Shown here: positions 1 through 64,000 of the stretch, piece by piece
How the letters are laid out: every line of letters begins with the position of its first letter
How positions within the stretch are numbered: position 1 is the stretch's first letter
Origin: Pristiophorus japonicus
Lineage: Eukaryota
Length of the DNA stretch: 64,000 nucleotides
Assembly (NCBI RefSeq): GCF_044704955.1
Contig: NC_091997.1
Location: forward strand, 34,596,001 to 34,660,000
Direction of reading: 5' to 3'
The notes under the pieces: generated by a model
What the model was told of the DNA's origin: nothing
Seen by the model: the letters and a program-made list of their open reading frames with translations, nothing else
Database searches by the model: none
Position numbers and translations under genes: made by a program

Positions 1-254
1 GTCTATCCCTTTCTCCCTTTTTAAACAATGGTACAACATTAGCAGTCTTCCAATCCTCCGACACCACACCTGTAGCCAGAGAGGATTGGAAAATGATGGT
101 CAGAGCCTCTACTATTTCCTCTCGTGCTTCTTTTGACATGTATCAATCTTTCCTTCATTGTCGCTGGGTCAAAATCCTAGAACACCCTTCCTAACAGCAC
201 TGTGGGAGTACCTTCACCACACCATGTTGTCACGGTTTGATACCACTGAGTGGC

Positions 255-515
255 CTTCTGGACAGTTAAGAGTCAACCACATTGCTGTGGGTCTGGAGTC
301 ACATGAAAGGATGGTATATTTCCTTCCCTAAAGGACATTAGTGAGGCAGATGCGTTTTTACGACAATCCGGTAGTTTCATGGTCACCATTACTGATACTA
401 GAATTAACTGAATTTAAATTCCCCAGCTGCCGTGGTGCGATTTGAACTCATGTCCTCAGATAATTAGTCCAGGCCTTTGGATTACTAGTAATATAACCAC
501 TATGCTACCATTCCC
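255..515 (-). mobile_element. tRNA-headed SINE fragment (family B, distinct from the Deu-domain SINE)
   Basis: Reverse complement matches the plus-strand copy at 23395-23710 (GGTAGCATAGTGG head, GAGTTCAAAT box-B-like motif, GTGGTTGACTCTTAACTG). Confidence 0.6.
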
Positions 516-529
516 GCTAAGTGTCCATG

Positions 530-861
530 GCACCTTATATTCCATGGACCAGCGCCTCCCAAACCCATGACCACTACCCCCTAGAAGGACAAGGGCAGTA
601 GGCGCATGGGAACACCACCACCTCCACGTTCCCCTCCACACACCAACCTGACTTGGAAATATATCGGCTGTTCCTTCATCGTCGCTGGGTCACAATCCTG
701 GAACTTCCTCCCTAACAGCACTGTGGGAGCACCTTCACCACACGGACTGCAGCGGTTCAAGAAGGCAGCTCACCACCACCTTCTCAAGGGCAATTAGGGA
801 TGGGTAATAAATGCCGGTCTTGCCAGTGACACCCACGTCCCACAAATGAATAAAAAATAAA
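530..861 (+). mobile_element. 3' end of a non-LTR retrotransposon (CR1/L2-group LINE) with A-rich tail
   Basis: Recurrent 3' segment GCAGCGGTTCAAGAAGGCAGCTCACCACCACCTTCTCAAGGGCAATTAGGGATGG...AATAAAAAA, also seen at ~22760, ~28050 and ~48330. Confidence 0.55.
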
Positions 862-3749
862 CCGGCAATGTTTTCCCTCTGACTCTGATGTTACGACACA
901 GAATCACCTGAACAGTGAGATACTGGTCGGTAAGTCACTGGCTGATAGGGGTGCTCAGGTATCTATGATCAGGAATCTACTCAAACTCACTTTCACAGCC
1001 ACATCTCTTTCCTCAGCAACTGTCACTGGCTCCGATTTACTCCACGTGGATTGCAACTGAAATTCCACCCTTCATGTTTCGGATCCACCCAGGATTACAG
1101 ATATCTCCAAGATATTCAGCGTTCCTCCAACCACTGCTCTTGCCGCATCCTGGGATCCACACTTAACGCTATGCACCACCACATGCACGCTCTCGACCTC
1201 TCTCTTCAGCAGGACCGACTCACTCTGTCTCAGAGCTGTCCTGGCCCGCAGTTCCATTTCATCCTTCGCCTCGTCCAGCGCTTCAATATACAATTTTTAT
1301 TCTTCCTTTCAAGTATCAAGGATCGCAAGCTCCAACAACGTTTGGACACCAACGTCCCTCCGGAACTTTCTTCCCCCACACTCCCCTCTGATCTCATTCC
1401 TTCTTCCAATCTCACCCCCTGCCGTGTTTTCACGATCCCCTCTGACCTTCCCCTCTCTGACCCCGAACGATCAGTCCTCAGCAAAGGTCTGAGCTTCATC
1501 CCCTTACGCCCCCACCTCAATGAATTTCGAGCTCGGCACGATGCTCAGCTCTTTTTCTGCCGCCTTCGCCTCTGTGCCCACGTCTTCGGCCAGGAGTCTT
1601 CCCCCCACACAGCTGACCCTTTCTCCCGTTTTCAGAATTCTCGTTCTACCTGGACCCCTCCCTCTGGCCCCCTACGCTCTCTAGATCTTTTCATTGCAAA
1701 CTGCCGACGGGACATCGGCCGTCTCAATTTCTCTGCTCCCCTCACTCACTCCAACCTCCCTCCCTCTGAACTTGCAGCACTCCGCTCGCTCACATCCAAC
1801 CCCAACCTTGTCATCAAACCTGCTGACCAGGGTGGCGCTGTTGTTATTTGGCAAACCGACCTCTACCTTGCAAAGACTCATCACCAACTCTCTGACACCT
1901 CCTCCTACCTCCCCCTGGACCATGACCCCACCACCAAACATCAAGCCATCCTTTCCCAGACCGTCACTGACCTCATCTCCTCTGGAGATCTTCCCTCCAC
2001 AGCCACCAACCTCATAATTCCCCAACCCCACACAGCCCACTTGTTCTCAAGATCCACAAACAGGACTGTCCCGATCGACCCATCGTTTCAGCCTGTTCTT
2101 GCCCCACAGAACTTATTGCTTCATAACTTGACTATTTTTTCTCCCCTTGTCCACTCTCTTCCCACCTACATCCGTGACCCCTCCGTCACTTTAACAGTTT
2201 CCAGTTTCCTGGCCCCAACCATCTCCTTTTCACCATGGACGTCCAATCTCTCTACACTTCCATCCCCCTCCAGGATGGCTTGAGGGCGCTCCACTTCTTC
2301 CTCGAGCAGAGGCCCAACCTGTCCCCATCCCCCACCCTCCTCCGCCTGGCTGAACTTGTTCTCACATTGAACAACTTCTCCTTTAACTCCACTCACTTCC
2401 TCCAAATTAAAGGTGTTGCTATGGGAACCCGCATGGATCCGAGCTATGCCTGCCTTTTTGTGGGATATGTGGAACGTTCTTTGTTCCAGTCCGACTTGGG
2501 TTCCCTCCCTCACCTCTTTTTCCGGTACGTTGATGACTGTATCGGTGCCGTTTCCTGCTCTCACCTGAACTAGAAAATTTCATTCACTTTGCTTCCAATT
2601 TCCACCCTTCCCTCACCTTCACACAGTCGATCTCTGACTCTTCCCTTCCCTTCCTTGACTTCTCCGTCTCCATCTCTGGGGATAGACTTTCGACCAGTAT
2701 CCACTATAAGCCCACTGACTCCCACAGCTACCTGGACTACACTTCCTCCCACCCCACATCCTGTAAGGACTCCATTCCATTCTCCCAGTTTCTCCATCTC
2801 CGTCGCATCTGCTCTGACGTCGCCACCTTTCACACTCGTGCCTCTGGCTAGTCTTCCTTTTTCCTTAACCGAAAATTCGCCTCCGCCATGGTTAACATGG
2901 CCCTCGATCGTGTTCGTTTCATATCCCGCACCTCTGCTCTCATCCCATCCCCTCCCTCCCAGAACCACGACAGGGTTCCCCTTGTCCTCACCGTTCACCC
3001 CACCAACCTGCATGTTCAACAGATCATCCTCCTCCATTTCCACCACCTCCAGCGTGATCCCACCACCAATCACATCTTCTCCTCCCCTCCCCTCTCAGCA
3101 TTCCGAAGGGACCGCTCCCTCCGCGACACCCTGGTCCATTCCGCAGTCACCCCCAGCACCCCTTCCCCTTCCCACAGCACCTTCCTGTGCAAGTGCAGGA
3201 GATGCAACCCCTGCCCTTTTACCCCCTCCCTTCCCACTGTCCAGGGCCCCAAACACTCCTTCCAGGTGAAACAGCGATTTACTTGTACTTCTTGCAATTT
3301 AGTATACTGTGTTCGCTGCTCACGATGTGTTCTCCTCTACATTGGGGAGATCAAGCGTAGTTTGGGTGACCACTTTGCAGAACACCTCCGTTCAGTCCGT
3401 AAGCGTGACCCCGAGCTTCCGGTCGCCTGTCACTTTAATTCTCCGCTCCACTCACTCTTTGACCTCTCCGTCCTCGGCCCCCTACACTGTTCCAATGAAG
3501 CTCAACGTAAGCTCGAGGAACAGCACCTCATCTTTCGCTTAGGCACTTTACAGCCTTCTGGACTCAACATCGAGTTCAACAAATTCAGACCAGAACCTCA
3601 GCCCCTATTTTTTCATATGGCAGCTGCTGATGATTCTGCCATTCCCATTCACACCTCCTCTAGACCCATCTTTTGTTTCTTAACTTGCCCCATTGCCATC
3701 TCCTTTTGCTTTGTACAATCATCCATTTTGTCTTTTAATCACTCCTGCA

Positions 3750-4090
3750 TTAAACCGAGGCCCCGTCTGCTCTCTCAGGTGGATGTAAAAGATCCCACAG
3801 CACTATTTCAAAGAAGAGCAGGGGAGTTATCCCCAAGTATTTTGCTTTTGTGTTTGAGTTATCCCCGGTGTCCTTGGGCCAATATTTATCCCTCAATCAA
3901 CATTACAAAAAAAAAGATGATCTGGTCATTATCACATTGCTGTGTGGGAGCTTGCTGTGCGCAAATTGGCTGCTGTGTTTCCCACATTACAACAGTGACT
4001 ACACTCCAAAAAAGTACTTCATTGGCTGTAAGGCGCTTCGAGATGTCCAGTGGTCGTGAAAGGCGCTATATAAATGCAAGTCTTTCTTTC
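3750..4090 (+). mobile_element. Deu-domain SINE (SacSINE1-like), 5'-truncated, inserted in the Penelope pLTR
   Basis: TTAAACCGAGGCCCCGTCTGC...GATCCCA...GGCGCTATATAAATGCAAGTCTTTCTTTC. It artificially extends the 2888-4162 ORF. Confidence 0.8.
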
Positions 4091-4154
4091 CTCCCCCTCC
4101 CCTTTTCCCTGCCCCTACACTTGATTAAAACCTGTTACATCTCTAACCTTTTCC

Positions 4155-4191
4155 GTTTCTGACGAAGGGTCATCAACCTGAAACGTGAACT
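4155..4191 (+). ncRNA. Degenerate minimal hammerhead ribozyme motif in Penelope pLTR
   Basis: CTGACGA (4159-4165), helix II GGGTC-atc-AACCT, GAAA, CGTG, AACT. The putative cleavage-site base is G, so it is probably inactive. Confidence 0.6.
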
Positions 4192-4771
4192 CTGTTTCTC
4201 TCTCCACAGATGCTGCCTGACCCGCTGAGTATTTCCAGCGTTTTCTGGTTTTATTTCCGATTTCCAGCATCCGCATTGTTTAGCTTTTGTGTTTATTGTG
4301 CTAGGGATGCTCATTCTGTAATAGAATGTCACAGTGAGCCGGGGCTCTGGGCACAGCAGCAGCTCTCTGGGTAAAGTCCACACCTGGCTCGACAGATTTG
4401 AATACCATGCAAACTGGGTATCGTGGCAGCACCGTCAGTTTTGCTGCATACGGGCAAGGCATCTATAAACATGCATCTCAGATCACTTACAGACTGGCAT
4501 CTGTATTTCCCACATTACAACAGTGACTTCACTCCAAAAGTACTTCATTGGCTGTAAAGCGCTTTGAGACATCCGGTGGTCGTGAAAGGCGCTATATAAA
4601 TGCAAGTCTTTATTTAGGATAACACGTGGGCTGCGGTATATATATGTATATATATAGGGTAATGTAGACTGGGATCTGTAGATATATATCATACATGGAC
4701 TGGAATCTATATTCTTTACCCAGAGAGCGGTGAGAACGTGGAACTCGCTAAAACATGGAATAGTTGAAGGA

Positions 4772-5020
4772 TGTCATGTATGTAACCACAATGTAACACC
4801 ACTGTATTACTGTATACACTCAACCTAGATGCACACCTTGAACACAAGGGGGGAAACTTGTGGGAGACACTCCTTACCTGATCACACAGGTATAAAAAGG
4901 GAGGTCCCACGCAGGGTCATTGTCTTTGGAGTCCTGTGAATAAAGAGTTAAGGTCACAGAGTGACCTTGTCCCCAGAATGTGCCTCGTGTGGTTTCATAC
5001 TGTAGAGTAAGGACTTTATA
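4772..5020 (+). repeat. 5' LTR (249 bp)
   Basis: TGTCATG...TTTATA (terminal CA mutated to TA); contains TATAAAA and AATAAA; about 10 differences from the 3' LTR by eye. Confidence 0.95.
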
Positions 5021-5021
5021 T

Positions 5022-5031
5022 TGGCGACGAG
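5022..5031 (+). promoter_or_regulatory. Primer binding site (tRNA-Ser type)
   Basis: TGGCGACGAG 1 nt after the 5' LTR, complementary to the ...CUCGUCGCCA 3' end of tRNA-Ser(GCU). Confidence 0.75.
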
Positions 5032-5056
5032 AAACGGGAACTCACGACCCACGAGA

Positions 5057-8000
5057 ATGGTCACTGGTAGCACAGAGGAACGGTACTGTGTTGGGGAGGA
5101 CTGGGATGATTTTGTCGAGAGGCTTCAGCAAAGCTTTGTTATGAAAGAATGGCTGGGGGATGCAGCGGCCGACAGGCAAAGGGCTCATCTCTTGACCAGC
5201 TGCGGACCAAAGACTTACGCGCTCATGAAGGACTTACTAGCTCCCGAAAAGCCGGCGGACAAAATCTTGGAAGAACTTCGCAAATTGATCGGGGAGCACC
5301 TCAAACCGGCGAGTAGCATACATATGGCCCGACACAGATTCTACACCCACCAACGTCGTGAAGGACAGAGCATACCGGACTTCGTAGTGGACCTCCTGCA
5401 TTTGGCCAGCCTCTGTAAGTTCACAGACGCCTGCAAGGGGGAGATGCTAAGGGACTTTTTTGTCAAGGGCATCGGTCATGCGAGAATTTTCCGCAAATTA
5501 ATTGAAACCAAGGATTTGACCTTGGAAGCGGCGGCGTTGATAGCTCAAACATTCATGGCGGGGGAGGAGGAGACGAAAATAATATACGTGCGCAATTCTG
5601 CCTTTAACGCGGCGATGGATCAGGGAGTCAACAAGATCTATGCGACTCAGAACCCCGCAGGCAGGCAGGGGCAGTCCGACACTCCACAGGCAGCAATAGA
5701 CCCCAGAGTAGGACTTCAACAGAGACAATGACAGGCTGAACGGACATTCACACCATCACAGTGGACAATGCTGGGATGGGGCCATTGACACCCACTAATA
5801 GGGTATTTAAGACCAGTCAAAGGAACAGTCAGCGCGGAATGCCTGGCCATAGTCCCTTTGTTCCCAACAATGGAAACTTTAACTCATGCTGGAGGTGTGG
5901 GGGAAAACACTCAGCTAGATCTTGCAGATTTCAACAGTTTGTCTGCAGGAACTGCAATCTCAGTGGCCACTTAGCTCGAATGTGCATGACGTCTGCAACC
6001 AGACTAATATATGAGGCAGATGGACCAGAAGAGAGTTCTTTGAGGCAGGATGACTTTTGGGGCAAATCGATGGACACCGAGGTTCAGCGGGTCCATGTGG
6101 CGAATATTTACAGTTCATACACCAAAACGCCACCAATGATGATGGTTTTATTAAACGGTATCCCAGTACGCATGGAGCTGGACATTGGGGCCAGCCAGTC
6201 ACTCATGGGTGTTCAGCAATTTGAGAAGCTATGGCCACTTAAAGCCAGTAGACCCAAATTAGCACGTATTGAGACACAATTACGGACTTACACAAAATAA
6301 ATCATTCCGGTGCTAGGCAGTGCAATGTTGGCAGTCACACACAATGGGTTAGTGAATCGGCTGCCGCTCTGGATTGTCCCGGACAATGGTCCCGCACTGT
6401 TGGGGAGGAGCTGGTTAGCCGAGATGAACTGGAAATGTGGGGATGTTCACGCAATGTCATCTGTGGAGCGAAGTTCGTGCTGACAAGTCCTACAACAATT
6501 CGATTCACTATTCCAACCTGGCATCGGGACTTTCAAAGGCACTAAAGTAGTGATACACATCACCCCGGACGCCAGGCCAGTGCACCACAAAGCCAGAGCG
6601 GTGCCATATGTGATGCGGGAAAAGATCGAGAGCGAATTGGATCGACGGCTGAGAGAGGGCATCATCTCGCCTGTTGAATTCAGTGACTGGGCGAGCCCCA
6701 TCGTTCCCATCCTAAAAGCGGATGGCTCTGTCAGGATCTGTGGCGACCTCAATTGGGTGTCCCCACAAGATCAATACTTGCTCCTGAGAGCGTAGGACCT
6801 CTTCGCCACGCTGGCAGGCGGCAAGCTGTTCACCAAGTTGGACCTCACTTCAGCCTATATGACCCAGGAACTGGCCGACGAATCTAAACTACTGACCACC
6901 ATCACCACGCACAAGGGACTGTTCGTTTATAACAGGTGCCCGTTTGGCATTCAATCAGCGGCCGCGATTTTTCAACGAAACATGGAAAGCCTGCTTAAAT
7001 CCATTCCTGGAACGATTGTATTCCAAGACGACATCCTTATCACGGGTCGAGACACCGAGGAACACCTCCACAACCTGGAGGAGGTGCTACGCCGACTGGA
7101 CCGGGTAGGCCTGCGACTCAAGAAGTCTAAATGTGTGTTCTTAGCTCCTGAGGTTGAGTTTCTGGGCAGGAAGGTTACTGCAGATAGGATTCTGCTCACC
7201 GAATCCAAAACGGAGGCAATTCGATGTGCACCCAGGCCCTGCAACACATTGGAGTTGTGTTCATTCCTGAGACTGTTGAATGATTTCGGGAACTTTCTGC
7301 TGAACTTGAGCACGTTGTTGGAGCCGCTACACATGCTCCTGCGTAAGGGTTGCGATTGGTTTTGGGGGGACTGTCAGGAACGGGTTTTTGATCGGGCGTG
7401 AAACCTACTTTGTTCAAACAAGTTGTTGACCCTGTACGACCCCTGTAAAAAATTGGTTCTGACATGTGATGCATCGTCCTATGGGGTTGGGTGCGTGTTG
7501 CAGCAGGGCAATGCTGAGGGTCAACTACAAACTGTGGCTTATGCCTCCAGGTCACTTTTTCAAGCAAAATGGGGATATGGGATCGTCGAGAAGGAACGCT
7601 TGCATGTGTCTATGGTGTAAAAAAAAATGCATCAGTACCTCTTTGGTAGGAAGTTTGAATTAGAGATGGACCACAAGCCATTAACATCCCTGTTGTCAGA
7701 CAGCAAGGCTATCAATGCCAACACATCAACTTGCATACAGCGATGGGCTCTCACGCTGGCTGCTTATGACTACTCCATCTGGCACCGGCCCGGCACTGAA
7801 AATTGCGCTGACGCGCTCATCAGGCTTCCACTGGCCACCACTGAGGGGGCAGTGGAGCAAAGCGCCAAGCTGGTCATGGCTGTTGATGCCTTTGACAGCG
7901 CAGGCTCCCCCATCACAGCCCGCCAGATCAAAATCTGGACAAGCAGAGGTCCCCTCCTATCCCTGATTAAGAAATGTGTCCTGACTGGGGATTGGGTGCC

Positions 8001-9205
8001 CGCACACGGAGCATGCCCTGAGCAGGTCAAACCGTTCCACAGACGGGATGGATGAGCTCTCCATGCAAGCCGACTATCTAAATGGGGCAGCCATATAGTT
8101 ATGCTCCAGAAGGGCAGGGAGGCATTCATCAGGGAACTCCACAGCGAGCACCCAGGCATTGTGCTGATGAAAGCCATTGCCCGGTCACATGTTTGATGGC
8201 CTGGAATTGATTCAGACCTGGAACACTGTGTTCGCAGGTGCACGACGTGTGCCCAGCTGGGTAATGCCCCCAGGGAGGTCCCGCTCAGCCCGTGGCCCTG
8301 GCCCACCAGGCCATGGTCACGCATTCATGTTGACTACACGGGCCCGTTCATGGGTAAGATGTTCCTTATTGTGGTAGACACGTACTCAAAATGGATCGAG
8401 TGCATAATTCTGAATTCATGCACGTCATCCACCACCGTGGAAAGCCTACGTGCGATCTTTGCAACCCATGGCTTGCCGGACATCCTGGTTAGTGATAATG
8501 GCTCATGATTCACAAGCTACGAGAGTTTATGTCGGGCAATGGCATCAACCATGTCAGGACTGCGCCGTTCAAGCGGAACGTGCAGTCCAAATCATTTAGC
8601 AAGGTATGCTCAGGATTCAAGGACCCTCCCTACAATGCCGCCTATCGCGTCTCCTGCTGGCCTATAGATCCCGACCGCACTCGCTCACGGGGGTCCCACT
8701 CACAGAGCTACTAATGAAAAAGACACTCAAAACTCGGTTGTCCCTCATTCACCCAGTCCTGACCGACATAGTTGAGGGCAAGCGCAAGTCACAAAACGAG
8801 TACCATGACCGTAATTCGAGGGGGAGATGTATAGAAATAAATGAACCTGTATTCGTCCTCAATCACGCCATGGGGCCCAAATGGCTTGAGGGCACTGTAA
8901 TTGACAAAGAGGGGAATAGGGTCATCGTGGTAAAACTCAACAATGGTCAGATATGCCATAAGCATCTGGACCAAGTAAAAAAAAGGTTCAGCATGGACAC
9001 GGAGGAACCTGAAGATGACCATGAGATGGAGCTCACACCACCGCCAGTGAACGAGCAACAAGAGCAATCAGAAGAATGCACAGTCCCTGCGGTCAACCCG
9101 GACAGGCCGGAATCACCACAGGTGACAGACACTCACGTCAGTGTCCAACAACCAGAACCCCAACTGCAGCGCTCCACGAGGGAGCGTAGACCACTAAACC
9201 TATGA
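5057..9205 (+). pseudogene. Disrupted gag-pol of the Gypsy element
   Basis: Gag (EDWDDFVERL), two zinc knuckles (CWRCGGKH..C; CRNCNLSGHLARMC), protease ELDIGAS, RT DLTSAY...FQDDILI, RNase H TCDASSYGVG and integrase remnants. Many stops and frameshifts. Confidence 0.9.
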
Positions 9206-9220
9206 TCCCAATAAGACTTT

Positions 9221-9238
9221 GGGGGGGGGGGGAGGTGA
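9221..9238 (+). other. Polypurine tract
   Basis: G12AGGTGA directly before the 3' LTR. Confidence 0.85.
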
Positions 9239-9486
9239 TGTCATGTATATAACCACAATGTAACACCACTGTATTACTGTATACACTCAACCTAGATGCA
9301 CACCTTGACCACAAGGGGTGAACTTGTCGGAGACACTCCTTACCTGATCACACAGGTATAAAAAGGGAGGTCCCACGCAGGGTGATCGTCTTTGGAGTCC
9401 TGTGAATAAAGAGTTAAGGTCACAGAGTGACCTTGTCTCCAGAATGTGCCTTGTGTGGTTTCATACTGTAGAGTAAGGACTTTACA
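9239..9486 (+). repeat. 3' LTR (248 bp)
   Basis: TGTCATG...TTTACA, direct repeat of 4772-5020. Confidence 0.95.
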
Positions 9487-9509
9487 AAGGGGAATAGCTC
9501 AGATATATT

Positions 9510-9918
9510 TAAGATACATTTCTCATTCTTGTTTACAAATCCCTCCATGGCCCACGCCCCTCCCTATCTCTGTAACCTCCTCCAGCCCCACAACCCCCCC
9601 CCCCCCCCAAGATGTCTGCGCTCCTCTAATTCTGTCCTCCTGAGCATCCCTGATTATAATCACTCCACCATTGGTGGCCATGCCTTCTGTTGCCTGGGCC
9701 CCAAGCTCTGGAACTGCCTCCCTAAACCTCTCCGCCTCTCTTTCCTCCTTCAAGACGCTTCTTAAAACCTACCTCTTTGACCAAGCTTTTGGTCACCTGC
9801 CCTAATTTCTCCTTATGTGGCTTGGTGTCAAATTTTTTGTCTCATAATACTCCTGTGAAGCGCCTTGGGATGTTTCACTACGTTAAAGGCGCTATATAAA
9901 TACAGGTTGTTGTTGTTG
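9510..9918 (+). mobile_element. L2-clade LINE 3' fragment with (GTT)n tail
   Basis: TCCCTCCATGG...GGCCCCAAGCTCTGGAA...GGCGCTATATAAAT...GTTGTTGTT. Same family at ~15310-16270, 29835-30390, 37370-37790, 40228-40662 and 62350-62885. Confidence 0.7.
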
Positions 9919-10529
9919 AAGCGAGATAAATATATAAGACAGAAAGGAAGAGGATATGTCGATACAGTGAGATGAAGAGGGGTGGGAGGAGGCTCGTGTA
10001 GAGCAGAAAACCGGCATGGATCTAACGGGCCAAATGGCCTGATGCTGTGCCCTGCATTCTGTGTAATTCCATGTTACGAATAGCAGCCATGGCCATTTCA
10101 ACCCCAAAAGTCTCGCTAACATTATTTGACTGGGAAAGGATGAGAATTGTCCATTTGCCACAAGACAGTGTGAGTTTAGGAGGCGGGGCAAGGGGTTGGA
10201 ATGTTGCTCATGCTGGTGTGCGTGTTTGGTTTACGGGGCGCCGCCCAGAATCAGTGTCTAAGGAGCGGTAAACCAACCAGTCAATCAAGAAGGGCTCGTC
10301 GTACAGGAAGCAGCTCAGACACAGGCCCCTTTCGTTCCTTCAACAATAAAGAAACTGGGCCCCAGTTTCTCACCTAGCTTCTACATTGGTTTCTGTGTGA
10401 CGATTGCAAAATCGGGCTGCATTGGAGAGCGTCAACATACAGCTGCGGCGAAGCTTCCGCTCACAAAATGGCCCCAGAAATGGAGCAGATGGGTGCATCA
10501 ACATGGGTCGCACTCTCACCTCGGGGTCA

Positions 10530-10841
10530 TGAAGGTTGTGAAGTGCAACATCCCCATCGCCACCTGGGAAATCCTGGCCAAAGACCGCCCTCAGTGGAGG
10601 AAGAGCATTCGGGAGGGCGCTGAGCACTTTGTGTCTCGTCGCCAACAGCATGCAGAAATCAAGCACCGACAGCAGATAGAGCGTGCAGCAAACCAGTCAC
10701 ACCCACCCTTTCCCTCAACGACTACTTGTCCCACCTGTGACAGAGGCTGTGGTTCTCGTATTGGACTGTACAGCCACCTAAGAACTCATGTTAAGAGTGG
10801 AAGCAAGTCTTCCTCGATTCCGAGGGACTGCCTATGATGAT
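10530..10841 (+). mobile_element. RTE-clade LINE 3' fragment
   Basis: ORF end WEILAKDRPQWRKSI...TCPTCDRGCGSRIGLYSHLRTH (C2H2) followed by a (TGA)n tail. Confidence 0.75.
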
Positions 10842-10842
10842 G

Positions 10843-11890
10843 GGGTTCAAGACCCACTCCGGAGAACTGAGCACAAAAGGCTAGGCTCCCAGCGCAGTAT
10901 TGAGGGAGTGCCGCATTGTCGGAGGGGCAGTACTGAGGGAGCGCCGCACTGTCGGAGGGGCAGTACTGAGGGAGTGCCGCACTGTCGGAGGGGCAGTACT
11001 GAGGGAGTGCCGCACTGTCGGAGGGGCAGTACTGAGGGACGCCGCACTGTCGGAGGGGCATTACTGAGGGACGCTGCACTGTCGGAGGGACATTACTGAG
11101 GGACGCTGCACTGTTGGAGGGGCAGTACTGAGGGACGCCGCACTGTCAGAGTGGCAGTACTGAGGGACGCCGCACTGTCGGAGGGGCATTACTGAGGGAC
11201 GCTGCACTGTCGGAGGGACATTACTGAGGGACGCTGCACTGTTGGAGGGGCAGTACTGAGGGAGTGCCGCACTGTCAGAGTGGCAGTACTGAGGGACGCC
11301 GCACTGTCGGAGGAGCAGTACTGAGGGACGGCGCACTGTCGGAGGGGCAGTACTGAGGGAGTGCCGCACTGTCGGAGGGGCAGTACTGAGGGAGTGTGGC
11401 ACTGTCGAAGGGGCAGTACTGAGGGAGCACCGCACTGTCGGAGGGGCAGTACTGAGGGAGTGTGGCACTGTCGAAGGGGCAGTACTGAGGGACGCCGCAC
11501 TGTCGGAGGGGCAGTACTGAGGGACGGCGCACTGTCAGAGGGGCAGTACTGAAGGACGCCGCACTGTTGGAGGGGCAGTACTGAGGGAGTGCCGCACTGT
11601 CAGAGTGGCAGTACTGAGGGACGCCGCACTGTCGGAGGAGCAGTACTGAAGGACGCCGCACTGTCGGAGGGGCAGTACTGAGGGACGCCGCACTGTTGGA
11701 GGGGCAGTACTGAGGGAGTGCCGCACTGTCGAAGGGGCAGTACTGAAGGACGCCGCACTGTCGGAGGGGCAGTACTGAGGGACGGCGCACTGTCGGAGGT
11801 GCCTACTTTCGGATGAGACGTTAAATCAAACCCTACCTGCCCTCTCAGAGTAGATGTAAAAGATCCCACGGCCACTATTTCAAGGAAGAG
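10843..11890 (+). mobile_element. Deu-domain SINE with internal array of ~28 units of a 32/33-bp repeat
   Basis: GGTTCAAG box B, tandem GAGGGA(GT/C)GCCGCACTGTCGGAGGGGCAGTACT, then TTTCGGATGAGACGTTAAA. Confidence 0.85.
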
Positions 11891-12294
11891 CGGAGGGGGT
11901 TGGCGGGGGGGGGTGGGGAGCGTTGGTGGTCCAGGGTATTTACTGGGAGAATCACACCGTCCTGGGGTCCAGCAATGATCGGAGTTCCCCATCCATGGTC
12001 TGTGTTTATTGTCCCTTGCTGCAGTGGGACAGAGAGTAAATTCCCGGAGAATCTGCGATCCTGCATCGGGTTGAAGTAGAAGGCAGGAAGAACCTCTGAT
12101 GAGATCACAGTCTTTTATTATCAGTGGTTACAAGGTACAACAGTAATTACACAATATAAATCATTGGATGTGAAACACTTGGCACTGTTTCTGAATGGCA
12201 GGGTTTAATATGAGCATAAAGGTACAATTTTACAGTATCACAGTGGTCACCACAAAATTTCAGTGGAAGGTCACATCACGGTATCCAGCCAACA

Positions 12295-12445
12295 AATAAA
12301 AGCAAAATACTGCGGAAATCTGACATAAAAACAGAAAATGCTGAAAACATTCAGGCAGCATCTGGGGCGAGAGAAACAGAGTTAACGTTTCGGGTCGATG
12401 ACCTTTCGTCAGAGTGTGTCTCCAGCAGTTTCTGTTTTTATTTCA
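12295..12445 (-). mobile_element. Penelope pLTR fragment with hammerhead core and short inverted arm
   Basis: Minus strand reads CTGACGA-AAGGTC-atc-GACCC-GAAACGTTAACT. ATAAAAACAGAAAATGCTG and CAGCAGTTTCTGTTTTTAT form inverted arms. Confidence 0.7.
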
Positions 12446-13249
12446 CAACAGGAACAGCCTCTCCTTTCACATGTTTGAATTTTTCTTTTCTCAGGAGTGG
12501 GATTTGAACTGATGTTCTCACTGGGATTAATTAGACCAGGCCGCTGGATTACTAGTCCAGCAAAATAAACACCACACAACACTCCCTGTACCCCTGTTTA
12601 ACTCGAATCGTCCTGAGATGGGCAATCTCAATGGGGCAACAAAAACCCAAACAAAGAAAGTAAGATGGGAGATTAAGAAAGGCAGATTGACCAGGGGACC
12701 TGGATAGGGAACTCACGGGCAGGAATGGAAAACCCCTGCATCCTACAACACGGGTGGCCGGACCACTCACTCACAATGATTCTCACAAACCTTTTACAAT
12801 TTCCCAAATTAAACTATTTTTTGAACATTTTGTGAATAGAAAAAAAAAATTCAATCTTCATAATAAAATGAATAGGGCAGATACACGGAGGGCATGTCGT
12901 GCTAGATAACGGGAACAGACCCTCACAGGGGGCAGTTATTGTATGTGGGACATAGTTAGTGAGGTGACGCAGGGCAGGTGGGGTAACCAATAGAACCCGC
13001 CCCCAATCGCAACCCCCACCTCCCGACACCCAGGGGGAGACTGTTCCACACGGGGCAGGCAGTAGGTTGTCCCCGAGGCCGAATGGTCTTTTTTCCACGT
13101 TAGACAGCGAGTGGGGCAGGTGGTCCGATATCGGGAGGCCTGGAACTCGAATCTGACCAGTTCCATATCCGCGCAGTTCCCAGAGAGGGGAAGGCGCCGA
13201 CTGGACAAGGAGCCAGGAACCCCGCCCAGTACCCCCCCCCCGCCAACCT

Positions 13250-13961
13250 CGGGTTCCCAACTCTGGCTGGACACATTCCTCATCATCATAGGCAGTTCCT
13301 CGGAATCGAGGAAGACTTTCTTCCACTCCCAAAGTGAGTTCTTTTGGTGGCTGAACAGTCTAATATGAAAGCCACAGACCCTGTTACAGGTGGGACAGAC
13401 ATTCGTCGGGAGAAGGGGTGGGTGGGGCTGGCTTGCCGCGCGCTCCTTCCGCTGTCTACACTTGACCTCGTCACGCTCTTTACGTTGGGACCCGAAGAGC
13501 TCAACGCCCTCCAGGATGCACTTTCTCCATCTCGGTCTTCGGCCAGGGTCTCCCAGGTTCCATCAGTTAGAGGTGGGCGGTCATGTAATGAAACCTCCAC
13601 ATTCCTGGAGATTTCATCACATGACCGCCCACCTCTAACTGCCCTGCCCCCACCTCTCCCACCATTGGTCGCCTGACATGCCCTTTCTCGCGGTGCCCTG
13701 CTTCCCCACAGCCAATCAGAACGGGAATAGACTCTTCGTTACCTGATTTGATGATTCCTGGCTGTCAGTCAAACAATCTTTATCCCCCAATCTCAAATAT
13801 TTTATTATAACTAATAAACAAAACCGTTCAAAGAAAACACTATTTTTTTGAAAGGCCCTCTCTATGATGTTTCTCCCGGGTTTGCTGCCAGCAGTGTGCG
13901 CTGGAGATTGATCGTCAATTCCTCGGGACTCCAGGTCAATCCTGCAGGGTTGGTGACCCCC
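13250..13961. mobile_element. hAT-type MITE interrupted by a minus-strand RTE fragment (13281-13560)
   Basis: GGGTTCCCAAC...GGTTGGTGACCCC ends homologous to the element at 27719-28038. RTE tail CATCATCATAGGCAG; CACATTCCT duplicated at 13272-13280 and 13598-13606. Confidence 0.65.
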
Positions 13962-13989
13962 ACTCTGAACCAAAAGGCAGTGAGGCTCC

Positions 13990-15035
13990 TTTTCAGAATG
14001 GCAGGCAGTGACAAGTGGGGGTACCACAGGGCTCAGTGCTGGGACCCCAGCTATTTACAATATATGTCAATGATTTAGATGAAGGAATTGAGTGTAATAT
14101 CTCCAAATTTGGAGATGGCACTAAGCTGGGTGGCAGTGTGAGCTGTGAGGAGGAAGCTAAGAGGCTGCAGGGTGACTTGGACAGGTTAGGTGAGTGGGCA
14201 AATGCATGGCAGATGCAGTATAATGAAGATAAATATGAAGTTATCCACTTTGGTGGCAAAAACAGGAAAGCAGAATATTATCTGAATGGTGACAGATTAG
14301 GAAAAGGGGAGGTGCAATGAGACCTGGGTGTCATGGTACTTCCGTCATTGAAGGTTGGCATGCAGGTACAGCAGGTGGTGAAGAAGGCAAATGGCATGTT
14401 GGCATTTATAGCGAGAGGATTTGAGTATAAGAGCAGGGAGGTCTTACTGCAGTTGTACAGGGCCTTGGTGAGGCCACACCTTGAATATTGTGTACAGTTT
14501 TGGTCTCCTAATCTGAGGAAGGACATTCTTGCTATTGAGGGAGTGCAGCGAAGATTCACCAGACTGAATCCCGGGATGGCAGGACTGACATATGAAGAAA
14601 GACTGGATCGACTAGGCTTATATTCACTGGAATTTAGAAGAATAAGAGGGGATTTCATAGAAACATAAAATTCTGATGGGATTGGACAGATTAGATGAAT
14701 GTTCCCGATGTTGGGGAAGTCCAGAACCAGGGGTTACAGTCTAAGGATAAGGGGTAAGCCATTTAGGACCAAGATGAGGAGAAACTTCTACACTCAGAGA
14801 ATTGTGAACCTGTGGAATTCTCTACCACAGAAAGTTGTTGAGGCCAGTTCGTTACATATATTCAAAAGGGAGTTAGATGTGGTCCTTACAACTAAAGGGA
14901 TCAAGGGGTATGGAGAGAAAGCAGGAATGGGATATTGAAGTTGCATGATCAGCCATGATCATATTGAATGGTGGTGCAAGCTCGAAGGGCCGAATGGCCT
15001 ACTCCTGCACCTATTTTCTATGTTTCTATGTTTCT
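13990..15035 (+). mobile_element. CR1 LINE, 5'-truncated
   Basis: RT motifs GVPQGSVLGP and LVRPHLEYCVQFWSP; TTTCTATG tail repeats. Confidence 0.9.
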
Positions 15036-15402
15036 AATTTGGAACCTCCTGTCGCCCGGATGTGATCCACAAACCGGGGCGAGGGAACCAGGAGGCTTCC
15101 TAATCTCTACGACTCACCGCCCAAACCAGCCATCAGTCGAGCTCTCTCTTGTAAGAAAATCTAACTTCCTCCCCCTCCCCCTTAATCACTAAACAGACCC
15201 TCCATCCCAAACAAAAAGGTTGTGGGGGTTGAAGATTTGGCCAAGTGCCGAAGAGGAGGGGTGAAGCCAAACGTGCTGGGGATTCATGGCCGAGGTCCGA
15301 CTCCTCGAACGCCTGGTCCTTGAGCATCCCCCGATTTGAACCGCTCCACCATTGGCGGCCGTGCCTTCAGCTGCCTGGGCCCCAAGCTCTGGAATTCCCT
15401 CC

Positions 15403-16112
15403 TGTAATGTAAGCACCTGTGAGGATGCTCACAGGTTTGAAGAGCTGTTGCCATCATTTGAAGGGGCTGCTCCTCAAATTCTGGTTGGACTTCAGTCCCA
15501 CGCTCCTGATCTTTGGGCATCCTGTGCGAAGGGGAGCGGGCAGGTCGGAAGGCCTCTTCGTGGGCCTGCTCCTGGGCATGGCCAAGGTGGCTATTAACTG
15601 GTCCAGGCAGTGGGCGGTCAAGGTGGTCGATCAGCCTGACTGCCTGCCTCTCTTCCGCGGTTACATCCAAGCCATGGTGGCCCTGGAGATGGAGCATGCA
15701 GTGTCCACCGGTACGCTCATGGCCTTCCGCGAGAGGTGGGCGCCGGAGGGACTGGAGTGCATCATCACCCCCGGCAACCGAATTTTAATTTGATCTGTTA
15801 GTGTCTAAAGTTTAATTTGTTCATTTGTTGGTTTTGGTGCCCCTTTAATAAGGGGGAATTTGATTTACAGGTTCAACTAAAATAATTGTAGAGCTGTTGC
15901 ATTGTGAGTGGCTTAGCCAGTCACGTGATGTTCTCAAGACTCAATAAAACCCCAGTCAGTTGGGTCTAGGTCATCCACGATGAGGTATGCAGTTGTGAGC
16001 CTGTTGGATGTAGTGTGATTGTTAAACCTTTCTTAACAAACCAACTAGTTCTTAATAGCAATGTGTTGCTATGAATTTTTAAGCAAAGAACCCATGAAGC
16101 AAACACATTACA
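15403..16112 (+). mobile_element. Solo LTR (TGTAATGT...ACATTACA) with perfect 5-bp TSD CCTCC, inside an L2 tail
   Basis: TSD at 15398-15402 and 16113-16117; AATAAA inside. Uninterrupted reverse-orientation copies at ~26928-27200 and 54271-54543. Confidence 0.85.
15452..15886 (+). mobile_element. Tx1/L1-clade LINE 3' fragment nested in the solo LTR
   Basis: ORF end LKGLLLKFWLDFSPTLLIFG...AFRERWAPEGLECIITPGNRILI*. 14-bp TSD TGAAGAGCTGTTGC (15438-15451) / TGTAGAGCTGTTGC (15887-15900). Clade assignment from recognition of the ORF2 C-terminus. Confidence 0.7.
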
Positions 16113-16305
16113 CCTCCCTAAACCTCTTCGCATTTAAGTCGTTCCTTAAAATGTAAATATTTTCTTTATGAGGCTCGGTGTTAAATTTCTGTCTGATAAT
16201 CTCTTCCTGTGAAGCGCCTTGGGACCATTTTAACTATGTTAAAGGCGCTATATAAATGCATGTTGTAGTTGGACCACCATAGAGCCCTCATTGATTGTAT
16301 CGGAT

Positions 16306-17620
16306 AAGAACATAAGAACATGAGTAGGCCATCTAGCCCCTCGAGCCTGCTCCGCCATTCAAAAAGATCATGGCTGATCTGGCCGTGGACTCAGCTCCAC
16401 TTACCCGCCCGCTCCCCATAACCCTTAATTCCCTTATTGGTTAAAAATCTATCGATCTGTGATTTGAATACATTCAATGAGCTAGCCTCAACTGCTTCCT
16501 TGGACAGAGAATTCCACAGATTCACAACCCTCTGGGAGAAGAAATTCCTTCTCAACTCGGTTTTAATTTGGCTCCCCCGTATTTTGAGGCTGTGCCCCCT
16601 AGTTCTAGTCTCCCCTACCAGTGGAAACAACCTCTCTGCCTCTATCTTGTCTATCCCTTTCATTATTTTTAATGTTTCTATAAGATCACCCCTCATCCTT
16701 CTGAACTCCAACGAGTAAAGATCCAGTCTACTCAATCTATCATCATAAGGTAACCCCCTCATCTCCGGAATCAGCCTAGTGAATCGTCTCTGTACCCCCT
16801 CCAAGGCTAGTATACCCTTCCTTAAGTAAGGTGACCAAAACTGCACGCAGTACTCCAGGTGCGGCCTCACCAATACCCTGTACAGTTGCAGCAGGACCTC
16901 CCTGCTTTTGTACTCCATCCCTCTCGCAATGAAGGCCAACATTCCATTCGCCTTCCTGATTACCTGCTGCACCTGCAAACTAACTTTTTGGGATTCATGC
17001 ACAAGGACCCTAAAAGAGTTTCATGCACAAGGACCCCCAGGTCCCTCTGCACCGCAGCATGTTGTAATTTCTCCCCATTCAAATAATATTCCCTTTTACT
17101 GTTTTTTTTCCCAAGGTGAATGACCTCACATTTTCCGACATTGTATTCCATCTGCCAAACCTTAGCCCATTCGCTTAACCTATCTAAATCTCTTTGCAGC
17201 CTCTCGGTGTCCTCTACACAACCCGCTTTCCCACTAATCTTTGTGTCATCTGCAAATTTTGTAACACTACACTCTGTCCCCTCTTCCAGGTCATCTATGT
17301 ATATTGTAAACAGTTGTGGTATCAGCACCGATCCCTGTGGCACACCACTAACCACCGATTTCCAACCCGAAAAGGACCCATTTATCCCCACTCTCTGCTT
17401 TCTGTTAGCCAGCCAATTCTCGATAAATGCTAATACATTTCCTCTGACTCCGCGTACCTTTATCTTCTGCAGTAACCTTTTGTGTGGCACCTTATCGAAT
17501 GCCTTTTGGAAATCTAAATACACCACATCCATCGGTACACCTCTATCCACCATGCTCGTTATATCCTCAAAGAATTCCAGTAAATTAGTTAAACATGATT
17601 TCCCCTTCATGAATCCATGT
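16306..17620 (-). mobile_element. CR1 LINE, 5'-truncated
   Basis: ORFs 16960-17736 and 16391-17002 with HGFMKGKSCLTNL, YLDFQKAFDKV, GVPQGSV and KFADD; (TTCTTATG) tail. Confidence 0.92.
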
Positions 17621-17949
17621 GAATAAGAAGATAGTTGCCCGGGATAGCCTGCATTATCCGCCATAACGGAGGGCCCTCCCCCGCACTCGAATAATCGAGT
17701 ATCGAAATGGTCCAGCAACAGATGAAGTGATGTCATCTTTCTCGGAGCAAGGCTGGTGTTGGTCAGTCAGGCGGTGGTTGCTGGATTGTGTAACTGGGCT
17801 GCGTCTACCAAAATTCCCCGGGCCCCTCGGGAAGGTGGATAACTATTGTGCGGGTCCAAGGACCGAAGATTAAAAATGCAAGCGATTGTCCAGGGATGGG
17901 GTGGGCTGGAAGGTCTGTTCCTATCGCGTCACCTTATTCCAACAGACAA

Positions 17950-17955
17950 TTTAAT
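17950..17955 (-). terminator. Candidate PNPO polyadenylation signal ATTAAA
   Basis: ATTAAA on the minus strand about 100 nt after the PNPO stop. No transcript evidence. Confidence 0.35.
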
Positions 17956-18055
17956 GTGAAACGTGTCAGTGCTTGAAGAATTTGAAAGAGAAATCCATTA
18001 TTCTCTGACTGGAATGAGTAGTTTGAAGACTGAGTTTCGATGGCAGTGACAGTTG

Positions 18056-18221
18056 TCACGGTGATAGTCTCTTATACACCCAATCACCTTCAGCCTTGTG
18101 AATCATGGAAGGTTCTCGATCTTGCCCCTCCTGCAAACGCTGGAACAGGATTCGGTCGTGCAGACGGTTGGTCTGTCCTTGCCAGAACTCAATAGTGTTG
18201 GGCTCCAGGAGGTAACCGCCC
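18056..18221 (-). CDS. PNPO: Pyridoxine/pyridoxamine 5'-phosphate oxidase, coding exon 7 (last)
   Basis: ttttgaag|G GGC GGT TAC...: (W)[26 protein letters not shown]...WVYKRLSP*, containing the PNPO signature EFWQGxxxRLHDR. Confidence 0.96.
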
Positions 18222-19118
18222 CTTCAAAACAACAGCATACGTAGAATTACATCGCGTGTACAGCCCAGAAACAGGCCATTCGGCCCCCACGGGTCCGTGC
18301 CGGGGTTTATGCTCCACACCAGCCCCCTTCCACCCCTCTCCATCTCACCCTATCACCATATCCCTCTATTCCTTTCTCCCTCGTGTGTTTATCTAGCCTC
18401 CCCTTAAATACATCTCTGTTATTCATCTCAACCCCTCCCTGAGGCAGCAAGTTCCACATTCATAGAAGAATAGAATCATAGAAATTTACAGCACGGAAGG
18501 AGGCCATTCGGCCCATCGTGTCCGCGCCGGCCGACAAAGAGCCATCCAGCCTAATCCTACTTTCCAGTTCTTGGTCCGTAGCCCTGCAGGTTACAGCACT
18601 TCAAGTGCACATCCAAATACTTTTTAAATGTGGTGAGGGTTTCTGCCTCTACCACCCTTTCAGGCAGTGAGTTCCAGACCCCCACCACCCTCTGTGTGAA
18701 AAAAACTCCTCTCTGACCACTCTCTAGGTAAAGACGTTTCTCCTGAATTCTTGATTGGATTTATTAGTGACGTCCATGTCTAAATGCACTGGCGTATGCG
18801 AAAAAATTCTGCTCGAACGTTAGAGGTCAAAGTTCAGGCTCATGACCCCTCCCTATCTCTGTAACATGGGACCAGACTGGGTAAGGACGGCAGATTTCCT
18901 TCCCTAGAGGGACATTGGTCAACCAGTTGGGCTTTTATGACACCCCAACAGCTTCATGGTCACTTTTACTGGCTTATAGTTCCAGATTTATATTAGCTGA
19001 ATTCTCAGACTGCCGTGGTCATGTTCTCTAGGTTTACCAGTCCAGTAATATAATCACTACACTGACCGTGCCCCCAGAAGGGAAGGGCTTGCTCGGTCAG
19101 CTCTCAGTCATCACTCAC

Positions 19119-19189
19119 CAGTACTCAGGCATCGGTACCTCCCTCTCTTTGTACAGCTCCTCTAGTTGGGCGTTCTTCTTCCTTAGAAA
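19119..19189 (-). CDS. PNPO: PNPO coding exon 6 (71 bp)
   Basis: ccag|FLRKKNAQLEELYKEREVPMPEYW|gtgagt; phases match the neighbouring exons. Confidence 0.95.
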
Positions 19190-19289
19190 CTGGGAAGAGG
19201 ACAGCAATAAGTGGATGTCACACTGGGGGAACCGTAAAGCTTGGGCCAGACGCCGTCCGGAGTAACCGTGTCCAGTTCTGAGCCCCACC

Positions 19290-19765
19290 CCTCAGGGAGG
19301 ATATATTCACCAGAATGGTACTGGGGCTGAAAGGGTTAAATTCTGAAAGCAGATTACACAGAGTAGTTCCTCGAGTGTAGAAGATTAAGAGGGCGATCTA
19401 ATTGAAGTGTTTAAAATGATTAAAGAATTCGATAGGGTAGAGAGAGAAACTATTCCCTCTGATGGGGAGAGTCCAGAACAAGGGGGCATCACCTTAAAAT
19501 TAGAGCCAGGCCATTCAGGGTGATGTCAGGAAGCGTTTCTTCACACAAAGGGCAGTGGGAATCTGAAACTCTCCCCCCAAAAAAGTTGTTGAGGCTCGGG
19601 GGGTCAATTGAAAATTGCAAATCTGAGATTGATAGATTTTTGTTGGGCGAGGGTATTAAGGGTCACGGAACCAAGGCGGGTAGATGGAGTTAAGGTACAG
19701 ATCAGCCGTGATCTGATTGAATGGCGGAACAGGCTCGAAGAGCCGAATGGCCTCCTCCTGTTCCG
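19290..19765 (+). mobile_element. CR1 LINE 3' fragment
   Basis: GATCTAATTGAAGTGTTTAAAAT...CCGAATGGCCTCCTCCTGTTCC. Confidence 0.75.
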
Positions 19766-21123
19766 ATCTTCACTTGCTGCCTTGTTGTGGTGAGAGGATG
19801 GGGGAACGCTCCGCAGATTTAGTTTGAAAGATTCCCCTGTGTCTTGGACATGGTGTGCCCAGCAATGTCGAACCACGCGAGGCATCACGACTGCCCCTGA
19901 GCCCGTTCTTACCCCATGTCACTCATGCACTTTCCCGGGGGAGGGCTGGGGTTGAACTCAACCAGGAATACTGGCTAACTTTTCCTGCTCCACACTCAGG
20001 TGCTGAGGCCAATTGTAGCGCCCCCTGCTGCTGCTCAGCTAACACTACAGACCGGGGACCTTCCTCGTCAAGGCTCGTTATGACACTGGGTGGGGCATTT
20101 ACCAACCGAGTCATCATGGTTGGGGGGGGGAGGGGGGAGGTGAATAAGGTGGGGACACACTAATATAATTGGCCTATACACAGTAAATCACATGAAAATC
20201 AAACAGCCCCATCAAAACCACAAATCACTGCCCAACCCTCCCTCAGGGAAATTATTTAATAACTAGTTAAGCTATCATCAGCTACACGACAAGAACACGA
20301 TACAGAGACACGCAAGGGGTGGGGGAATTGATCAGGGTTGCTGCTTCTGATTGCTGTCCAGTGACTCTTGATGCAGAGCACATGTGTGCGTGCATGACTG
20401 TGTGTGTGTGTGTGTGAGAGCTGGCGAGCGTGTTACAGCGTGAGTCCGTGTGCACGTGAGTGGAAGAGCATAATTACGTGCAAGTGTGTGTGAGTGTGTG
20501 CATGTGTGATGGCAGGAGAGGCCAGGTCAGCTTTGGTTGTGATGCACCCTGCAGTGGGATAGCCCGATGACAATCACTGTCTTGGCTTCTACAGGAAAGC
20601 CGGTCCGAGGGGGAGGGTCTGCGGGGGGTGGGGGGTGGCATCTGTCAGCTCCAGGGGAAGAGAGGGAAAAACAGAGACTTTTTTGGGGAAATGACAATAA
20701 GTGACTGAATTTATAGAATACTCAGCTCGGTTATTCATTAAGCTCACATTCTTCCTGCACAGGGCCCTAGGCTGGTAAAATATAAGCCGTCTCCTTGGCA
20801 ACGGCACATTCCCACTCTTGCAAAAAGTGCAAGATGCGAGGGAGATGACGGGAAAGGTTTCTGCACAGTGACTGTGGCCACTGAGCTGGGAGCTCGGCAC
20901 GGGCTGGAGTGAAGAAATGATCCACAGGCCATGATCGGGCGGGTGGTGCGAGGGGCCGATGAGATGGGTGGGGGGGGGGACTCGATGGGTGACTGTGGAG
21001 CAACAGACCCGGGGTGAATGGTTGAGCTGTGAGGGTGCTGAAAATTCTGAGGTTTTGCTCCATTCCCTTTGGCAATCAGGAACCGTTTATACAAAACTTC
21101 AACCCAGGAGATGCAATGGGATT

Positions 21124-21262
21124 TGGGCTGTGGGAGGAGATTCAATGGGTGGGTGGGTGGAGTCAGTGATAGGGGAGTGTGTCCATGGGCTGTGGGAGGA
21201 GATTCAATGAGTGGGTGGGTGGAGTCAGTGATAGGGGAGAGTGTCCATGGGCTGTGGGAGGG
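21124..21262. repeat. 62-bp tandem duplication (~2.2 copies) in PNPO intron 5
   Basis: TGGGCTGTGGGAGGAGATTCAATG.GTGGGTGGGTGGAGTCAGTGATAGGGGAG.GTGTCCA repeated. Confidence 0.85.
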
Positions 21263-21346
21263 ATTGGTTGTATGGCCTTTACTAGCTCCATGCTTTCCTC
21301 TGTTACACCCACCGTAACCGAGGCCCATGCGGTTCTGTGCACACAC

Positions 21347-21475
21347 CTCTCTGTCCGGGATCACCGTGCTCTGACGGCTAATCGCGGCACCAATCTGGCT
21401 GCTCTTGGGCCGGGAATGGAAGTACTCCTCGGAATCCTTGTCTGGTAATCTTGCCACACGCCCTTCTATACGCAC
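21347..21475 (-). CDS. PNPO: PNPO coding exon 5 (129 bp)
   Basis: cttag|[43 protein letters not shown]|gtgtgt. Confidence 0.97.
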
Positions 21476-21569
21476 CTAAGGAGAGTGAGTATTCGTGGTC
21501 AGTCTCTCTGCCCAATTGACGTACCGGCAAGTGGAACAGGACCACAGAGGCAGCAACATGCTCAACATA

Positions 21570-22085
21570 TTATAAACAGGATACAGAGGCACTGGAGAGG
21601 GTGCAGAGAAGATTTACAAAGATGATACCAGGAATGCGAGGGTATACATATTAGGAAAGGGTGAACAGGCTAGGTCTCTTTCCCTTCAAAAGAGAAGGCT
21701 GAGGGATGACCTAATAGAGGTCTTTAAAATGCTGAAAGGTTTTGATAGAGTGGATACAGAGAGAATGTTTCCACTTGTGGGGAAGAGCAAAACTAGAGGC
21801 CATCAATATAAGATAGTCACCAAGCAATCCAATGGGGAATTCAGGAGAAACCTCTTTACCCAGAGAGTGGTGAGAATGTGGAACTTACTGCCACAGGGAG
21901 TGGTTGAGGCGAATAGTATCGATGGATTTAAGGAGAGGCTGGACAAGCATATGGGGGAGAAGGGAATAGAGGGTTATGCTGATAGAGTTAGATGAGGAAA
22001 GACGGGAGGAGGCTCGAGTGGAGCATAAATGTCGGCATGGACTGGTTGGGCCGAATGGCCTGTTTCTGTTCCGTATCCTGTGTAA
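21570..22085 (+). mobile_element. CR1 LINE 3' fragment
   Basis: ORF 21729-21995 TRGHQYKI...FTQRVVRMWN. Confidence 0.8.
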
Positions 22086-22503
22086 ATTAAAAAGAAAACA
22101 TCACACTGAGCATGCTCCGTGGGGTCCAGGATCCAGCTCGGGTGGGGGGAGCAGCGGATGGTTGACTGGATAGACATCAGGACCAGGATCCTTGGCTGAT
22201 TTTGTTCCCTGCTCTAACACAGTGGGGCGGTTGTAGCGCCTCCTACTGGTGTGAGCAGCTAGGGTGTCAGCATTGACTCGGTGGGCAGCACTCTCGCCTT
22301 TGTGTCAGAAGGTCGTGGGTTCAAGCCCCACTCCAGTACTTAGGTATATAATTGGTTCCGATGTGTTTTGGGGCGCCTTGAGGAAATGAAAGGCATTATA
22401 TCAATGCACGTTCATTCTGTCAGACACAATTAGTGAGAATTAAATGCGGGAGTGAAAGAAAGGTACATTTAAAAAATGAATAAATATGTAAATGAGAACG
22501 TAC

Positions 22504-22557
22504 TTGCCTATTAAGGGCCTCCCAGTAAAAGACGATTGCTGCAACTGGATTGGTTTC
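22504..22557 (-). CDS. PNPO: PNPO coding exon 4 (54 bp)
   Basis: ttctccag|ETNPVAAIVFYWEALNRQ|gtacgt. Confidence 0.96.
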
Positions 22558-23067
22558 CTGGAGAAAGACAGCAATATTAGCATGTTGTGCAGTCCTGGCC
22601 TAAATTAACTGTGATTGATGATGAATAAATGATGGTGAGGTGTGACTGAGTGTTATACTGAGGGCGAGGTTTAAGAAAGAAAGACTTGCAAAGCTTTTCA
22701 CGACCACCAGATGTCCCAAAGCGCTTCACAGCCAATGAAATGCCCCAGCAGGCCACTCAGTCACCACACGGACTGCAGCGGTTCAAGAAGGCGGCTCACC
22801 ACCACCTTCTCAAGAGGCAATTAGGGATGGGCAATAAATACCAGCCTTGCCAGCAACGCCCACATCCCAGGATGAATTTTAAAAAATGACTTTTTGAATT
22901 GTAGAACCTGTTGTAATATGGGAAATGCGTCAGCCAATCTGCGCACAGCAAGCTCCCACAAACAACAATGAGATAAATGTGTTATAACGAGGTGAGGTTT
23001 AGAGAGTTGAGAATGAGGCTTGCGATTTGCAATTGGTACACAGCTGACCAATTGAGCACCTACTCAC

Positions 23068-23167
23068 CAGCTCCTTGCCCTTCCTGCTCTCATAGTTTGT
23101 GTAGAATCTGAAGCCATCGGGCCCAAACCCTTTCAGAAGCAGCATTCGAGCAGACGGCCTTCCGTCC
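23068..23167 (-). CDS. PNPO: PNPO coding exon 3 (100 bp)
   Basis: ttttctag|(R)[33 protein letters not shown]|gtgagt, carrying the FMN-binding motifs. Confidence 0.97.
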
Positions 23168-23394
23168 CTAGAAAAGACACAGAAACAGAGAACCTGAAAT
23201 AACTAAAACCCGCTTTGAAATCCCATCGTGAATTCTATCCCTTCTCCAACTAATTACAACGTCGGTTTCTCAGTCAATCGAACAACACGTGGCTGAGGAT
23301 TCACACCATCGTGCTATAATTGTGTTTGGCTTTGCCCTATCATCAAACTCCCACTGATCAAACGGTAAACCCATCACGGCTCATTAGCGGTTAA

Positions 23395-23710
23395 TATGGT
23401 ACGGTAGCAGAGTGGTTACATTACTGGGCCAGTAATCCTGAGGCCTGCACTAGTGATCTGAGACAAGAGTTCAAATTCCACCATGGCAGCTGGGGAATTT
23501 AAATTCAGTTAATTAAATAAATCTGGAATAAAAAGCTGGAGTCAGTAATGGTGACTAATGTCCTTCAGGGAAGGAAATCTGCCGGCCTTATCTGGTCTGG
23601 GCCTATATGTGACTCCAGACCCACAATGTGGTTGACTCTTAACTGCCCTCAGAAATGGCGGCTCACCACCACCTTCTTGAGGGCAATTAAAGACAGGCAA
23701 TAAATAACTG
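23395..23710 (+). mobile_element. tRNA-headed SINE (family B)
   Basis: GGTAGCAGAGTGG...GAGTTCAAATT head and a LINE-derived GCTCACCACCACCTTCT tail. Confidence 0.65.
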
Positions 23711-23727
23711 AGTTGTTACAGAGTATT

Positions 23728-24243
23728 CACAGGCCATTCGGCCCCCACAGGTCCGTGCCGGGGTTTATGCTCCACACCAGCCCCCCTCCCACCCCTCTCC
23801 ATCTCACCCCATCACCATACCCTTCTATTCCTTTCTCCCCCATGTGTTTATCCAGCCTCCCCTTAAATCGATACTATTCGCCTCAACCCCTCCCTGTGGC
23901 AGCGAGTTCCACATTCTCACCACTCTCTGGGGAAAGAAGTTTCTCCTGAATTCCCCTTTGGATTTATCAGTGACTATCTTATATTGATGACCCCGAGTTC
24001 TGGTCTCCCCCACAACTGGAAACATCGTCTCTACGTCCACCCTATCGAACCTCTTCATAATTTTAAAGACCTGGATCAGGTCGCCCCTCAGCCTTCTCTG
24101 ATCTAGAGAAAAGAGCCCCAGCCGGTTCAGCCTTTCCTGGAATCATCCTTGTAAATCTTTTTCCCGCTCTCCTCTATATCCTTTTTTATAATATGGAGAC
24201 CAGAGCTGTGCACAGTACTCCAAGTGTGGTCTAACTAAGGTTC
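23728..24243 (-). mobile_element. CR1 LINE 3' fragment
   Basis: ORF 23825-24058 TRTRGHQYKI...FFPQRVVRMWN. Confidence 0.8.
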
Positions 24244-24734
24244 ACATAACCTCTATAGCACAGAAATAGGGCATTCGGGCCAGCTGGTCTATGCCTGTGT
24301 TTATGCTCCATACAACCTCCTCCCACCTTGCCCCACTGCCGTATCCCCCTACTTCCCCTGAGAGAATCAAAGGATATGGGGATCACACGGGAAAGTGGGG
24401 TTGAGGTAAAGATCGGCCATGGTCTTATTGAATGGCGGAGCAGGCTCAAAGGGCCGAATGGCCCATTCCTGCTCCTAATTCATGTTCTAATGTCCTCTGT
24501 TAGTAATGGACCCCATTATTGCACAGGTTTGACATTTCTCTTTGACCCATATTTTAATGTTAACCTCAATGAATTTAACTAGCGGACAAGGAGCTTTCTC
24601 ATCAACACTGTAACACCGTGCCACTATACCGTCTTTCGGTAGGGTGGGGGACCCATGCACTTTCCAACGTTAATTCTACTTCAGGCCTTTTGGTGAATGT
24701 TTGTCGACACTGCCTTAGTTCCAGCGAGGAGATT

Positions 24735-26470
24735 GGCGCAAGAGGTTACCTGGCACGGGTGATTACCTGCCGCTCATGGTTACTTGGCGCTCGTGGTTAC
24801 CTGTCGCGGGTGGTTACCTGCCGCTCATGGTTACCTGGCGCGGGAGGTTACCTGGCGCGGGAGGTTACCTGGCGTGGGAGGTTACCTGGCACGGGAGGTT
24901 ACCTGGCGTGGGAGATTACCTGGCGTGGGAGGTTACCTGGTTCGGGAGATTACCTGGCTCAGGAGGTTACCTGACTCGGGAGGTTACCTGGTGCGGGAGG
25001 TTACCTGGCGTGGGAGGTTACCTGGTGCGGGAGGTTACCTGGTGTGGGAGATTACCTGGTGCGGGTGGTTACCTGGCTCAGAAGGTTACCTGAATCGGGA
25101 GGTTACCTGGTGCGGGAGGTTACCTGGCGTGGGAGGTTACCTGGTGCTGGAGGTTACCTGGTGCGGGAGGTTACCTGGTGCAAGAGGTTACCTGGTGTGG
25201 GAGGTTACCTGGTGTGGGAGGTTACCTGGTGCAAGAGGTTACCTGGTGTGGGAGGTTACCTGGCGTGGGAGGTTACCTGGTGCGGGAGGTTATCTGGTGC
25301 GGGAGGTTACCTGGCGTGGGAGGTTACCTGGTGTGGGAGGTTACCTGGTGCTGGAGGTTACCTGGTGTGGGAGGTTACCTGGTGCTGGAGGTTACCTGGC
25401 TCGGGAGGTTACCTGGTGCGGGTGGTTACCTGGCTCGGGAGGTTACCTGGTGCGGGAGGTTACCTGGTGCTGGAGGTTACCTGGTGTGGGAGGTTACCTG
25501 GTGCTGGAGGTTACCTGGTGCTGGAGGTTACCTGGTGCTGGAGGTTACCTGGTGCTGGAGGTTACCTGGTGTGGGAGGTTACCTGGTGCGGGAGGTTACC
25601 TGGTGTGGGAGGTTACCTGGTGCTGGAGGTTACCTGGTGTGGGAGGTTACCTGGTGTGGGAGGTTACCTGGTGCGGGAGGTTACCTGGTGCTGGAGGTTA
25701 CCTGGCTCGGGAGGTTACCTGACTCGGGAGGTTATCTGGTGTGGGAGGTTACCTGGTGCGGGAGGTTACCTGGTGCTGGAGGTTACCTGGCTCGGGAGGT
25801 TACCTGGTGCGGGTGGTTACCTGGCTCGGGAGGTTACCTGACTCGGGAGGTTACCTGGTGTGGGAGGTTACCTGGTGCGGGAGGTTACCTGGTGCTGGAG
25901 GTTACCTGACTCGGGAGGTTACCTGGTGCGAGAGGTTACCTGGTGTGGGAGGTTACCTGGTGCTGGAGGTTACCTGGCTCGGGAGGTTACCTGGTGCGGA
26001 TGGTTACCTGGCTCGGGAGGTTACCTGACTCGGGAGGTTACCTGGTGTGGGAGGTTACCTGGTGCGGGAGGTTACCTGGTGCTGGAGGTTACCTGGTGTG
26101 GGAGGTTACCTGGTGCTGGAGGTTACCTGGTGCGAGAGGTTACCTGGTGCTGGAGGTTACCTGGTTCTGGAAGTTATCTGGTGCTGGAGGTTACATAGAA
26201 ACATAGAAAATAGATGCAGGAGTAGGCCATTCAGCACTTCGAGCCTGCACCACCATTCAATAAGATCGTGTCTGATCATTCCCTCAGTACCCCTTTCCTG
26301 CTTTCTCTCCATACCCCTTGATCCCTTTAGCTGTGAGGGCCATATCTAACTCCCTCTTAAATATATCCAATAATATATGGCGCTCGTGGTTACTTGCCGC
26401 TTGTGGTTACCTGGCGCTTGTGGTTACCTGGTGCTTGTGGTTACCTGGCGCGGGAGGTTACCTGGTGCTG
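24735..26470 (-). repeat. 17-bp minisatellite (~90 units) derived from the PNPO exon2/intron2 junction, interrupted by a CR1 tail at ~26195-26370
   Basis: Plus-strand unit GGAGGTTACCTGGTGC(T/G), i.e. minus-strand AGCACCAG|GTAACCTCC, identical to the real donor at 26462/26461. Confidence 0.95.
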
Positions 26471-26586
26471 GTGGCGAGGCACATGGCATTAGCCTCCCGG
26501 ATAGACGGGCATGTCGTGGCCGCTTCGAACCAGTCAGCAAACTGCTTCATGGGGTCCAGAGAAACCAGCTGATTCTCTTCAAAAGC
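26462..26586 (-). CDS. PNPO: PNPO coding exon 2 (125 bp)
   Basis: ttgccag|[41 protein letters not shown](R)|gtaacc. Confidence 0.97.
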
Positions 26587-26927
26587 CTGGCAACAAAGAC
26601 AGAGAGGAATATAAACACACAGACACACCGAGGCAGCAGCAGGTGTACTTTGCAAAGGTTTATTTGGTGCGGGTTGTGGGTGACCTTGGTGAGGTTACTC
26701 TTACTGGCAGTCCCTGAGAAGGTGGCGATGGGGCAGCTCCTATCTCCGGGCGTACGCGCATGTACATACTTGCAAACTCTGCAGAGACAAGTCATTTATC
26801 ACTATTGCCATGTAATTATATAGATTTTTCGACAGCACCTCACAAACCCGCGACCTCTAGAAGGACAAGGGCAGCAGGTGCCTGGGAACACCACCACCTC
26901 CACGTTCCCCTCCAAGACTTTGATATC

Positions 26928-27200
26928 ATAATGTATTTGCTTCATGGGTTCTTTGCTTAAGAATTCATCGCAACACATTGCTATTAAGAACTTGTTGGTT
27001 TATTAGCAAAGATTTAACAATCACACTACACATTACCAGTTCATTCACCAGGCTCACAACCACCTGCCTCATCGTGGATCCCCCGAACCCAACTGGCTGG
27101 GGTTTTATTGAGTTTTGTGAACATCGCATGATTGGCTAAGCCACTCACAACGCAACAGCGCTACACACCTGTGAGCATACTCACCGGTGCGTACATTACA
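26928..27200 (-). mobile_element. Solo LTR (same family as 15403-16112)
   Basis: TAATGTATTTGCTTCATGGG...GCGTACATTACA. Confidence 0.8.
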
Positions 27201-27249
27201 GACATACATCGGCCGTTCCTTCATTGTCGCTGGGCCAACATGCTGGAAG

Positions 27250-27672
27250 CATAGAAACATAGAAACATAGAAAATAGATGCAGGAGTAGGCCATTCGGCC
27301 CTTCGAGCCTGCACCGCCATTCGTTAAGATCATGGCTGATATTTCCTTCAGTACCCCTTTCCTGCTTTCTCTCCATACCGCTTGATCCCCTTAACCGTAA
27401 GGGCCATATCTAACTCCCTCTTGAATATATCCAATGAACTGGCATCAACAACTCTCTGGGGCAAGGAATTCCACAGGTTAACAACTCTCTGAGTGAAGAT
27501 GTTTCTCCTCATCTCAGTCCTAAACGGCCTGCCCCTTATCCTAAGACTGTGTCCCCTGGTTCTGGACTTCCCCAACATCAGGAACATTCTTCCCACATCT
27601 AGCCTGTCCAGTCCAGTCAGAATCTTATATGTTTCTATGAGATCCCCTCTCATCCTTCTAAACTCCAGTGAA
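27250..27672 (-). mobile_element. CR1 LINE 3' fragment
   Basis: ORF 27348-27653; (CATAGAAA)n tail. Confidence 0.85.
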
Positions 27673-27718
27673 TAAAGGCCCAGCCTCCCTTACGGCACTG
27701 TGGGAGCATCTTCACCAC

Positions 27719-28038
27719 TGGGGTTGCCATCTCGGGCTGGATGCATCCCTGGAGGTTTCATCCCATTACCGCCTGCTCCTAACCCCAATCTCCCGCCCCC
27801 GCTACAGTTCACCCAACATGTCCAACCTCGCCACACAAGACCTTCCCGCGTCAATTGGAAAGTGACAGACTGCCAGTAAAACAAATTATTTCCCAGCTTC
27901 AATATTTTTGTAGCTAATAAACAAAATTGTTCAGAGAAAGTTAAGAACAACACCATTTCTTTTTTGCTGGCAGTGTCCTGCAGATTAATCTTTAACTCCC
28001 AGAGACTCCGGGCCAGTCCTGGAGGGTTGGCGGCCCTG
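27719..28038. mobile_element. Non-autonomous hAT DNA transposon (MITE) with 8-bp TSD
   Basis: TSD TTCACCAC at 27711-27718 and 28039-28046; degenerate TIR TGGGGTTGCCA / TGGCGGCCCTG; splits a LINE tail. Confidence 0.75.
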
Positions 28039-28359
28039 TTCACCACACGGGCTGCAGCGGTTCAAGAGATGGCCCACCACCAAGTCCTCAAGGGCAACTG
28101 GAGGACGGGCAATAAATGCCGGCCTTGCCAGGACGTCTACGTCCCCAGAATGAATATTAACAAAAGACCAATTCGAATTTTTTTTAATGACACACCAGCT
28201 CCCCCTAATGGCTCGTTTAGGAAGTGCCTGGATAGGTGTTGTACTGAGCCATTCCAGACAGTAAGGAGCAAAGAAAGAACTTGCCTTTAATCCCTTTCGG
28301 GATGTCACAAAGTGCTTCATGTTAAGGGAACAAGAGCTAGTAAAGGAATACATTTTGTA

Positions 28360-28950
28360 TTAAAGAAAGACTTGCATTTATATAGCGCCTTTCACAAAGC
28401 ACTTTGCAGCCAATTAAATACTTTTGAAGTGCAGTCACTGTTGTAATGTGGGAAACACAGCAGCCAATTTGCACACAGCAAGCTCCCACAAACAGCAATG
28501 TGATAATGACCAGATAATCTGTTTTAGTGATGTTGATTGAGGGGTAAATATTTGGCCCCAGGGATAACTCCCCTGCTCTTTTTCGAAATTGTGCCATGGG
28601 ATCTTATACATCCACCCAAGAATGCAAACAGGACCTTAGTTTAACATCTTATCCGAAAGACGGCACCTCTGACAGTGCAGCACTCCCTCAGTACTACCCC
28701 TCTGACAGTGCAGCACTCCCTCAGTACTGCCCCTCCAACAGTGCAGCACTCCCTCAGTACTACCCCTCCCTCAGTACTGCCCCTCCAACAGTGCAGCACT
28801 CCCTCAGTACTGCCCCTCCAACAGTGCAGCACTCCCTCAGCACTGCACTGGGAGTGTCAGCCTAGATTTTGTGCTTAAGTTCCTGGAGTGGGACTTGAAC
28901 CCACAACCTTCTGACTTCAAGGCAAGGATGCTGCCCACTGAGCCGCGACT
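28360..28950 (-). mobile_element. Deu-domain SINE, near full length, ~5-6 internal 33-bp units
   Basis: tRNA-like head (GGCTCAGTGG, GGTTCAAGTCCC), Deu body and GCAAGTCTTTC tail. Confidence 0.85.
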
Positions 28951-29689
28951 TAAGGTTAAAGGCCTACAGCTCTAGCTGACAGCTCACTTTACATAGGTCA
29001 CAAACAGCCCGATCAAGAAGTCACGTTACATATTAATTACATTTAGATCTGGACTTTATCAATGTTTTTGCACAAATCGGAACACAGGAACAGGAGGAGG
29101 CCATTCAGCCCCTCAAGGCTGTTCCGACAGTCAGTGAGATCACAGCTGATCTGTTTCTTAAATCCATACGTCCACCTTGGTTCCATATTCTTTAATATTC
29201 TTACCCAACAAAAATCTATCAATCTCAGTTTTGACCTTTACAAATGGCCCTAAGCCACAATAAATATCGGGGCGATTAAGTTCCAGATTCCCACTGCCCT
29301 TTGTGTGAAGAAGTGCTTCCTGACATCACCCCTGAACGGCCTGCCTCTAATTTTAAGGTGACACCCCCTTGTTCTGGGTTGAAACATACTTGTCTGTAGG
29401 TGAGACAAGTTACTGCCTTCTCCACCTTGCTAACCCTAAACACCAGCTAGTTGTACTGGCCTTTGGGACCACCAATGTCAGATTAACAGTCTGGAACTTC
29501 TGGGTGAGAGCTGGTGTCAATTGCATCAAGATCGTGTGAAGCAATGTAGGTAGAATTATATTAAAATGGCAAAATTGTAACATGAGGTTAGGAGATTAAG
29601 CAGAAGGAAGGGATCTAGAAAGCTGACCTCAGCGACTGTAATGTGATCTTCTACAGCACTGAATCACCGGGCCAGTAACCGGTGGTTCT

Positions 29690-30860
29690 GTGTCAGCCGT
29701 GGCTCAGTGGGTTGCCTCTGAGTCAGAAAGTCGTGGGTTCAAGTCCCACTCCAGAGACTTGAGCAAAAAATCTAGGCTGAAGCCCTCAACGCCAATATAG
29801 AGGTGCTGTCTTTTGGATGAGACATTAAACTGAGGCACCTTGTTGCCTGCCTCAGCCCAAGTGCTGCTGAAACCCTCATCCATGCCTTTGTAACTTCCAG
29901 AGTATTCCAATGCTCTCCTGGCCAGTCTCCATAAACTTGAGTCCATCCAAAACTCTGCTGCCTGTATTCTAACACCCGCTGACCCATCACCCCTGCGCTC
30001 GCTGACCTACATTGGCTCCTGGTCAGGCAACGCCACAATTTAAAAATTCTCAACCTGGTTTTCAAATCCCTCCATGACCTCGCCCCTCCCTATCTTTGTA
30101 ATCTCCTCCAGCCCCACAATCCCCCGAGATGTCTGCGCTCCTCCAATTCTGGCCCCTTGCGCATCCCCCACTTTTTTTGCTCCATTGGTGGCCGTGCCTT
30201 CAGTTGCCTGGCCCCCAAGCTCTGGAACTCCTAAACCTGTCCACCTCTCTCTTCTCCTTCAAAACACTTGTTAAAACCTACCTCTTCGACCAAGCTTTTG
30301 GTCACCTGTCCTAATATCTCCTTCTGTGGCTCGATGTCAAATTCTGTCTGCTAACACTCCCGTGAAGTGCTTTGGGGTGTTTTAATACGTTAAAAAAAGA
30401 TTTACAAGAATGATTCCAGGGATGAGGGACTTCAGTTATGGGGATAGACTGGAGAAGCTGGGGCTGTTCTCCTTGGAGCAGAGAAGATTGGGAGGAGATT
30501 TGATCGAGGTGTTCAAAATCATGAGGGGTCTGGACAGAGTAGATACAGAGAGACTGTTCCCATTGGTGGAAGGGTCGAGAACCAGAGGACACAGATTTAA
30601 GGCAGAAGAACCAAAGGCGACATGAGGAAAAACTTTTTTACGCAGCGAGTGGTTAGGATCTGGAATGCGCTGCCTGAGAGGGTGGTGGAGGCAGACTCAA
30701 TCGTGGCTTTCAAAAGGGAATTGGATAAGTACCTGAAGGAAAAAAAATTGCAGGTCTACGGGGAAAGGGCGGGGGAGTGGGACTGGCTGAAGTGCTCTTG
30801 CAGAGAGCCGCCATGGGCTCGATGGGCTGAATGGCCTCCTCCTATGCTGTGACCGTTCTT
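29690..30860 (+). mobile_element. Stack of SINE head, L2 3' fragment and CR1 3' fragment
   Basis: SINE head 29690-29835; L2 ~29835-30390; CR1 ORFs 30410-30625 and 30622-30852. Confidence 0.7.
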
Positions 30861-31351
30861 ATATAAAGGCGCTATATAAATGCAAGTTGTAGTGAGGTGC
30901 GGAGGGATTTGTAAATGCGGGCAAGGAGTTTGAAATCGGTGCTTACTGTACAGCCAACAACAATAAGATACAAAGTCAAAGTCATTGCAAGGACTCGCTC
31001 TGTATTCATTCATACAGTTGCCTGGGCAGAGGCCTAGAGTGAGTCAGCACTGCCTTCCCCAAACACATAAAACCATTGCAAGCCTGGTTTTAATCGAAGG
31101 AATGAAGATAAAATCATATCTGTATCAATTTTACAAACGAAAATGGAGCCCGGGTCAGAATTGCCGCCGTTACACAAGGTGCGGGTAAAGGGGATTTCCA
31201 GGAGGAGGCGCTTTCTGTTATTGTTAAAAAGGTGAAACATGATCTAAAACGCAAATATTCCACGTCGTGAGCCCGGCCGATACATTTCACCGGATGGATA
31301 CATCGCGGCTCAGCCATGGCTACATCGGAGTTGTTACATTTTGCTACTCAC

Positions 31352-31543
31352 TTCCTGGTCGCATTTGTAGCTCTGCCTCATGGCGGCCACGTCGGCAGCA
31401 GGGCTGGAGCTGGAGCAGGAGGACATGCTGCAGGGTCTGCGACCTGAGCACGGTCTGTCCCCGCCGATCCACGGGTGCCCGGAACCTCTGATGAAACTGA
31501 CAGGGAAACTGATCCTTAGGGTGTCAGTTACACGCAACCACAT
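31352..31543 (-). CDS. PNPO: PNPO coding exon 1 (192 bp)
   Basis: GCCATG start; MWLRVTDT...DVAAMRQSYKCDQE|gtgagt resembles human MTCWLRGVT...DLGPMRKSYRGDRE. The joined CDS is 837 nt = 278 aa, open. Confidence 0.9.
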
Positions 31544-31927
31544 GGCACTCCCAGGCTGGAACTCCGACTGGCTGTGTGTCTCTCTCTCTCACTGCACACA
31601 CACTGAATCCTCTGCTATAAAATAGTTTCCGATACACTTAGATAAACACCCGCTGTTAAATAACTTATCGCTTGTCAGACTTCAACAATCATCAGTTTTC
31701 AGACAATTATTAATATTAATCAGTGAGTGGGATATGGCTGGGTGTGTGGCTCTCAGGCTGCAGGTAATCGATGTGTTACTGTCGCTTGGATGATACACAT
31801 TCTCGGAGATGTCAATGTGGGGAAGGGCTGGAGGTTTGAACAAGGAAAGGGCGGTCAGAAGGCAGCATTAATCTCGAGCATGCCAGCAAATCTCTGAGTG
31901 ACTGTTACAAACGGAAATCCTCCCTCG

Positions 31928-32965
31928 AAAGAAAGACTTGCATTTCTATAGCGTCTTTCAATACCTCAGGAGTTCAGCGCTTTCCAGCCAATGAAGCACT
32001 TTTTGAAGTGCAGTCGCTGTTGTAATGTGGGAAACGCAGCAGCCAATTTGCGTACAGCAAGCTCCCACAAACAGCAATGTGATAATGACCAGACAATCTG
32101 TTTTAGTGATGTTGGTTGAAGGATAAATATTGGCCCCAGGACACTGGGGAGAACTCCCCTGCTCTTCTTCGAAATAGTGCCATGGGATCTCTTACATACA
32201 GACGGGCCTCGGTTTAACGTCTCATCCGAAATACGGCACCTCCAACAGTGCAGCACCGCACTGGAGTGTCAGCCCAGATTTTGCGCTCAAGGCTGGCACT
32301 CCAGTACAGTGCTTCGATCCAATATGTTACCAGTCGGTGAGTGGGGAATGGACTGCAGGGAGGAGAAACATTTAATCCCCCCCTGCAGCTGATCAGATTA
32401 ATTCTCTCCATGTACATAAATCTTTGAAGGCAGCAGGATAAGTTGAGAAGGCTATTAAAAAGCATAGAGGAAAAGCGTTCAAAGGCAAGGAAGTTACGCT
32501 AATCCTCTATAAACACTGGTTAGACCTCAGCTGGAATATTGTGTCCAATTCTGGGCACCTCACTTTAGGGATGATGTCAAGGCCTTGGCGAGGATGCTGA
32601 GGAGATTTACGAGAATGGTTCCAGGGATGAGGGACTTCAGTTTTGCAGAGAGATTGGAACAGAGAAGATTAAGGGATAGCAGTGTTCAAAATCATGAGGA
32701 GGTTTTGATAGAGTGGCAGAAGAGTCGAGAACCAGAGGACACAGATTTAAAGCTTGGCAAATGAACCAAAGGCGACATGAGGAAACACGTGTGAGATCTG
32801 GAACGCGCTGCTTAAAAGGGCGGTGGGAGCAGATTCAATAGTAACATTTAAAAGGGCTTTGGGGAAAGAGCGGGGGAGTGGGACCAATCGGATATCTCTA
32901 CCAAGGAGCTGGCACAGATATGATGGGCCGAATGGTCTCCTTCTGAGCTGTGTGATTCTAGGATT
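31928..32965. mobile_element. Minus-strand Deu SINE (31928-32290) and decayed plus-strand CR1 (32390-32965)
   Basis: Family motifs as above. Confidence 0.7.
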
Positions 32966-33714
32966 TCTATTTTTAAAAGGAAACTCCAGCTATGTCCACC
33001 CCCTCAACCACCTCAGTGTCTCCATCTCCTGAAGGTGTTGACATTTGTTGGGTCCAGTTCTACGGGGGGGTGGGGGGGGGGGAGCTGCCCTTGAGTGCCC
33101 CAGCCAAGTGGCCAACCTCTCTGTGTGAGCCGACACAATGAGTGTCATTAGGCTGTTCGACCACAGGAAGCATCACATATTTGCCTCCGAGGTATCTAAA
33201 GAACTATTAGGACAGGTGACCCAACGCCTGGCCAAAGCGGTAGGTTTTAAGGAGCATCATAAAAGTGGAGAGGTTTAGAGAGGGAAATCCAGAGACAAAA
33301 CAGGATACCTTAATCTCTCTTTCCACTTTTCAAACGCTGACAGACATAGAACCATTCGCCTATCATGGCTATGCTGGCTCTCTGAAAGCTGTCCAATTAC
33401 CCCACTCGCCCGCTCTTGCCCCACAGCCCTGCAATTTTTCCCTCCATGTATTTATCTAATTCCCTTTTGCTAGTTATAATTGAATCTGCTTCCACCGTCC
33501 TTTCAGATATAGGTTGTGTATTTTCTGTACCTAGTTATTTTCTTTGTACCAAAAACATAGAAACATGGAAAATAGGTGCAGGAGTAGGCCATTCGGCCCT
33601 TCGAGCCTGCACCACTATTCAATAAAATCTATTGATATAATAAATCTTGCATTTATCTAGCACCTGATCCCGTTAAAACCTTTGCAAAAGGTTGTGTGGG
33701 GGCGAGGGGTTTAA

Positions 33715-33940
33715 TTTTGATTGACAGCTAAGCGACCAATTAGAGGTGAGAAAGCATTCGCCTCTGCGCCAATGGGAGGTGGGCACCAAGTTCATTGACA
33801 AGAGCTTGAACCGCCGAGCTTCGGTCCTGATGATTGGCAGTTGTTGGAACCAATCAAAATGAAGATTGACAAACGGGCCACGCTCCCTTGCTTTGGTAGC
33901 CTGTGTCATTGCGGAGTGGGCGGGACTTCCTGCCTGGTGT
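33715..33940 (+). promoter_or_regulatory. CCAAT/TALE/GC-box promoter of the BEN-domain gene
   Basis: TGATTGACAG (33718-33727) + CCAAT (33736), CCAAT ~33769, TGATTGGCAG + CCAAT (33831-33854), GGGCGGG and ACTTCCT ~33918-33931, about 100 nt upstream of the ATG. Confidence 0.7.
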
Positions 33941-34027
33941 TGTGACAGCCAGTCTGGCTCTGGACTGGAGCTGGGGCTGGAAGTTGGACAGGACTCTGTG
34001 TCCAACCTGAGTCTGAGCTTAAGCTGC

Positions 34028-34302
34028 ATGGCTGACACTATGCTGACAGTCACTGAGCCCGTCTATACTGAGCTGGCAACACTGACAGAGGGACAGCAGC
34101 AGCAGCAGGGCTGTGGGGGAGAGGAGGAAGAGGATGATGATGAAGAGGAGGAGAAGAAGAAGGAGGAGGAGAAAGACTTCCCCAGGAGTGGAGAGGTCAG
34201 CAGGGAGCTCGGCTTCTCCAAACCCCCAGCCTGGTACCAGAACAGTGAGCGAGCTTTCACCTGCAGAACGCAGAGCTCTGGGTCTCAGCAAGATGCTCAC
34301 AG
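34028..34302 (+). CDS. BEN-domain protein, coding exon 1 (acidic, low complexity)
   Basis: ATG GCT..., MADTMLTVTEPVY...EEEEDDDEEEE...DAH, donor AG|gtaaga in phase 2 matching the next acceptor. The start could be the second ATG (34040). Confidence 0.7.
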
Positions 34303-34469
34303 GTAAGAGGAAAGACCAGCTGGGGTCACACCTGTCACTGGGTTTATAAACTGTAAATGAGGGAGAAGGTTTGATCAATGGCTAAATAATTTTGGAATCA
34401 GTGGATTCAGTTGTACAGAGCCTCGGTCAGACCCCATGCGCAGTAACTGCGTTCAGTCCTGGGCCCTGC

Positions 34470-34950
34470 CCCTCAGGGAGGGTATATCAGCCTCGGGGGG
34501 GGGGGGAAGCGCAGATTCACCAGAATGATACCGGGGCTAAAGGGGTTAAATACGAGGATAGGTTGCACAGACTGGGCTTGTATTCCCTCGAGTGTCGACG
34601 ATTGGGGCTGATCTAATCGAGGTGTTTAAGATGATTGATGGGGTAGATAGAGAGAAACTGTTTCCTCTGGTGGGGAAGTTCAGAACAAGGCGGCGTCACC
34701 TTAAAATTAGAGCCAGGCCATTCAGGGGTGATGTCAGGAAGCGCTTCTTCACACAAAGGGCAGTGGGAATCTGGAACTCTCTCCCCCAAAAAGCTGTGGA
34801 TGCTTTCAAGCCTGAGATCGATAGATTTTTGGGGTAAGGGTATCAAGGGATACAGAGCAAAGACAGGTAAATGGGTTTGAGGTACAGATCAACCGTGGTC
34901 TATGGCGGAACAGGCTGAGGGGGCTGAATGGCCTCCTCCTGTTCCTGTGC
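34470..34950 (+). mobile_element. CR1 LINE 3' fragment
   Basis: ORF 34592-34837 FFTQRAVGIWN. Confidence 0.75.
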
Positions 34951-35209
34951 GCTTGTGGATCAGGAGTGAAGTTCCGTGATGTTACAAGGAATGAGGGACC
35001 TTGTGAATCCAGTTATTTTTCTGGCCTATTTCCTTGCCTTGTCTCCTAAAGGGACTGGCTCTGGTTGCCGTACGGTTCCACAAGGTGACAGTAATCAAGC
35101 CAGATGCACCGGGGCCGATGTACTCGACCGCTGCCTGTTTTGAGATGAGCTGAGCCCAGGCCAGGGATCCACACTGCAGCGAGCTGGATCGAGAGGCAGG
35201 AAACTACAA

Positions 35210-35810
35210 TTGCTGTGGCTCAGTGGGCAGCACTCTCGCCTCTGAGTCAAAAGGTCGTGGGTTCAAGTCCCACTCCAGGGACTTGAGCACATATTCTATG
35301 CTGACACTCCCAGTGCAGTACTGAGGGAGTGCCGCACTGTCGGAGGGGCAATACTGAAGGAGCGCCGCACTGTCGGAGGGGCAGTACTGAGGGAGCGCCG
35401 CACTGTCGGAGGGGCAGTACTGAGGGAGCGCTGCACTGTCGGAGGGGCAGTACTGAGGGAGCGCTGCACTGTCGGAGGGGCAGCACTGAGGGAGTGCTGC
35501 ACTGTCGGAGGGGCAGTACTGAGGGAGAATCGCATTGTCGGAGGGGCAGTACTGAGGGAGTGCTGCACTGTCGGAGGGGCAGTACTGAGGGAGCATCGGA
35601 GGGGCTGTACTGAGGAAGCATTGGAGAGGCAGTACTGAGGGAGTGCCGCACTGTCAGAGGGACAGCACTGAGGGAGCGCCGCACTGTCGGAGAGACAGTA
35701 CTGAGGGAGCGCTGCACTGTCAGAGGGACAGTACTGAGGGAGCGCCGCACTGTCGGAGAGACAGTACTGAGGGAGCGCTGCACTGTCGGAGGGTCAGTAC
35801 TGAGGGAGCA
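35210..35810 (+). mobile_element. Deu SINE head with ~15-unit 33-bp array, 3' body missing
   Basis: GTGGCTCAGTGG...GGTTCAAGTCCC followed by the tandem array. Confidence 0.85.
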
Positions 35811-36324
35811 GCTACCCTTTACAATGAAGGGTGGGGGTGCTACTCGCTCCCATACCCCGCTTGACGTCCACCCAGTATTCCAAGCCAATCTCCACTCCCC
35901 ATGGGGGCCGGTCAGGAGTGGGGCTCAAACCCAATCCTTCTGATGGAGTCAGTGGTCGATCCAATACGGGGACAATATTTACGCCTGTTTCAGTTGGAGT
36001 AATGTATTAGGAGAGAAATTAGGAAACGCTTCTTCCCGCAAAAGGTGGTGGGAGTGTGGAACTCTCTCCCACAATGAGCAGCAGATGCCGGCTCAATTAA
36101 TCATTTTAAATCTGAGATCGATAGATTTTTGTTAGAATCGGGTATTCTTGGACATGGAGCCAAGGCGGGTGGATGGTGTTAGGATACAGATCGGCCGTGA
36201 TCTCATCGAATGCTCGAGGGGCTGGGTGGCCTGCTCATGTGTGTTTGCGGCTGAGTGGGTGAGTCCTGTCTCTGTGTTGGGCCCTGAGCTGCTGTCTAAG
36301 ACCCCCCTCCTTTACTGTGCTCAG

Positions 36325-36974
36325 GCAGGTGAACGGCCGCTCCGAGGACGCAGTGACCGGTCGCAGTTGGTCACCCTCCCGACCCACCGAGCATCGCAGG
36401 CCTGGGCCACAGCTGCAGGACACCGAGGAGGAGGACTACAAGCAGAGCAAGAAGCAGAGATGTTCGAGCTCCCTGCTGTCCGGCCATGGCTTCGACCCGG
36501 CCTCGGGCAGGAGGCCGCCACACCACGGAGACCCGTCCAGACCCAGCGCGCGGCGCCAACCCTCGCCCTTTCCCGTGGCGGCTTCGCCATGCCTGGCCCG
36601 CCTGGTGTCCCCGCAGCCCTGCTCGCCAGCCGGTATCCCGGCCAGGCCTCGTCGGAGGGACAGCTCCCCGGGTCCTCCTGCCTCTCCCGCGATGTCCGGC
36701 CTGCCTCCCGCCGTGGACAGCGGGCGCACCCTGAGGGTGATGGGACTGTACGCGGACCTGGTGCAGGAGCTCCAGGTTCAGCTGGCGGAGCTGCAGCGGC
36801 GAGGTCGGGTGGAGGCGGAGCTGGGCTCGGCGCGGGAGCGGCACATCGAGGCGCTGGAGGCGGAGAACCGGAGGCTGAAGGACCAGTTGCAGAAACTGGA
36901 GGAGGAGAACGACTTCCTGTCCAGCGGCAATGAGCGGGGCAACACCATGAGGGGTCTGCAAGCGGGAGCACTGG
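36325..36974 (+). CDS. BEN-domain protein, coding exon 2 (Pro/Ser/Arg-rich + coiled coil)
   Basis: gtgctcag|G CAG GTG...; GC-rich open frame ending LVQELQVQLAELQ...IEALEAENRRLKDQLQKLEEENDFL (heptads); donor G|gtaaat phase 1. Confidence 0.85.
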
Positions 36975-38169
36975 GTAAATTTTTTCACATTCTTAGACGC
37001 ATAGACATTCGAATTCTCGAATGAAACAGCACAGGAGAAGGCCACTCGGCCCATCGTGTCGACTCTGTGAAAGAGCGATCCAATTAGTCCCACTCCCCCT
37101 GCTCTGCTAATTTCTCCTTTTCAAGTATTTATCCAGGGCAGATGCAGCACGTGTTAAATACAGATTTAATCTGGTCTGCCTAACCTCAGAAGAGTGCCCC
37201 CTACAGGACGAGTTTAGTGGCATTCTGCCGTCCTGCTGCCTTTGCTTTGTGAGACTGGCAACTTAAAGCCAAATTCTGGGTAAGTTTGTGAAGTACATTC
37301 AGATCCAGCAACGAGACTGCCCCAAACTGCTATCTGGTAACCAGAACTGTACCATCCTGCACCAAACCCCACTCACACATCACCCCTGTGCTCGCTGACC
37401 TACACTGCCTCCCGTCTGGCGACGCCTTGATTTTAAACTTCTCATCTTTGTGTTCAAATCCCTTCATGGTCTTAACCCCTCCCTATCTCTGTAACCTCCT
37501 CCAGCCCTACAACCCTCCCAAGATCTCTGCGCTCCTCCAATTCTGGCCTCTTGTGCATCCCCGATTTTAATTGTTCCACCATTGGCGGCCGTGCCTGGGT
37601 CCTAAGCTCTGGAATTCCCTCATTAAAACTCTCTATCTACTTCTTTAAGGCCCTTCTTAAAACCCATCTCTAGGATCAAGCTGTTACTCGCCTTCTGTTC
37701 CTCCTTCTGTTAATCAGCCTGCATTTTTGACTGACTACACCTCCTGTTAATCATGCTGGGATGTTAAAGGCGCTATAGAGATGCAAGTTGCAACCGAGTG
37801 CTGTCTAACAGTGTCAGGGGTTTAATGGAAGGGTTCTGAGGTTGCAATGCTGCAGTACTGGACCTTTGCCAGCAGAGACCACTAGTGAGCTGGGTAGATT
37901 GTGCTTCCCCCCTGTGTCCAGGTGCAGTACTGCAGTGTTCACAACAGGTTCAATCACAGAGCTGTCATAGAAGGAGGCCATTCAGCCCATCGTGTCTGGG
38001 CCAGCTCTTTACTAGAGCAATCCAAAACTAATCCCACTGCGCTCTCCCCATAGTCCTGCATCTTCCTCTGCTTAAAAAAATTATCCAATTTCTTGTTTAT
38101 CAAATATCAAATAAAACTATTTGTATATAATATACATGCATTGCTTGCTATTTCTTTTTATTTATTTTA

Positions 38170-38988
38170 GGTCAGCAGTGGTTCAGTGAGCAGCACTCTT
38201 GCCTCTGAGTCCCATTCCAGAGATTTGAGCACAAAATCCAGTCTGACACTCCCACTGTCGGAGGGGTGGTAGTGCGGCGCTCCCTCAGTATCAGAGGGGC
38301 AGTACTGAGGGAGCGCTGCACTGTCGGAGGGGCAGTACTGAGGGAGCGCTGCACTGTCAGAGGGGCAGTACTGAGGGAGGGGCGGTACTGAGGGAGCGCT
38401 GCACTGTCGGAGGGGCAGTACTGAGGGAGCGCTGCACTATCAGAGGGGCAGTACTGAGGGAGCGCCACACTGTCGGAGGGGCAGTACTGAGGGAGCGCCG
38501 CACTGTCGGAGGGGCAGTACTGAGGGAGCGCCGCACTGTCGGAGGGGCAGTACTGAGGGAGCGCCGCACTATCAGAGGGGCAGTGCTGAGGGAGCGCAGT
38601 ACTGAGGGAGCGCCGCACTGTCTGAGGGGCAGTACTGGGGGAGCGTTGCACTGTTGGAGGTGCCGTCTTTTGGATGAGAAGTTAAACCGAGGCCCCGTCT
38701 GCCCTCCCAAGTGGATGTAAAAGATCACATGGCACTATTTTGAAGAAGAGCAGGGGAGTTCCCCCCCACCCCCCCAGTGTCCTGGCCGATATTTATTTCT
38801 CAATCAACTTCACTAAAAAAGAGATGATCTGATCATTATCACAATGCTGTTTGTGGGAGATTACTGTGCGTAAATTGAATGCTTCCCACATTACAACACT
38901 GACTACACTTCAAAAGGTACTTCATTGGCTGTAAAGCGCTTTGGGACGTCCGGAGGTTGTGAAAGATGTTATAGAAATGCAAGTCTTT
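38170..38988 (+). mobile_element. Deu SINE with ~11-unit 33-bp array
   Basis: Head, array, Deu body and tail ending about 25 nt before the exon-3 acceptor. Confidence 0.85.
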
Positions 38989-39011
38989 GTTTTCTGTCTT
39001 TATTTATCCAG

Positions 39012-39082
39012 ATGCATCCAAAAAGAACATAACATTCCTGAAGGACCTTGTTGAATTGCTCGAATCGAATATGGACGTCCAG
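39012..39082 (+). CDS. BEN-domain protein, coding exon 3 (71 bp)
   Basis: ttatccag|(D)ASKKNITFLKDLVELLESNMDVQ|gtcagt; phases 1->0 fit. Confidence 0.8.
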
Positions 39083-39329
39083 GTCAGTGTTGATGCTTCT
39101 AAACTGAGTCTGAGGAACAGGAGGCAGCCATTCAGCCCCTCGAGCCTATTCCACCATTCAGTGAGATCACGGCTGATCTGTATCTTAACTCCATCCACCC
39201 GCCCTGGTTCTATACCCTTGCCGAGCAAAAATCTCTTAATCTCAGATTAAGAATGATGAATTGAGCCCCCTGGGGTATTTAGGACCACCCACAGCCATCT
39301 CTTTACTCGTGCCTTGTTTGTTGTCTCAG

Positions 39330-39587
39330 GACCCGCCGTCTGACAGTAAGTTGCCGCTGGTTCCATTGAGTCTGCCGTCCTTTCTGGTTGCCGAGGAGAC
39401 TCTTGGCCCCGTCGAGCTGTACAGGGAGGTCAGTGACTGCCCCGGGGTCATCGCTACATGGAACAGGCTGGAGGAGAGTGCAGCCAGCCCCCTGCGGTAT
39501 CCAGACATCCGGGGCCTGGCCTTCTGGGACACTGCCATCAAAGACACCCTGCCGGATGGCTCACTGGTGTGGGCCTGCCCTGTCGAG
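39330..39587 (+). CDS. BEN-domain protein, coding exon 4 (258 bp)
   Basis: ttgtctcag|DPPSDSKLP...GSLVWACPVE|gtaggg; phase 0->0. Confidence 0.75.
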
Positions 39588-39694
39588 GTAGGGTCAGTTC
39601 CACCCCCCTTTAATGTGAAAGAAAACGATGGGTAAAGGCCACCCCTGATCACGATATCTCTTATTTGCTCCAAAACTCTGCTGCCTGTATCCTA

Positions 39695-40662
39695 AAGAAA
39701 GAAAGACTTACATTTATACAGCACCTTTCACGACCCCCCGATGTCCCAAAGCACATTTCAGCCAATGAAGTACTTTTGGAGTATAGTCACTGCTGTAATG
39801 TAGGAAACGCGGCAGCCAATTTGCACACAGAAAGCTCCCACAAACAGCAATGTGATAATGATCAGATTATCTGTTTTAGTTATGTTGGTTGCGGGATAAA
39901 TATTGGCCAGGACACCGGGGATAACTCCCCTTCTCTTCTTCAAAATAGAGCCATAAGATCTTTTGCGTCCACCTGAGAGGGCAGACGGGGCCTCGGTTTA
40001 ACGTTCCATCCGAAAGACGACCCCTCCGACAGTGCGGCGCTCCCTCAGTACAGCCCCTCCGACAGTGCGGCGCTCCATCAGTACTGCCCCTCCGACCGTG
40101 CGGCACTCCCTCAGTACGGCCCCTCTGACAGTGTAGCGCTCCCTCAGTACTGCCCCTCTGACAGTGTAGCGCTCCCTCAGTACTGCCCCTCTGACAGTGT
40201 AGTGCTCCCTCAGTACTGCCCCTCCGACAGTGCTCGCTGACCTACATTGGCTCCTGGTCCGGCAACACCTCGATTTCAAAATTCTCATCCTTGTTTTCAA
40301 CTTCCTGCACGGCCTCACTCCTCCCTATCTCTATAACCTCCTCCAGCCCTACAACCCCCCCTGAGATCTCTGTGCTCCTCCAGTTCTGACCTCTTGAGCA
40401 TCCCGATTTTCATCGCTCCACCATCGATGGCCGTGCCTTCAGCTGCCTGGGCCCTAAGCTCTGGAATTCCCTCCCTAAACCTCTCTACCTCTGTTTAAGA
40501 CGCTCCTTAAAATTTACCTCTGACCAAACTTTTGGCCACCTGTCCTAATATCTCTCAAGCGGCTCGGTGTCAGATTGTGTCGGATTACGCTCCTGTGAAG
40601 CGCCTTGGGATGTTTTACTACATTGAAGGTGCTATATTAATGCACATCGTTGTTGTTGTTGT
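39695..40662. mobile_element. Minus-strand Deu SINE with ~6-unit array (39695-40232) fused to a plus-strand L2 3' fragment (40228-40662)
   Basis: Family motifs; the L2 (GTT)n tail abuts the exon-5 acceptor. Confidence 0.8.
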
Positions 40663-40669
40663 TAACCAG

Positions 40670-40916
40670 GCAAATGGGAGACCGAAGGCAGAGCTGATAC
40701 CTGGCTCAGGTGTGTACCTCACCAACCGGGAGGTGGACGAACTCTCGCAGGTCTCCCGAGATAAGCCCAAGCTGATGACTCGGAAGCTCCTGGGGTATTT
40801 CTTTTCGCATCAGACATTGGCGCGGTCGTCAGCCCGGGGTGAGCGCATCGCCCACAACAAGACCACCTTGGAGAAGCCCATCTGCTTACCTACTGCTGTC
40901 ACAGACACCATCAAAG
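40670..40916 (+). CDS. BEN-domain protein, coding exon 5 (BEN domain, N-terminal part)
   Basis: ELIPGSGVYLT...KPKLMTRKLLGYFFSHQTLARSSARG...LPTAVTDTIK parallels the BEN domain of NACC1/2 (ELVTGTNVYIT...[22 protein letters not shown]); donor G|gtgagg. Confidence 0.9.
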
Positions 40917-41320
40917 GTGAGGGGGGTTGGGGGGTGAGGGTTGGGGGTGAGGGGTGGGGTTGGGGGGGTGAGGGTTGGTGGGGTGAGGGGTGGGGATGAG
41001 AGTTAGGGGGGGTGAGGGTTGGGGTTGGGGGTTGGGTTTGGGGTGAGGGTTGAGGATGAGGGGGGGTGGGGGTTGTGGTTGAGGGTGAGAATTGGGGTGG
41101 GGGTGAGGGTTGGGGTGGGGGGTGAGGGTTGCGATTGGATGGTGAGTGTTGGGGGGATGAGGATTGGGGGTGGGGGTTGGGGGGTGAGGGGTTGGAGGTG
41201 AGGGTTGGGCATGAGAGGTGAGGGGTTGGGGTGAGGGGTGGGGGTTGGTGGGGTGAGGGGTTGGGGTGTGAGGGATTGGAGGTGTGTGGGTGGGGGTTGG
41301 GGTTGGGGTGGGGTTGAGGA
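40917..41320 (+). repeat. G-rich degenerate (GGGTGA/GGGTTG)n tract starting at the exon-5 donor
   Basis: About 17 GTGAG motifs among G-runs; strong G-quadruplex potential. Confidence 0.85.
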
Positions 41321-42327
41321 GGAGCAAGGCTGCAGTTTCACCGCTCTCCTGCTGGTGGAGCTGCTGAGAACACCATCCAACAGCTCCCCCGACGGATACA
41401 TGTGGTACTGCAGCAAGGTGTCAAACCCATTATTATTCAAAAGTATAAATTCTTTGTACCACCACATACAGACCGATCACCAGCAACCCAGGGGAGGCCA
41501 TATTGACTGTCTGGGGCATTAATTCAGGAGAGAACATTTGTTGACCCTGGCCCACCCCCTGACCATGACCTGCCCCCTGACCCTGGCCCACCCCCGACCC
41601 TAACCTGCCCCATGAACCTGACACGACCCCTGGGTTCTTGGTTCCATTCATGTTTACTGCAACAGTTCCTGCCACTCTCATGGTCTTCTCTGATGTCACC
41701 CGATGATGTTATCAGACGATGCCATGACATAATCCCTGAAACAATCCATGGGGAGGGGGGCAGGGAAAAGAGCGAAACTGATGGAAACAGAATGTGAATC
41801 TGCACCGTCTGCACTTTAAGCTCTCTGAGCATTGCTAACAGTGATCAGAGGCCGGTTGTTGTGGGATTTCAGTTTGTTGTCAGTAATTTTAGTGACCACA
41901 GATTCCAGATGAAGACCCTTGTCCGGTCACTCTGGGGCTGGGTCACCATGCACCATCTTCAATTTAATGTCAATCTGCTCTTTCTGATCTTTGGTCAGTA
42001 AAATGAGCTTTTCTTTTAGAAAATATTTACAACAATTGGGTGTTACAAAATCACAATTAGTGTCAATGCCACTGGGTTGGAGAGAGGAGAAATCAGCCAG
42101 GGTTCCTGCTCCTGATCACTGCCCAGGGTCCCCAGAGGTGAAGTGTGTGTGCGTGCACAGGATCAGGTCTGGTTATGATGCCCCCATTGTTGAATAACCC
42201 ATTGACACGGTGAATGGGGGAGGGGCTGGTGCCTGCAGAGGCCTCAGGACACAAGATAGGGAAAGGTGGAGATGAATTCTGAGTTTTGAACAATAAATGG
42301 TTTGTTTCTCTTTTAACTCTGTTGCAG

Positions 42328-42437
42328 ATTACGTGACGTTTGTGTGTGGGCGGGGATGTGACTTTAACGCTGTGATTAACAGCAAGTGTGCCACTTCCAG
42401 GAGGACAGTGCGGAAACTGACAGAGAAGATGAAGTGA
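42328..42437 (+). CDS. BEN-domain protein, coding exon 6 (BEN domain, C-terminal helix)
   Basis: ctgttgcag|(D)YVTFVCGRGCDFNAVINSKCATSRRTVRKLTEKMK*, resembling the BEN terminal helix (N..I...C...RR). The joined CDS is 1611 nt = 536 aa. Confidence 0.9.
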
Positions 42438-42454
42438 AACAAATCGGCTGTTGC

Positions 42455-42995
42455 ACAGAAAGAAAGACTTGCATTTATATAGCACCATTCGTGACCACCG
42501 GACTTTTCAAAGCGCTTTACAGCCAATGAAGTATAGTCACTGTTGTAATGTGGGAAACGCGGCAGCCAATTTGCACACAGCAAGCTCCCACAAACAGCAA
42601 TGTGATAATGATCAGATAATCTGTTTTTGTTATGTTGACTGAAGGATAAATAACTCCCCTGGTTGTCTTCGAAATAATGCCGTGGGATCTTTTATGTCTA
42701 CCTGAGAGGGCAGACGGGGCCTTGGTTTAACGTCTCATCAGAAAGACGGTACCTCCAACAGTGCAGCACTCCCTCAGTACTGCCCCTCCGACAGTGCAGC
42801 ACTCCCTCAGTACTGCTCCTCTGACAGTGCAGCACTCCCTCAGTACTGCTCCTCCGACAGTGCAGCACTCCCTCAGTACTGCCCCTCTAGGAGTGTCAGC
42901 CTAGATTTTTGTGCTCAAGTCTCTGAAGTGGGACTTGAACCCACAACCTTCTGACTTTGAGGTGAGTGTGCTCCCACTGAGCCACAGCTGACACT
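42455..42995 (-). mobile_element. Full-length Deu SINE (~4 units), antisense in the presumed 3' UTR of the BEN gene
   Basis: Begins about 20 nt after the stop codon. Confidence 0.85.
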
Positions 42996-43365
42996 GAGAA
43001 GGAGGGGAGCGCGCAGCGAAGTCTATCAAGATCCTTTCTCTTCAAGCTGCCTTGGACAACCTTTCACCTCTTTATTCTCCCAGAAGCCAACGACTTTAAC
43101 CCAACGAACTTGTTGCTGCTTTGCCGGAAGGGAAGGAAAGTTTGTTTTAAATCTGCAGGGACATTATTAACCACAGCAATAAGCCGCCTGACTAGACGTG
43201 GATGGGGAATCGGAGGAGAGAGCCTGCACGCGGTTTGCAGGAGCATTGGGCCATTTTAAAAGGAAACGGGAGTGGGGAGCAAAAATAGTGTGAATTTGAT
43301 ATCTTGATCTCAGAGTTTTGCGCACTGCTGTATTACTGTTAGCTTCACTGTACGAACATCTTGTA

Positions 43366-43371
43366 ATTAAA
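43366..43371 (+). terminator. Candidate polyadenylation signal ATTAAA of the BEN gene
   Basis: Followed by U/GU-rich sequence. No transcript evidence. Confidence 0.35.
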
Positions 43372-43599
43372 CATTTCCTACTTTATGTTTCTTTGTCACT
43401 GAATTCAGCTTCAGGGAGAAGACTCTGGAGGGGGAAAGATATTTCAATCCAAATTTTAAAATGATGCCAAATACTCTCCCTGTTCTCTTCGCAACTTTTT
43501 ATAAATCTTTATAAGTATTTGTCACTTCTCCCCCTTCCCTAAAGATGCTGCTGCTTAGTTATTTATCCCAGATATTAGCAGCTCTCTGCATTTCCACAG

Positions 43600-44305
43600 G
43601 GCCTTTCATCACCTCAGGGCCTCCCAAAGCGCTTTACAGCCAATGAAGTACTTTTGGAGTGTAGTCACTGTTGTAATGTGGGAAACGCGGCAGCCAATTT
43701 GCACACAGCAAGCTCCCACAAACAACAATGTGATAATGACCAGATAATCTGTTTTAGTGATGTTGATTAAGGGATAAATATTGGCCCAGGACACTGGGGA
43801 TAACTCCCCTGCTCTTCTTCAAAATAGTGCCATTGGATCTTTTATGTCCACCTGAGAGGGCAGACGGGGCCTCGGTTTAACCTCTCATCCGACAGTGCAG
43901 CAGTCTGACAGTGCAGCACTCCCTCAGTACTGCCCCTCCAATAGTGCGGCGTTCCCTCAGTATGCCCCTCCGACAGTGCGTTGTTCCCTCAGTACTGCCC
44001 CTCCGACAGTGCGGCACTCCCTCAGTACTGCCCCTCCGACAGTGCGGCGTTCCCTCAGTACTGCCCCTCTGACAGTGCGGCGCTCCCTCAGTACTGCTCC
44101 TCCGACAGTGCAGCGCTCCCTCAGTACTGCCCCTCCGAGCGTGCGGCGCTCCCTCAGTACTGCCCCTCCGACCATGCGGCGCTCCCTCAGCACTGCACTG
44201 GGAGTGTCAGCCTAGATTTTTGTGCTCAAGTCTCAGGAGTGGGACTTAAACCCACGATCTTCTGACTCAGAGGCGAGGGTGCTGCCCACTGAGCCACAGC
44301 TGACA
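43600..44305 (-). mobile_element. Deu SINE with ~9-unit array
   Basis: Family motifs. Confidence 0.85.
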
Positions 44306-44649
44306 CAACTTATAATATGGGGGGAGGGGTATAAATCACGTGACCCTCTGGAATCGAGTTGTTTCTAAGGTGACACACTTGCAGATGGAAGATTGGACCC
44401 GAGTCAAAGCTCTGTGGCAGGATCAGTATTCTGGTTCAAAGTCAGCCTGCTCTGCAGTCGAGGTGTATGTGTCCCCATCGCATCAACATTCAGATCCAGA
44501 ATACTTATCTTCAGATGCTTCTCTGCACCTGTTACATCCCAGCTCTGCAATATTCAGGTGTAGCTCTCACTACTGAGTGAGAAGGTTTTGGGTTGACCTT
44601 GGGATGTTTTACTGCATTAAAGGCGCTATTTAAATGCAAGTTGTTGTTG

Positions 44650-45432
44650 TTCAAAGTCCCACTCGAGAGACTTGAGTGCATAATCTAGACCGACACTCCC
44701 AGTGCAGTACGGAAGGAGTGCTGCATTGTCGGAGGGGCAGTACTGAGGGGGTGTTGTACTGTCGGAGGGGCGGTACTGAAGGGGTGCTGCACTGTTGGAG
44801 GGGCAGTACTGAGGGAGCGCCGCACTGTTGGAGGGGCAGTACTGAGGGAGTGCCGCACTGTCGGAGGGGCAGTACTGAGGGAGCGCTGCACTGTCGGAGG
44901 GGCAGTACTGAGGGAGCGCCACACTGTCGGAGGGGCAGTACTGAGGGAGCGCCGCACTGTCGGAGGGGCAGTACTGAGGGAGCGCCGCACTGTCGGAGGG
45001 GCAGTACTGAGGGAGCGCCGCACTGTCGGAGGGGCAGTACTGAGGGAGCGCCGCACTGTCGGAGGGGCAGTACTGAGGGAGCGCCGCACTGTCGGAGGGG
45101 CAGTACTGAGGGAGTGCCGCACTGTCGGAGGGGCAGTACTGAGAGAGTGCCGCACTGTCGGAGGGGCAGTACTGAGGGAGCGCCGCACTGTCGGAGGGGC
45201 AGTACTGAGGGTGTGCCGCACTGTTGGAGGGGCAGTACTGAGGGAGTGCCGCACTGTTGGAGGGGCAGTACTGAGGGAGTGTGCACTGTCGAAGGGACAA
45301 TACTGAGGGAGTGCTGCACTGTTGGAGGGGCAATACTGAGGGAGCACTGCACTGTTGGAGGGGCAGTACTGAGGGTGTGCCGCACTGTTGGAGAGGCAGT
45401 ACTGAGGGAGCGCCGCACTGTCGGAGGGGCAG
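44650..45432 (+). mobile_element. Deu SINE 5' part with ~22-unit 33-bp array
   Basis: TTCAAAGTCCCACTC head remnant followed by a homogeneous array. Confidence 0.85.
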
Positions 45433-45439
45433 TCTTTCA

Positions 45440-45697
45440 ACTATTTTAGTTGTGCACTTTAAACAAATATCCCCTGGAAGGGGGGGGTCACACGCCAAAA
45501 TACATTTTTTTCCAGTGGCCCTTTTTATTGGGGGGGGGGGTAGTTTAGGGAACTAAAAAGATAAATTATACAAATACCCCCTGGCTAAAAGGGGGGGAGG
45601 GCACTAAAACTGGCAAATTAAACAAATTAAACTTTAGACATAAAATCAAATTAAAATTTGGTTGCCGGGGGTGATGATGCACGCCAGTCCCTCCGGC
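45440..45697 (-). mobile_element. Tx1/L1-clade LINE 3' fragment
   Basis: Minus strand encodes PEGLACIITPGNQILI* and ends ACTAAAATAGT; same family as 15452-15886. Confidence 0.7.
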
Positions 45698-46859
45698 AGC
45701 TGAAATGGGAAAGTTCAGTGTGGTCATCGGAGCAAGGACAGGGTCAAGCTTGGCTGTGCTGCTCTCGTGGTGGAATAGCCTGCTCCTCACACATGGTCAT
45801 CAGGATTTGGGTGATGGGAAGACTTTGGAGACGGTTCAGAGGAAAGCAACAGGAGTGATCTGCAGTGTGGGAGAGACGATCTGTAGTAACGACGTGTTAA
45901 ACCAGAAACCTTCAACTTTGATAAGATGCTGTTATCCCAGTAAATATTAACGAGATAGTGAATGTGAACCCTTCAGAGTCACCAGGGCAGTGGGGCAATG
46001 GGCACAGGGCCAGAGTGTGAAGGGCTAGTTCAGGACTGAAATCAGTGAGTGTTTGTTTACACAGAGAAAGAAAAATACTTGCATTTATGTAGCGCCTTTC
46101 ACAACCACTGGACGACCCAAAGTGCTTTACAGCCCAAGAATTGCTTTAAAAAAAAAATGTATGGTCACTGTTGTAGGAAACACGGCAGCCAATTTGCGCA
46201 CAGCAAGATCCCACATACAGCAAAGTGATAATGACCAGATAATCTGATTTAAATGATGTAGGTTGAGAGATAAATATTGGTCCCAGGACAACCACGCTCT
46301 TCTTTGAAATAGCGCCATGGGATCTTTTACGGGCGATTAACAACTGGAACAGGTTTGCCAGTGACAATGATTTAACAAAGAACGCTGGCTTGGTGCAATG
46401 GGGAGATGTTGGGTCGATATTCTGGGAACTCTTTCACCTGAAACGATCTGGCAAAGTATCGGAAGGTGTCTGAGAACAGGAGCCAGTGCCTCAGGACAGG
46501 GAAGTAAAGAATTGGGGGATGGGATGGGGGTGAGTGATAAGATTCTGAGGGGGCTTGACAGGATAGATGCTGAGAGTATGTTTCCCCTTGAGGGAGAATC
46601 TCGAACTAGGGTGCATAGTTTCAGAATAAGGGCTCACCCATTTAAGACGGAGATGTGGAGGAATTTCTTCTCTCAGAGGGTTGTAAATCTGTACCCCAGA
46701 GAGCTGTGGAGGCTGGGTCATTGAATATATTTAAGGTAGAGATAGACAGATTTTTGAATGATAAGGGAGTCACGGGTTATGGGGAACGGGCAGGGAAGTG
46801 GAGTTGAGGCCAATATCAGATCAGCCATGATCTTATTGAATCCTGAGTTTGAATTACTG

Positions 46860-47000
46860 ACCCTTCCCTCTGCCCTCAACTCTCCCTGATTCAGCGCACT
46901 CCCCTAACTCTGCTCACTCCCCCTGACTCGGCTCACTCCCCCGACTCTGCTCATTCCCCCTAACTCTGCTAACTCCCCCTGACTCTGCTCACTCCCCACC
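46860..47000. repeat. ~19-20-bp C-rich tandem repeat
   Basis: CTCTGCTCACTCCCCCTGA variants, about 7 copies. Confidence 0.75.
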
Positions 47001-47344
47001 ACCTCAGACTTTGCATTACTGCTTTACTCCTGTTTCCTTTGCTCAATGCTGAAATACTATCACCCTTACAAGTGTGATGGGCTGAATGTCCTCCTCCTGT
47101 GCTGTAGTTTATATAACTCGTGCCTGAGTCAGTAGCTTGGGGGTTTAACTCTCATTTGAAGAATACAGCGAATTCTGCCAGTGTCTGGGCCAAAACCTCT
47201 CGCTCAACCAACACCACCCGAAACATGCATTGATATATTTGTTCTTGGGATGGGGGAACACTAGCCAGACAGCATTTATTGCTCTTCCCTCATCACCACA
47301 AGGACATTAAGAATCACCCACATCGTGTGATACGGAATAAAAAT

Positions 47345-47778
47345 AATGGCTTGCATTTACATAGCGCCTTTCACAACCACCGGACGTTCCAAAGCGCTTT
47401 ACAACCAATGAAGTACTTTTATTAAAGCACAGTCACTGTTGTAATGTGGGAAACGCGACAGCCAATTGCGCACAGCAAGCTCCCACAAACAGCAATGTGA
47501 TAATGACCAGATCATCTCTTTTTTTTTAAGAGATGTAGATTGAGGGATAAATATGGGTCCCAGGACACCGAGGAGAACTCCCTGCTCTTCATCAAAATAG
47601 TGCCATGGGATCTTTTACATCCACCTGCGAGAGCAGACTCAGTTTAATGTCTCATCCGAAAGACAGCACTGCACTGGAGCATCAGTCTGGATTTTTGTGC
47701 TCAAGTCTCTGGAGTGGGATTTTAACCCACAACCTTCTGACTCAGAGGCGAGAGTGCTGCCCACTGAGCCACAGCTGA
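47345..47778 (-). mobile_element. Deu SINE (no array)
   Basis: Family motifs; the hairpin region is partly deleted. Confidence 0.8.
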
Positions 47779-48325
47779 CAGCTCTGTCACAACTCTTTTG
47801 GGGGGGGGGGGGGAAACAAAATAAACATTAGATCAAGTGCCCCCCGATCTGGGGGACACTCCAGACACTTAACTGCCCCTTTTTCTATTAAATGTTTTTT
47901 TTTGTTTTTTTAATGTTTTTTTTGTGATTTTTTTGGGGGGGCATTAAAACCATATATTTTACAAGTGCCCCCTATAAAAGAGGAGGGGGGCAGGGGGGCA
48001 GCTCTGTCACACCTCTTTTGGGGGGAACAAAATAAACATTAGATCAAGTGCCCCCCGATCTGGGGAACACTCCAGACACTTAACTGCCCCTTTTTCTAAT
48101 AAATGTTTTTTTTTTTGTGTGGGTTTCAACAGCTCCACAACTCTTTTAGAGTAAACAAATCAACATTAGATCGAGTGCCCCCCGATCTGGGGGACACTCC
48201 AGACACTCATAACAGCCCTCTTTTTTTTTGTTATTTTTAGGTTTTTTTTGTGTTTTTTTAGGGCATTAAAATTCAATATTTTACAAGTGCCCCCTATAAA
48301 AGTGGAGGGGGACAGCTCTGTCACA
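47777..48325 (-). mobile_element. Three stacked Tx1-type 3'-end fragments bounded by a 15-bp TSD
   Basis: GACAGCTCTGTCACA at 47777-47791 and 48311-48325. Each unit ends (minus strand) GGGGCACTYGATCTAATG...AAAAGAG(T/G). Confidence 0.7.
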
Positions 48326-48652
48326 TCTAGGCCACACGGACTGCAGGTGACTCACCACCACCTTCTCAAGTGCAATTAGGGATGGGCAATAAATGCTGGC
48401 CTAGCCAGCAACACCCACAGAGCTGGGTTTAAATGCCGGTCTTAATAACGAAGACCATATCCCAAACAGAGCTTTAAAAAGGCCAGGTTGGGTCGGAGTG
48501 TCAGGTGGTAATGCACCAGTTGGGTTTTGTAAACAATCCTGCAGTTTTCATAGCCATTTTTTCTCATGCCAGCCCAGAAATGACCTGATTTATTCAATAT
48601 CACAACCTGCTACAGGTAGTTGAATACATGACCACTGTGTTGCTTGTCCATT

Positions 48653-49000
48653 CATCATCATCATAGGCGGTCCCTCGTATCGAGGATGACTTGCTTCCAC
48701 GCCAAAAAGGGATGAGTTCACAGGTGTTTCAATAAAGGATCTAATATTCCAGATCCCGTACTACATGTTGAAGGGTGGAAGATGCCTGTGCATGGATTTT
48801 TTTAACGTGGGGTGGCCGTTGCACACCAGCCACCACACGGGCTTGACAGAGCTAGGTCTTGGTCCAGTGACAAGGGTTAACCAAGACGACTGGAGACCAG
48901 CTCTGCTGCATGGACCTAGTGCGCACACATATCGCAGTGTGGGCTGTCCCGTGCTGCTCCTGGGCCCTCCCGAACTCACGCCTCTCCTGGGCCCTGAACA
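48653..49000 (-). mobile_element. RTE-related short element
   Basis: (CAT)n-AGGCGGTCCCTCG...GACTTGCTTCCAC terminus as at 10800-10841 and 13281. Confidence 0.6.
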
Positions 49001-49024
49001 TCCTTCTATGAACTCTTGTCCATT

Positions 49025-49400
49025 ATTAAGCCACAGTGGGTAGCACTTCCACCTCTGATTCAGCAGGTTGTGGGTTCAAGTCCCACAACAGAGAATTAAG
49101 CACAAAAATCTAGGCTGACACTCCAGTGCAGTGTTGAGGGAGTGCTGCTCTGTTGGAGGTGCCGTCTTTCGGACGAGATGTTAAACCGAGACCCTGTCTG
49201 CTCTCTCAGGTGGATGTAAAAGATCCCGTGGCACTATTTCGAAGAGCAGGAGAGTTCCCCCTGGTGTCCTGAACCAATATTTATTCTCAAGCCAACATTA
49301 CTGAAACAGATTGTCTGTTTGTGGGACCTTGCTGTGTGCAGATTGGCTGCTGCCTTTGCGCTTACAGGAGTCACTGCTCTTGAATAATTTTCTACATAAG
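49025..49400 (+). mobile_element. Deu SINE with a single (unexpanded) hairpin unit
   Basis: CCAGTGCAGTGTTGAGGGAGTGCTGCTCTGTTGGAGGTGCCGTCTTTCGG. Confidence 0.8.
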
Positions 49401-49729
49401 TTCAGGTCTGCATGTTCCTGAATGTAATGCCAATGCATTTGATTGCGCACAATGTGTTGCGCAGGTATGAAAGACATGTTGGATATTACCCACCGTAAGA
49501 GAAAAGCCAAAGTTTTATTTTACAGTAAAAATTTGAAACCTGGTAAACTTTTTGTTTGTAAAAAAGCAAGATGTGTGTTTTTCTTGCAACATGCAAAACC
49601 CTTTTCAGGCTGGAATTGGGCTTTTGCAACGTTTAAAATATTTTAAATTAAAAGTGTATTTTTGAATTGAGTGATTTTTGTATTGTGCTGGGGGAGGTTC
49701 CGGGTTTGCAGCCACTTTAACTCCTTTCC

Positions 49730-50460
49730 CCTTTGCCTGAACATGGCTGCCCGGGCGGCTTTGCATCTTTTGCAGCTACGCAGCGGATCCCCAGATCCAC
49801 CTGTCAATCATCTCAGAATCACGTGAGCGCCACCGACCACCCCCGCTTCGACCAATCAGCGGTCTGGACCACCCCCTGGCAACGCCTCCTTGGCGACCCG
49901 AATCCCTATTGGCTTGAACAGCCGCCCGTCAGGTTTCTGACCAATCCGCGGACGCGTCCTTTACGTCCTCGCTTCCCTTTGTAGAAAAAAACCCACCTTC
50001 ACTGGGCTGTCAATTAAAACTGAGGGGGCGGAGCGGCGTCGGCCAATCGGCGTTTGGATCGGGGCCGATGTCCCGCCTCCCGCGACCTGGCGTCAAGCTC
50101 TCGACGCCCGGATGCGGCGCGCCGATTGGACGGGCCCGACGTCAATCAGGCGGGACGGCGCAGCCGATTGGCCGGCGGCGGCGCGCTCCACTTTGACCCT
50201 CTTAAAGTGAATAAAACATCATGAGCGGTAGGTCGCTTTTTAATTTTTACAAAATGAGTAGTTTTGGTGGCGGGGGGCGGGGGTGTGTGTGAGAATGGCG
50301 GCGGGAAGTCCCGGGGTCGGGGTGACAGGCGGCCGGCCGGCCGAGGGGGCGGCTGGGCTGGGGCGAGCCCGGGGCCGGGCCGCTCGCTCCCGGGCTCCGG
50401 CGGCCGCCGCCGCCGCGCTTTTTATTTCCTCCCCCCCGATATTTAAAGGCGCACCGAGGG
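49730..50460 (+). promoter_or_regulatory. SP2: SP2 CpG-island promoter
   Basis: CpG-dense; at least 6 CCAAT/ATTGG boxes (~49852, 49908, 49941, 50043, 50125, 50167), CTGTCAATCA (49801-49810), TCACGTGA E-box, GGGGCGG GC box, and a YY1-like AATGGCGGC in intron 1. Confidence 0.85.
50221..50227 (+). CDS. SP2: Transcription factor Sp2, coding exon 1 (ATGAGCG)
   Basis: ATCATGAGCG|gtaggt, the 7-nt MS(D) first coding exon typical of Sp1/Sp2/Sp4. Confidence 0.9.
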
Positions 50461-51065
50461 TGGGCAGCACACAATTAATGCAATGCACCCTAATAAAGCG
50501 TATTTCATCGCACCATTTTCCATTGCAAACTCTTGTACTGTAAACGATTTATTTTATATACAGCGATGTAATGTCATTTTAATATTTTTGTTTTCTGCAT
50601 GCGCCTGTTTTGGATTGGGGATGTCAAGATGCCCATGCAATGCCAGGAGACAGTGAAGGCACACCACGAAGGGAGGGTGGGCAAAATACAGTTAATGCCA
50701 TGCACCTTAATAAAGGATATTTTATTGCAACAGTTTGCATTGCAAACAATTTAATAATTCCTTTTTAATTTAAATTTTTAAATATTTTTGTTTTCCACAT
50801 GCAAACATTTGTTTTGCATTGGGGAATGTCAAGATGCCCATCCAGTGCTAGGAGAGGGAGAGAGGGTGGGCAACACACAATTAATGCAAAGCATCTTAAT
50901 GAAGGATATTTTATTGCAACATTTTGTATTGCAAACAATTTAATTTGTTTTATATTTAATTTTTTTAATGCTAAAATGAAATGTCATTTAATATTGTTTT
51001 CTGCATGCAAACATTGGTTTTCCATTGGGAATGTCAAGATCCCCATCCAATGCTAGGAGACAGTA
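50455..51065. repeat. Degenerate ~200-bp tandem triplication in SP2 intron 1
   Basis: GAGGGTGGGCA...TTAATGC...ATTGCAAAC...TGTCAAGAT.CCCAT...AGGAGA starting at ~50456, ~50673 and ~50862. Confidence 0.8.
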
Positions 51066-52439
51066 ACACCCCCATTGTAACGAGCCATATTTTCGTGGGA
51101 GGGAGGACGGGGGGGCGTGTGTGTGTGGGGAGGAGGTCTTGCAGCATTAATGCAGCAATGTGGACACTCAATAATCCCCCCTCCATCTCACCCGCTCTTC
51201 GTCACAATAGCTCCGGGCGATCTGATACAACATTGGTTTAGGTTTAGTATTTAAAAACATGATCTGGGTTAACTGGTGAGCACCTGCTCTAACCTTATAG
51301 GTTGGTAATTCTATGATGTACACAATGTTTGTAAATGTTACAGGTTGCTATTGTACAATACTGCTGTGGTGTGAGTGATCATTATCATATAACACTGATC
51401 ATGGTGGTGTTCTAGTGGTCACTGCCCTTCAGCACTGAAGCACTAATCACTATGCACAATGCTGTAATGTACTGTACAATGGTATTCAGTACTGTATCAC
51501 AGTGTGCAATGCTGTAATATTGATATGTTGGGAAGAGCAAAACTAGAGACCATCAATATAAGGTCGTCACCAAGAAATCCAAGAGAGTGGTGAGAATGTG
51601 GATCTCGCTGCCACAGGGAGTAGTTGAGGCAAATAGTATCGATGCATTTAAGAAGAGGCTGGATAAGCCTATGAGGGAGAAAGGAATAGAGGGATATGCT
51701 GATAGAGTTAGATGAGGAAGAATGGGAGGAGGCTCGAGTGGAGCATAACCGCTGGCAAGAACAGATTGGGCCGAATGGCCTGTTTCTGTGCTGTATTCTA
51801 TGTAATTTTATGTAACCTATGCTGTATCACAGTGCTCAATGCTGTAATATACTGTAAGACAATGTTCAGTGATGGGATACAGTGTAAAGCGTTCAATGCA
51901 GGTCTCGGCAGTATCGTGTTCAGTGAGTGTGTTGGTGTTTGCTAATTACTATAATATACTGTTCCATGGTGTTCATCAGACTAACGGCAGTGACTATTGT
52001 GAAAAGTAATGCATTGTATGTAAACATTCTGGGTGCAATGTGCTGTAGTGAACAAAAATCAAAATGCTGCAGGAGCTGGAAATCTGAAACAAAAACAGAA
52101 ACCAGCGGAGAGAGGAGACAAGTTAACGTTTTATTGGAACTGGGTAGTGAAGGTGACCGGGGCTCGAATCCCATCAAATGTGACTGTGGGGGATGGAGGG
52201 GAGGAGGTGGGGCGGGGAGGGGAGGTGGTCGGGGGGTACGGTCGGTGGCGGGGGAGGGGAGAAGGTGGGAGGGTGGAGGTGGGGGGGGAATGGGCGGGTG
52301 GGGGGGAGGTTTCCACTCCCCTACCTGGATAGCATTCCAGGTATGAAACGCCTGTGGACTGAGGGGCTTCCAGGCATCAGTCCTAATCTTGCCTTTTCCC
52401 ATTTTGTCGCTTTGTCCTGCAGTTGATGTTTAACATGAA

Positions 52440-53525
52440 CTAGGAAAGAAAGAACATGCATTTATATAGCGCTTTCCTTGACCACTGGACGGCCCAAAGC
52501 ACTTTATGTGAATGAAGTACTTTTGGAATGTAGTCACTGTTGTAATGTAAGACACACGCCAGCCAACTTACGCACAGCAAGCTCCCACAAACAGCAATAT
52601 GATAATGACCAGATAATCTGTTTAGTGATGTTGGTTGGGGGATAAATACTGGCCCCAGAACACCGGGGAGAACGTCCCTGCTCTTCTTCAAATAATTTTT
52701 TACATCCACCTGAGAATGCAGACGGGGCCTTGGTTTAACATCTAATCTGAAAGAAGGCGCCTTGACAGTGCGGCACTCCCTCAGTGCTGCCCCTTCGACA
52801 GTGCGACACTCCCTCAGTACTGCACCTCCGACAGTGCAGCACTCCCTCAGTACTGCCTCTCCAACCGTGCGGCGCTCCCTCAGTACTGCCCCTCCGACAG
52901 TGCGACACTCCCTCAGTACTGCCCCTCCGACAGTGCGACACTCCCTCAGTACTGCTCCTCCGACAGTGCGGCGCTCCCTCAGTACTGCCCCTCCGACAGT
53001 GCGGCACTCCCTCAGTACTGCTCTTCCGACAGTGCGGCACTCCCTCAGTACTGCCCCTCCGACAGTGCAGCACTCCCTCAGTACTGCCTCTCCGACTGTG
53101 CGGCGCTCCCTCAGTACTGCCCCTCCAACAGTGCGGCACTCCCTCAGTACTGCCCCTCCGACAGTGCGACACTCCCTCAGTACTGCCCCTCCGACAGTGC
53201 GGCGCTCCCTCAGTACTGCCCCTCCGACAGTGCGACGCTCCCTCAGTACTGCCCCTCCGACAGTGCGGCACTCCCTCAGTACTGCCCCTCCGACAGTGCA
53301 GCACTCCCTCAGTACTGCCTCTCCGACCGTGCGGCGCTCCCTCAGTACTGCCCCTCCGACAGTGCGACACTCCCTCAGCGCTGATCCTCCGACAGTGCGG
53401 CGCTCCCTCAGTACTGCCCCTCCGACAGTGCGGCACTCCCTCAGTACTGCACAGGGAGTGTCAGCCTGGATCTGGTACTCAAGTCTTTGGAGTGGGACTT
53501 GAACCATGACGTTCTGACTCAGAAA
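52440..53525 (-). mobile_element. Deu SINE with ~21-unit 33-bp array
   Basis: Family motifs. Confidence 0.85.
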
Positions 53526-53823
53526 AGTGTGGAGGTATATCTAAAAGTTCGGGCTCAGCCCTGTTGTGCTTCTCGTTGCAGCCGAACAACTTGTGGGTTC
53601 GATGTCGATGCTCATGCCTGTGAAGGGGTTGAGGGCGGCTGGGAACTGTTGAAACCAAATCCCACCGTGGGTGTGTATCTTCAGTTGGGGGGGGTGGGAG
53701 GAATAGGAAGAATAAGTAAACAAAGAGGGGTGAGGTGAGAGGTGACATGAGCCACTCAGGGCTCAGGAAAAGGATTCCTTTCCACCTGCCGTTTACAAAT
53801 AATCGCTGCATTTTCTCTTTCAG

Positions 53824-53903
53824 ACCAGCAGGACAATATGGCTGCCACCTCCACGATTAGTCCCAGTGAATACCTCCAACCAGCAGCGTCGACAGTGACA
53901 GAG
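53824..53903 (+). CDS. SP2: SP2 coding exon 2 (80 bp)
   Basis: ttttctctttcag|(D)QQDNMAATSTISPSEYLQPAASTVTE|gtaagg, matching human DPQTSMAATAAVSPSDYLQPAASTTQ. Confidence 0.95.
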
Positions 53904-54270
53904 GTAAGGGAGGCATTTCTCTATTGTACCACCTGCCCTCAAACAATGGCACGGCTCCAGGAGCCCGTAACCCCCTCCACCGACCGCGCCCCCCACTGAC
54001 CCCCCCCCCCCCACATCCTTCCCTCCCCCCCACACCCCACCGACCATCACCCCCTCCGCCCACCCCCCCTCCAGGCACCTTCTGCTCTCCCGATGCGCTG
54101 GGCGAGCGGGGTGCTGGTACCTGAGTAACGGGCACACCAGCCGAGCGTCACTTTCACATTCCCTGCCTCGCTTTGGGGGTGGGGGAGGGGAGTGCTGCGA
54201 CTTCACCCCGATTGCTTCCGTTCCCCCCACTCTTTTTAAAAAATGTTTCTCCGCCTCTTCTCTCCCCCCC

Positions 54271-54543
54271 TGTAATGTATTTGCTTCGTGGGTTCTTTGC
54301 TTAAGAATTCACAGCAACACATTGTGATTAAGAACTATTTGGTTTATTAGCAAAGGTTTAACAATCACACTACAAATTATCGGTTCATCCACCAGGCTCA
54401 CAACCACCTGCCTCATCGTGGATCCCCGAACTCAACTGGCTGGGGTTTTATTAACTCTTATGAACATCACATGACTGGCTAAGCCACTCACAATGCAACA
54501 GCTCTACAAACCCATGAGCATACTCACAGGGGCGTACATTACA
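54271..54543 (-). mobile_element. Solo LTR (273 bp)
   Basis: TGTAATGTA...TACATTACA termini; same family as 15403-16112. Confidence 0.85.
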
Positions 54544-55094
54544 CCCACTCTCCCAATTTGTTCCCCTCATCTGCCAGCACCTGGTGTTGCCAGGATCCAG
54601 GTTCAGTGTCCGTCGACTGCCGTCTGGTAACTTGCCCGTTCTTGATGTACGAAAAGCCTGGACGCTGTCAGCGGGCAATTCAGCTGTGAAGGCCATCGCA
54701 ACCAAATCATCCACGACCCGCCTCTTTCCAGCAGGGGTCGCTGGACAATGATCGGGGGCACGAACCCTGGCTGATTCTTCCCTTCCCCAGCAAAGAGAGG
54801 CAGGGCCCAGTTCTATGGACCCGATTGCCATCTCAGTTGGGGATCGGGGATCGAACCGGGGACTGCGTAGGGCTGTGGATTTACCTCCCAAGTCCTCAGA
54901 CGACACCCATAAATCTTCAAATTACATTCCGTCTCTATGTACATGGAGACATTCCAGGCGATTTGATAAATCAGCGCAATCGGTAAGCAGCCTCAAAAGC
55001 CAGCAGGATATTTTGGGGAATTCCCGACAGCGTGCCCACGCATTGCGCCTGAATATAGTTAGAAACGACACAGGCAAGCAGTCGGAGAGAAGAG

Positions 55095-55790
55095 GCGAGC
55101 TGTGGCTCAGTGGGAAACACTCTCGCCTCCGAGTCAGAAGGTCCTGGGTTCAAGCCCCACATCAGCACATAATCCAGGCTGATACTTCCAGTGCAGGACT
55201 GAGGGAGTGCTGCACCGTCGGAGGGGCAGTACTGAGGGAGCGCCGCACTGTCGGAGTGGCAGTACTGAGGGAGCGCTGCACTGTTGGAGGGGCAGTACTG
55301 AGGGAACGCTGCACTGTCGGAGGGGCAGTACTGAGGGAGCGCTGCACTGTCGGAGGGGCAGTACTGAGGGAGCGCTGCACTGTCGGAGTGGCAGTACTGA
55401 GGGAGCGCTGCACTGTCGGAGGGGCAGTACTGAGGGAGCGCTGCACTGTCGGAGGGGCAGTACTGAGGGAGCGCTGCACTGTCGGAGGGGCAGTACTAAG
55501 GAACGCTGCACTTTCGGATGAGATGTTAAACCGAAGCCCTCATCTGCTCTCTCAGGTAGACATAAGCAGATAAGCAGATGAGCAGAAGAGTTCTCCCTGG
55601 TGTTCTGGCCAATATTTATCCCTCAACCAACATCACTAAAACAACAGATTATCTCAGTGCTGCATGTGGGATCTTGCTGTGCACAATTTGGCTGCCATGT
55701 TCCCCACATTTACAACATTGACCGTGCTTCAAAGAAGTACTGCATTGGCTGTAAAGCACATTGTGACAGGCGCTGTATAAATGCAAGTTC
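55095..55790 (+). mobile_element. Deu SINE with ~10-unit array
   Basis: Ends about 50 nt before the SP2 exon-3 acceptor. Confidence 0.85.
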
Positions 55791-55841
55791 TCGCTAAGGT
55801 TTCTAAGTTCTCCCCCTTTCTTTCCCTGACTGTTGCTGCAG

Positions 55842-57165
55842 GATTCTCAGCCGTCCCCTCTGGCCCTCCTGGCAGCGACGTGCAGCAAGATTGGTCCCCC
55901 GGCTGCAGAATCCGGCTCCTCTCCCTCCCCGGTGGCCATGCAGGTGGTCACCAAGAAGCTGCCGCTGCTGAAGCCGGCGCCGGCACCCAATGGGCAAAGT
56001 GGCAGCAACTTCAGCTTCATCGCCGCCAACGGGAAAGTCTTCCAGATCCAGGGGTCGCAGGTCGGCGGCGCAGCCGTCAGCTCCTCCGGCGCGGGGCAGC
56101 TGGTGCTGGCCATCCAGAACCAAGCGGTGGTCAGCAAAGGCTCGCGGCCGAACATTCAGTACCAGGTGATCCCCCAGGTCCAGACCCTGGGGGGGCAGTC
56201 CCTCCAGATCGCCAGCATGCCGCAAAACATGGCGGGCCAGATCCAGATCATTCCGGGCACCAACCAGGCCTTTGTCACCACCACCGCACCGGTGACCAGT
56301 GCGCAGAAGATCTCCCCCCAGACCATGCACATCAAGCCCGCCGTCTCCCTCCCCGTCCAGGTGCAGAAGATTGGCGGCACCACCCTGCAAGCCCAGGGCA
56401 ACATCATCAAACTGGCAGGCGGTGGAAACGTCGCGCTGTCCATGCCTGTCAGTAACTTGGTTGGCGCCGGTGATGGGACCGCCATACAGCTGACCGGCGA
56501 GGCACTCTGTGGCGGTGGCCACGGCACGACGAAGCTCAGCAAGAGGTTGAGGAGGAAGTCGGCAAACCCCGCCACGGTGACGGAAACGGTGACGCTGGTG
56601 GAGACCTCGTCGGGAAATGTCATCCATCCGGGGACCAACGTGCTGCTGGTGCAGAGCCCCGGTTCCGGCGTCCTGCAGCAGGTGCAGGTGGTGAAGCAGG
56701 AGCCGGCGATGCAGAGCATCCCCCAGCAGGCCATCCGGGTGGTGCAGGCGGCCTCCATGAGTGGCCACACCCTTCCCACCGTCCCGCAGAAGTCCCCGCA
56801 GAACCTCCAGGTCCAGGCCGGCGAGCACAACTCCACACCGGTCATCATCCGGGCGCATTCCGTCTCCTCCCCCACGGGACAGGTCAACTGGCAGACCCTG
56901 CCGGTGAAGAACGCCTCGGCATCTCAGCAAGGCTCGAGCCCCTCCGCGGTGAGCAGCCTGCCCCGCATTGTCCCAGCCGGAGGGGGGAAGAGATCCACCA
57001 CGGGCTCCATGATCCGGAAGGGGAACGCCTTGCCGAGGATTGCACCGGCAGGGGGCACCATAAACCTAAACACTGCACAGTTTGCCGCTGGCCATGCCAT
57101 ACAGACCATCAGCATCAACGGGCTGCAAGTACCAGGAGTTCCCGTAACCGTCACCAATGCTGCAG
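55842..57165 (+). CDS. SP2: SP2 coding exon 3 (1324 bp; Sp box and Gln-rich transactivation region)
   Basis: ctgcag|DSQPSPLALLAATCSKIGPP (Sp box)...NIIKLAGGGN..., LPRIAPAGG, QTISINGLQVPGVPVTVTNAA(G)|gtgaga. Confidence 0.95.
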
Positions 57166-57225
57166 GTGAGAAGCCATTTGCCAAAAAGCTTCATTCCATC
57201 AAATTTTATGCAGCGAGTTGTTGTA

Positions 57226-57740
57226 AGAACATAAGAAATAGGAGCAGGAGTCGGCCATTCGGCCCCTTGAGCCTGCTCCGCCATTCAATAAAATCATGGC
57301 TGATGTGATCTTGGCCTCAACGCCACTTCCCCGCCTGCTCCCCATAACCCTTGACTCCCTTATCATTCAAAAATCTGTCTATCTCCGCCTTAAATATATT
57401 CAATGACCCAGCCTCCACAGTTCTCTGGACAAAGAATTCTACAGATTCACGACCCTCTGAGAGAAGAAATTCCTCCTCCGTTTTAAATGGGCAATCCCTT
57501 ATTCTGAAACTATGCCCCCTAGCTCTGGATTCCTCCACGAGGGGAAACATCCTCTCTGCTTCTTATACGCTTCAATAAGATCACCTCTCATTCTTCTAAA
57601 CTCCAATGAGTATAGGCCCAACCTGCTCAACCTTTCTTCATGACAAACCCTTCATCTCAGGAATCAACCTCTTGAACCTTCTCTGAACTGCCTCCAATGC
57701 AAGTATATCCCTCTTTAAATAAGGGGACCAAAACTGCTAT
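57226..57740 (-). mobile_element. CR1 LINE 3' fragment
   Basis: ORF 57317-57550; ACATAAGA tail. Confidence 0.8.
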
Positions 57741-58519
57741 GATCTGGAACTGCCTGAAAGGGTGGTGGAAGCAGATTCAATAGTAACTTACAAAAGGGCA
57801 ATTGGATAAACACTTGAAGAGAAAAAATATGCCGTGCTATGGGGAAAGAGCGGGGGAGTGGCATTAGTTGGATAGCTCCTTCATAGAGCCAGGCACAATG
57901 GGCCAAATGGCTGTCTGTGCAGTATCGTTCTACGATTCATAGATAGACCTTGTGCAAGAGAAAGGAATTTATTCCAACAAAGTAACGGGTAAAATAATGG
58001 AGAGGAGATCCAGTCAGCCCCTTGAGCCTGTTCTACCATTTATTTAGATTATGGATCATAGAATTGTACAGCACAGGAGGCCATTCAGCCCATCTAGCCA
58101 ATACATCCCTTTTCCCTGCTCTTCCCCCACAGCCCCGCAACTCTTTCTTTTTCAAGTATTTACCCAATTCCCTTTTGAAAGTTACGATTGAATCTGCTCC
58201 GACTGCCCTTTCAGGCGGCGCATTCCAGATCACAACTCGCTGCATAAAGCAAATTCTCCTCTTCCCTCTAGTTCTTTTGGCAATTACCTTAAATCTGTGT
58301 CCTCTGGTTACCAACCCTCCTACCAGTGGAAACAATTTCATTTAATATTTTTAAAATTTTAATGGATAGTGTAGAGAGAGAGAAACTGTGCCACAGCTCC
58401 TTACACCTGCCTTTGCTCATTATTCCATGATACTGTTACCCAGCAATAATCTATCAGTGCAATACGTTGGCTGCACTGAGGGTTGGATGGTGCAGTGCTG
58501 TCTGTGACCTCTGTATCTT

Positions 58520-58690
58520 TAATACAAAAGCTAAATACTGCGGAAGCTGGAAATCTTAAATAAAAACAGGAAATGCTGGAAATACGCGGCAGGTCAGGCA
58601 GCCCCTGTGGAGAGAGAAACAGAGTTAATGTTTCAGGGCGATGACTTGTCTCCACAGATGCTAAGTATTTCCAGCATTTTCTGTCTCCTC
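58520..58690. mobile_element. Fold-back Penelope pLTR fragment
   Basis: ACAGGAAATGCTGGAAATAC...CTGTGGAGA / TCTCCACAG...GTATTTCCAGCATTTTCTGT inverted arms around a truncated hammerhead remnant. Confidence 0.65.
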
Positions 58691-58854
58691 TCATGTTGGC
58701 TGTAAGCATTGAAGTGTCAGCTTGGCTCGGTGGGCAGCCCTCTCGCCTCTCAGTTAGAAGGTCGTGCGTTGAAGTCCCACTCCAGAGACTTGAGCACAAA
58801 ATCTAGGCTGACACTCCCAGTGCAGTGCTGAGATAGTGCAACAGTGCCATCTTT

Positions 58855-59712
58855 TAGATTAGGTAAGTGGGCAAATGTATGGCAAATGCAGTATAATGTA
58901 AATAAATGTGAGGTTATTCACTTTGGTGGCAAAAACAGGAAGGCAGAATATTATCTGAATGGTGACAGATTAGGAAAAGGGGAGGTGAAACGAGACCTGG
59001 GTGTCATGGTACATCAGTCATTGAAAGTTGGCATACAGGTACAGCAGGTGGTGAAGAATGCAAATGGCATGTTGGCCTTCATAGCGAGAGGAATTGAGTA
59101 TAGGAGCAGGGAGGTCTTACTACAGTTGTACAGGGCCTTGGTGAGGCCACAACTTGAATATTGTGTACAGTTTTGGTCTCCTAATCTGAGGAAGGACATT
59201 CTTGCTATTGAGGGAGTGCAGCGAAGGTTCACCAGACTGATTCCCGGGATGGCAGGACTGACATATGAAGAAAGACTGGATTGATTGGCTTATATTCACT
59301 GAAATTTAGAAGAATGAGAGGGAATCTCATAGAAACATATAAAATTCTGACGGGATTGGACAGGTTAGATGCAGGAAGAATGTTCCCGATGTTGGAGAAG
59401 TCCAGAACCAGGGGTCACAGTCTTAAGGATAAGGGGTAAGCCATTTAGGACCGAGATGAGGAGAAACTTCTTCACTCAGAGAATTGTGAACCTGTGGAAT
59501 TCTCTACCACAGAGAATTGTTGAGGCCAGTTCGTTAGATATATTCAAAAGGGAGTTAGATATGGCCCTCACAGCTAAAGGGATCAAGGGGCATGGAGAGA
59601 AAGCAGGAAGGGGGTACTGAAGTTGTATGATCAGCCATGATCATATTGAATGGTGGTATAGGCTCGAAGGGCCGAATGGCCTACTTCTGCACCTATTTTC
59701 TATGTTTCTATG
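58855..59712 (+). mobile_element. CR1 LINE, 5'-truncated, inserted in a Deu SINE
   Basis: ORFs 58844-59284 and 59369-59620. The SINE head (58715-58857) resumes at ~59710 (ATGAGACGTTAAAACCGAG). Confidence 0.85.
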
Positions 59713-59962
59713 AGACGTTAAAACCGAGCCAACAATTGTCCCTCAATCAACACCGCAGAAAAATAGATTAACTGTCATTTATCTCACTGCTCTTTGTGAG
59801 ATCTTGTGCATTTTCTTACAACTGTGATGACCCATCAACATAATTCACTGGCTGTGAAACATTTCTGAATGCCCTGAAGATGTGAAAGGTGATATATGAA
59901 TGCAAATTCATTCTTCATACATCCCTGCTAGACCTATCTTTTGTTTCTTTCCTTGTCCCATT

Positions 59963-61850
59963 ACATAAGAACATAAGAAATAGGAACAGAAATCGGCTTG
60001 CTCCGCCATTCAATGAGATCATGGCTAATCTACCTTAACTTCACTTTCCTGCACTGTCCCCATATCCCTTTATTCCCTTAATATCCAAAAATCTATCGAT
60101 CTCTGATTTGAATATACTCAACAGCTAAGCCTCCACAGCCCTCTGGGACAGAGAATTCCAAAGATTCACCACCCTCTGAGTGAAGAAATTTCTCCTCATC
60201 TCAGTCCTAAATGGCTGACCCCTTATCCTGAGACCATGACCCCTGGTTCTAGACTCCCCAGCCAGGGAAAACATCCTCTCTGCATCTACCCTGTCAAGCC
60301 CTGTAAGAATGTTGTATGTTTCAATGAGATCACCTCTCATTCTTCTAAACTCCAGAGAATATAGGCCTAGTCTACTCAATCTCTCCTCATAGGACAATCC
60401 CCCCATCCCAGGAATCAGTCTGGTGAACCAGCGTTGCACTCCCCCTATGGCATGTATATCCTTCCTTAAGTAAGGAGACCAAAACTGTGCACAATACTCC
60501 AGTTGTGGTCTCACTAGGGCCCTATATAATTGCAGTAAGACGTCTTTACTCTTATACTCAAATCCTCTTGTAATAAAGGTCAACATTCCATTTGCTTTCT
60601 TAATTGCTTACTGTACCTGCATGTTAACTTTCAGTGATTGGTGTACAAGGACACACAGGTCCCTCTGAACAGCAACATTTCCCAATCTCTCACCATTTAA
60701 AAAACTTTTCTATTTTTCCTACCAAAGTGGATAACTTCACATTTCTCCACATTATATTCCATTTGCCATGTTCTTGCCCACTCACTTAGCCTGTCTATAT
60801 CCCTTTGAAGTCTCTTTGCATCCTTCTTGCAACTTACATTCCCACTTAGCTTTGTATCATCAGCAAACATGGATATATTACATTTGGTCCCCTCATCCAA
60901 ATCATTGATATAGATTGTGAATAGCTGGGGCCCAAGCACTGATCCCTGCGGTACCCCACTAGTTACAGCCTGTCAACCCGAAAATGACCCGTTTATTCCA
61001 ACTCTCTGTTTTCTGTCCGTTAACCAATCTCAATCCACGCTAGTATATTACCCCCAAACCCATGAGCCCTCATTTTGTTCAATAACTTCTTGTATGGCAT
61101 CTCATTGAATGGCTTCTGAAAATTCAAATACACCATATCCACTGGTTCCTCCCTTATCTATTCTGCTAGTTACAGCCTAAAAAACTCAACAGATTTGTCA
61201 AACATGATTTCCCTTCCATAAATCTGTGTTAACTCTGCCCAATCTTCACAGGGCAATTTTCTAAGTGCCCTGTTACCATATCCTCAATAATAGATTCTAG
61301 CATTTTCCCTACTACTGATGTTAGGCTATCTAGTCTGAAGCTCCCCCTTTTCTCTCTCCCTACTTTCTTAAACAGCGGGGTTACATTAGCTACCTTCCAA
61401 TCTGCGGGAACTGTTCTATGGAATCTATGGAATTTTGGAAGATGACAACCAATACATCCACTATGTCTAAAGCAACCTCTTTCAAAACCCGAGGAAGTAG
61501 GCCTCAGGTCCAGGGGATTTATTGGCTTTCAGTCCCATTAATTTACACAGGACTATTTTTTTACGAATACTAATTTCTTTCAGTTCCTCATTCTCGCTAG
61601 ACCCCTGATACTCCACTATTTCCAGGAGGTTTTTCGTGTCTACCTCCGTGAAAGCACACAAAGTATTTATTTAATTTCTCTGCCATTTCCTTATTCTCCA
61701 TTATAATTTCTCCTGGTCTAACCTTGTAGGGGACCCACATTTACTTTGATTGATCTTTTCATTTTTACATATCTATAGAAGCTTTTATAGTCTGTTTTTA
61801 TGTCTCTCGCTAGTTTACTCTCATACTCTATTTTCCCTTTATTAATTTCT
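59963..61850 (-). mobile_element. CR1 LINE (~1.9 kb, decayed) inserted in a Penelope pLTR
   Basis: ORFs 60125-60586 and 60697-60939 (FADD). Flanks 59915-59962 and 61851-61990 match 3649-3695 and 4117-4262. Confidence 0.85.
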
Positions 61851-61888
61851 TACTTGCTTAAAAGCTGTTACATCTCTTAACTTTTTCC

Positions 61889-61924
61889 AGTTCTGATGAA
61901 AGGTCGTCGACTGAAACGTTAATT
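61889..61924 (+). ncRNA. Minimal hammerhead ribozyme motif (best-preserved copy) in Penelope pLTR
   Basis: AGTT-CTGATGA-aa-GGTC-gtc-GACT-GAAA-CG-TT-AATT: helix I AGUU/AAUU, helix II of 4 bp, palindromic ACGU helix III. Confidence 0.65.
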
Positions 61925-62349
61925 CTGTTTCTCGCTCGTTGATGCTGCGTGACTGCTGTCTATTTCCAGTATTTTCGGGTTTTATTTCAAATTCTTTCTT
62001 ATGTGGAATAAGTCTGGTTAGTCTCCATTTCCTGGGGGCCAGGAGTGCTGCTAATTCTGCAGCAATTTGACACTAAATTGGTGATCATATTCATATAGGA
62101 ACAGGAGGAGGCCATTGAGCCCCTCAAGCCTTCAATGCGATCATGGCTGATCTGCGACCTAACTCCATATACCCGCCTTTGGCCCATATCAATTAATACC
62201 TTTGGTTAACAAAAATCTATCATTCTCAGATTTAAAATTAACAATTGATACAGCATCAGTTGCTGTTTGGGGAAGAGCGTTCCAAGTTTCTACCACCCTT
62301 TTTGTGTAGAAGTGTTTCCTGAAAGGTCTGGCTCTAATTTTTAGACTGT

Positions 62350-62885
62350 TTTAATGCTCTCCTAGCCAGCCTCCCATCTTCCATCCTCCGTAAACTTGAG
62401 CTCATCCAAAACGCAGCTGCCCTTATCCTAACTCGCACCAAGTCCCGTTCACCCATCAACCCCTGTGCTCGCTGACCTACATTGGCTCCCGGTCCGGCAA
62501 CGCCTCAATTTAAAAATTCTCATCCTTGTTTTCAAATCTCTCCATGGTCTCACCCCCTCCCTCTGTAATCTCCTCCAGCCCCACAACCCACCGAGATCTC
62601 TGCGCTCCTCCAATTCTGACCTCTTGCGCATCCCTGATTTCCATCACTCCACTGTTAGCGGCCGTGCCTTCAGCTGCCTGGGCCCTAAGCTCTGGAATTC
62701 CCTCCCTAAACCTCCCTGCCTCTCTCTCCTTTAAGACGCTCCTTAAAACCTATCACTTTAACCAAGCACGTGCCCTAATATCTATCTGCTTATGTGGCTT
62801 GGTGTCTGATAACGCTCCTGTAAAGCACCCTGGGACATTGTCACCGTGTTAAAGCTGCTATATAAATGTAAGTTGCTGTTGTCGT
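62350..62885 (+). mobile_element. L2-clade LINE 3' fragment
   Basis: ORF 62465-62734 LADLHWLPVRQRLNLKIL..., (GTT)-like tail. Confidence 0.75.
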
Positions 62886-63427
62886 TTTCTCAAATGCAGC
62901 AGCCAATGATTCCATTTACAGTTCGACAGGTGAATATAGAGATTGTGCTCCTAGAAAGAGAATGAGGAGAGAGAGGCAAGGAGCATTTCATTGGCTGGGC
63001 TTTTAAAGGTGGGGTTGCAAAATGAATGTAGAATTTTGATTTATTATTTCATGTTTGTGCAGTTCCCTCCCGTCCCCCAAAAAATGAGTTCCTGATTCCA
63101 ACCCCCAGATGTTTAGGTGAATAGGTCAATAACCAGAGGTCATAGATTTAAAATCATTGGCATAAGATCCAGAGTTGAGATGAAGAGAAATGTTTTCACT
63201 CAGAGAGTTGTGGAGATCTGGACCGCTCGGCCTGAACAGGTGTTGGACAGGTGCTGGAGGGTGAGGAACTTCCAGGGTTACAGACACACAGCGAGGGGGT
63301 GTGGGACTAAGCACGACTGCTTTTTCAAAGAGCCACCACATGCACGACGGGCCGATAGGCCTCTTTCTGTGCTGCAAGTTTCTTTGATGCTATGAAGGTG
63401 CCCAGCGCAGGGATGATGCTTTTCCAG

Positions 63428-63895
63428 AGAGAAAGAAAAAAGACTCGCATTTATATAGCGCCTTTCACGACATTCGGACATCTCAAAGTACTTTACAGCC
63501 AATGAAGTACTTTTGGAGTATAGTCGCTGCTGTAATGTGGGAAACGCAGCAGCCAATTTGCGCACAGCAAGCTCCCACAAGCAACAATGTGATAATGACC
63601 AGATAATCTGTTTTTTTGTTATGTTGATTGAAGGATAAATATTGGCCCCAGGACACCAGGGATAACTCTCCTGCTCTTCCTCAAAATAGTGCCATGGGAT
63701 CGTTTACGTCTACCCGAGCGAGCAGACGGCGCCTCGGTTTAACGTCTCATCCGAAAGTTGGCACCTCCGACAGTGCAGCACTCCCTCAGTACTGCACTGG
63801 ATGTCAGCCTAGATACTTGTGCTCAAGTCTCTGGAGCGGGACTTGAACCCACAACCTTCTGAGGCAAGGGTGCTACCACTGAGCCATGGCTGACA
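63428..63895 (-). mobile_element. Full-length Deu SINE with a single unexpanded hairpin unit
   Basis: Head GTCAGCCATGGCTCAGTGG, GGTTCAAGTCCC; CCAGTGCAGTACTGAGGGAGTGCTGCACTGTCGGAGGTGCC; tail. Confidence 0.88.
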
Positions 63896-64000
63896 CAAAT
63901 GAACAATATTGAAGAAGAGCAGGAGTGCAGGGTGGGATGTAGGATGAAGAATATTGCAGAAGTGGGATTGAACGAGGCTTTGCAGCGATTTGAACATGAG

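What the first reader, a model, noticed from the sequence alone, without database searches (positions are those of the whole stretch)
24735..26470. About 90 tandem copies of PNPO's own 5' splice site behind exon 2
Seen: the 17-bp unit is the exon2/intron2 junction itself (minus strand AGCACCAG|GTAACCTCC). The authentic donor is the first unit, and the next ~1.7 kb of intron offers about 90 more sites, most with the identical CAG|GTAACC sequence. The reading frame across the true donor is ACC AGG TAA, so use of any downstream copy gives an immediate stop (106 aa) and a likely NMD substrate. Edge units are more diverged than the interior, and a CR1 tail interrupts the array, suggesting an old seed with a recent expansion. 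Known: PNPO makes pyridoxal 5'-phosphate, and U1 binding affects both splice choice and premature polyadenylation. Inference: a decoy-donor array or U1 sponge whose length could tune productive PNPO splicing, or at minimum a natural test of how exon definition picks one donor among many identical ones.
Basis: partly seen in the sequence, partly recalled or inferred. Interest (0 to 1): 0.78.

Follow-up and report, generated by a model that had tools for sequence, protein, structure and literature searches.

The report
Splice-donor minisatellite in shark PNPO intron
A 17-base piece covering the end of an exon and its splice signal is repeated 91 times in a shark's vitamin-B6 enzyme gene, but the assembled transcripts use the first signal and a related species has a single copy, so it is likely a harmless example of a repeat type already known from human and lancelet genes.

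Summary
PNPO intron 2 opens with 91 units of 17 bp; unit 1 is the exon 2/intron 2 junction, and 80 of the 90 later units repeat CAG|GTAACC. Read-through stops at once. The array occurs at one locus in the 5.9-Gb genome. The regulatory reading is not supported. Two RNA-like runs each give one contig joining exon 2 to exon 3 at the first donor; rare isoforms would be missed. A second species has one unit followed directly by the 3' flank, so the array is lineage-specific, likely grown by slippage between short repeats 17 bp apart. A LINE tail after unit 5 pushes 86 copies at least 392 nt from the acceptor. This is the F7-intron-7/6-16/CBS/'mirage' class, in which the donor-choice question was already tested (PMC1557585). 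The scan's notes report it in at least five other genomes, including a longer array in elephant shark (unchecked). One loose end: the U1-pairing core is less mutated than the rest of the unit (p 0.006 raw, 0.05-0.16 after mutation-type corrections). Interest is low.

The parts
31352..31543 (-). PNPO exon 1, coding part from first in-frame ATG (second ATG at 31426)
   Evidence: last 129 and 58 nt joined to exon 2 in X5 and X6 contigs
26462..26586 (-). PNPO exon 2 (125 nt); last 8 nt are the first half of unit 1
26453..26469 (-). Unit 1 = authentic donor AGCACCAG|GTAACCTCC, in-frame TAA at 26460-26458
26378..26452 (-). Units 2-5, the only pseudo-donors close to the exon (would give exons of 142, 159, 176, 193 nt)
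26195..26377 (-). 183-nt 3' end of a high-copy LINE-type repeat (CR1 label recalled), same strand as the gene, inserted into the array
   Evidence: junction seen in DNA run X1
24734..26194 (-). 86 further units; homogenised interior, diverged last ~10 units; use as donors would need exons of 392-1837 nt
24704..24733 (-). Unique 3' flank; in organism B this follows directly on the first 16 nt of the intron
   Evidence: loose end against, 25 of 30 letters alike (compared by eye)
23068..23167 (-). PNPO exon 3, acceptor of intron 2
18056..22557 (-). PNPO exons 4-7 (22557-22504, 21475-21347, 19189-19119, 18221-18056)
   Evidence: all four joints seen in X5 and X6

Best explanation
The array is a single-locus, lineage-restricted minisatellite built from the PNPO exon 2/intron 2 junction, likely neutral, which the spliceosome mostly ignores by taking the first donor. 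Shown: sequence anatomy; one locus; one unit in organism B; exon 2 joined to exon 3 at the first donor in the assembled transcripts. Inferred origin: replication slippage between two near-identical hexamers 17 bp apart (GCACCA in the exon, GCGCCA in the intron) duplicated the donor; further slippage or unequal exchange expanded and homogenised the interior while the edges dropped out; a LINE tail then cut off the first five units. Inferred splicing: exon definition or 5'-to-3' first-come selection, as tested in F7, favours the first donor; only four copies lie within 193 nt of the acceptor, and the other 86 would need exons of 392 nt or more. Predicted: any leak to a later copy carries the in-frame TAA ahead of four more junctions and would be removed by NMD, so copies cannot rescue a mutated first donor. 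Predicted, weak: each unit holds a near-palindrome (AGGTAACCT), so copies can pair with each other and hide their donors.
For: One contig per run in X5 and X6 (depth 38 and 32) runs exon 1|exon 2|exon 3 with the joint at 26462/23167 (loose ends and record positions; for exons 3-7). Organism B contig (X8, 713 nt, depth 4.9) matches exon 2 at 118 of 125 nt, shows no difference at 26446-26487, then goes straight into the flank; its periodic part is 24 nt, under the 31-letter word size, so graph collapse of an array does not explain it. 39 of 39 genome hits in this array. The two seed hexamers account for the two commonest polymorphic columns, -8 and -5. Edge exclusion from homogenisation as described for lancelet mirages (PMC3087553 passages). 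F7 minigenes: only the most upstream functional donor is used (PMC1557585). Tandem repeats with a donor 7-mer are common here and not enriched: 11,642 overlapping matches against 58,998 for the backwards control. Intron 2 has no AATAAA and one ATTAAA, so little for U1 to suppress.
Against: The RNA evidence is contigs from two samples of one study, kind not on record; contigs drop rare forms and NMD would deplete them. In human 6-16 and CBS two proximal pseudo-sites are used (PMC1557585 Introduction), so leak to units 2-4, whose U1 pairing is as strong as the first (-8.0 kcal/mol each), is plausible. The -3..+6 core carries 3 of 16 derived alleles on 9 of 17 sites (p 0.006; G/C sites only p 0.046; without CpG changes p 0.11, U1-paired G/C sites p 0.06-0.16). 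One outgroup run only: loss by recombination between first and last unit in B is possible.
Confidence: 0.76

Rival explanations
1. Leaky but unselected: units 2-4 (or a pseudo-exon opened by the U-rich LINE tail and closed by an interior donor) are used in a measurable minority of transcripts, which NMD destroys; PNPO output falls slightly, as a cost rather than a device.
For: Proximal pseudo-sites are used in 6-16 and CBS. Units 2-4 pair with U1 as well as the first donor and are predicted more accessible than interior copies in most settings. The LINE tail ends in a pyrimidine run like the gene's real acceptors (0.73 against 0.64-0.86) before an AG at 26185-26184.
Against: The only assembled form in X5 and X6 uses the first donor. 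F7 pseudo-sites stay silent even when strengthened.
Confidence: 0.15
2. Selected regulatory element: the copies load U1 snRNP (sponge, decoy or enhancer of exon 2 definition) and array length tunes productive PNPO splicing.
For: CAG|GTAA is nearly invariant: 6.5% of minor-allele mass lies in -3..+6, the lowest 9-column window of the unit; in five unrelated 32-33-bp arrays of the window the lowest comparable window held 7-37% (small numbers of units). 88 of 91 units keep GT.
Against: Absent in organism B. No intact unit gains +5G or +6T. The core effect weakens to p 0.05-0.16 once seed states, base class and CpG are allowed for, and the core overlaps the near-palindrome, so hairpin-biased amplification would give the same pattern. 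Predicted donor-donor hairpins (-8.0 kcal/mol per two units) match the U1 duplex energy and would work against U1 loading.
Confidence: 0.06
3. Recursive-splicing ladder: every unit is AG|GT preceded by a C-rich run, so the intron start could be removed in steps that regenerate the donor.
For: CAG|GT geometry in 85 of 91 units.
Against: Interior units have little U before the AG (0.09-0.18 against 0.23-0.64 at real acceptors); intron 2 is only 3294 nt.
Confidence: 0.02
4. Assembly artefact.
For: The only DNA run laid may be the assembly's source; exact copy number unchecked.
Against: 33 distinct unit types and 885 single-copy 31-mers among 1122 distinct; run X1 holds both edges, the LINE junction and high-depth interior words.
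Confidence: 0.01

Closest known systems
Human F7 intron 7 37-bp VNTR (Borensztajn et al. 2006, PMC1557585; read: abstract, Introduction, Discussion whole, Results passages)
   Same: First monomer spans the exon-intron boundary, identical donors are reiterated in the intron, the mature transcript uses the first.
   Different: 5-9 copies of 37 bp against 91 of 17 bp; here every later donor gives the same in-frame stop; a LINE tail splits the array; the unit is a near-palindrome, whereas no masking structure was found in F7.
Human 6-16 (25 pseudo-sites), CBS intron 13 (15-20), LMNB2 (100 bp x 10-15), PDGF intron 4 (81 bp x 16-18), as summarised in the Introduction of PMC1557585 (primary papers not seen; CBS notation c.1444_1467+7(16_21) seen in passages of PMC2630376)
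   Same: Junction-spanning donor minisatellites.
   Different: Copy number here is 3.5 times that of 6-16.
Amphioxus 'mirages' in Adh3 and globin genes (PMC3087553, passages)
   Same: Tandem duplications of exon-intron boundaries with AG/GT signals, concerted evolution inside, edges excluded, regular splicing not disturbed.
   Different: Units of 10-160 bp; length and somatic instability shown there, untested here.
Decoy donors and regulated unproductive splicing (recalled, no paper read)
   Same: Extra U1-binding sites and a premature stop if misused.
   Different: Those elements are typically conserved and show a regulated isoform (recalled); neither was found here.

Membership tests
Junction-spanning donor minisatellite (F7 IVS7 / mirage type) | First monomer spans the exon-intron boundary | tested here: met
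   Unit 1 = last 8 nt of exon 2 + first 9 nt of intron 2
Junction-spanning donor minisatellite (F7 IVS7 / mirage type) | Head-to-tail units reiterate the donor sequence in the intron | tested here: met
   80 of 90 later units have the same 9-mer
Junction-spanning donor minisatellite (F7 IVS7 / mirage type) | Locus-specific origin, not a dispersed satellite | tested here: met
   39 of 39 genome hits in this array; single unit in organism B
Junction-spanning donor minisatellite (F7 IVS7 / mirage type) | Main transcript uses the most upstream donor | tested here: met
   2 of 2 RNA-like runs covering the exon, one study, contigs only
Junction-spanning donor minisatellite (F7 IVS7 / mirage type) | Homogenised interior, diverged edges | tested here: met
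Junction-spanning donor minisatellite (F7 IVS7 / mirage type) | Length polymorphism among individuals | not testable with these tools
   All DNA runs listed for organism A come from one sample
6-16/CBS subtype (proximal pseudo-sites used) | Minor use of second and third donor | tested here: inconclusive
   Contigs drop rare forms
Decoy donor / regulated unproductive splicing element | Conserved in related species (criterion recalled) | tested here: not met
   Absent in organism B, 1 run laid of 4 listed
Decoy donor / regulated unproductive splicing element | NMD-sensitive isoform or regulated retention | not testable with these tools
   No raw reads and no NMD-blocked runs offered
Decoy donor / regulated unproductive splicing element | Constraint on U1-pairing positions | tested here: inconclusive
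   p 0.006 raw, 0.046-0.16 corrected
Recursive splice sites | Strong U-rich acceptor directly before the donor, in a very long intron (criteria recalled) | tested here: not met
   U fraction 0.09-0.18 at interior units; intron 3.3 kb

The most novel reading that the evidence does not exclude
The array is a self-masking U1 landing pad: 85 intact donors whose core is kept by selection, switching between donor-donor hairpins and U1 binding at equal predicted energy, so that repeat length sets how much PNPO pre-mRNA is spliced productively or sent to NMD, a heritable dial on vitamin-B6 activation in one shark lineage.
Probability: 0.06. Interest if true: 0.65.

Novelty: new member of a known kind. 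Interest (0 to 1): 0.2.

Why it matters
As read here it matters modestly. It is a large, clean example of a known class, with two useful extras: the pre-expansion state is visible in a relative, which shows the seed (two hexamers 17 bp apart around the donor), and a LINE insertion splits near from far copies, which makes a neat substrate for asking how distance, hairpins and copy number affect donor choice beyond the 5-9 copies of F7. If length did tune PNPO output through U1 loading it would be a splice-site VNTR acting as a dose control on an essential cofactor enzyme, which I did not find described in the searches.

Tried and rejected
No run was on record as RNA ('no RNA holder listed'); X5 and X6 were judged RNA because their contigs skip all introns at CT..AC. 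No X5 or X6 contig was laid on units 2-5 at 80% likeness, while interior-type contigs of DNA run X1 were; a part without cover is not evidence of absence. The loose-end and joint tables were cut (1834 and 232 rows not shown), so the acceptor side is not exhaustively checked. Dispersed-satellite origin rejected. Predicted donor accessibility does not separate real from pseudo-donors: all are low, 0.000-0.079 at the five other real donors and 0.001-0.017 at the authentic one. Hairpin-driven DNA instability: DNA folding of 12-unit blocks is not unusual against 200 unit-permuted controls (15-42% as stable); only sense RNA is near the tail (4-5%). Long higher-order repeats: none over 4 units in exact unit code. 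U1 variant matching GTAACC: 6 of 42 scored U1 loci inspected, all canonical. Ancient duplicate of exon 2 upstream: not supported (398 of 1000 shuffles as good). The first exon model was off by one base and was corrected. No note on relatives of this stretch. A search for PNPO intron 2 splicing in sharks listed nothing relevant in 10 of 83 rows seen. PMC2812944 and PMC10078293 (passages) gave only general context. Primary papers on 6-16, CBS splicing, LMNB2, PDGF and Adh3 and all supplements were not seen.

Full report
Setting. The window lies on contig C21 of a 5.9-Gb genome; earlier scan notes call it a sawshark (not checked). PNPO is on the minus strand with seven coding exons, all with AG/GT ends, and an open frame of 278 codons. 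Exons 3, 5 and 7 match PNPOx_N or PNP_phzG_C; exon 2 alone gave no match. Exon 2 has one match in the genome.

The observation. Intron 2 (26461-23168, 3294 nt) begins with a 17-bp array in two blocks. In register there are 91 units, the first being AGCACCAG|GTAACCTCC across the junction. Of the 91, 88 keep GT and 81 read CAG|GTAACC; 15 later units equal the first over all 17 nt; 33 distinct types occur among the 90 complete units. The frame across the donor is AG|G TAA, so any later donor gives a stop after 106 aa counted from the first ATG. That is a property of any phase-2 intron starting GTAA and was there before the array (see organism B). A dimer pattern hits 39 times in the genome, all here, control 0. 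A 183-nt piece of a high-copy repeat, 94-97% like its 39 best scored relatives and similar to the ends of LINE-like elements in the window, sits after unit 5. DNA run X1 carries both edges and this junction at about 9x and interior words at 25-55x; it may be the assembly's source, so it shows the array is in the reads but not its exact length.

Origin. A contig of organism B (X8) aligns over intron 1, exon 2 (118 of 125 nt) and the first 16 nt of intron 2, with no difference at 26446-26487, and then continues with sequence matching the window's 3' flank of the array at 25 of 30 letters. So 1712 nt are present in A and absent in B. The single-unit state has GCACCA at the exon end and GCGCCA 17 bp later; slippage between them yields the unit, and their differences account for the polymorphic columns -8 and -5. 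Both edges share variant types that the interior lacks, the pattern reported for lancelet mirages. The LINE piece therefore entered an existing array and isolated five old units. Gain in A is the simpler reading; with one outgroup run, pop-out loss in B is not excluded.

Splicing. Runs X5 and X6 (two samples, one study, kind not on record) each yield one contig, 1228 and 1168 nt at depth 38 and 32, that skips introns 3-6 at canonical ends and joins exon 1 to exon 2 and exon 2 directly to exon 3 at the first donor. This fixes the main form only; contigs drop rare variants and NMD would deplete them. Units 2-4 pair with this genome's U1 5' end as well as the first donor does (-8.0 kcal/mol; 6 of 6 U1 loci read are canonical), so strength does not explain the choice; position can. 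Only four copies give exons under 200 nt; the rest need 392-1837 nt. In F7, identical downstream donors are functional but unused, use falls with distance, and strengthening them does not shift splicing short of perfect consensus (PMC1557585).

Is there a sign of function? For: the -3..+6 core holds 8 of 41 spanning-tree changes (p 1e-5, inflated by recombination between seed states) and 3 of 16 derived alleles once seed states are removed (p 0.006); on G/C sites only p 0.046, without CpG changes 0.11, and for the truly U1-paired G/C sites 0.06-0.16. Against: no conservation in B; no improvement toward consensus in intact units; three units have lost GT; the core coincides with a near-palindrome AGGTAACCT that lets units pair with each other (sense RNA folds more stably than 95-96% of 200 permuted arrays, DNA does not), which offers a non-splicing reason for core retention and would hinder U1 loading. 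Intron 2 has no AATAAA. Donor-like tandem repeats are plentiful and not enriched in this genome (11,642 against 58,998 overlapping matches; not checked for exon junctions). I treat the core effect as unexplained but weak.

Comparison. The defining features of junction-spanning donor minisatellites are met, except length polymorphism, which could not be tested. Precedents: F7, 6-16, CBS, LMNB2, PDGF and amphioxus mirages. The scan's own notes list the same kind in five other genomes, including about 300 copies in elephant-shark CCDC171 and a ray METTL3 case (AI notes, unchecked, not used as support). No paper on this PNPO array turned up, which cover only the open library.

Verdict. Real, well formed, new member of a known kind; most likely neutral and ignored by the spliceosome (0.76), leaky without purpose (0.15), selected U1 device (0.06). 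Interest 0.2.

Noticed in passing
window 26659-26713 (minus strand, intron 1, 72-126 nt before exon 2): A degenerate look-alike of about 2.5 array units (score 34; 0 of 764 window controls, 2-8 of 1000 shuffles reach it), single copy in the genome. Organism B shows no difference over 26667-26713 although the intron nearer the exon differs at many places. It holds several donor-like GT motifs and an AATAAA at 26664. Unexplained.
   Followed up: partly
window 26184-26210 (minus strand): The LINE tail forms a U-rich run before an AG, a possible cryptic acceptor right in front of 85 donors; a pseudo-exon here would carry stops. Not seen in the two RNA-like contigs.
   Followed up: partly
window 24763-25909 (plus strand): The antisense strand of the array is open in all three frames for 271-319 codons, a mechanical result of a stop-free unit; no evidence of a gene.
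   Followed up: no
window 10894-11799, 35315-35809, 38253-38660, 40021-40233, 43907-44196, 44704-45433, 52764-53450, 55193-55518: Many 32-33-bp tandem arrays of one family, apparently expanded inside a SINE-like repeat (SINE label recalled).
   Followed up: no
window 55830-57308 (plus strand): Long Gln/Ser-rich open frame that looks like the large exon of an Sp-family factor, probably SP2, PNPO's neighbour in other vertebrates (identification recalled).
   Followed up: no
window 33863-34306, 36263-37024, 40511-40999 (plus strand): Three exon-like open frames: acidic low-complexity, coiled-coil-like, and BEN-domain-like (labels recalled), possibly one gene divergent from PNPO.
   Followed up: no
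window 949-4162 and 5006-9205: Broken retroelement-like frames, Penelope-like and Gypsy-like by recalled motifs.
   Followed up: no
G000:C1:14724989-14727733 (L022-L047) and C1:35184925-35187010: Multi-kilobase 27-bp minisatellites carrying AGGTAAG in most units, related at two loci; not checked for an adjoining exon.
   Followed up: no
G000 contigs C2321, C1093, C3745, C18, C25 and others: At least 42 U1 snRNA matches over the Rfam cut-off, many in clusters with inverted pairs 3-7 kb apart.
   Followed up: no

Follow-up and report, generated by a model that had tools for sequence, protein, structure and literature searches.

An unnamed coiled-coil and BEN-domain gene beside PNPO in Pristiophorus japonicus, with orthologs from sharks to marsupials

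The locus and the gene model

The window analyzed here, i.e. the whole stretch of 64,000 nucleotides (64 kb) of Pristiophorus japonicus DNA, carries a BEN-domain gene on the plus strand, arranged head-to-head with PNPO (minus strand) and followed by an SP2-like gene (plus strand). The same placement, between PNPO and SP2, had been given by an earlier reading of this DNA made by eye (the sequence-only reading). The locus contains the following features.

18166 to 31387, minus strand: PNPO, extent covered by the exon motifs detected; the gene begins slightly beyond 31387
33138 to 33239, plus strand: upstream exon present in database model P0001 only; it overlaps a repeat with four further copies in the window and probably lies outside the conserved gene
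33736 to 33923, no strand assigned: promoter-like cluster of putative function, with CCAAT/ATTGG boxes at 33736, 33769, 33833 and 33850 and a GC box at 33918
34028 to 34302, plus strand: coding exon 1, with the ATG and an acidic tract; little conservation beyond sharks; junction placed by homology
36325 to 36974, plus strand: coding exon 2, with a basic patch (possible NLS), a disordered Pro/Ser/Arg region and the coiled coil
39012 to 39082, plus strand: coding exon 3, with a conserved amphipathic helix "I.FL..L...LE" (aa 312-332), also found in invertebrate relatives
39330 to 39587, plus strand: coding exon 4, a linker followed by a conserved pre-BEN segment
40670 to 40916, plus strand: coding exon 5, BEN strands and helices 1-4, including the putative minor-groove loop
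42328 to 42437, plus strand: coding exon 6, the putative BEN recognition helix 5 and the stop codon
55830 to 57308, plus strand: large exon of the SP2-like neighbor, with an Sp box and a Gln-rich region

The upstream neighbor was recognized by a Pfam PNPOx_N match (E 4.6e-5) and by short exon motifs at 31387, 23106, 22530, 21400 and 18190, which we take to be those of PNPO. The name SP2 for the downstream neighbor is also our assumption, and a Pfam search of this neighbor gave no match. In human, SP2 and PNPO are presumably co-oriented, and the arrangement of the locus would therefore differ from that of the shark. The promoter-like cluster lies 100-300 nt 5′ of the ATG of the BEN gene; four CCAAT/ATTGG boxes occur in 0.3% of 220-nt segments, and three further places in the window also have four.

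The six coding exons join into an open frame of 1611 nt (536 aa plus stop), and the five introns are all of the GT-AG type, with phases 2, 1, 0, 0 and 1, exactly as in the sequence-only reading. Three alternative joins of exons 1 and 2 were tried, and every one was interrupted by stops. Contigs from three runs of a single study (X1-X3, run type unrecorded) revealed splicing of the 3′ part of the gene: one (X1, record 1) reads through the exon joins without introns 3, 4 and 5, another (X2, record 6) is joined over introns 4 and 5, and the last (X3, record 14) over intron 5. The junctions proposed earlier were thus confirmed for introns 3 to 5, while introns 1 and 2 are placed solely by homology to shark orthologs. 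The contigs continue past the exon 6 stop to at least 42486, and both exonic variants in these runs are synonymous.

Exon 5 is 100% identical to a P. japonicus database protein labelled "uncharacterized". The database model P0001 has an N terminus that is 59 residues longer (595 aa), partly by way of the upstream exon listed above. This extension is absent from the remaining 10 of 10 aligned orthologs, which makes the start at 34028 preferable; the 595-aa start was discarded, being derived from a repeat and not conserved.

That the model might link unrelated fragments by chance, or represent a pseudogene, could be argued from its repeat-filled introns and its weakly conserved N-terminal half (aa 1-120 have a mean identity of 61% with sharks and of 7% with 43 bony vertebrates). 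This reading, to which we assign virtually no probability, is already refuted by the spliced contigs and by orthologs throughout jawed vertebrates, and the open frame and synonymous variants also stand against it. The model is confirmed as a real, spliced shark gene.

Domain architecture, predicted fold and DNA contacts

Exon 5 alone matched Pfam BEN (PF10523) with E 8.4e-5 and 23.1 bits, against a curated cut-off of 23.2; the full P0001 protein scored 29.6 bits, which bears out the BEN assignment made from the letters. The match was found in 11/11 aligned orthologs at E <= 0.01. P0001 contains a single BEN stretch and otherwise only sub-threshold coiled-coil matches, and the Pfam search detected no BTB domain in any of 11 family members. 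The protein therefore has the BEN-solo architecture (coiled coil plus one C-terminal BEN domain, no other recognized domain) that had been proposed for it.

In the AlphaFold2 model built from 58 sequences, pLDDT exceeded 90 for most of the BEN domain and of the coiled coil, the latter being a long helix at aa ~227-294 (about 36728-36931); this model superseded a first one from 11 sequences (mean pLDDT 48.8, no Foldseek match at E <= 0.001). The exon 2 segment with the coiled coil is 49% identical to bony vertebrates. The basic patch pattern is present in 49 of 50 sequences; the pattern is permissive and was used without a control, and we did not rely on it.

The predicted BEN fold is of type I, with N-terminal strands, five helices and a long helix 5. 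Its structural matches were Insensitive (Z 13.0), Bsg25A (12.2), NACC1 (12.1) and BANP (11.3), and the Atlas search gave a TM of 0.74 to NACC1; none of the Atlas feature matches for the BEN region reached 0.9. The identity of the domain amounts to 93% for coelacanth and opossum, 72% for shark and coelacanth, and 27-35% to NACC.

The DNA contacts of NACC1 (PMC11472053) were transferred by profile alignment onto 108 vertebrate rows. Equivalents of R400, R401, G419 and R472 (shark R456, K/R457, G475 and K/R529) are kept in 108/108 rows, and those of R421, R468 and R469 (shark R477, R525 and R526) in 106/108. Four contacts, S423, R429, D462 and T465, are not retained, all 108 rows having Ser at D462 and Gly, Ala or Ser at T465, so that R469 alone remains of the helix-5 base readers D462, T465 and R469. 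Because D462, T465, S423 and R429 are not kept, a CATG motif is not expected. At the position of the BANP CpG reader R316, which was mapped by residue spacing and not by tool alignment, Gly, Ala or Ser again occupies 108/108 rows. Since Gly/Ala in helix 5 takes the place of T465 of NACC1 and of R316 of BANP, a motif other than CATG or CGCG is expected, and reading through the methyl-sensitive arginine of BANP appears unlikely.

These residues suggest that the protein would bind DNA in a sequence-specific manner. It could instead be supposed that the BEN domain is mainly a protein-binding cofactor module and not a reader of DNA sequence: two NACC1 base readers are now small residues (D462 to Ser, T465 to Gly/Ala), according to PMC11472053, BEND6 binds CBF1 and counteracts Notch targets, and PMC8887127 sets non-DNA-binding BEN domains apart. 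We consider this quite unlikely, given that the arginines for backbone, minor-groove and G contacts hardly vary, that the paired arginines are present in 9/9 invertebrate relatives as well, and that the nearest structures are type I BEN domains bound to DNA.

A parallel homodimer formed through the coiled coil is marginally suggested by modeling. The score of 0.32 (best control 0.00) lies exactly at the mark, i.e. it is a marginal pass, and it is to be read with the caveat that coiled coils look like many already solved ones; at least 93% of contacts agreed among the runs, with a pLDDT of 76. The mark was reached by 21/30 solved homodimers and 0/23 monomers from microbes, by 7/16 animal homodimers, and by only one of seven eukaryotic homodimers for which no older relative had been solved.

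Named BEN proteins and taxonomic range

In a BEN-only tree built without the BEN region of PRDM11, the vertebrate family falls on one side of a branch with support of 99/99, and NACC is separate with 100/100; when PRDM11-BEN is included, the family is split off in only 39% of bootstrap trees. The AU test rejected neither a grouping of the family with NACC (p 0.15) nor one with the invertebrate relatives (p 0.22).

NACC1/NACC2 (PDB 8yzs, 7bv9) are the closest BEN proteins in the PDB by sequence (E 3e-11) and the top Foldseek match, but they form a separate clade and have an N-terminal BTB/POZ domain where the shark protein has a coiled coil. The best structural Z scores belong to the Drosophila BEN-solo factors Insensitive and Bsg25A (PDB 4ix7, 4x0g), yet these are only 20% identical and gave no sequence match. 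BEND5 and BEND6 consist of a coiled coil and one C-terminal BEN domain. BEND6 (Z 8.5-9.0) shows 11-14% identity in structural alignments and no profile match, and is thus not at ortholog level, while BEND2 and BEND3 carry multiple BEN domains, in contrast to the one BEN stretch of P0001. According to the abstract of PMC8887127, the Drosophila BEN-solo factors have no direct vertebrate orthologs.

BANP (PDB 8yzt, 7yuk) likewise combines a coiled coil, through which it oligomerises (PMC11472053), with a single BEN domain, and its S313, K314, T317 and R320 match shark S519, K520, T523 and R526 by the residue spacing given in papers. However, BANP's BEN domain lies centrally and is followed by a C-terminal domain, whereas that of the shark ends the protein; the identity is 17-20%, and the CpG-reading R316 is replaced (by the same spacing) as described above.

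The orthologs, all unnamed, come from sharks, coelacanth, amphibians, reptiles, birds and marsupials. One search yielded 101 family proteins, including six rows from five marsupial species, and Xenopus laevis has the gene under the identifiers LOC495228, XB5788060.S. Among 97 named matches (annotated proteomes, word-limited search) none was placental, monotreme or ray-finned; as a measure of sensitivity, the shark exon recovered only 12 of 101 relatives found later. An HMM search over all 1.84 billion representatives returned nine full-length vertebrate clusters, all of shark or lobe-finned lineages. Judging from annotated proteomes, the gene was apparently lost in placentals and, separately, in ray-finned fish, and decay in falcons is the best reading there. 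The supposed loss in mammals has consequently to be narrowed to placentals, as five marsupial species carry the gene, and the suggestion of a lineage-restricted gene is contradicted by orthologs from sharks to marsupials and by relatives in invertebrates.

Alternatively, the gene might correspond to a human BEN gene that already has a name, as a highly diverged ortholog or a close paralog: either an offshoot of NACC without BTB or one of BEND4, BEND5, BEND6 and BEND7. Such a descent could draw on NACC1 being the sole BEN found by sequence in the PDB, on the survival of the family+NACC clade in the AU test, and on a snail relative (P0143) whose top feature clusters are "BEND5-like" (0.95) and "BEND6" (0.94). 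We hold it to be very unlikely. BTB is missing from all 11 members, the 27-35% identity to NACC BEN compares with 38-49% to scallop and Lingula, the family profile matched none of the BANP, BEND3 and BEND6 chains present in the PDB at E <= 10, and none of 79 HMM-search representatives appeared to resemble BEND4, 5 or 7. With 93% identity between coelacanth and opossum, becoming any human BEN would need a huge jump in rate. The earlier statement that no named BEND fits thus stood for NACC and BEND6, and may hold for BEND4, BEND5 and BEND7.

The gene is likely to be an intact, expressed member of its own unnamed BEN-solo family, which would have been present in the jawed-vertebrate ancestor and is strongly constrained from sharks to marsupials. 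A literature search (six locus identifiers; "BEN domain" with "coelacanth" or "marsupial"), judged by title and start of abstract, found no paper on this family, in line with the description of the gene as uncharacterized; Abhiman 2008, Pan 2023 or the supplement of PMC3296468 may list it. Its RefSeq gene models were already known as uncharacterized loci, and what is new is the definition of the family, its range, its losses and the invertebrate link.

Invertebrate relatives, origin and proposed role

Unnamed coiled-coil and BEN relatives occur in molluscs, a brachiopod (Lingula) and an echinoderm (sea cucumber). They have the loop and helix-5 motifs and the helix after the coiled coil in common with the vertebrate family, and one of them, L001, shares one exact phase-0 intron with the shark gene. 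They differ in being often multi-copy, in a longer insert before helix 5 and, in some (P0143, L002), in an extra N-terminal segment; L001 and L002 lack intron 5.

The gene may have originated as an accessory gene of a DNA transposon, coiled-coil and BEN genes being carried by invertebrate mobile elements and one copy becoming fixed next to PNPO in an early jawed vertebrate, its protein perhaps still binding element-derived sites. This origin, which we regard as rather unlikely, is compatible with the separate-family reading, since the difference concerns origin only. Several observations point towards it: (i) three copies in one metagenome assembly (L001, L004, L005) are 83-94% identical, two being frameshifted, (ii) ~290 nt after the end of the L004 fragment, Transposase_21 and DUF4218 frames of the CACTA type follow on the same strand, (iii) in the Mya arenaria gene model P0210 this BEN type is combined with fragments of a piggyBac transposase, (iv) near-identical copies occur in Gigantopelta (two loci) and in one cluster of seven ENA contigs, and (v) PRDM11 of sharks and rays carries a related BEN region as a fusion. 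However, a DDE transposase adjoins the BEN region at only one of five loci, the neighbors are unlike (CACTA vs piggyBac) and themselves fragmentary, and the stretch common to L001 and L004 is only 380 nt. No convincing terminal inverted repeats were found around the genes in L001 or L002, nor any relatives in the viral contigs searched or in phage records, and the shark gene lacks element features. The invertebrate genes are, moreover, multi-exon, and the exact intron shared by L001 and the shark could also be explained by vertical descent.

On the best reading, the product is a dimeric, sequence-specific BEN-solo transcription factor of a separate family that was lost in the placental stem. 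The basic patch, a putative NLS, would provide nuclear entry, and the 68-residue parallel coiled coil would bring about dimerization, so placing two type I BEN domains on DNA, where helix 5 would occupy the major groove and the loop arginine the minor groove. Helix 5 would then read DNA with the G-reading arginine of NACC1 (R469 = R526) and the BANP-like Ser-Lys pair, both of which are kept. As a candidate partner-binding or higher-oligomer element we regard the conserved helix that follows the coiled coil. The protein would regulate transcription, and repression or a chromatin-boundary function is its most likely role; repression is not assured, because BANP activates transcription (PMC11472053).

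A bolder version has a tenth vertebrate BEN family with a new recognition helix, which early jawed vertebrates would have domesticated from a mobile coiled-coil and BEN gene of invertebrate type, with a motif unlike CATG or CGCG and without the methyl-sensing arginine of BANP, near frozen for >400 million years and dropped independently by placentals, ray-finned fish and, currently, falcons. Although we would not bet on this version as a whole, its truth would mean that placentals dropped a regulatory program still present in marsupials.

Human has nine BEN proteins (PMC11472053). BEN catalogues were built from human and fly, to which a family missing from placentals would be invisible, and absence from placentals and ray-finned fish may be the reason why this one seems never to have been studied. 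Kuraku and Kuratani (PMC3296468) counted 141 loss events, and to the genes that disappeared when placentals arose the present gene contributes a candidate DNA-binding regulator. Its recognition helix is a natural variant mixing NACC-like and BANP-like positions, and offers a test of base choice and methylation sensing by BEN domains. The family is amenable to direct testing in X. laevis and opossum.

Gene structure, transcripts and surroundings

The BEN gene is real, expressed and conserved. The sequence-only reading, which had joined six exons into a coiled-coil and BEN-domain gene, proved correct to the base: the exons yield 1611 nt and 536 aa, and all introns are GT-AG, with phases 2, 1, 0, 0 and 1. 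Three other joins of exons 1 and 2 were tried, and all were closed.

Coding exons of the BEN gene
34028-34302, plus strand, exon 1
36325-36974, plus strand, exon 2
39012-39082, plus strand, exon 3
39330-39587, plus strand, exon 4
40670-40916, plus strand, exon 5
42328-42437, plus strand, exon 6

Contigs from three public sequencing runs of one study (X1-X3; run type not on record) were aligned over window positions 38700-42750, and of the proposed junctions those of introns 3, 4 and 5 were borne out: X1 record 1 crosses all three without a break, X2 record 6 is contiguous over introns 4 and 5, and X3 record 14 over intron 5. Offsets of 2-3 bases at the contig junctions represent the slide permitted by AG at both ends, and both exonic variants found are synonymous. 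X2 record 6 has 1063 more bases upstream, roughly 70 more than exons 1-3 add up to; from length alone, this part perhaps corresponds to those exons. X1 record 1 also reaches 85 bases 5′ of exon 3 into intron 2 (38927-39011), which may reflect (i) unspliced RNA, (ii) an alternative acceptor, or (iii) a contig end. The Heterodontus isoform X2 (P0002) runs into intron 5 (compare window 40917 onward) and then stops, losing the recognition helix; if real, it might have a dominant-negative effect. Unlike P0002, the X1-X3 contigs have the spliced form at this intron.

Exon 5 is 100% identical to the "uncharacterized" UniRef protein P0001 of P. japonicus, which represents the same model plus 59 N-terminal residues, derived partly from a repeat-overlapping exon and present in none of 10 other aligned orthologs.

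PNPO (minus strand) lies head-to-head with the BEN gene, approx. 2.5 kb apart (18166-34028), and four CCAAT boxes and one GC box precede the BEN gene ATG. Downstream is a plus-strand gene with a large exon (55830-57308), which we take to be SP2-like. This arrangement is presumably unlike the human one, and a rearrangement of the locus may be tied to loss of the BEN gene. Decayed LINE-type and Gypsy-type retroelement frames were recognized by eye in the ORF list (949-4162 and 5006-9205). The window also contains a long minisatellite (24579-26349) and many arrays in which one short unit is repeated in tandem (35330-35810, 38270-38640, 40005-40235, 44626-45552 and 52440-53540), which together produce most of its long spurious ORFs.

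Distribution and origin of the family

With the coelacanth BEN region as query, 101 proteins were found: 7 shark, the coelacanth, 6 marsupial, 4 unnamed, and 83 from amphibians, turtles, crocodilians, tuatara, lizards and birds. None of the 101 carries a real gene name, and a caecilian model bears the erroneous label "cyclin-dependent kinase 12-like". Among the 97 named rows from these protein databases, placentals, monotremes, ray-finned fish, snakes, lungfish, rays and cyclostomes are all missing. When the full set of 1.84 billion 50% representatives was searched by HMM, 79 matched, and the 9 full-length vertebrate clusters among them belong to the lineages listed above. Judged from protein databases, the case for absence from placental proteomes is fairly strong, since these are many and would make their own 90% clusters; it is weak for groups with fewer proteomes, given how much the word search misses (12 matches from shark exon 5 vs 101 from coelacanth BEN). 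In three Falco species (P0112, P0114, P0121) the paired helix-5 arginines are replaced by tryptophans and the loop arginine by histidine, with small deletions, which suggests that the gene is now decaying in falcons.

In a literature search, which did not extend to two key BEN surveys, no paper named any of six locus ids of the family; "BEN domain" was never paired with "coelacanth", and its pairings with "marsupial" were unrelated as far as titles and abstracts indicate. A chicken ortholog might be present in the supplementary gene lists of PMC3296468. The BEN gene, which has no name so far, is a candidate transcription factor; its recognition helix is distinctive, its apparent losses are repeated and its properties are easily tested. 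Such losses are common, and its function is predicted only.

The next relatives occur in scallop, Lingula, sea cucumber, vent snail, freshwater mussel and Mya. Homology appears to cover the whole gene rather than the domain alone, because the loop and helix-5 motifs are common to both groups, the helix after the coiled coil is shared by all three invertebrate relatives compared for it, and intron positions agree: metagenome locus L001 has a phase-0 intron exactly at the position of shark intron 4, and L001, locus L002 and shark each have a phase-1 intron ahead of the conserved helix, with a two-residue offset. Shark intron 5 is missing from L001 and L002. Trees separated the vertebrate family from NACC and left its sister group without support. 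Some invertebrate relatives, unlike the vertebrate family, have an extra N-terminal beta-rich segment (L002:1509-1781 and the N-terminus of P0143), which presumably resembles that of BEND5; the Atlas top match for P0143 is "BEND5-like".

Some invertebrate copies look mobile, as would fit domestication of the BEN gene from a transposon: one assembly holds three copies, two of them broken, the Mya gene model is mixed with piggyBac fragments, and at metagenome locus L004 a BEN fragment is followed after approx. 290 nt by a piece of a CACTA transposase. However, only one of five loci has a transposase-type neighbour, such neighbours differ in kind between copies, and no terminal repeats bracketing intact genes were found; we consider this origin rather unlikely. 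L004 itself is a mosaic of three segments in a row on one strand.

Segments of L004
706-978, same strand, OB-fold-like exon (by eye; no Pfam match)
1638-2017, same strand, BEN gene fragment
2174-3523, same strand, 5′-truncated CACTA-type transposase

Predicted structure and DNA binding

Identity within the BEN domain is 93% between coelacanth and opossum, and 72% between shark and coelacanth; scallop reaches 45-49% and NACC 27-35%. When the shark protein is compared with 43 bony vertebrates, mean identity is 70% in the BEN domain and 57% in the segment immediately preceding it; the coiled coil averages 49%, the helix that follows 50%, and other parts 7-24%. An AlphaFold2 model (58 sequences) contains one long and one short helix and a BEN domain predicted with confidence, separated by disordered stretches; the modelled domain matched Insensitive (Z = 13.0), Bsg25A (12.2), NACC1 (12.1), BANP (11.3) and BEND6 (9.0). 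The predicted coiled-coil-region homodimer scored 0.32 (best control, 0.00), exactly at the pass threshold, with at least 93% contact agreement among runs, a pLDDT of 76 and a parallel in-register coil interface. Microbial homodimers attained this threshold in 21 of 30 cases and animal homodimers in 7 of 16, against none of 23 monomers; of seven eukaryotic homodimers that lacked an older solved relative, only one did. The prediction supports, but does not show, a homodimer formed through the coiled coil.

The protein is a member of the BEN domain class and would work like a BEN-solo factor. It lacks the BTB domain present in NACC, and the defining features of BANP, BEND2/3 and BEND6. Five cartilaginous fish proteins annotated at prdm11 (P0151, P0154 and P0196-P0198, from bamboo shark and rays) combine a PR/SET domain with a C-terminal BEN domain, and in P0154 there is also a stretch resembling a coiled coil, together with a similar "FL" helix; searching the literature for PRDM11 with "BEN domain" gave unrelated papers only. 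Among BEN-solo factors, repression is the commoner output. Since BANP is nevertheless an activator (PMC11472053), the shark protein could by analogy either repress or activate.

The DNA contacts of NACC1 (R400, R401, G419-I420, R421, S423, R429, D462, T465, N466, R468, R469 and R472; PMC11472053) were transferred by alignment onto 108 vertebrate family rows. Every row has either the same residue or a conservative change at the equivalents of R400, R401, G419 and R472, and 106 rows retain R421, R468 and R469, both exceptions being falcon models. The D462 position is Ser in all 108 rows, and that of T465 is Gly, Ala or Ser. The BANP helix residues S313, K314, R316, T317 and R320 (PMC11472053 and PMC10206803) correspond by spacing to shark S519, K520, A522, T523 and R526; the CpG-reading, methyl-sensitive R316 is therefore absent from the shark protein.

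Taken from sequence and model, the protein would act as a dimer in the nucleus and bind DNA as type I BEN domains do (PMC8887127), and its motif would be unlike CATG or CGCG. Oligomerisation through a coiled coil can alter site selection, as BANP illustrates (PMC11472053).
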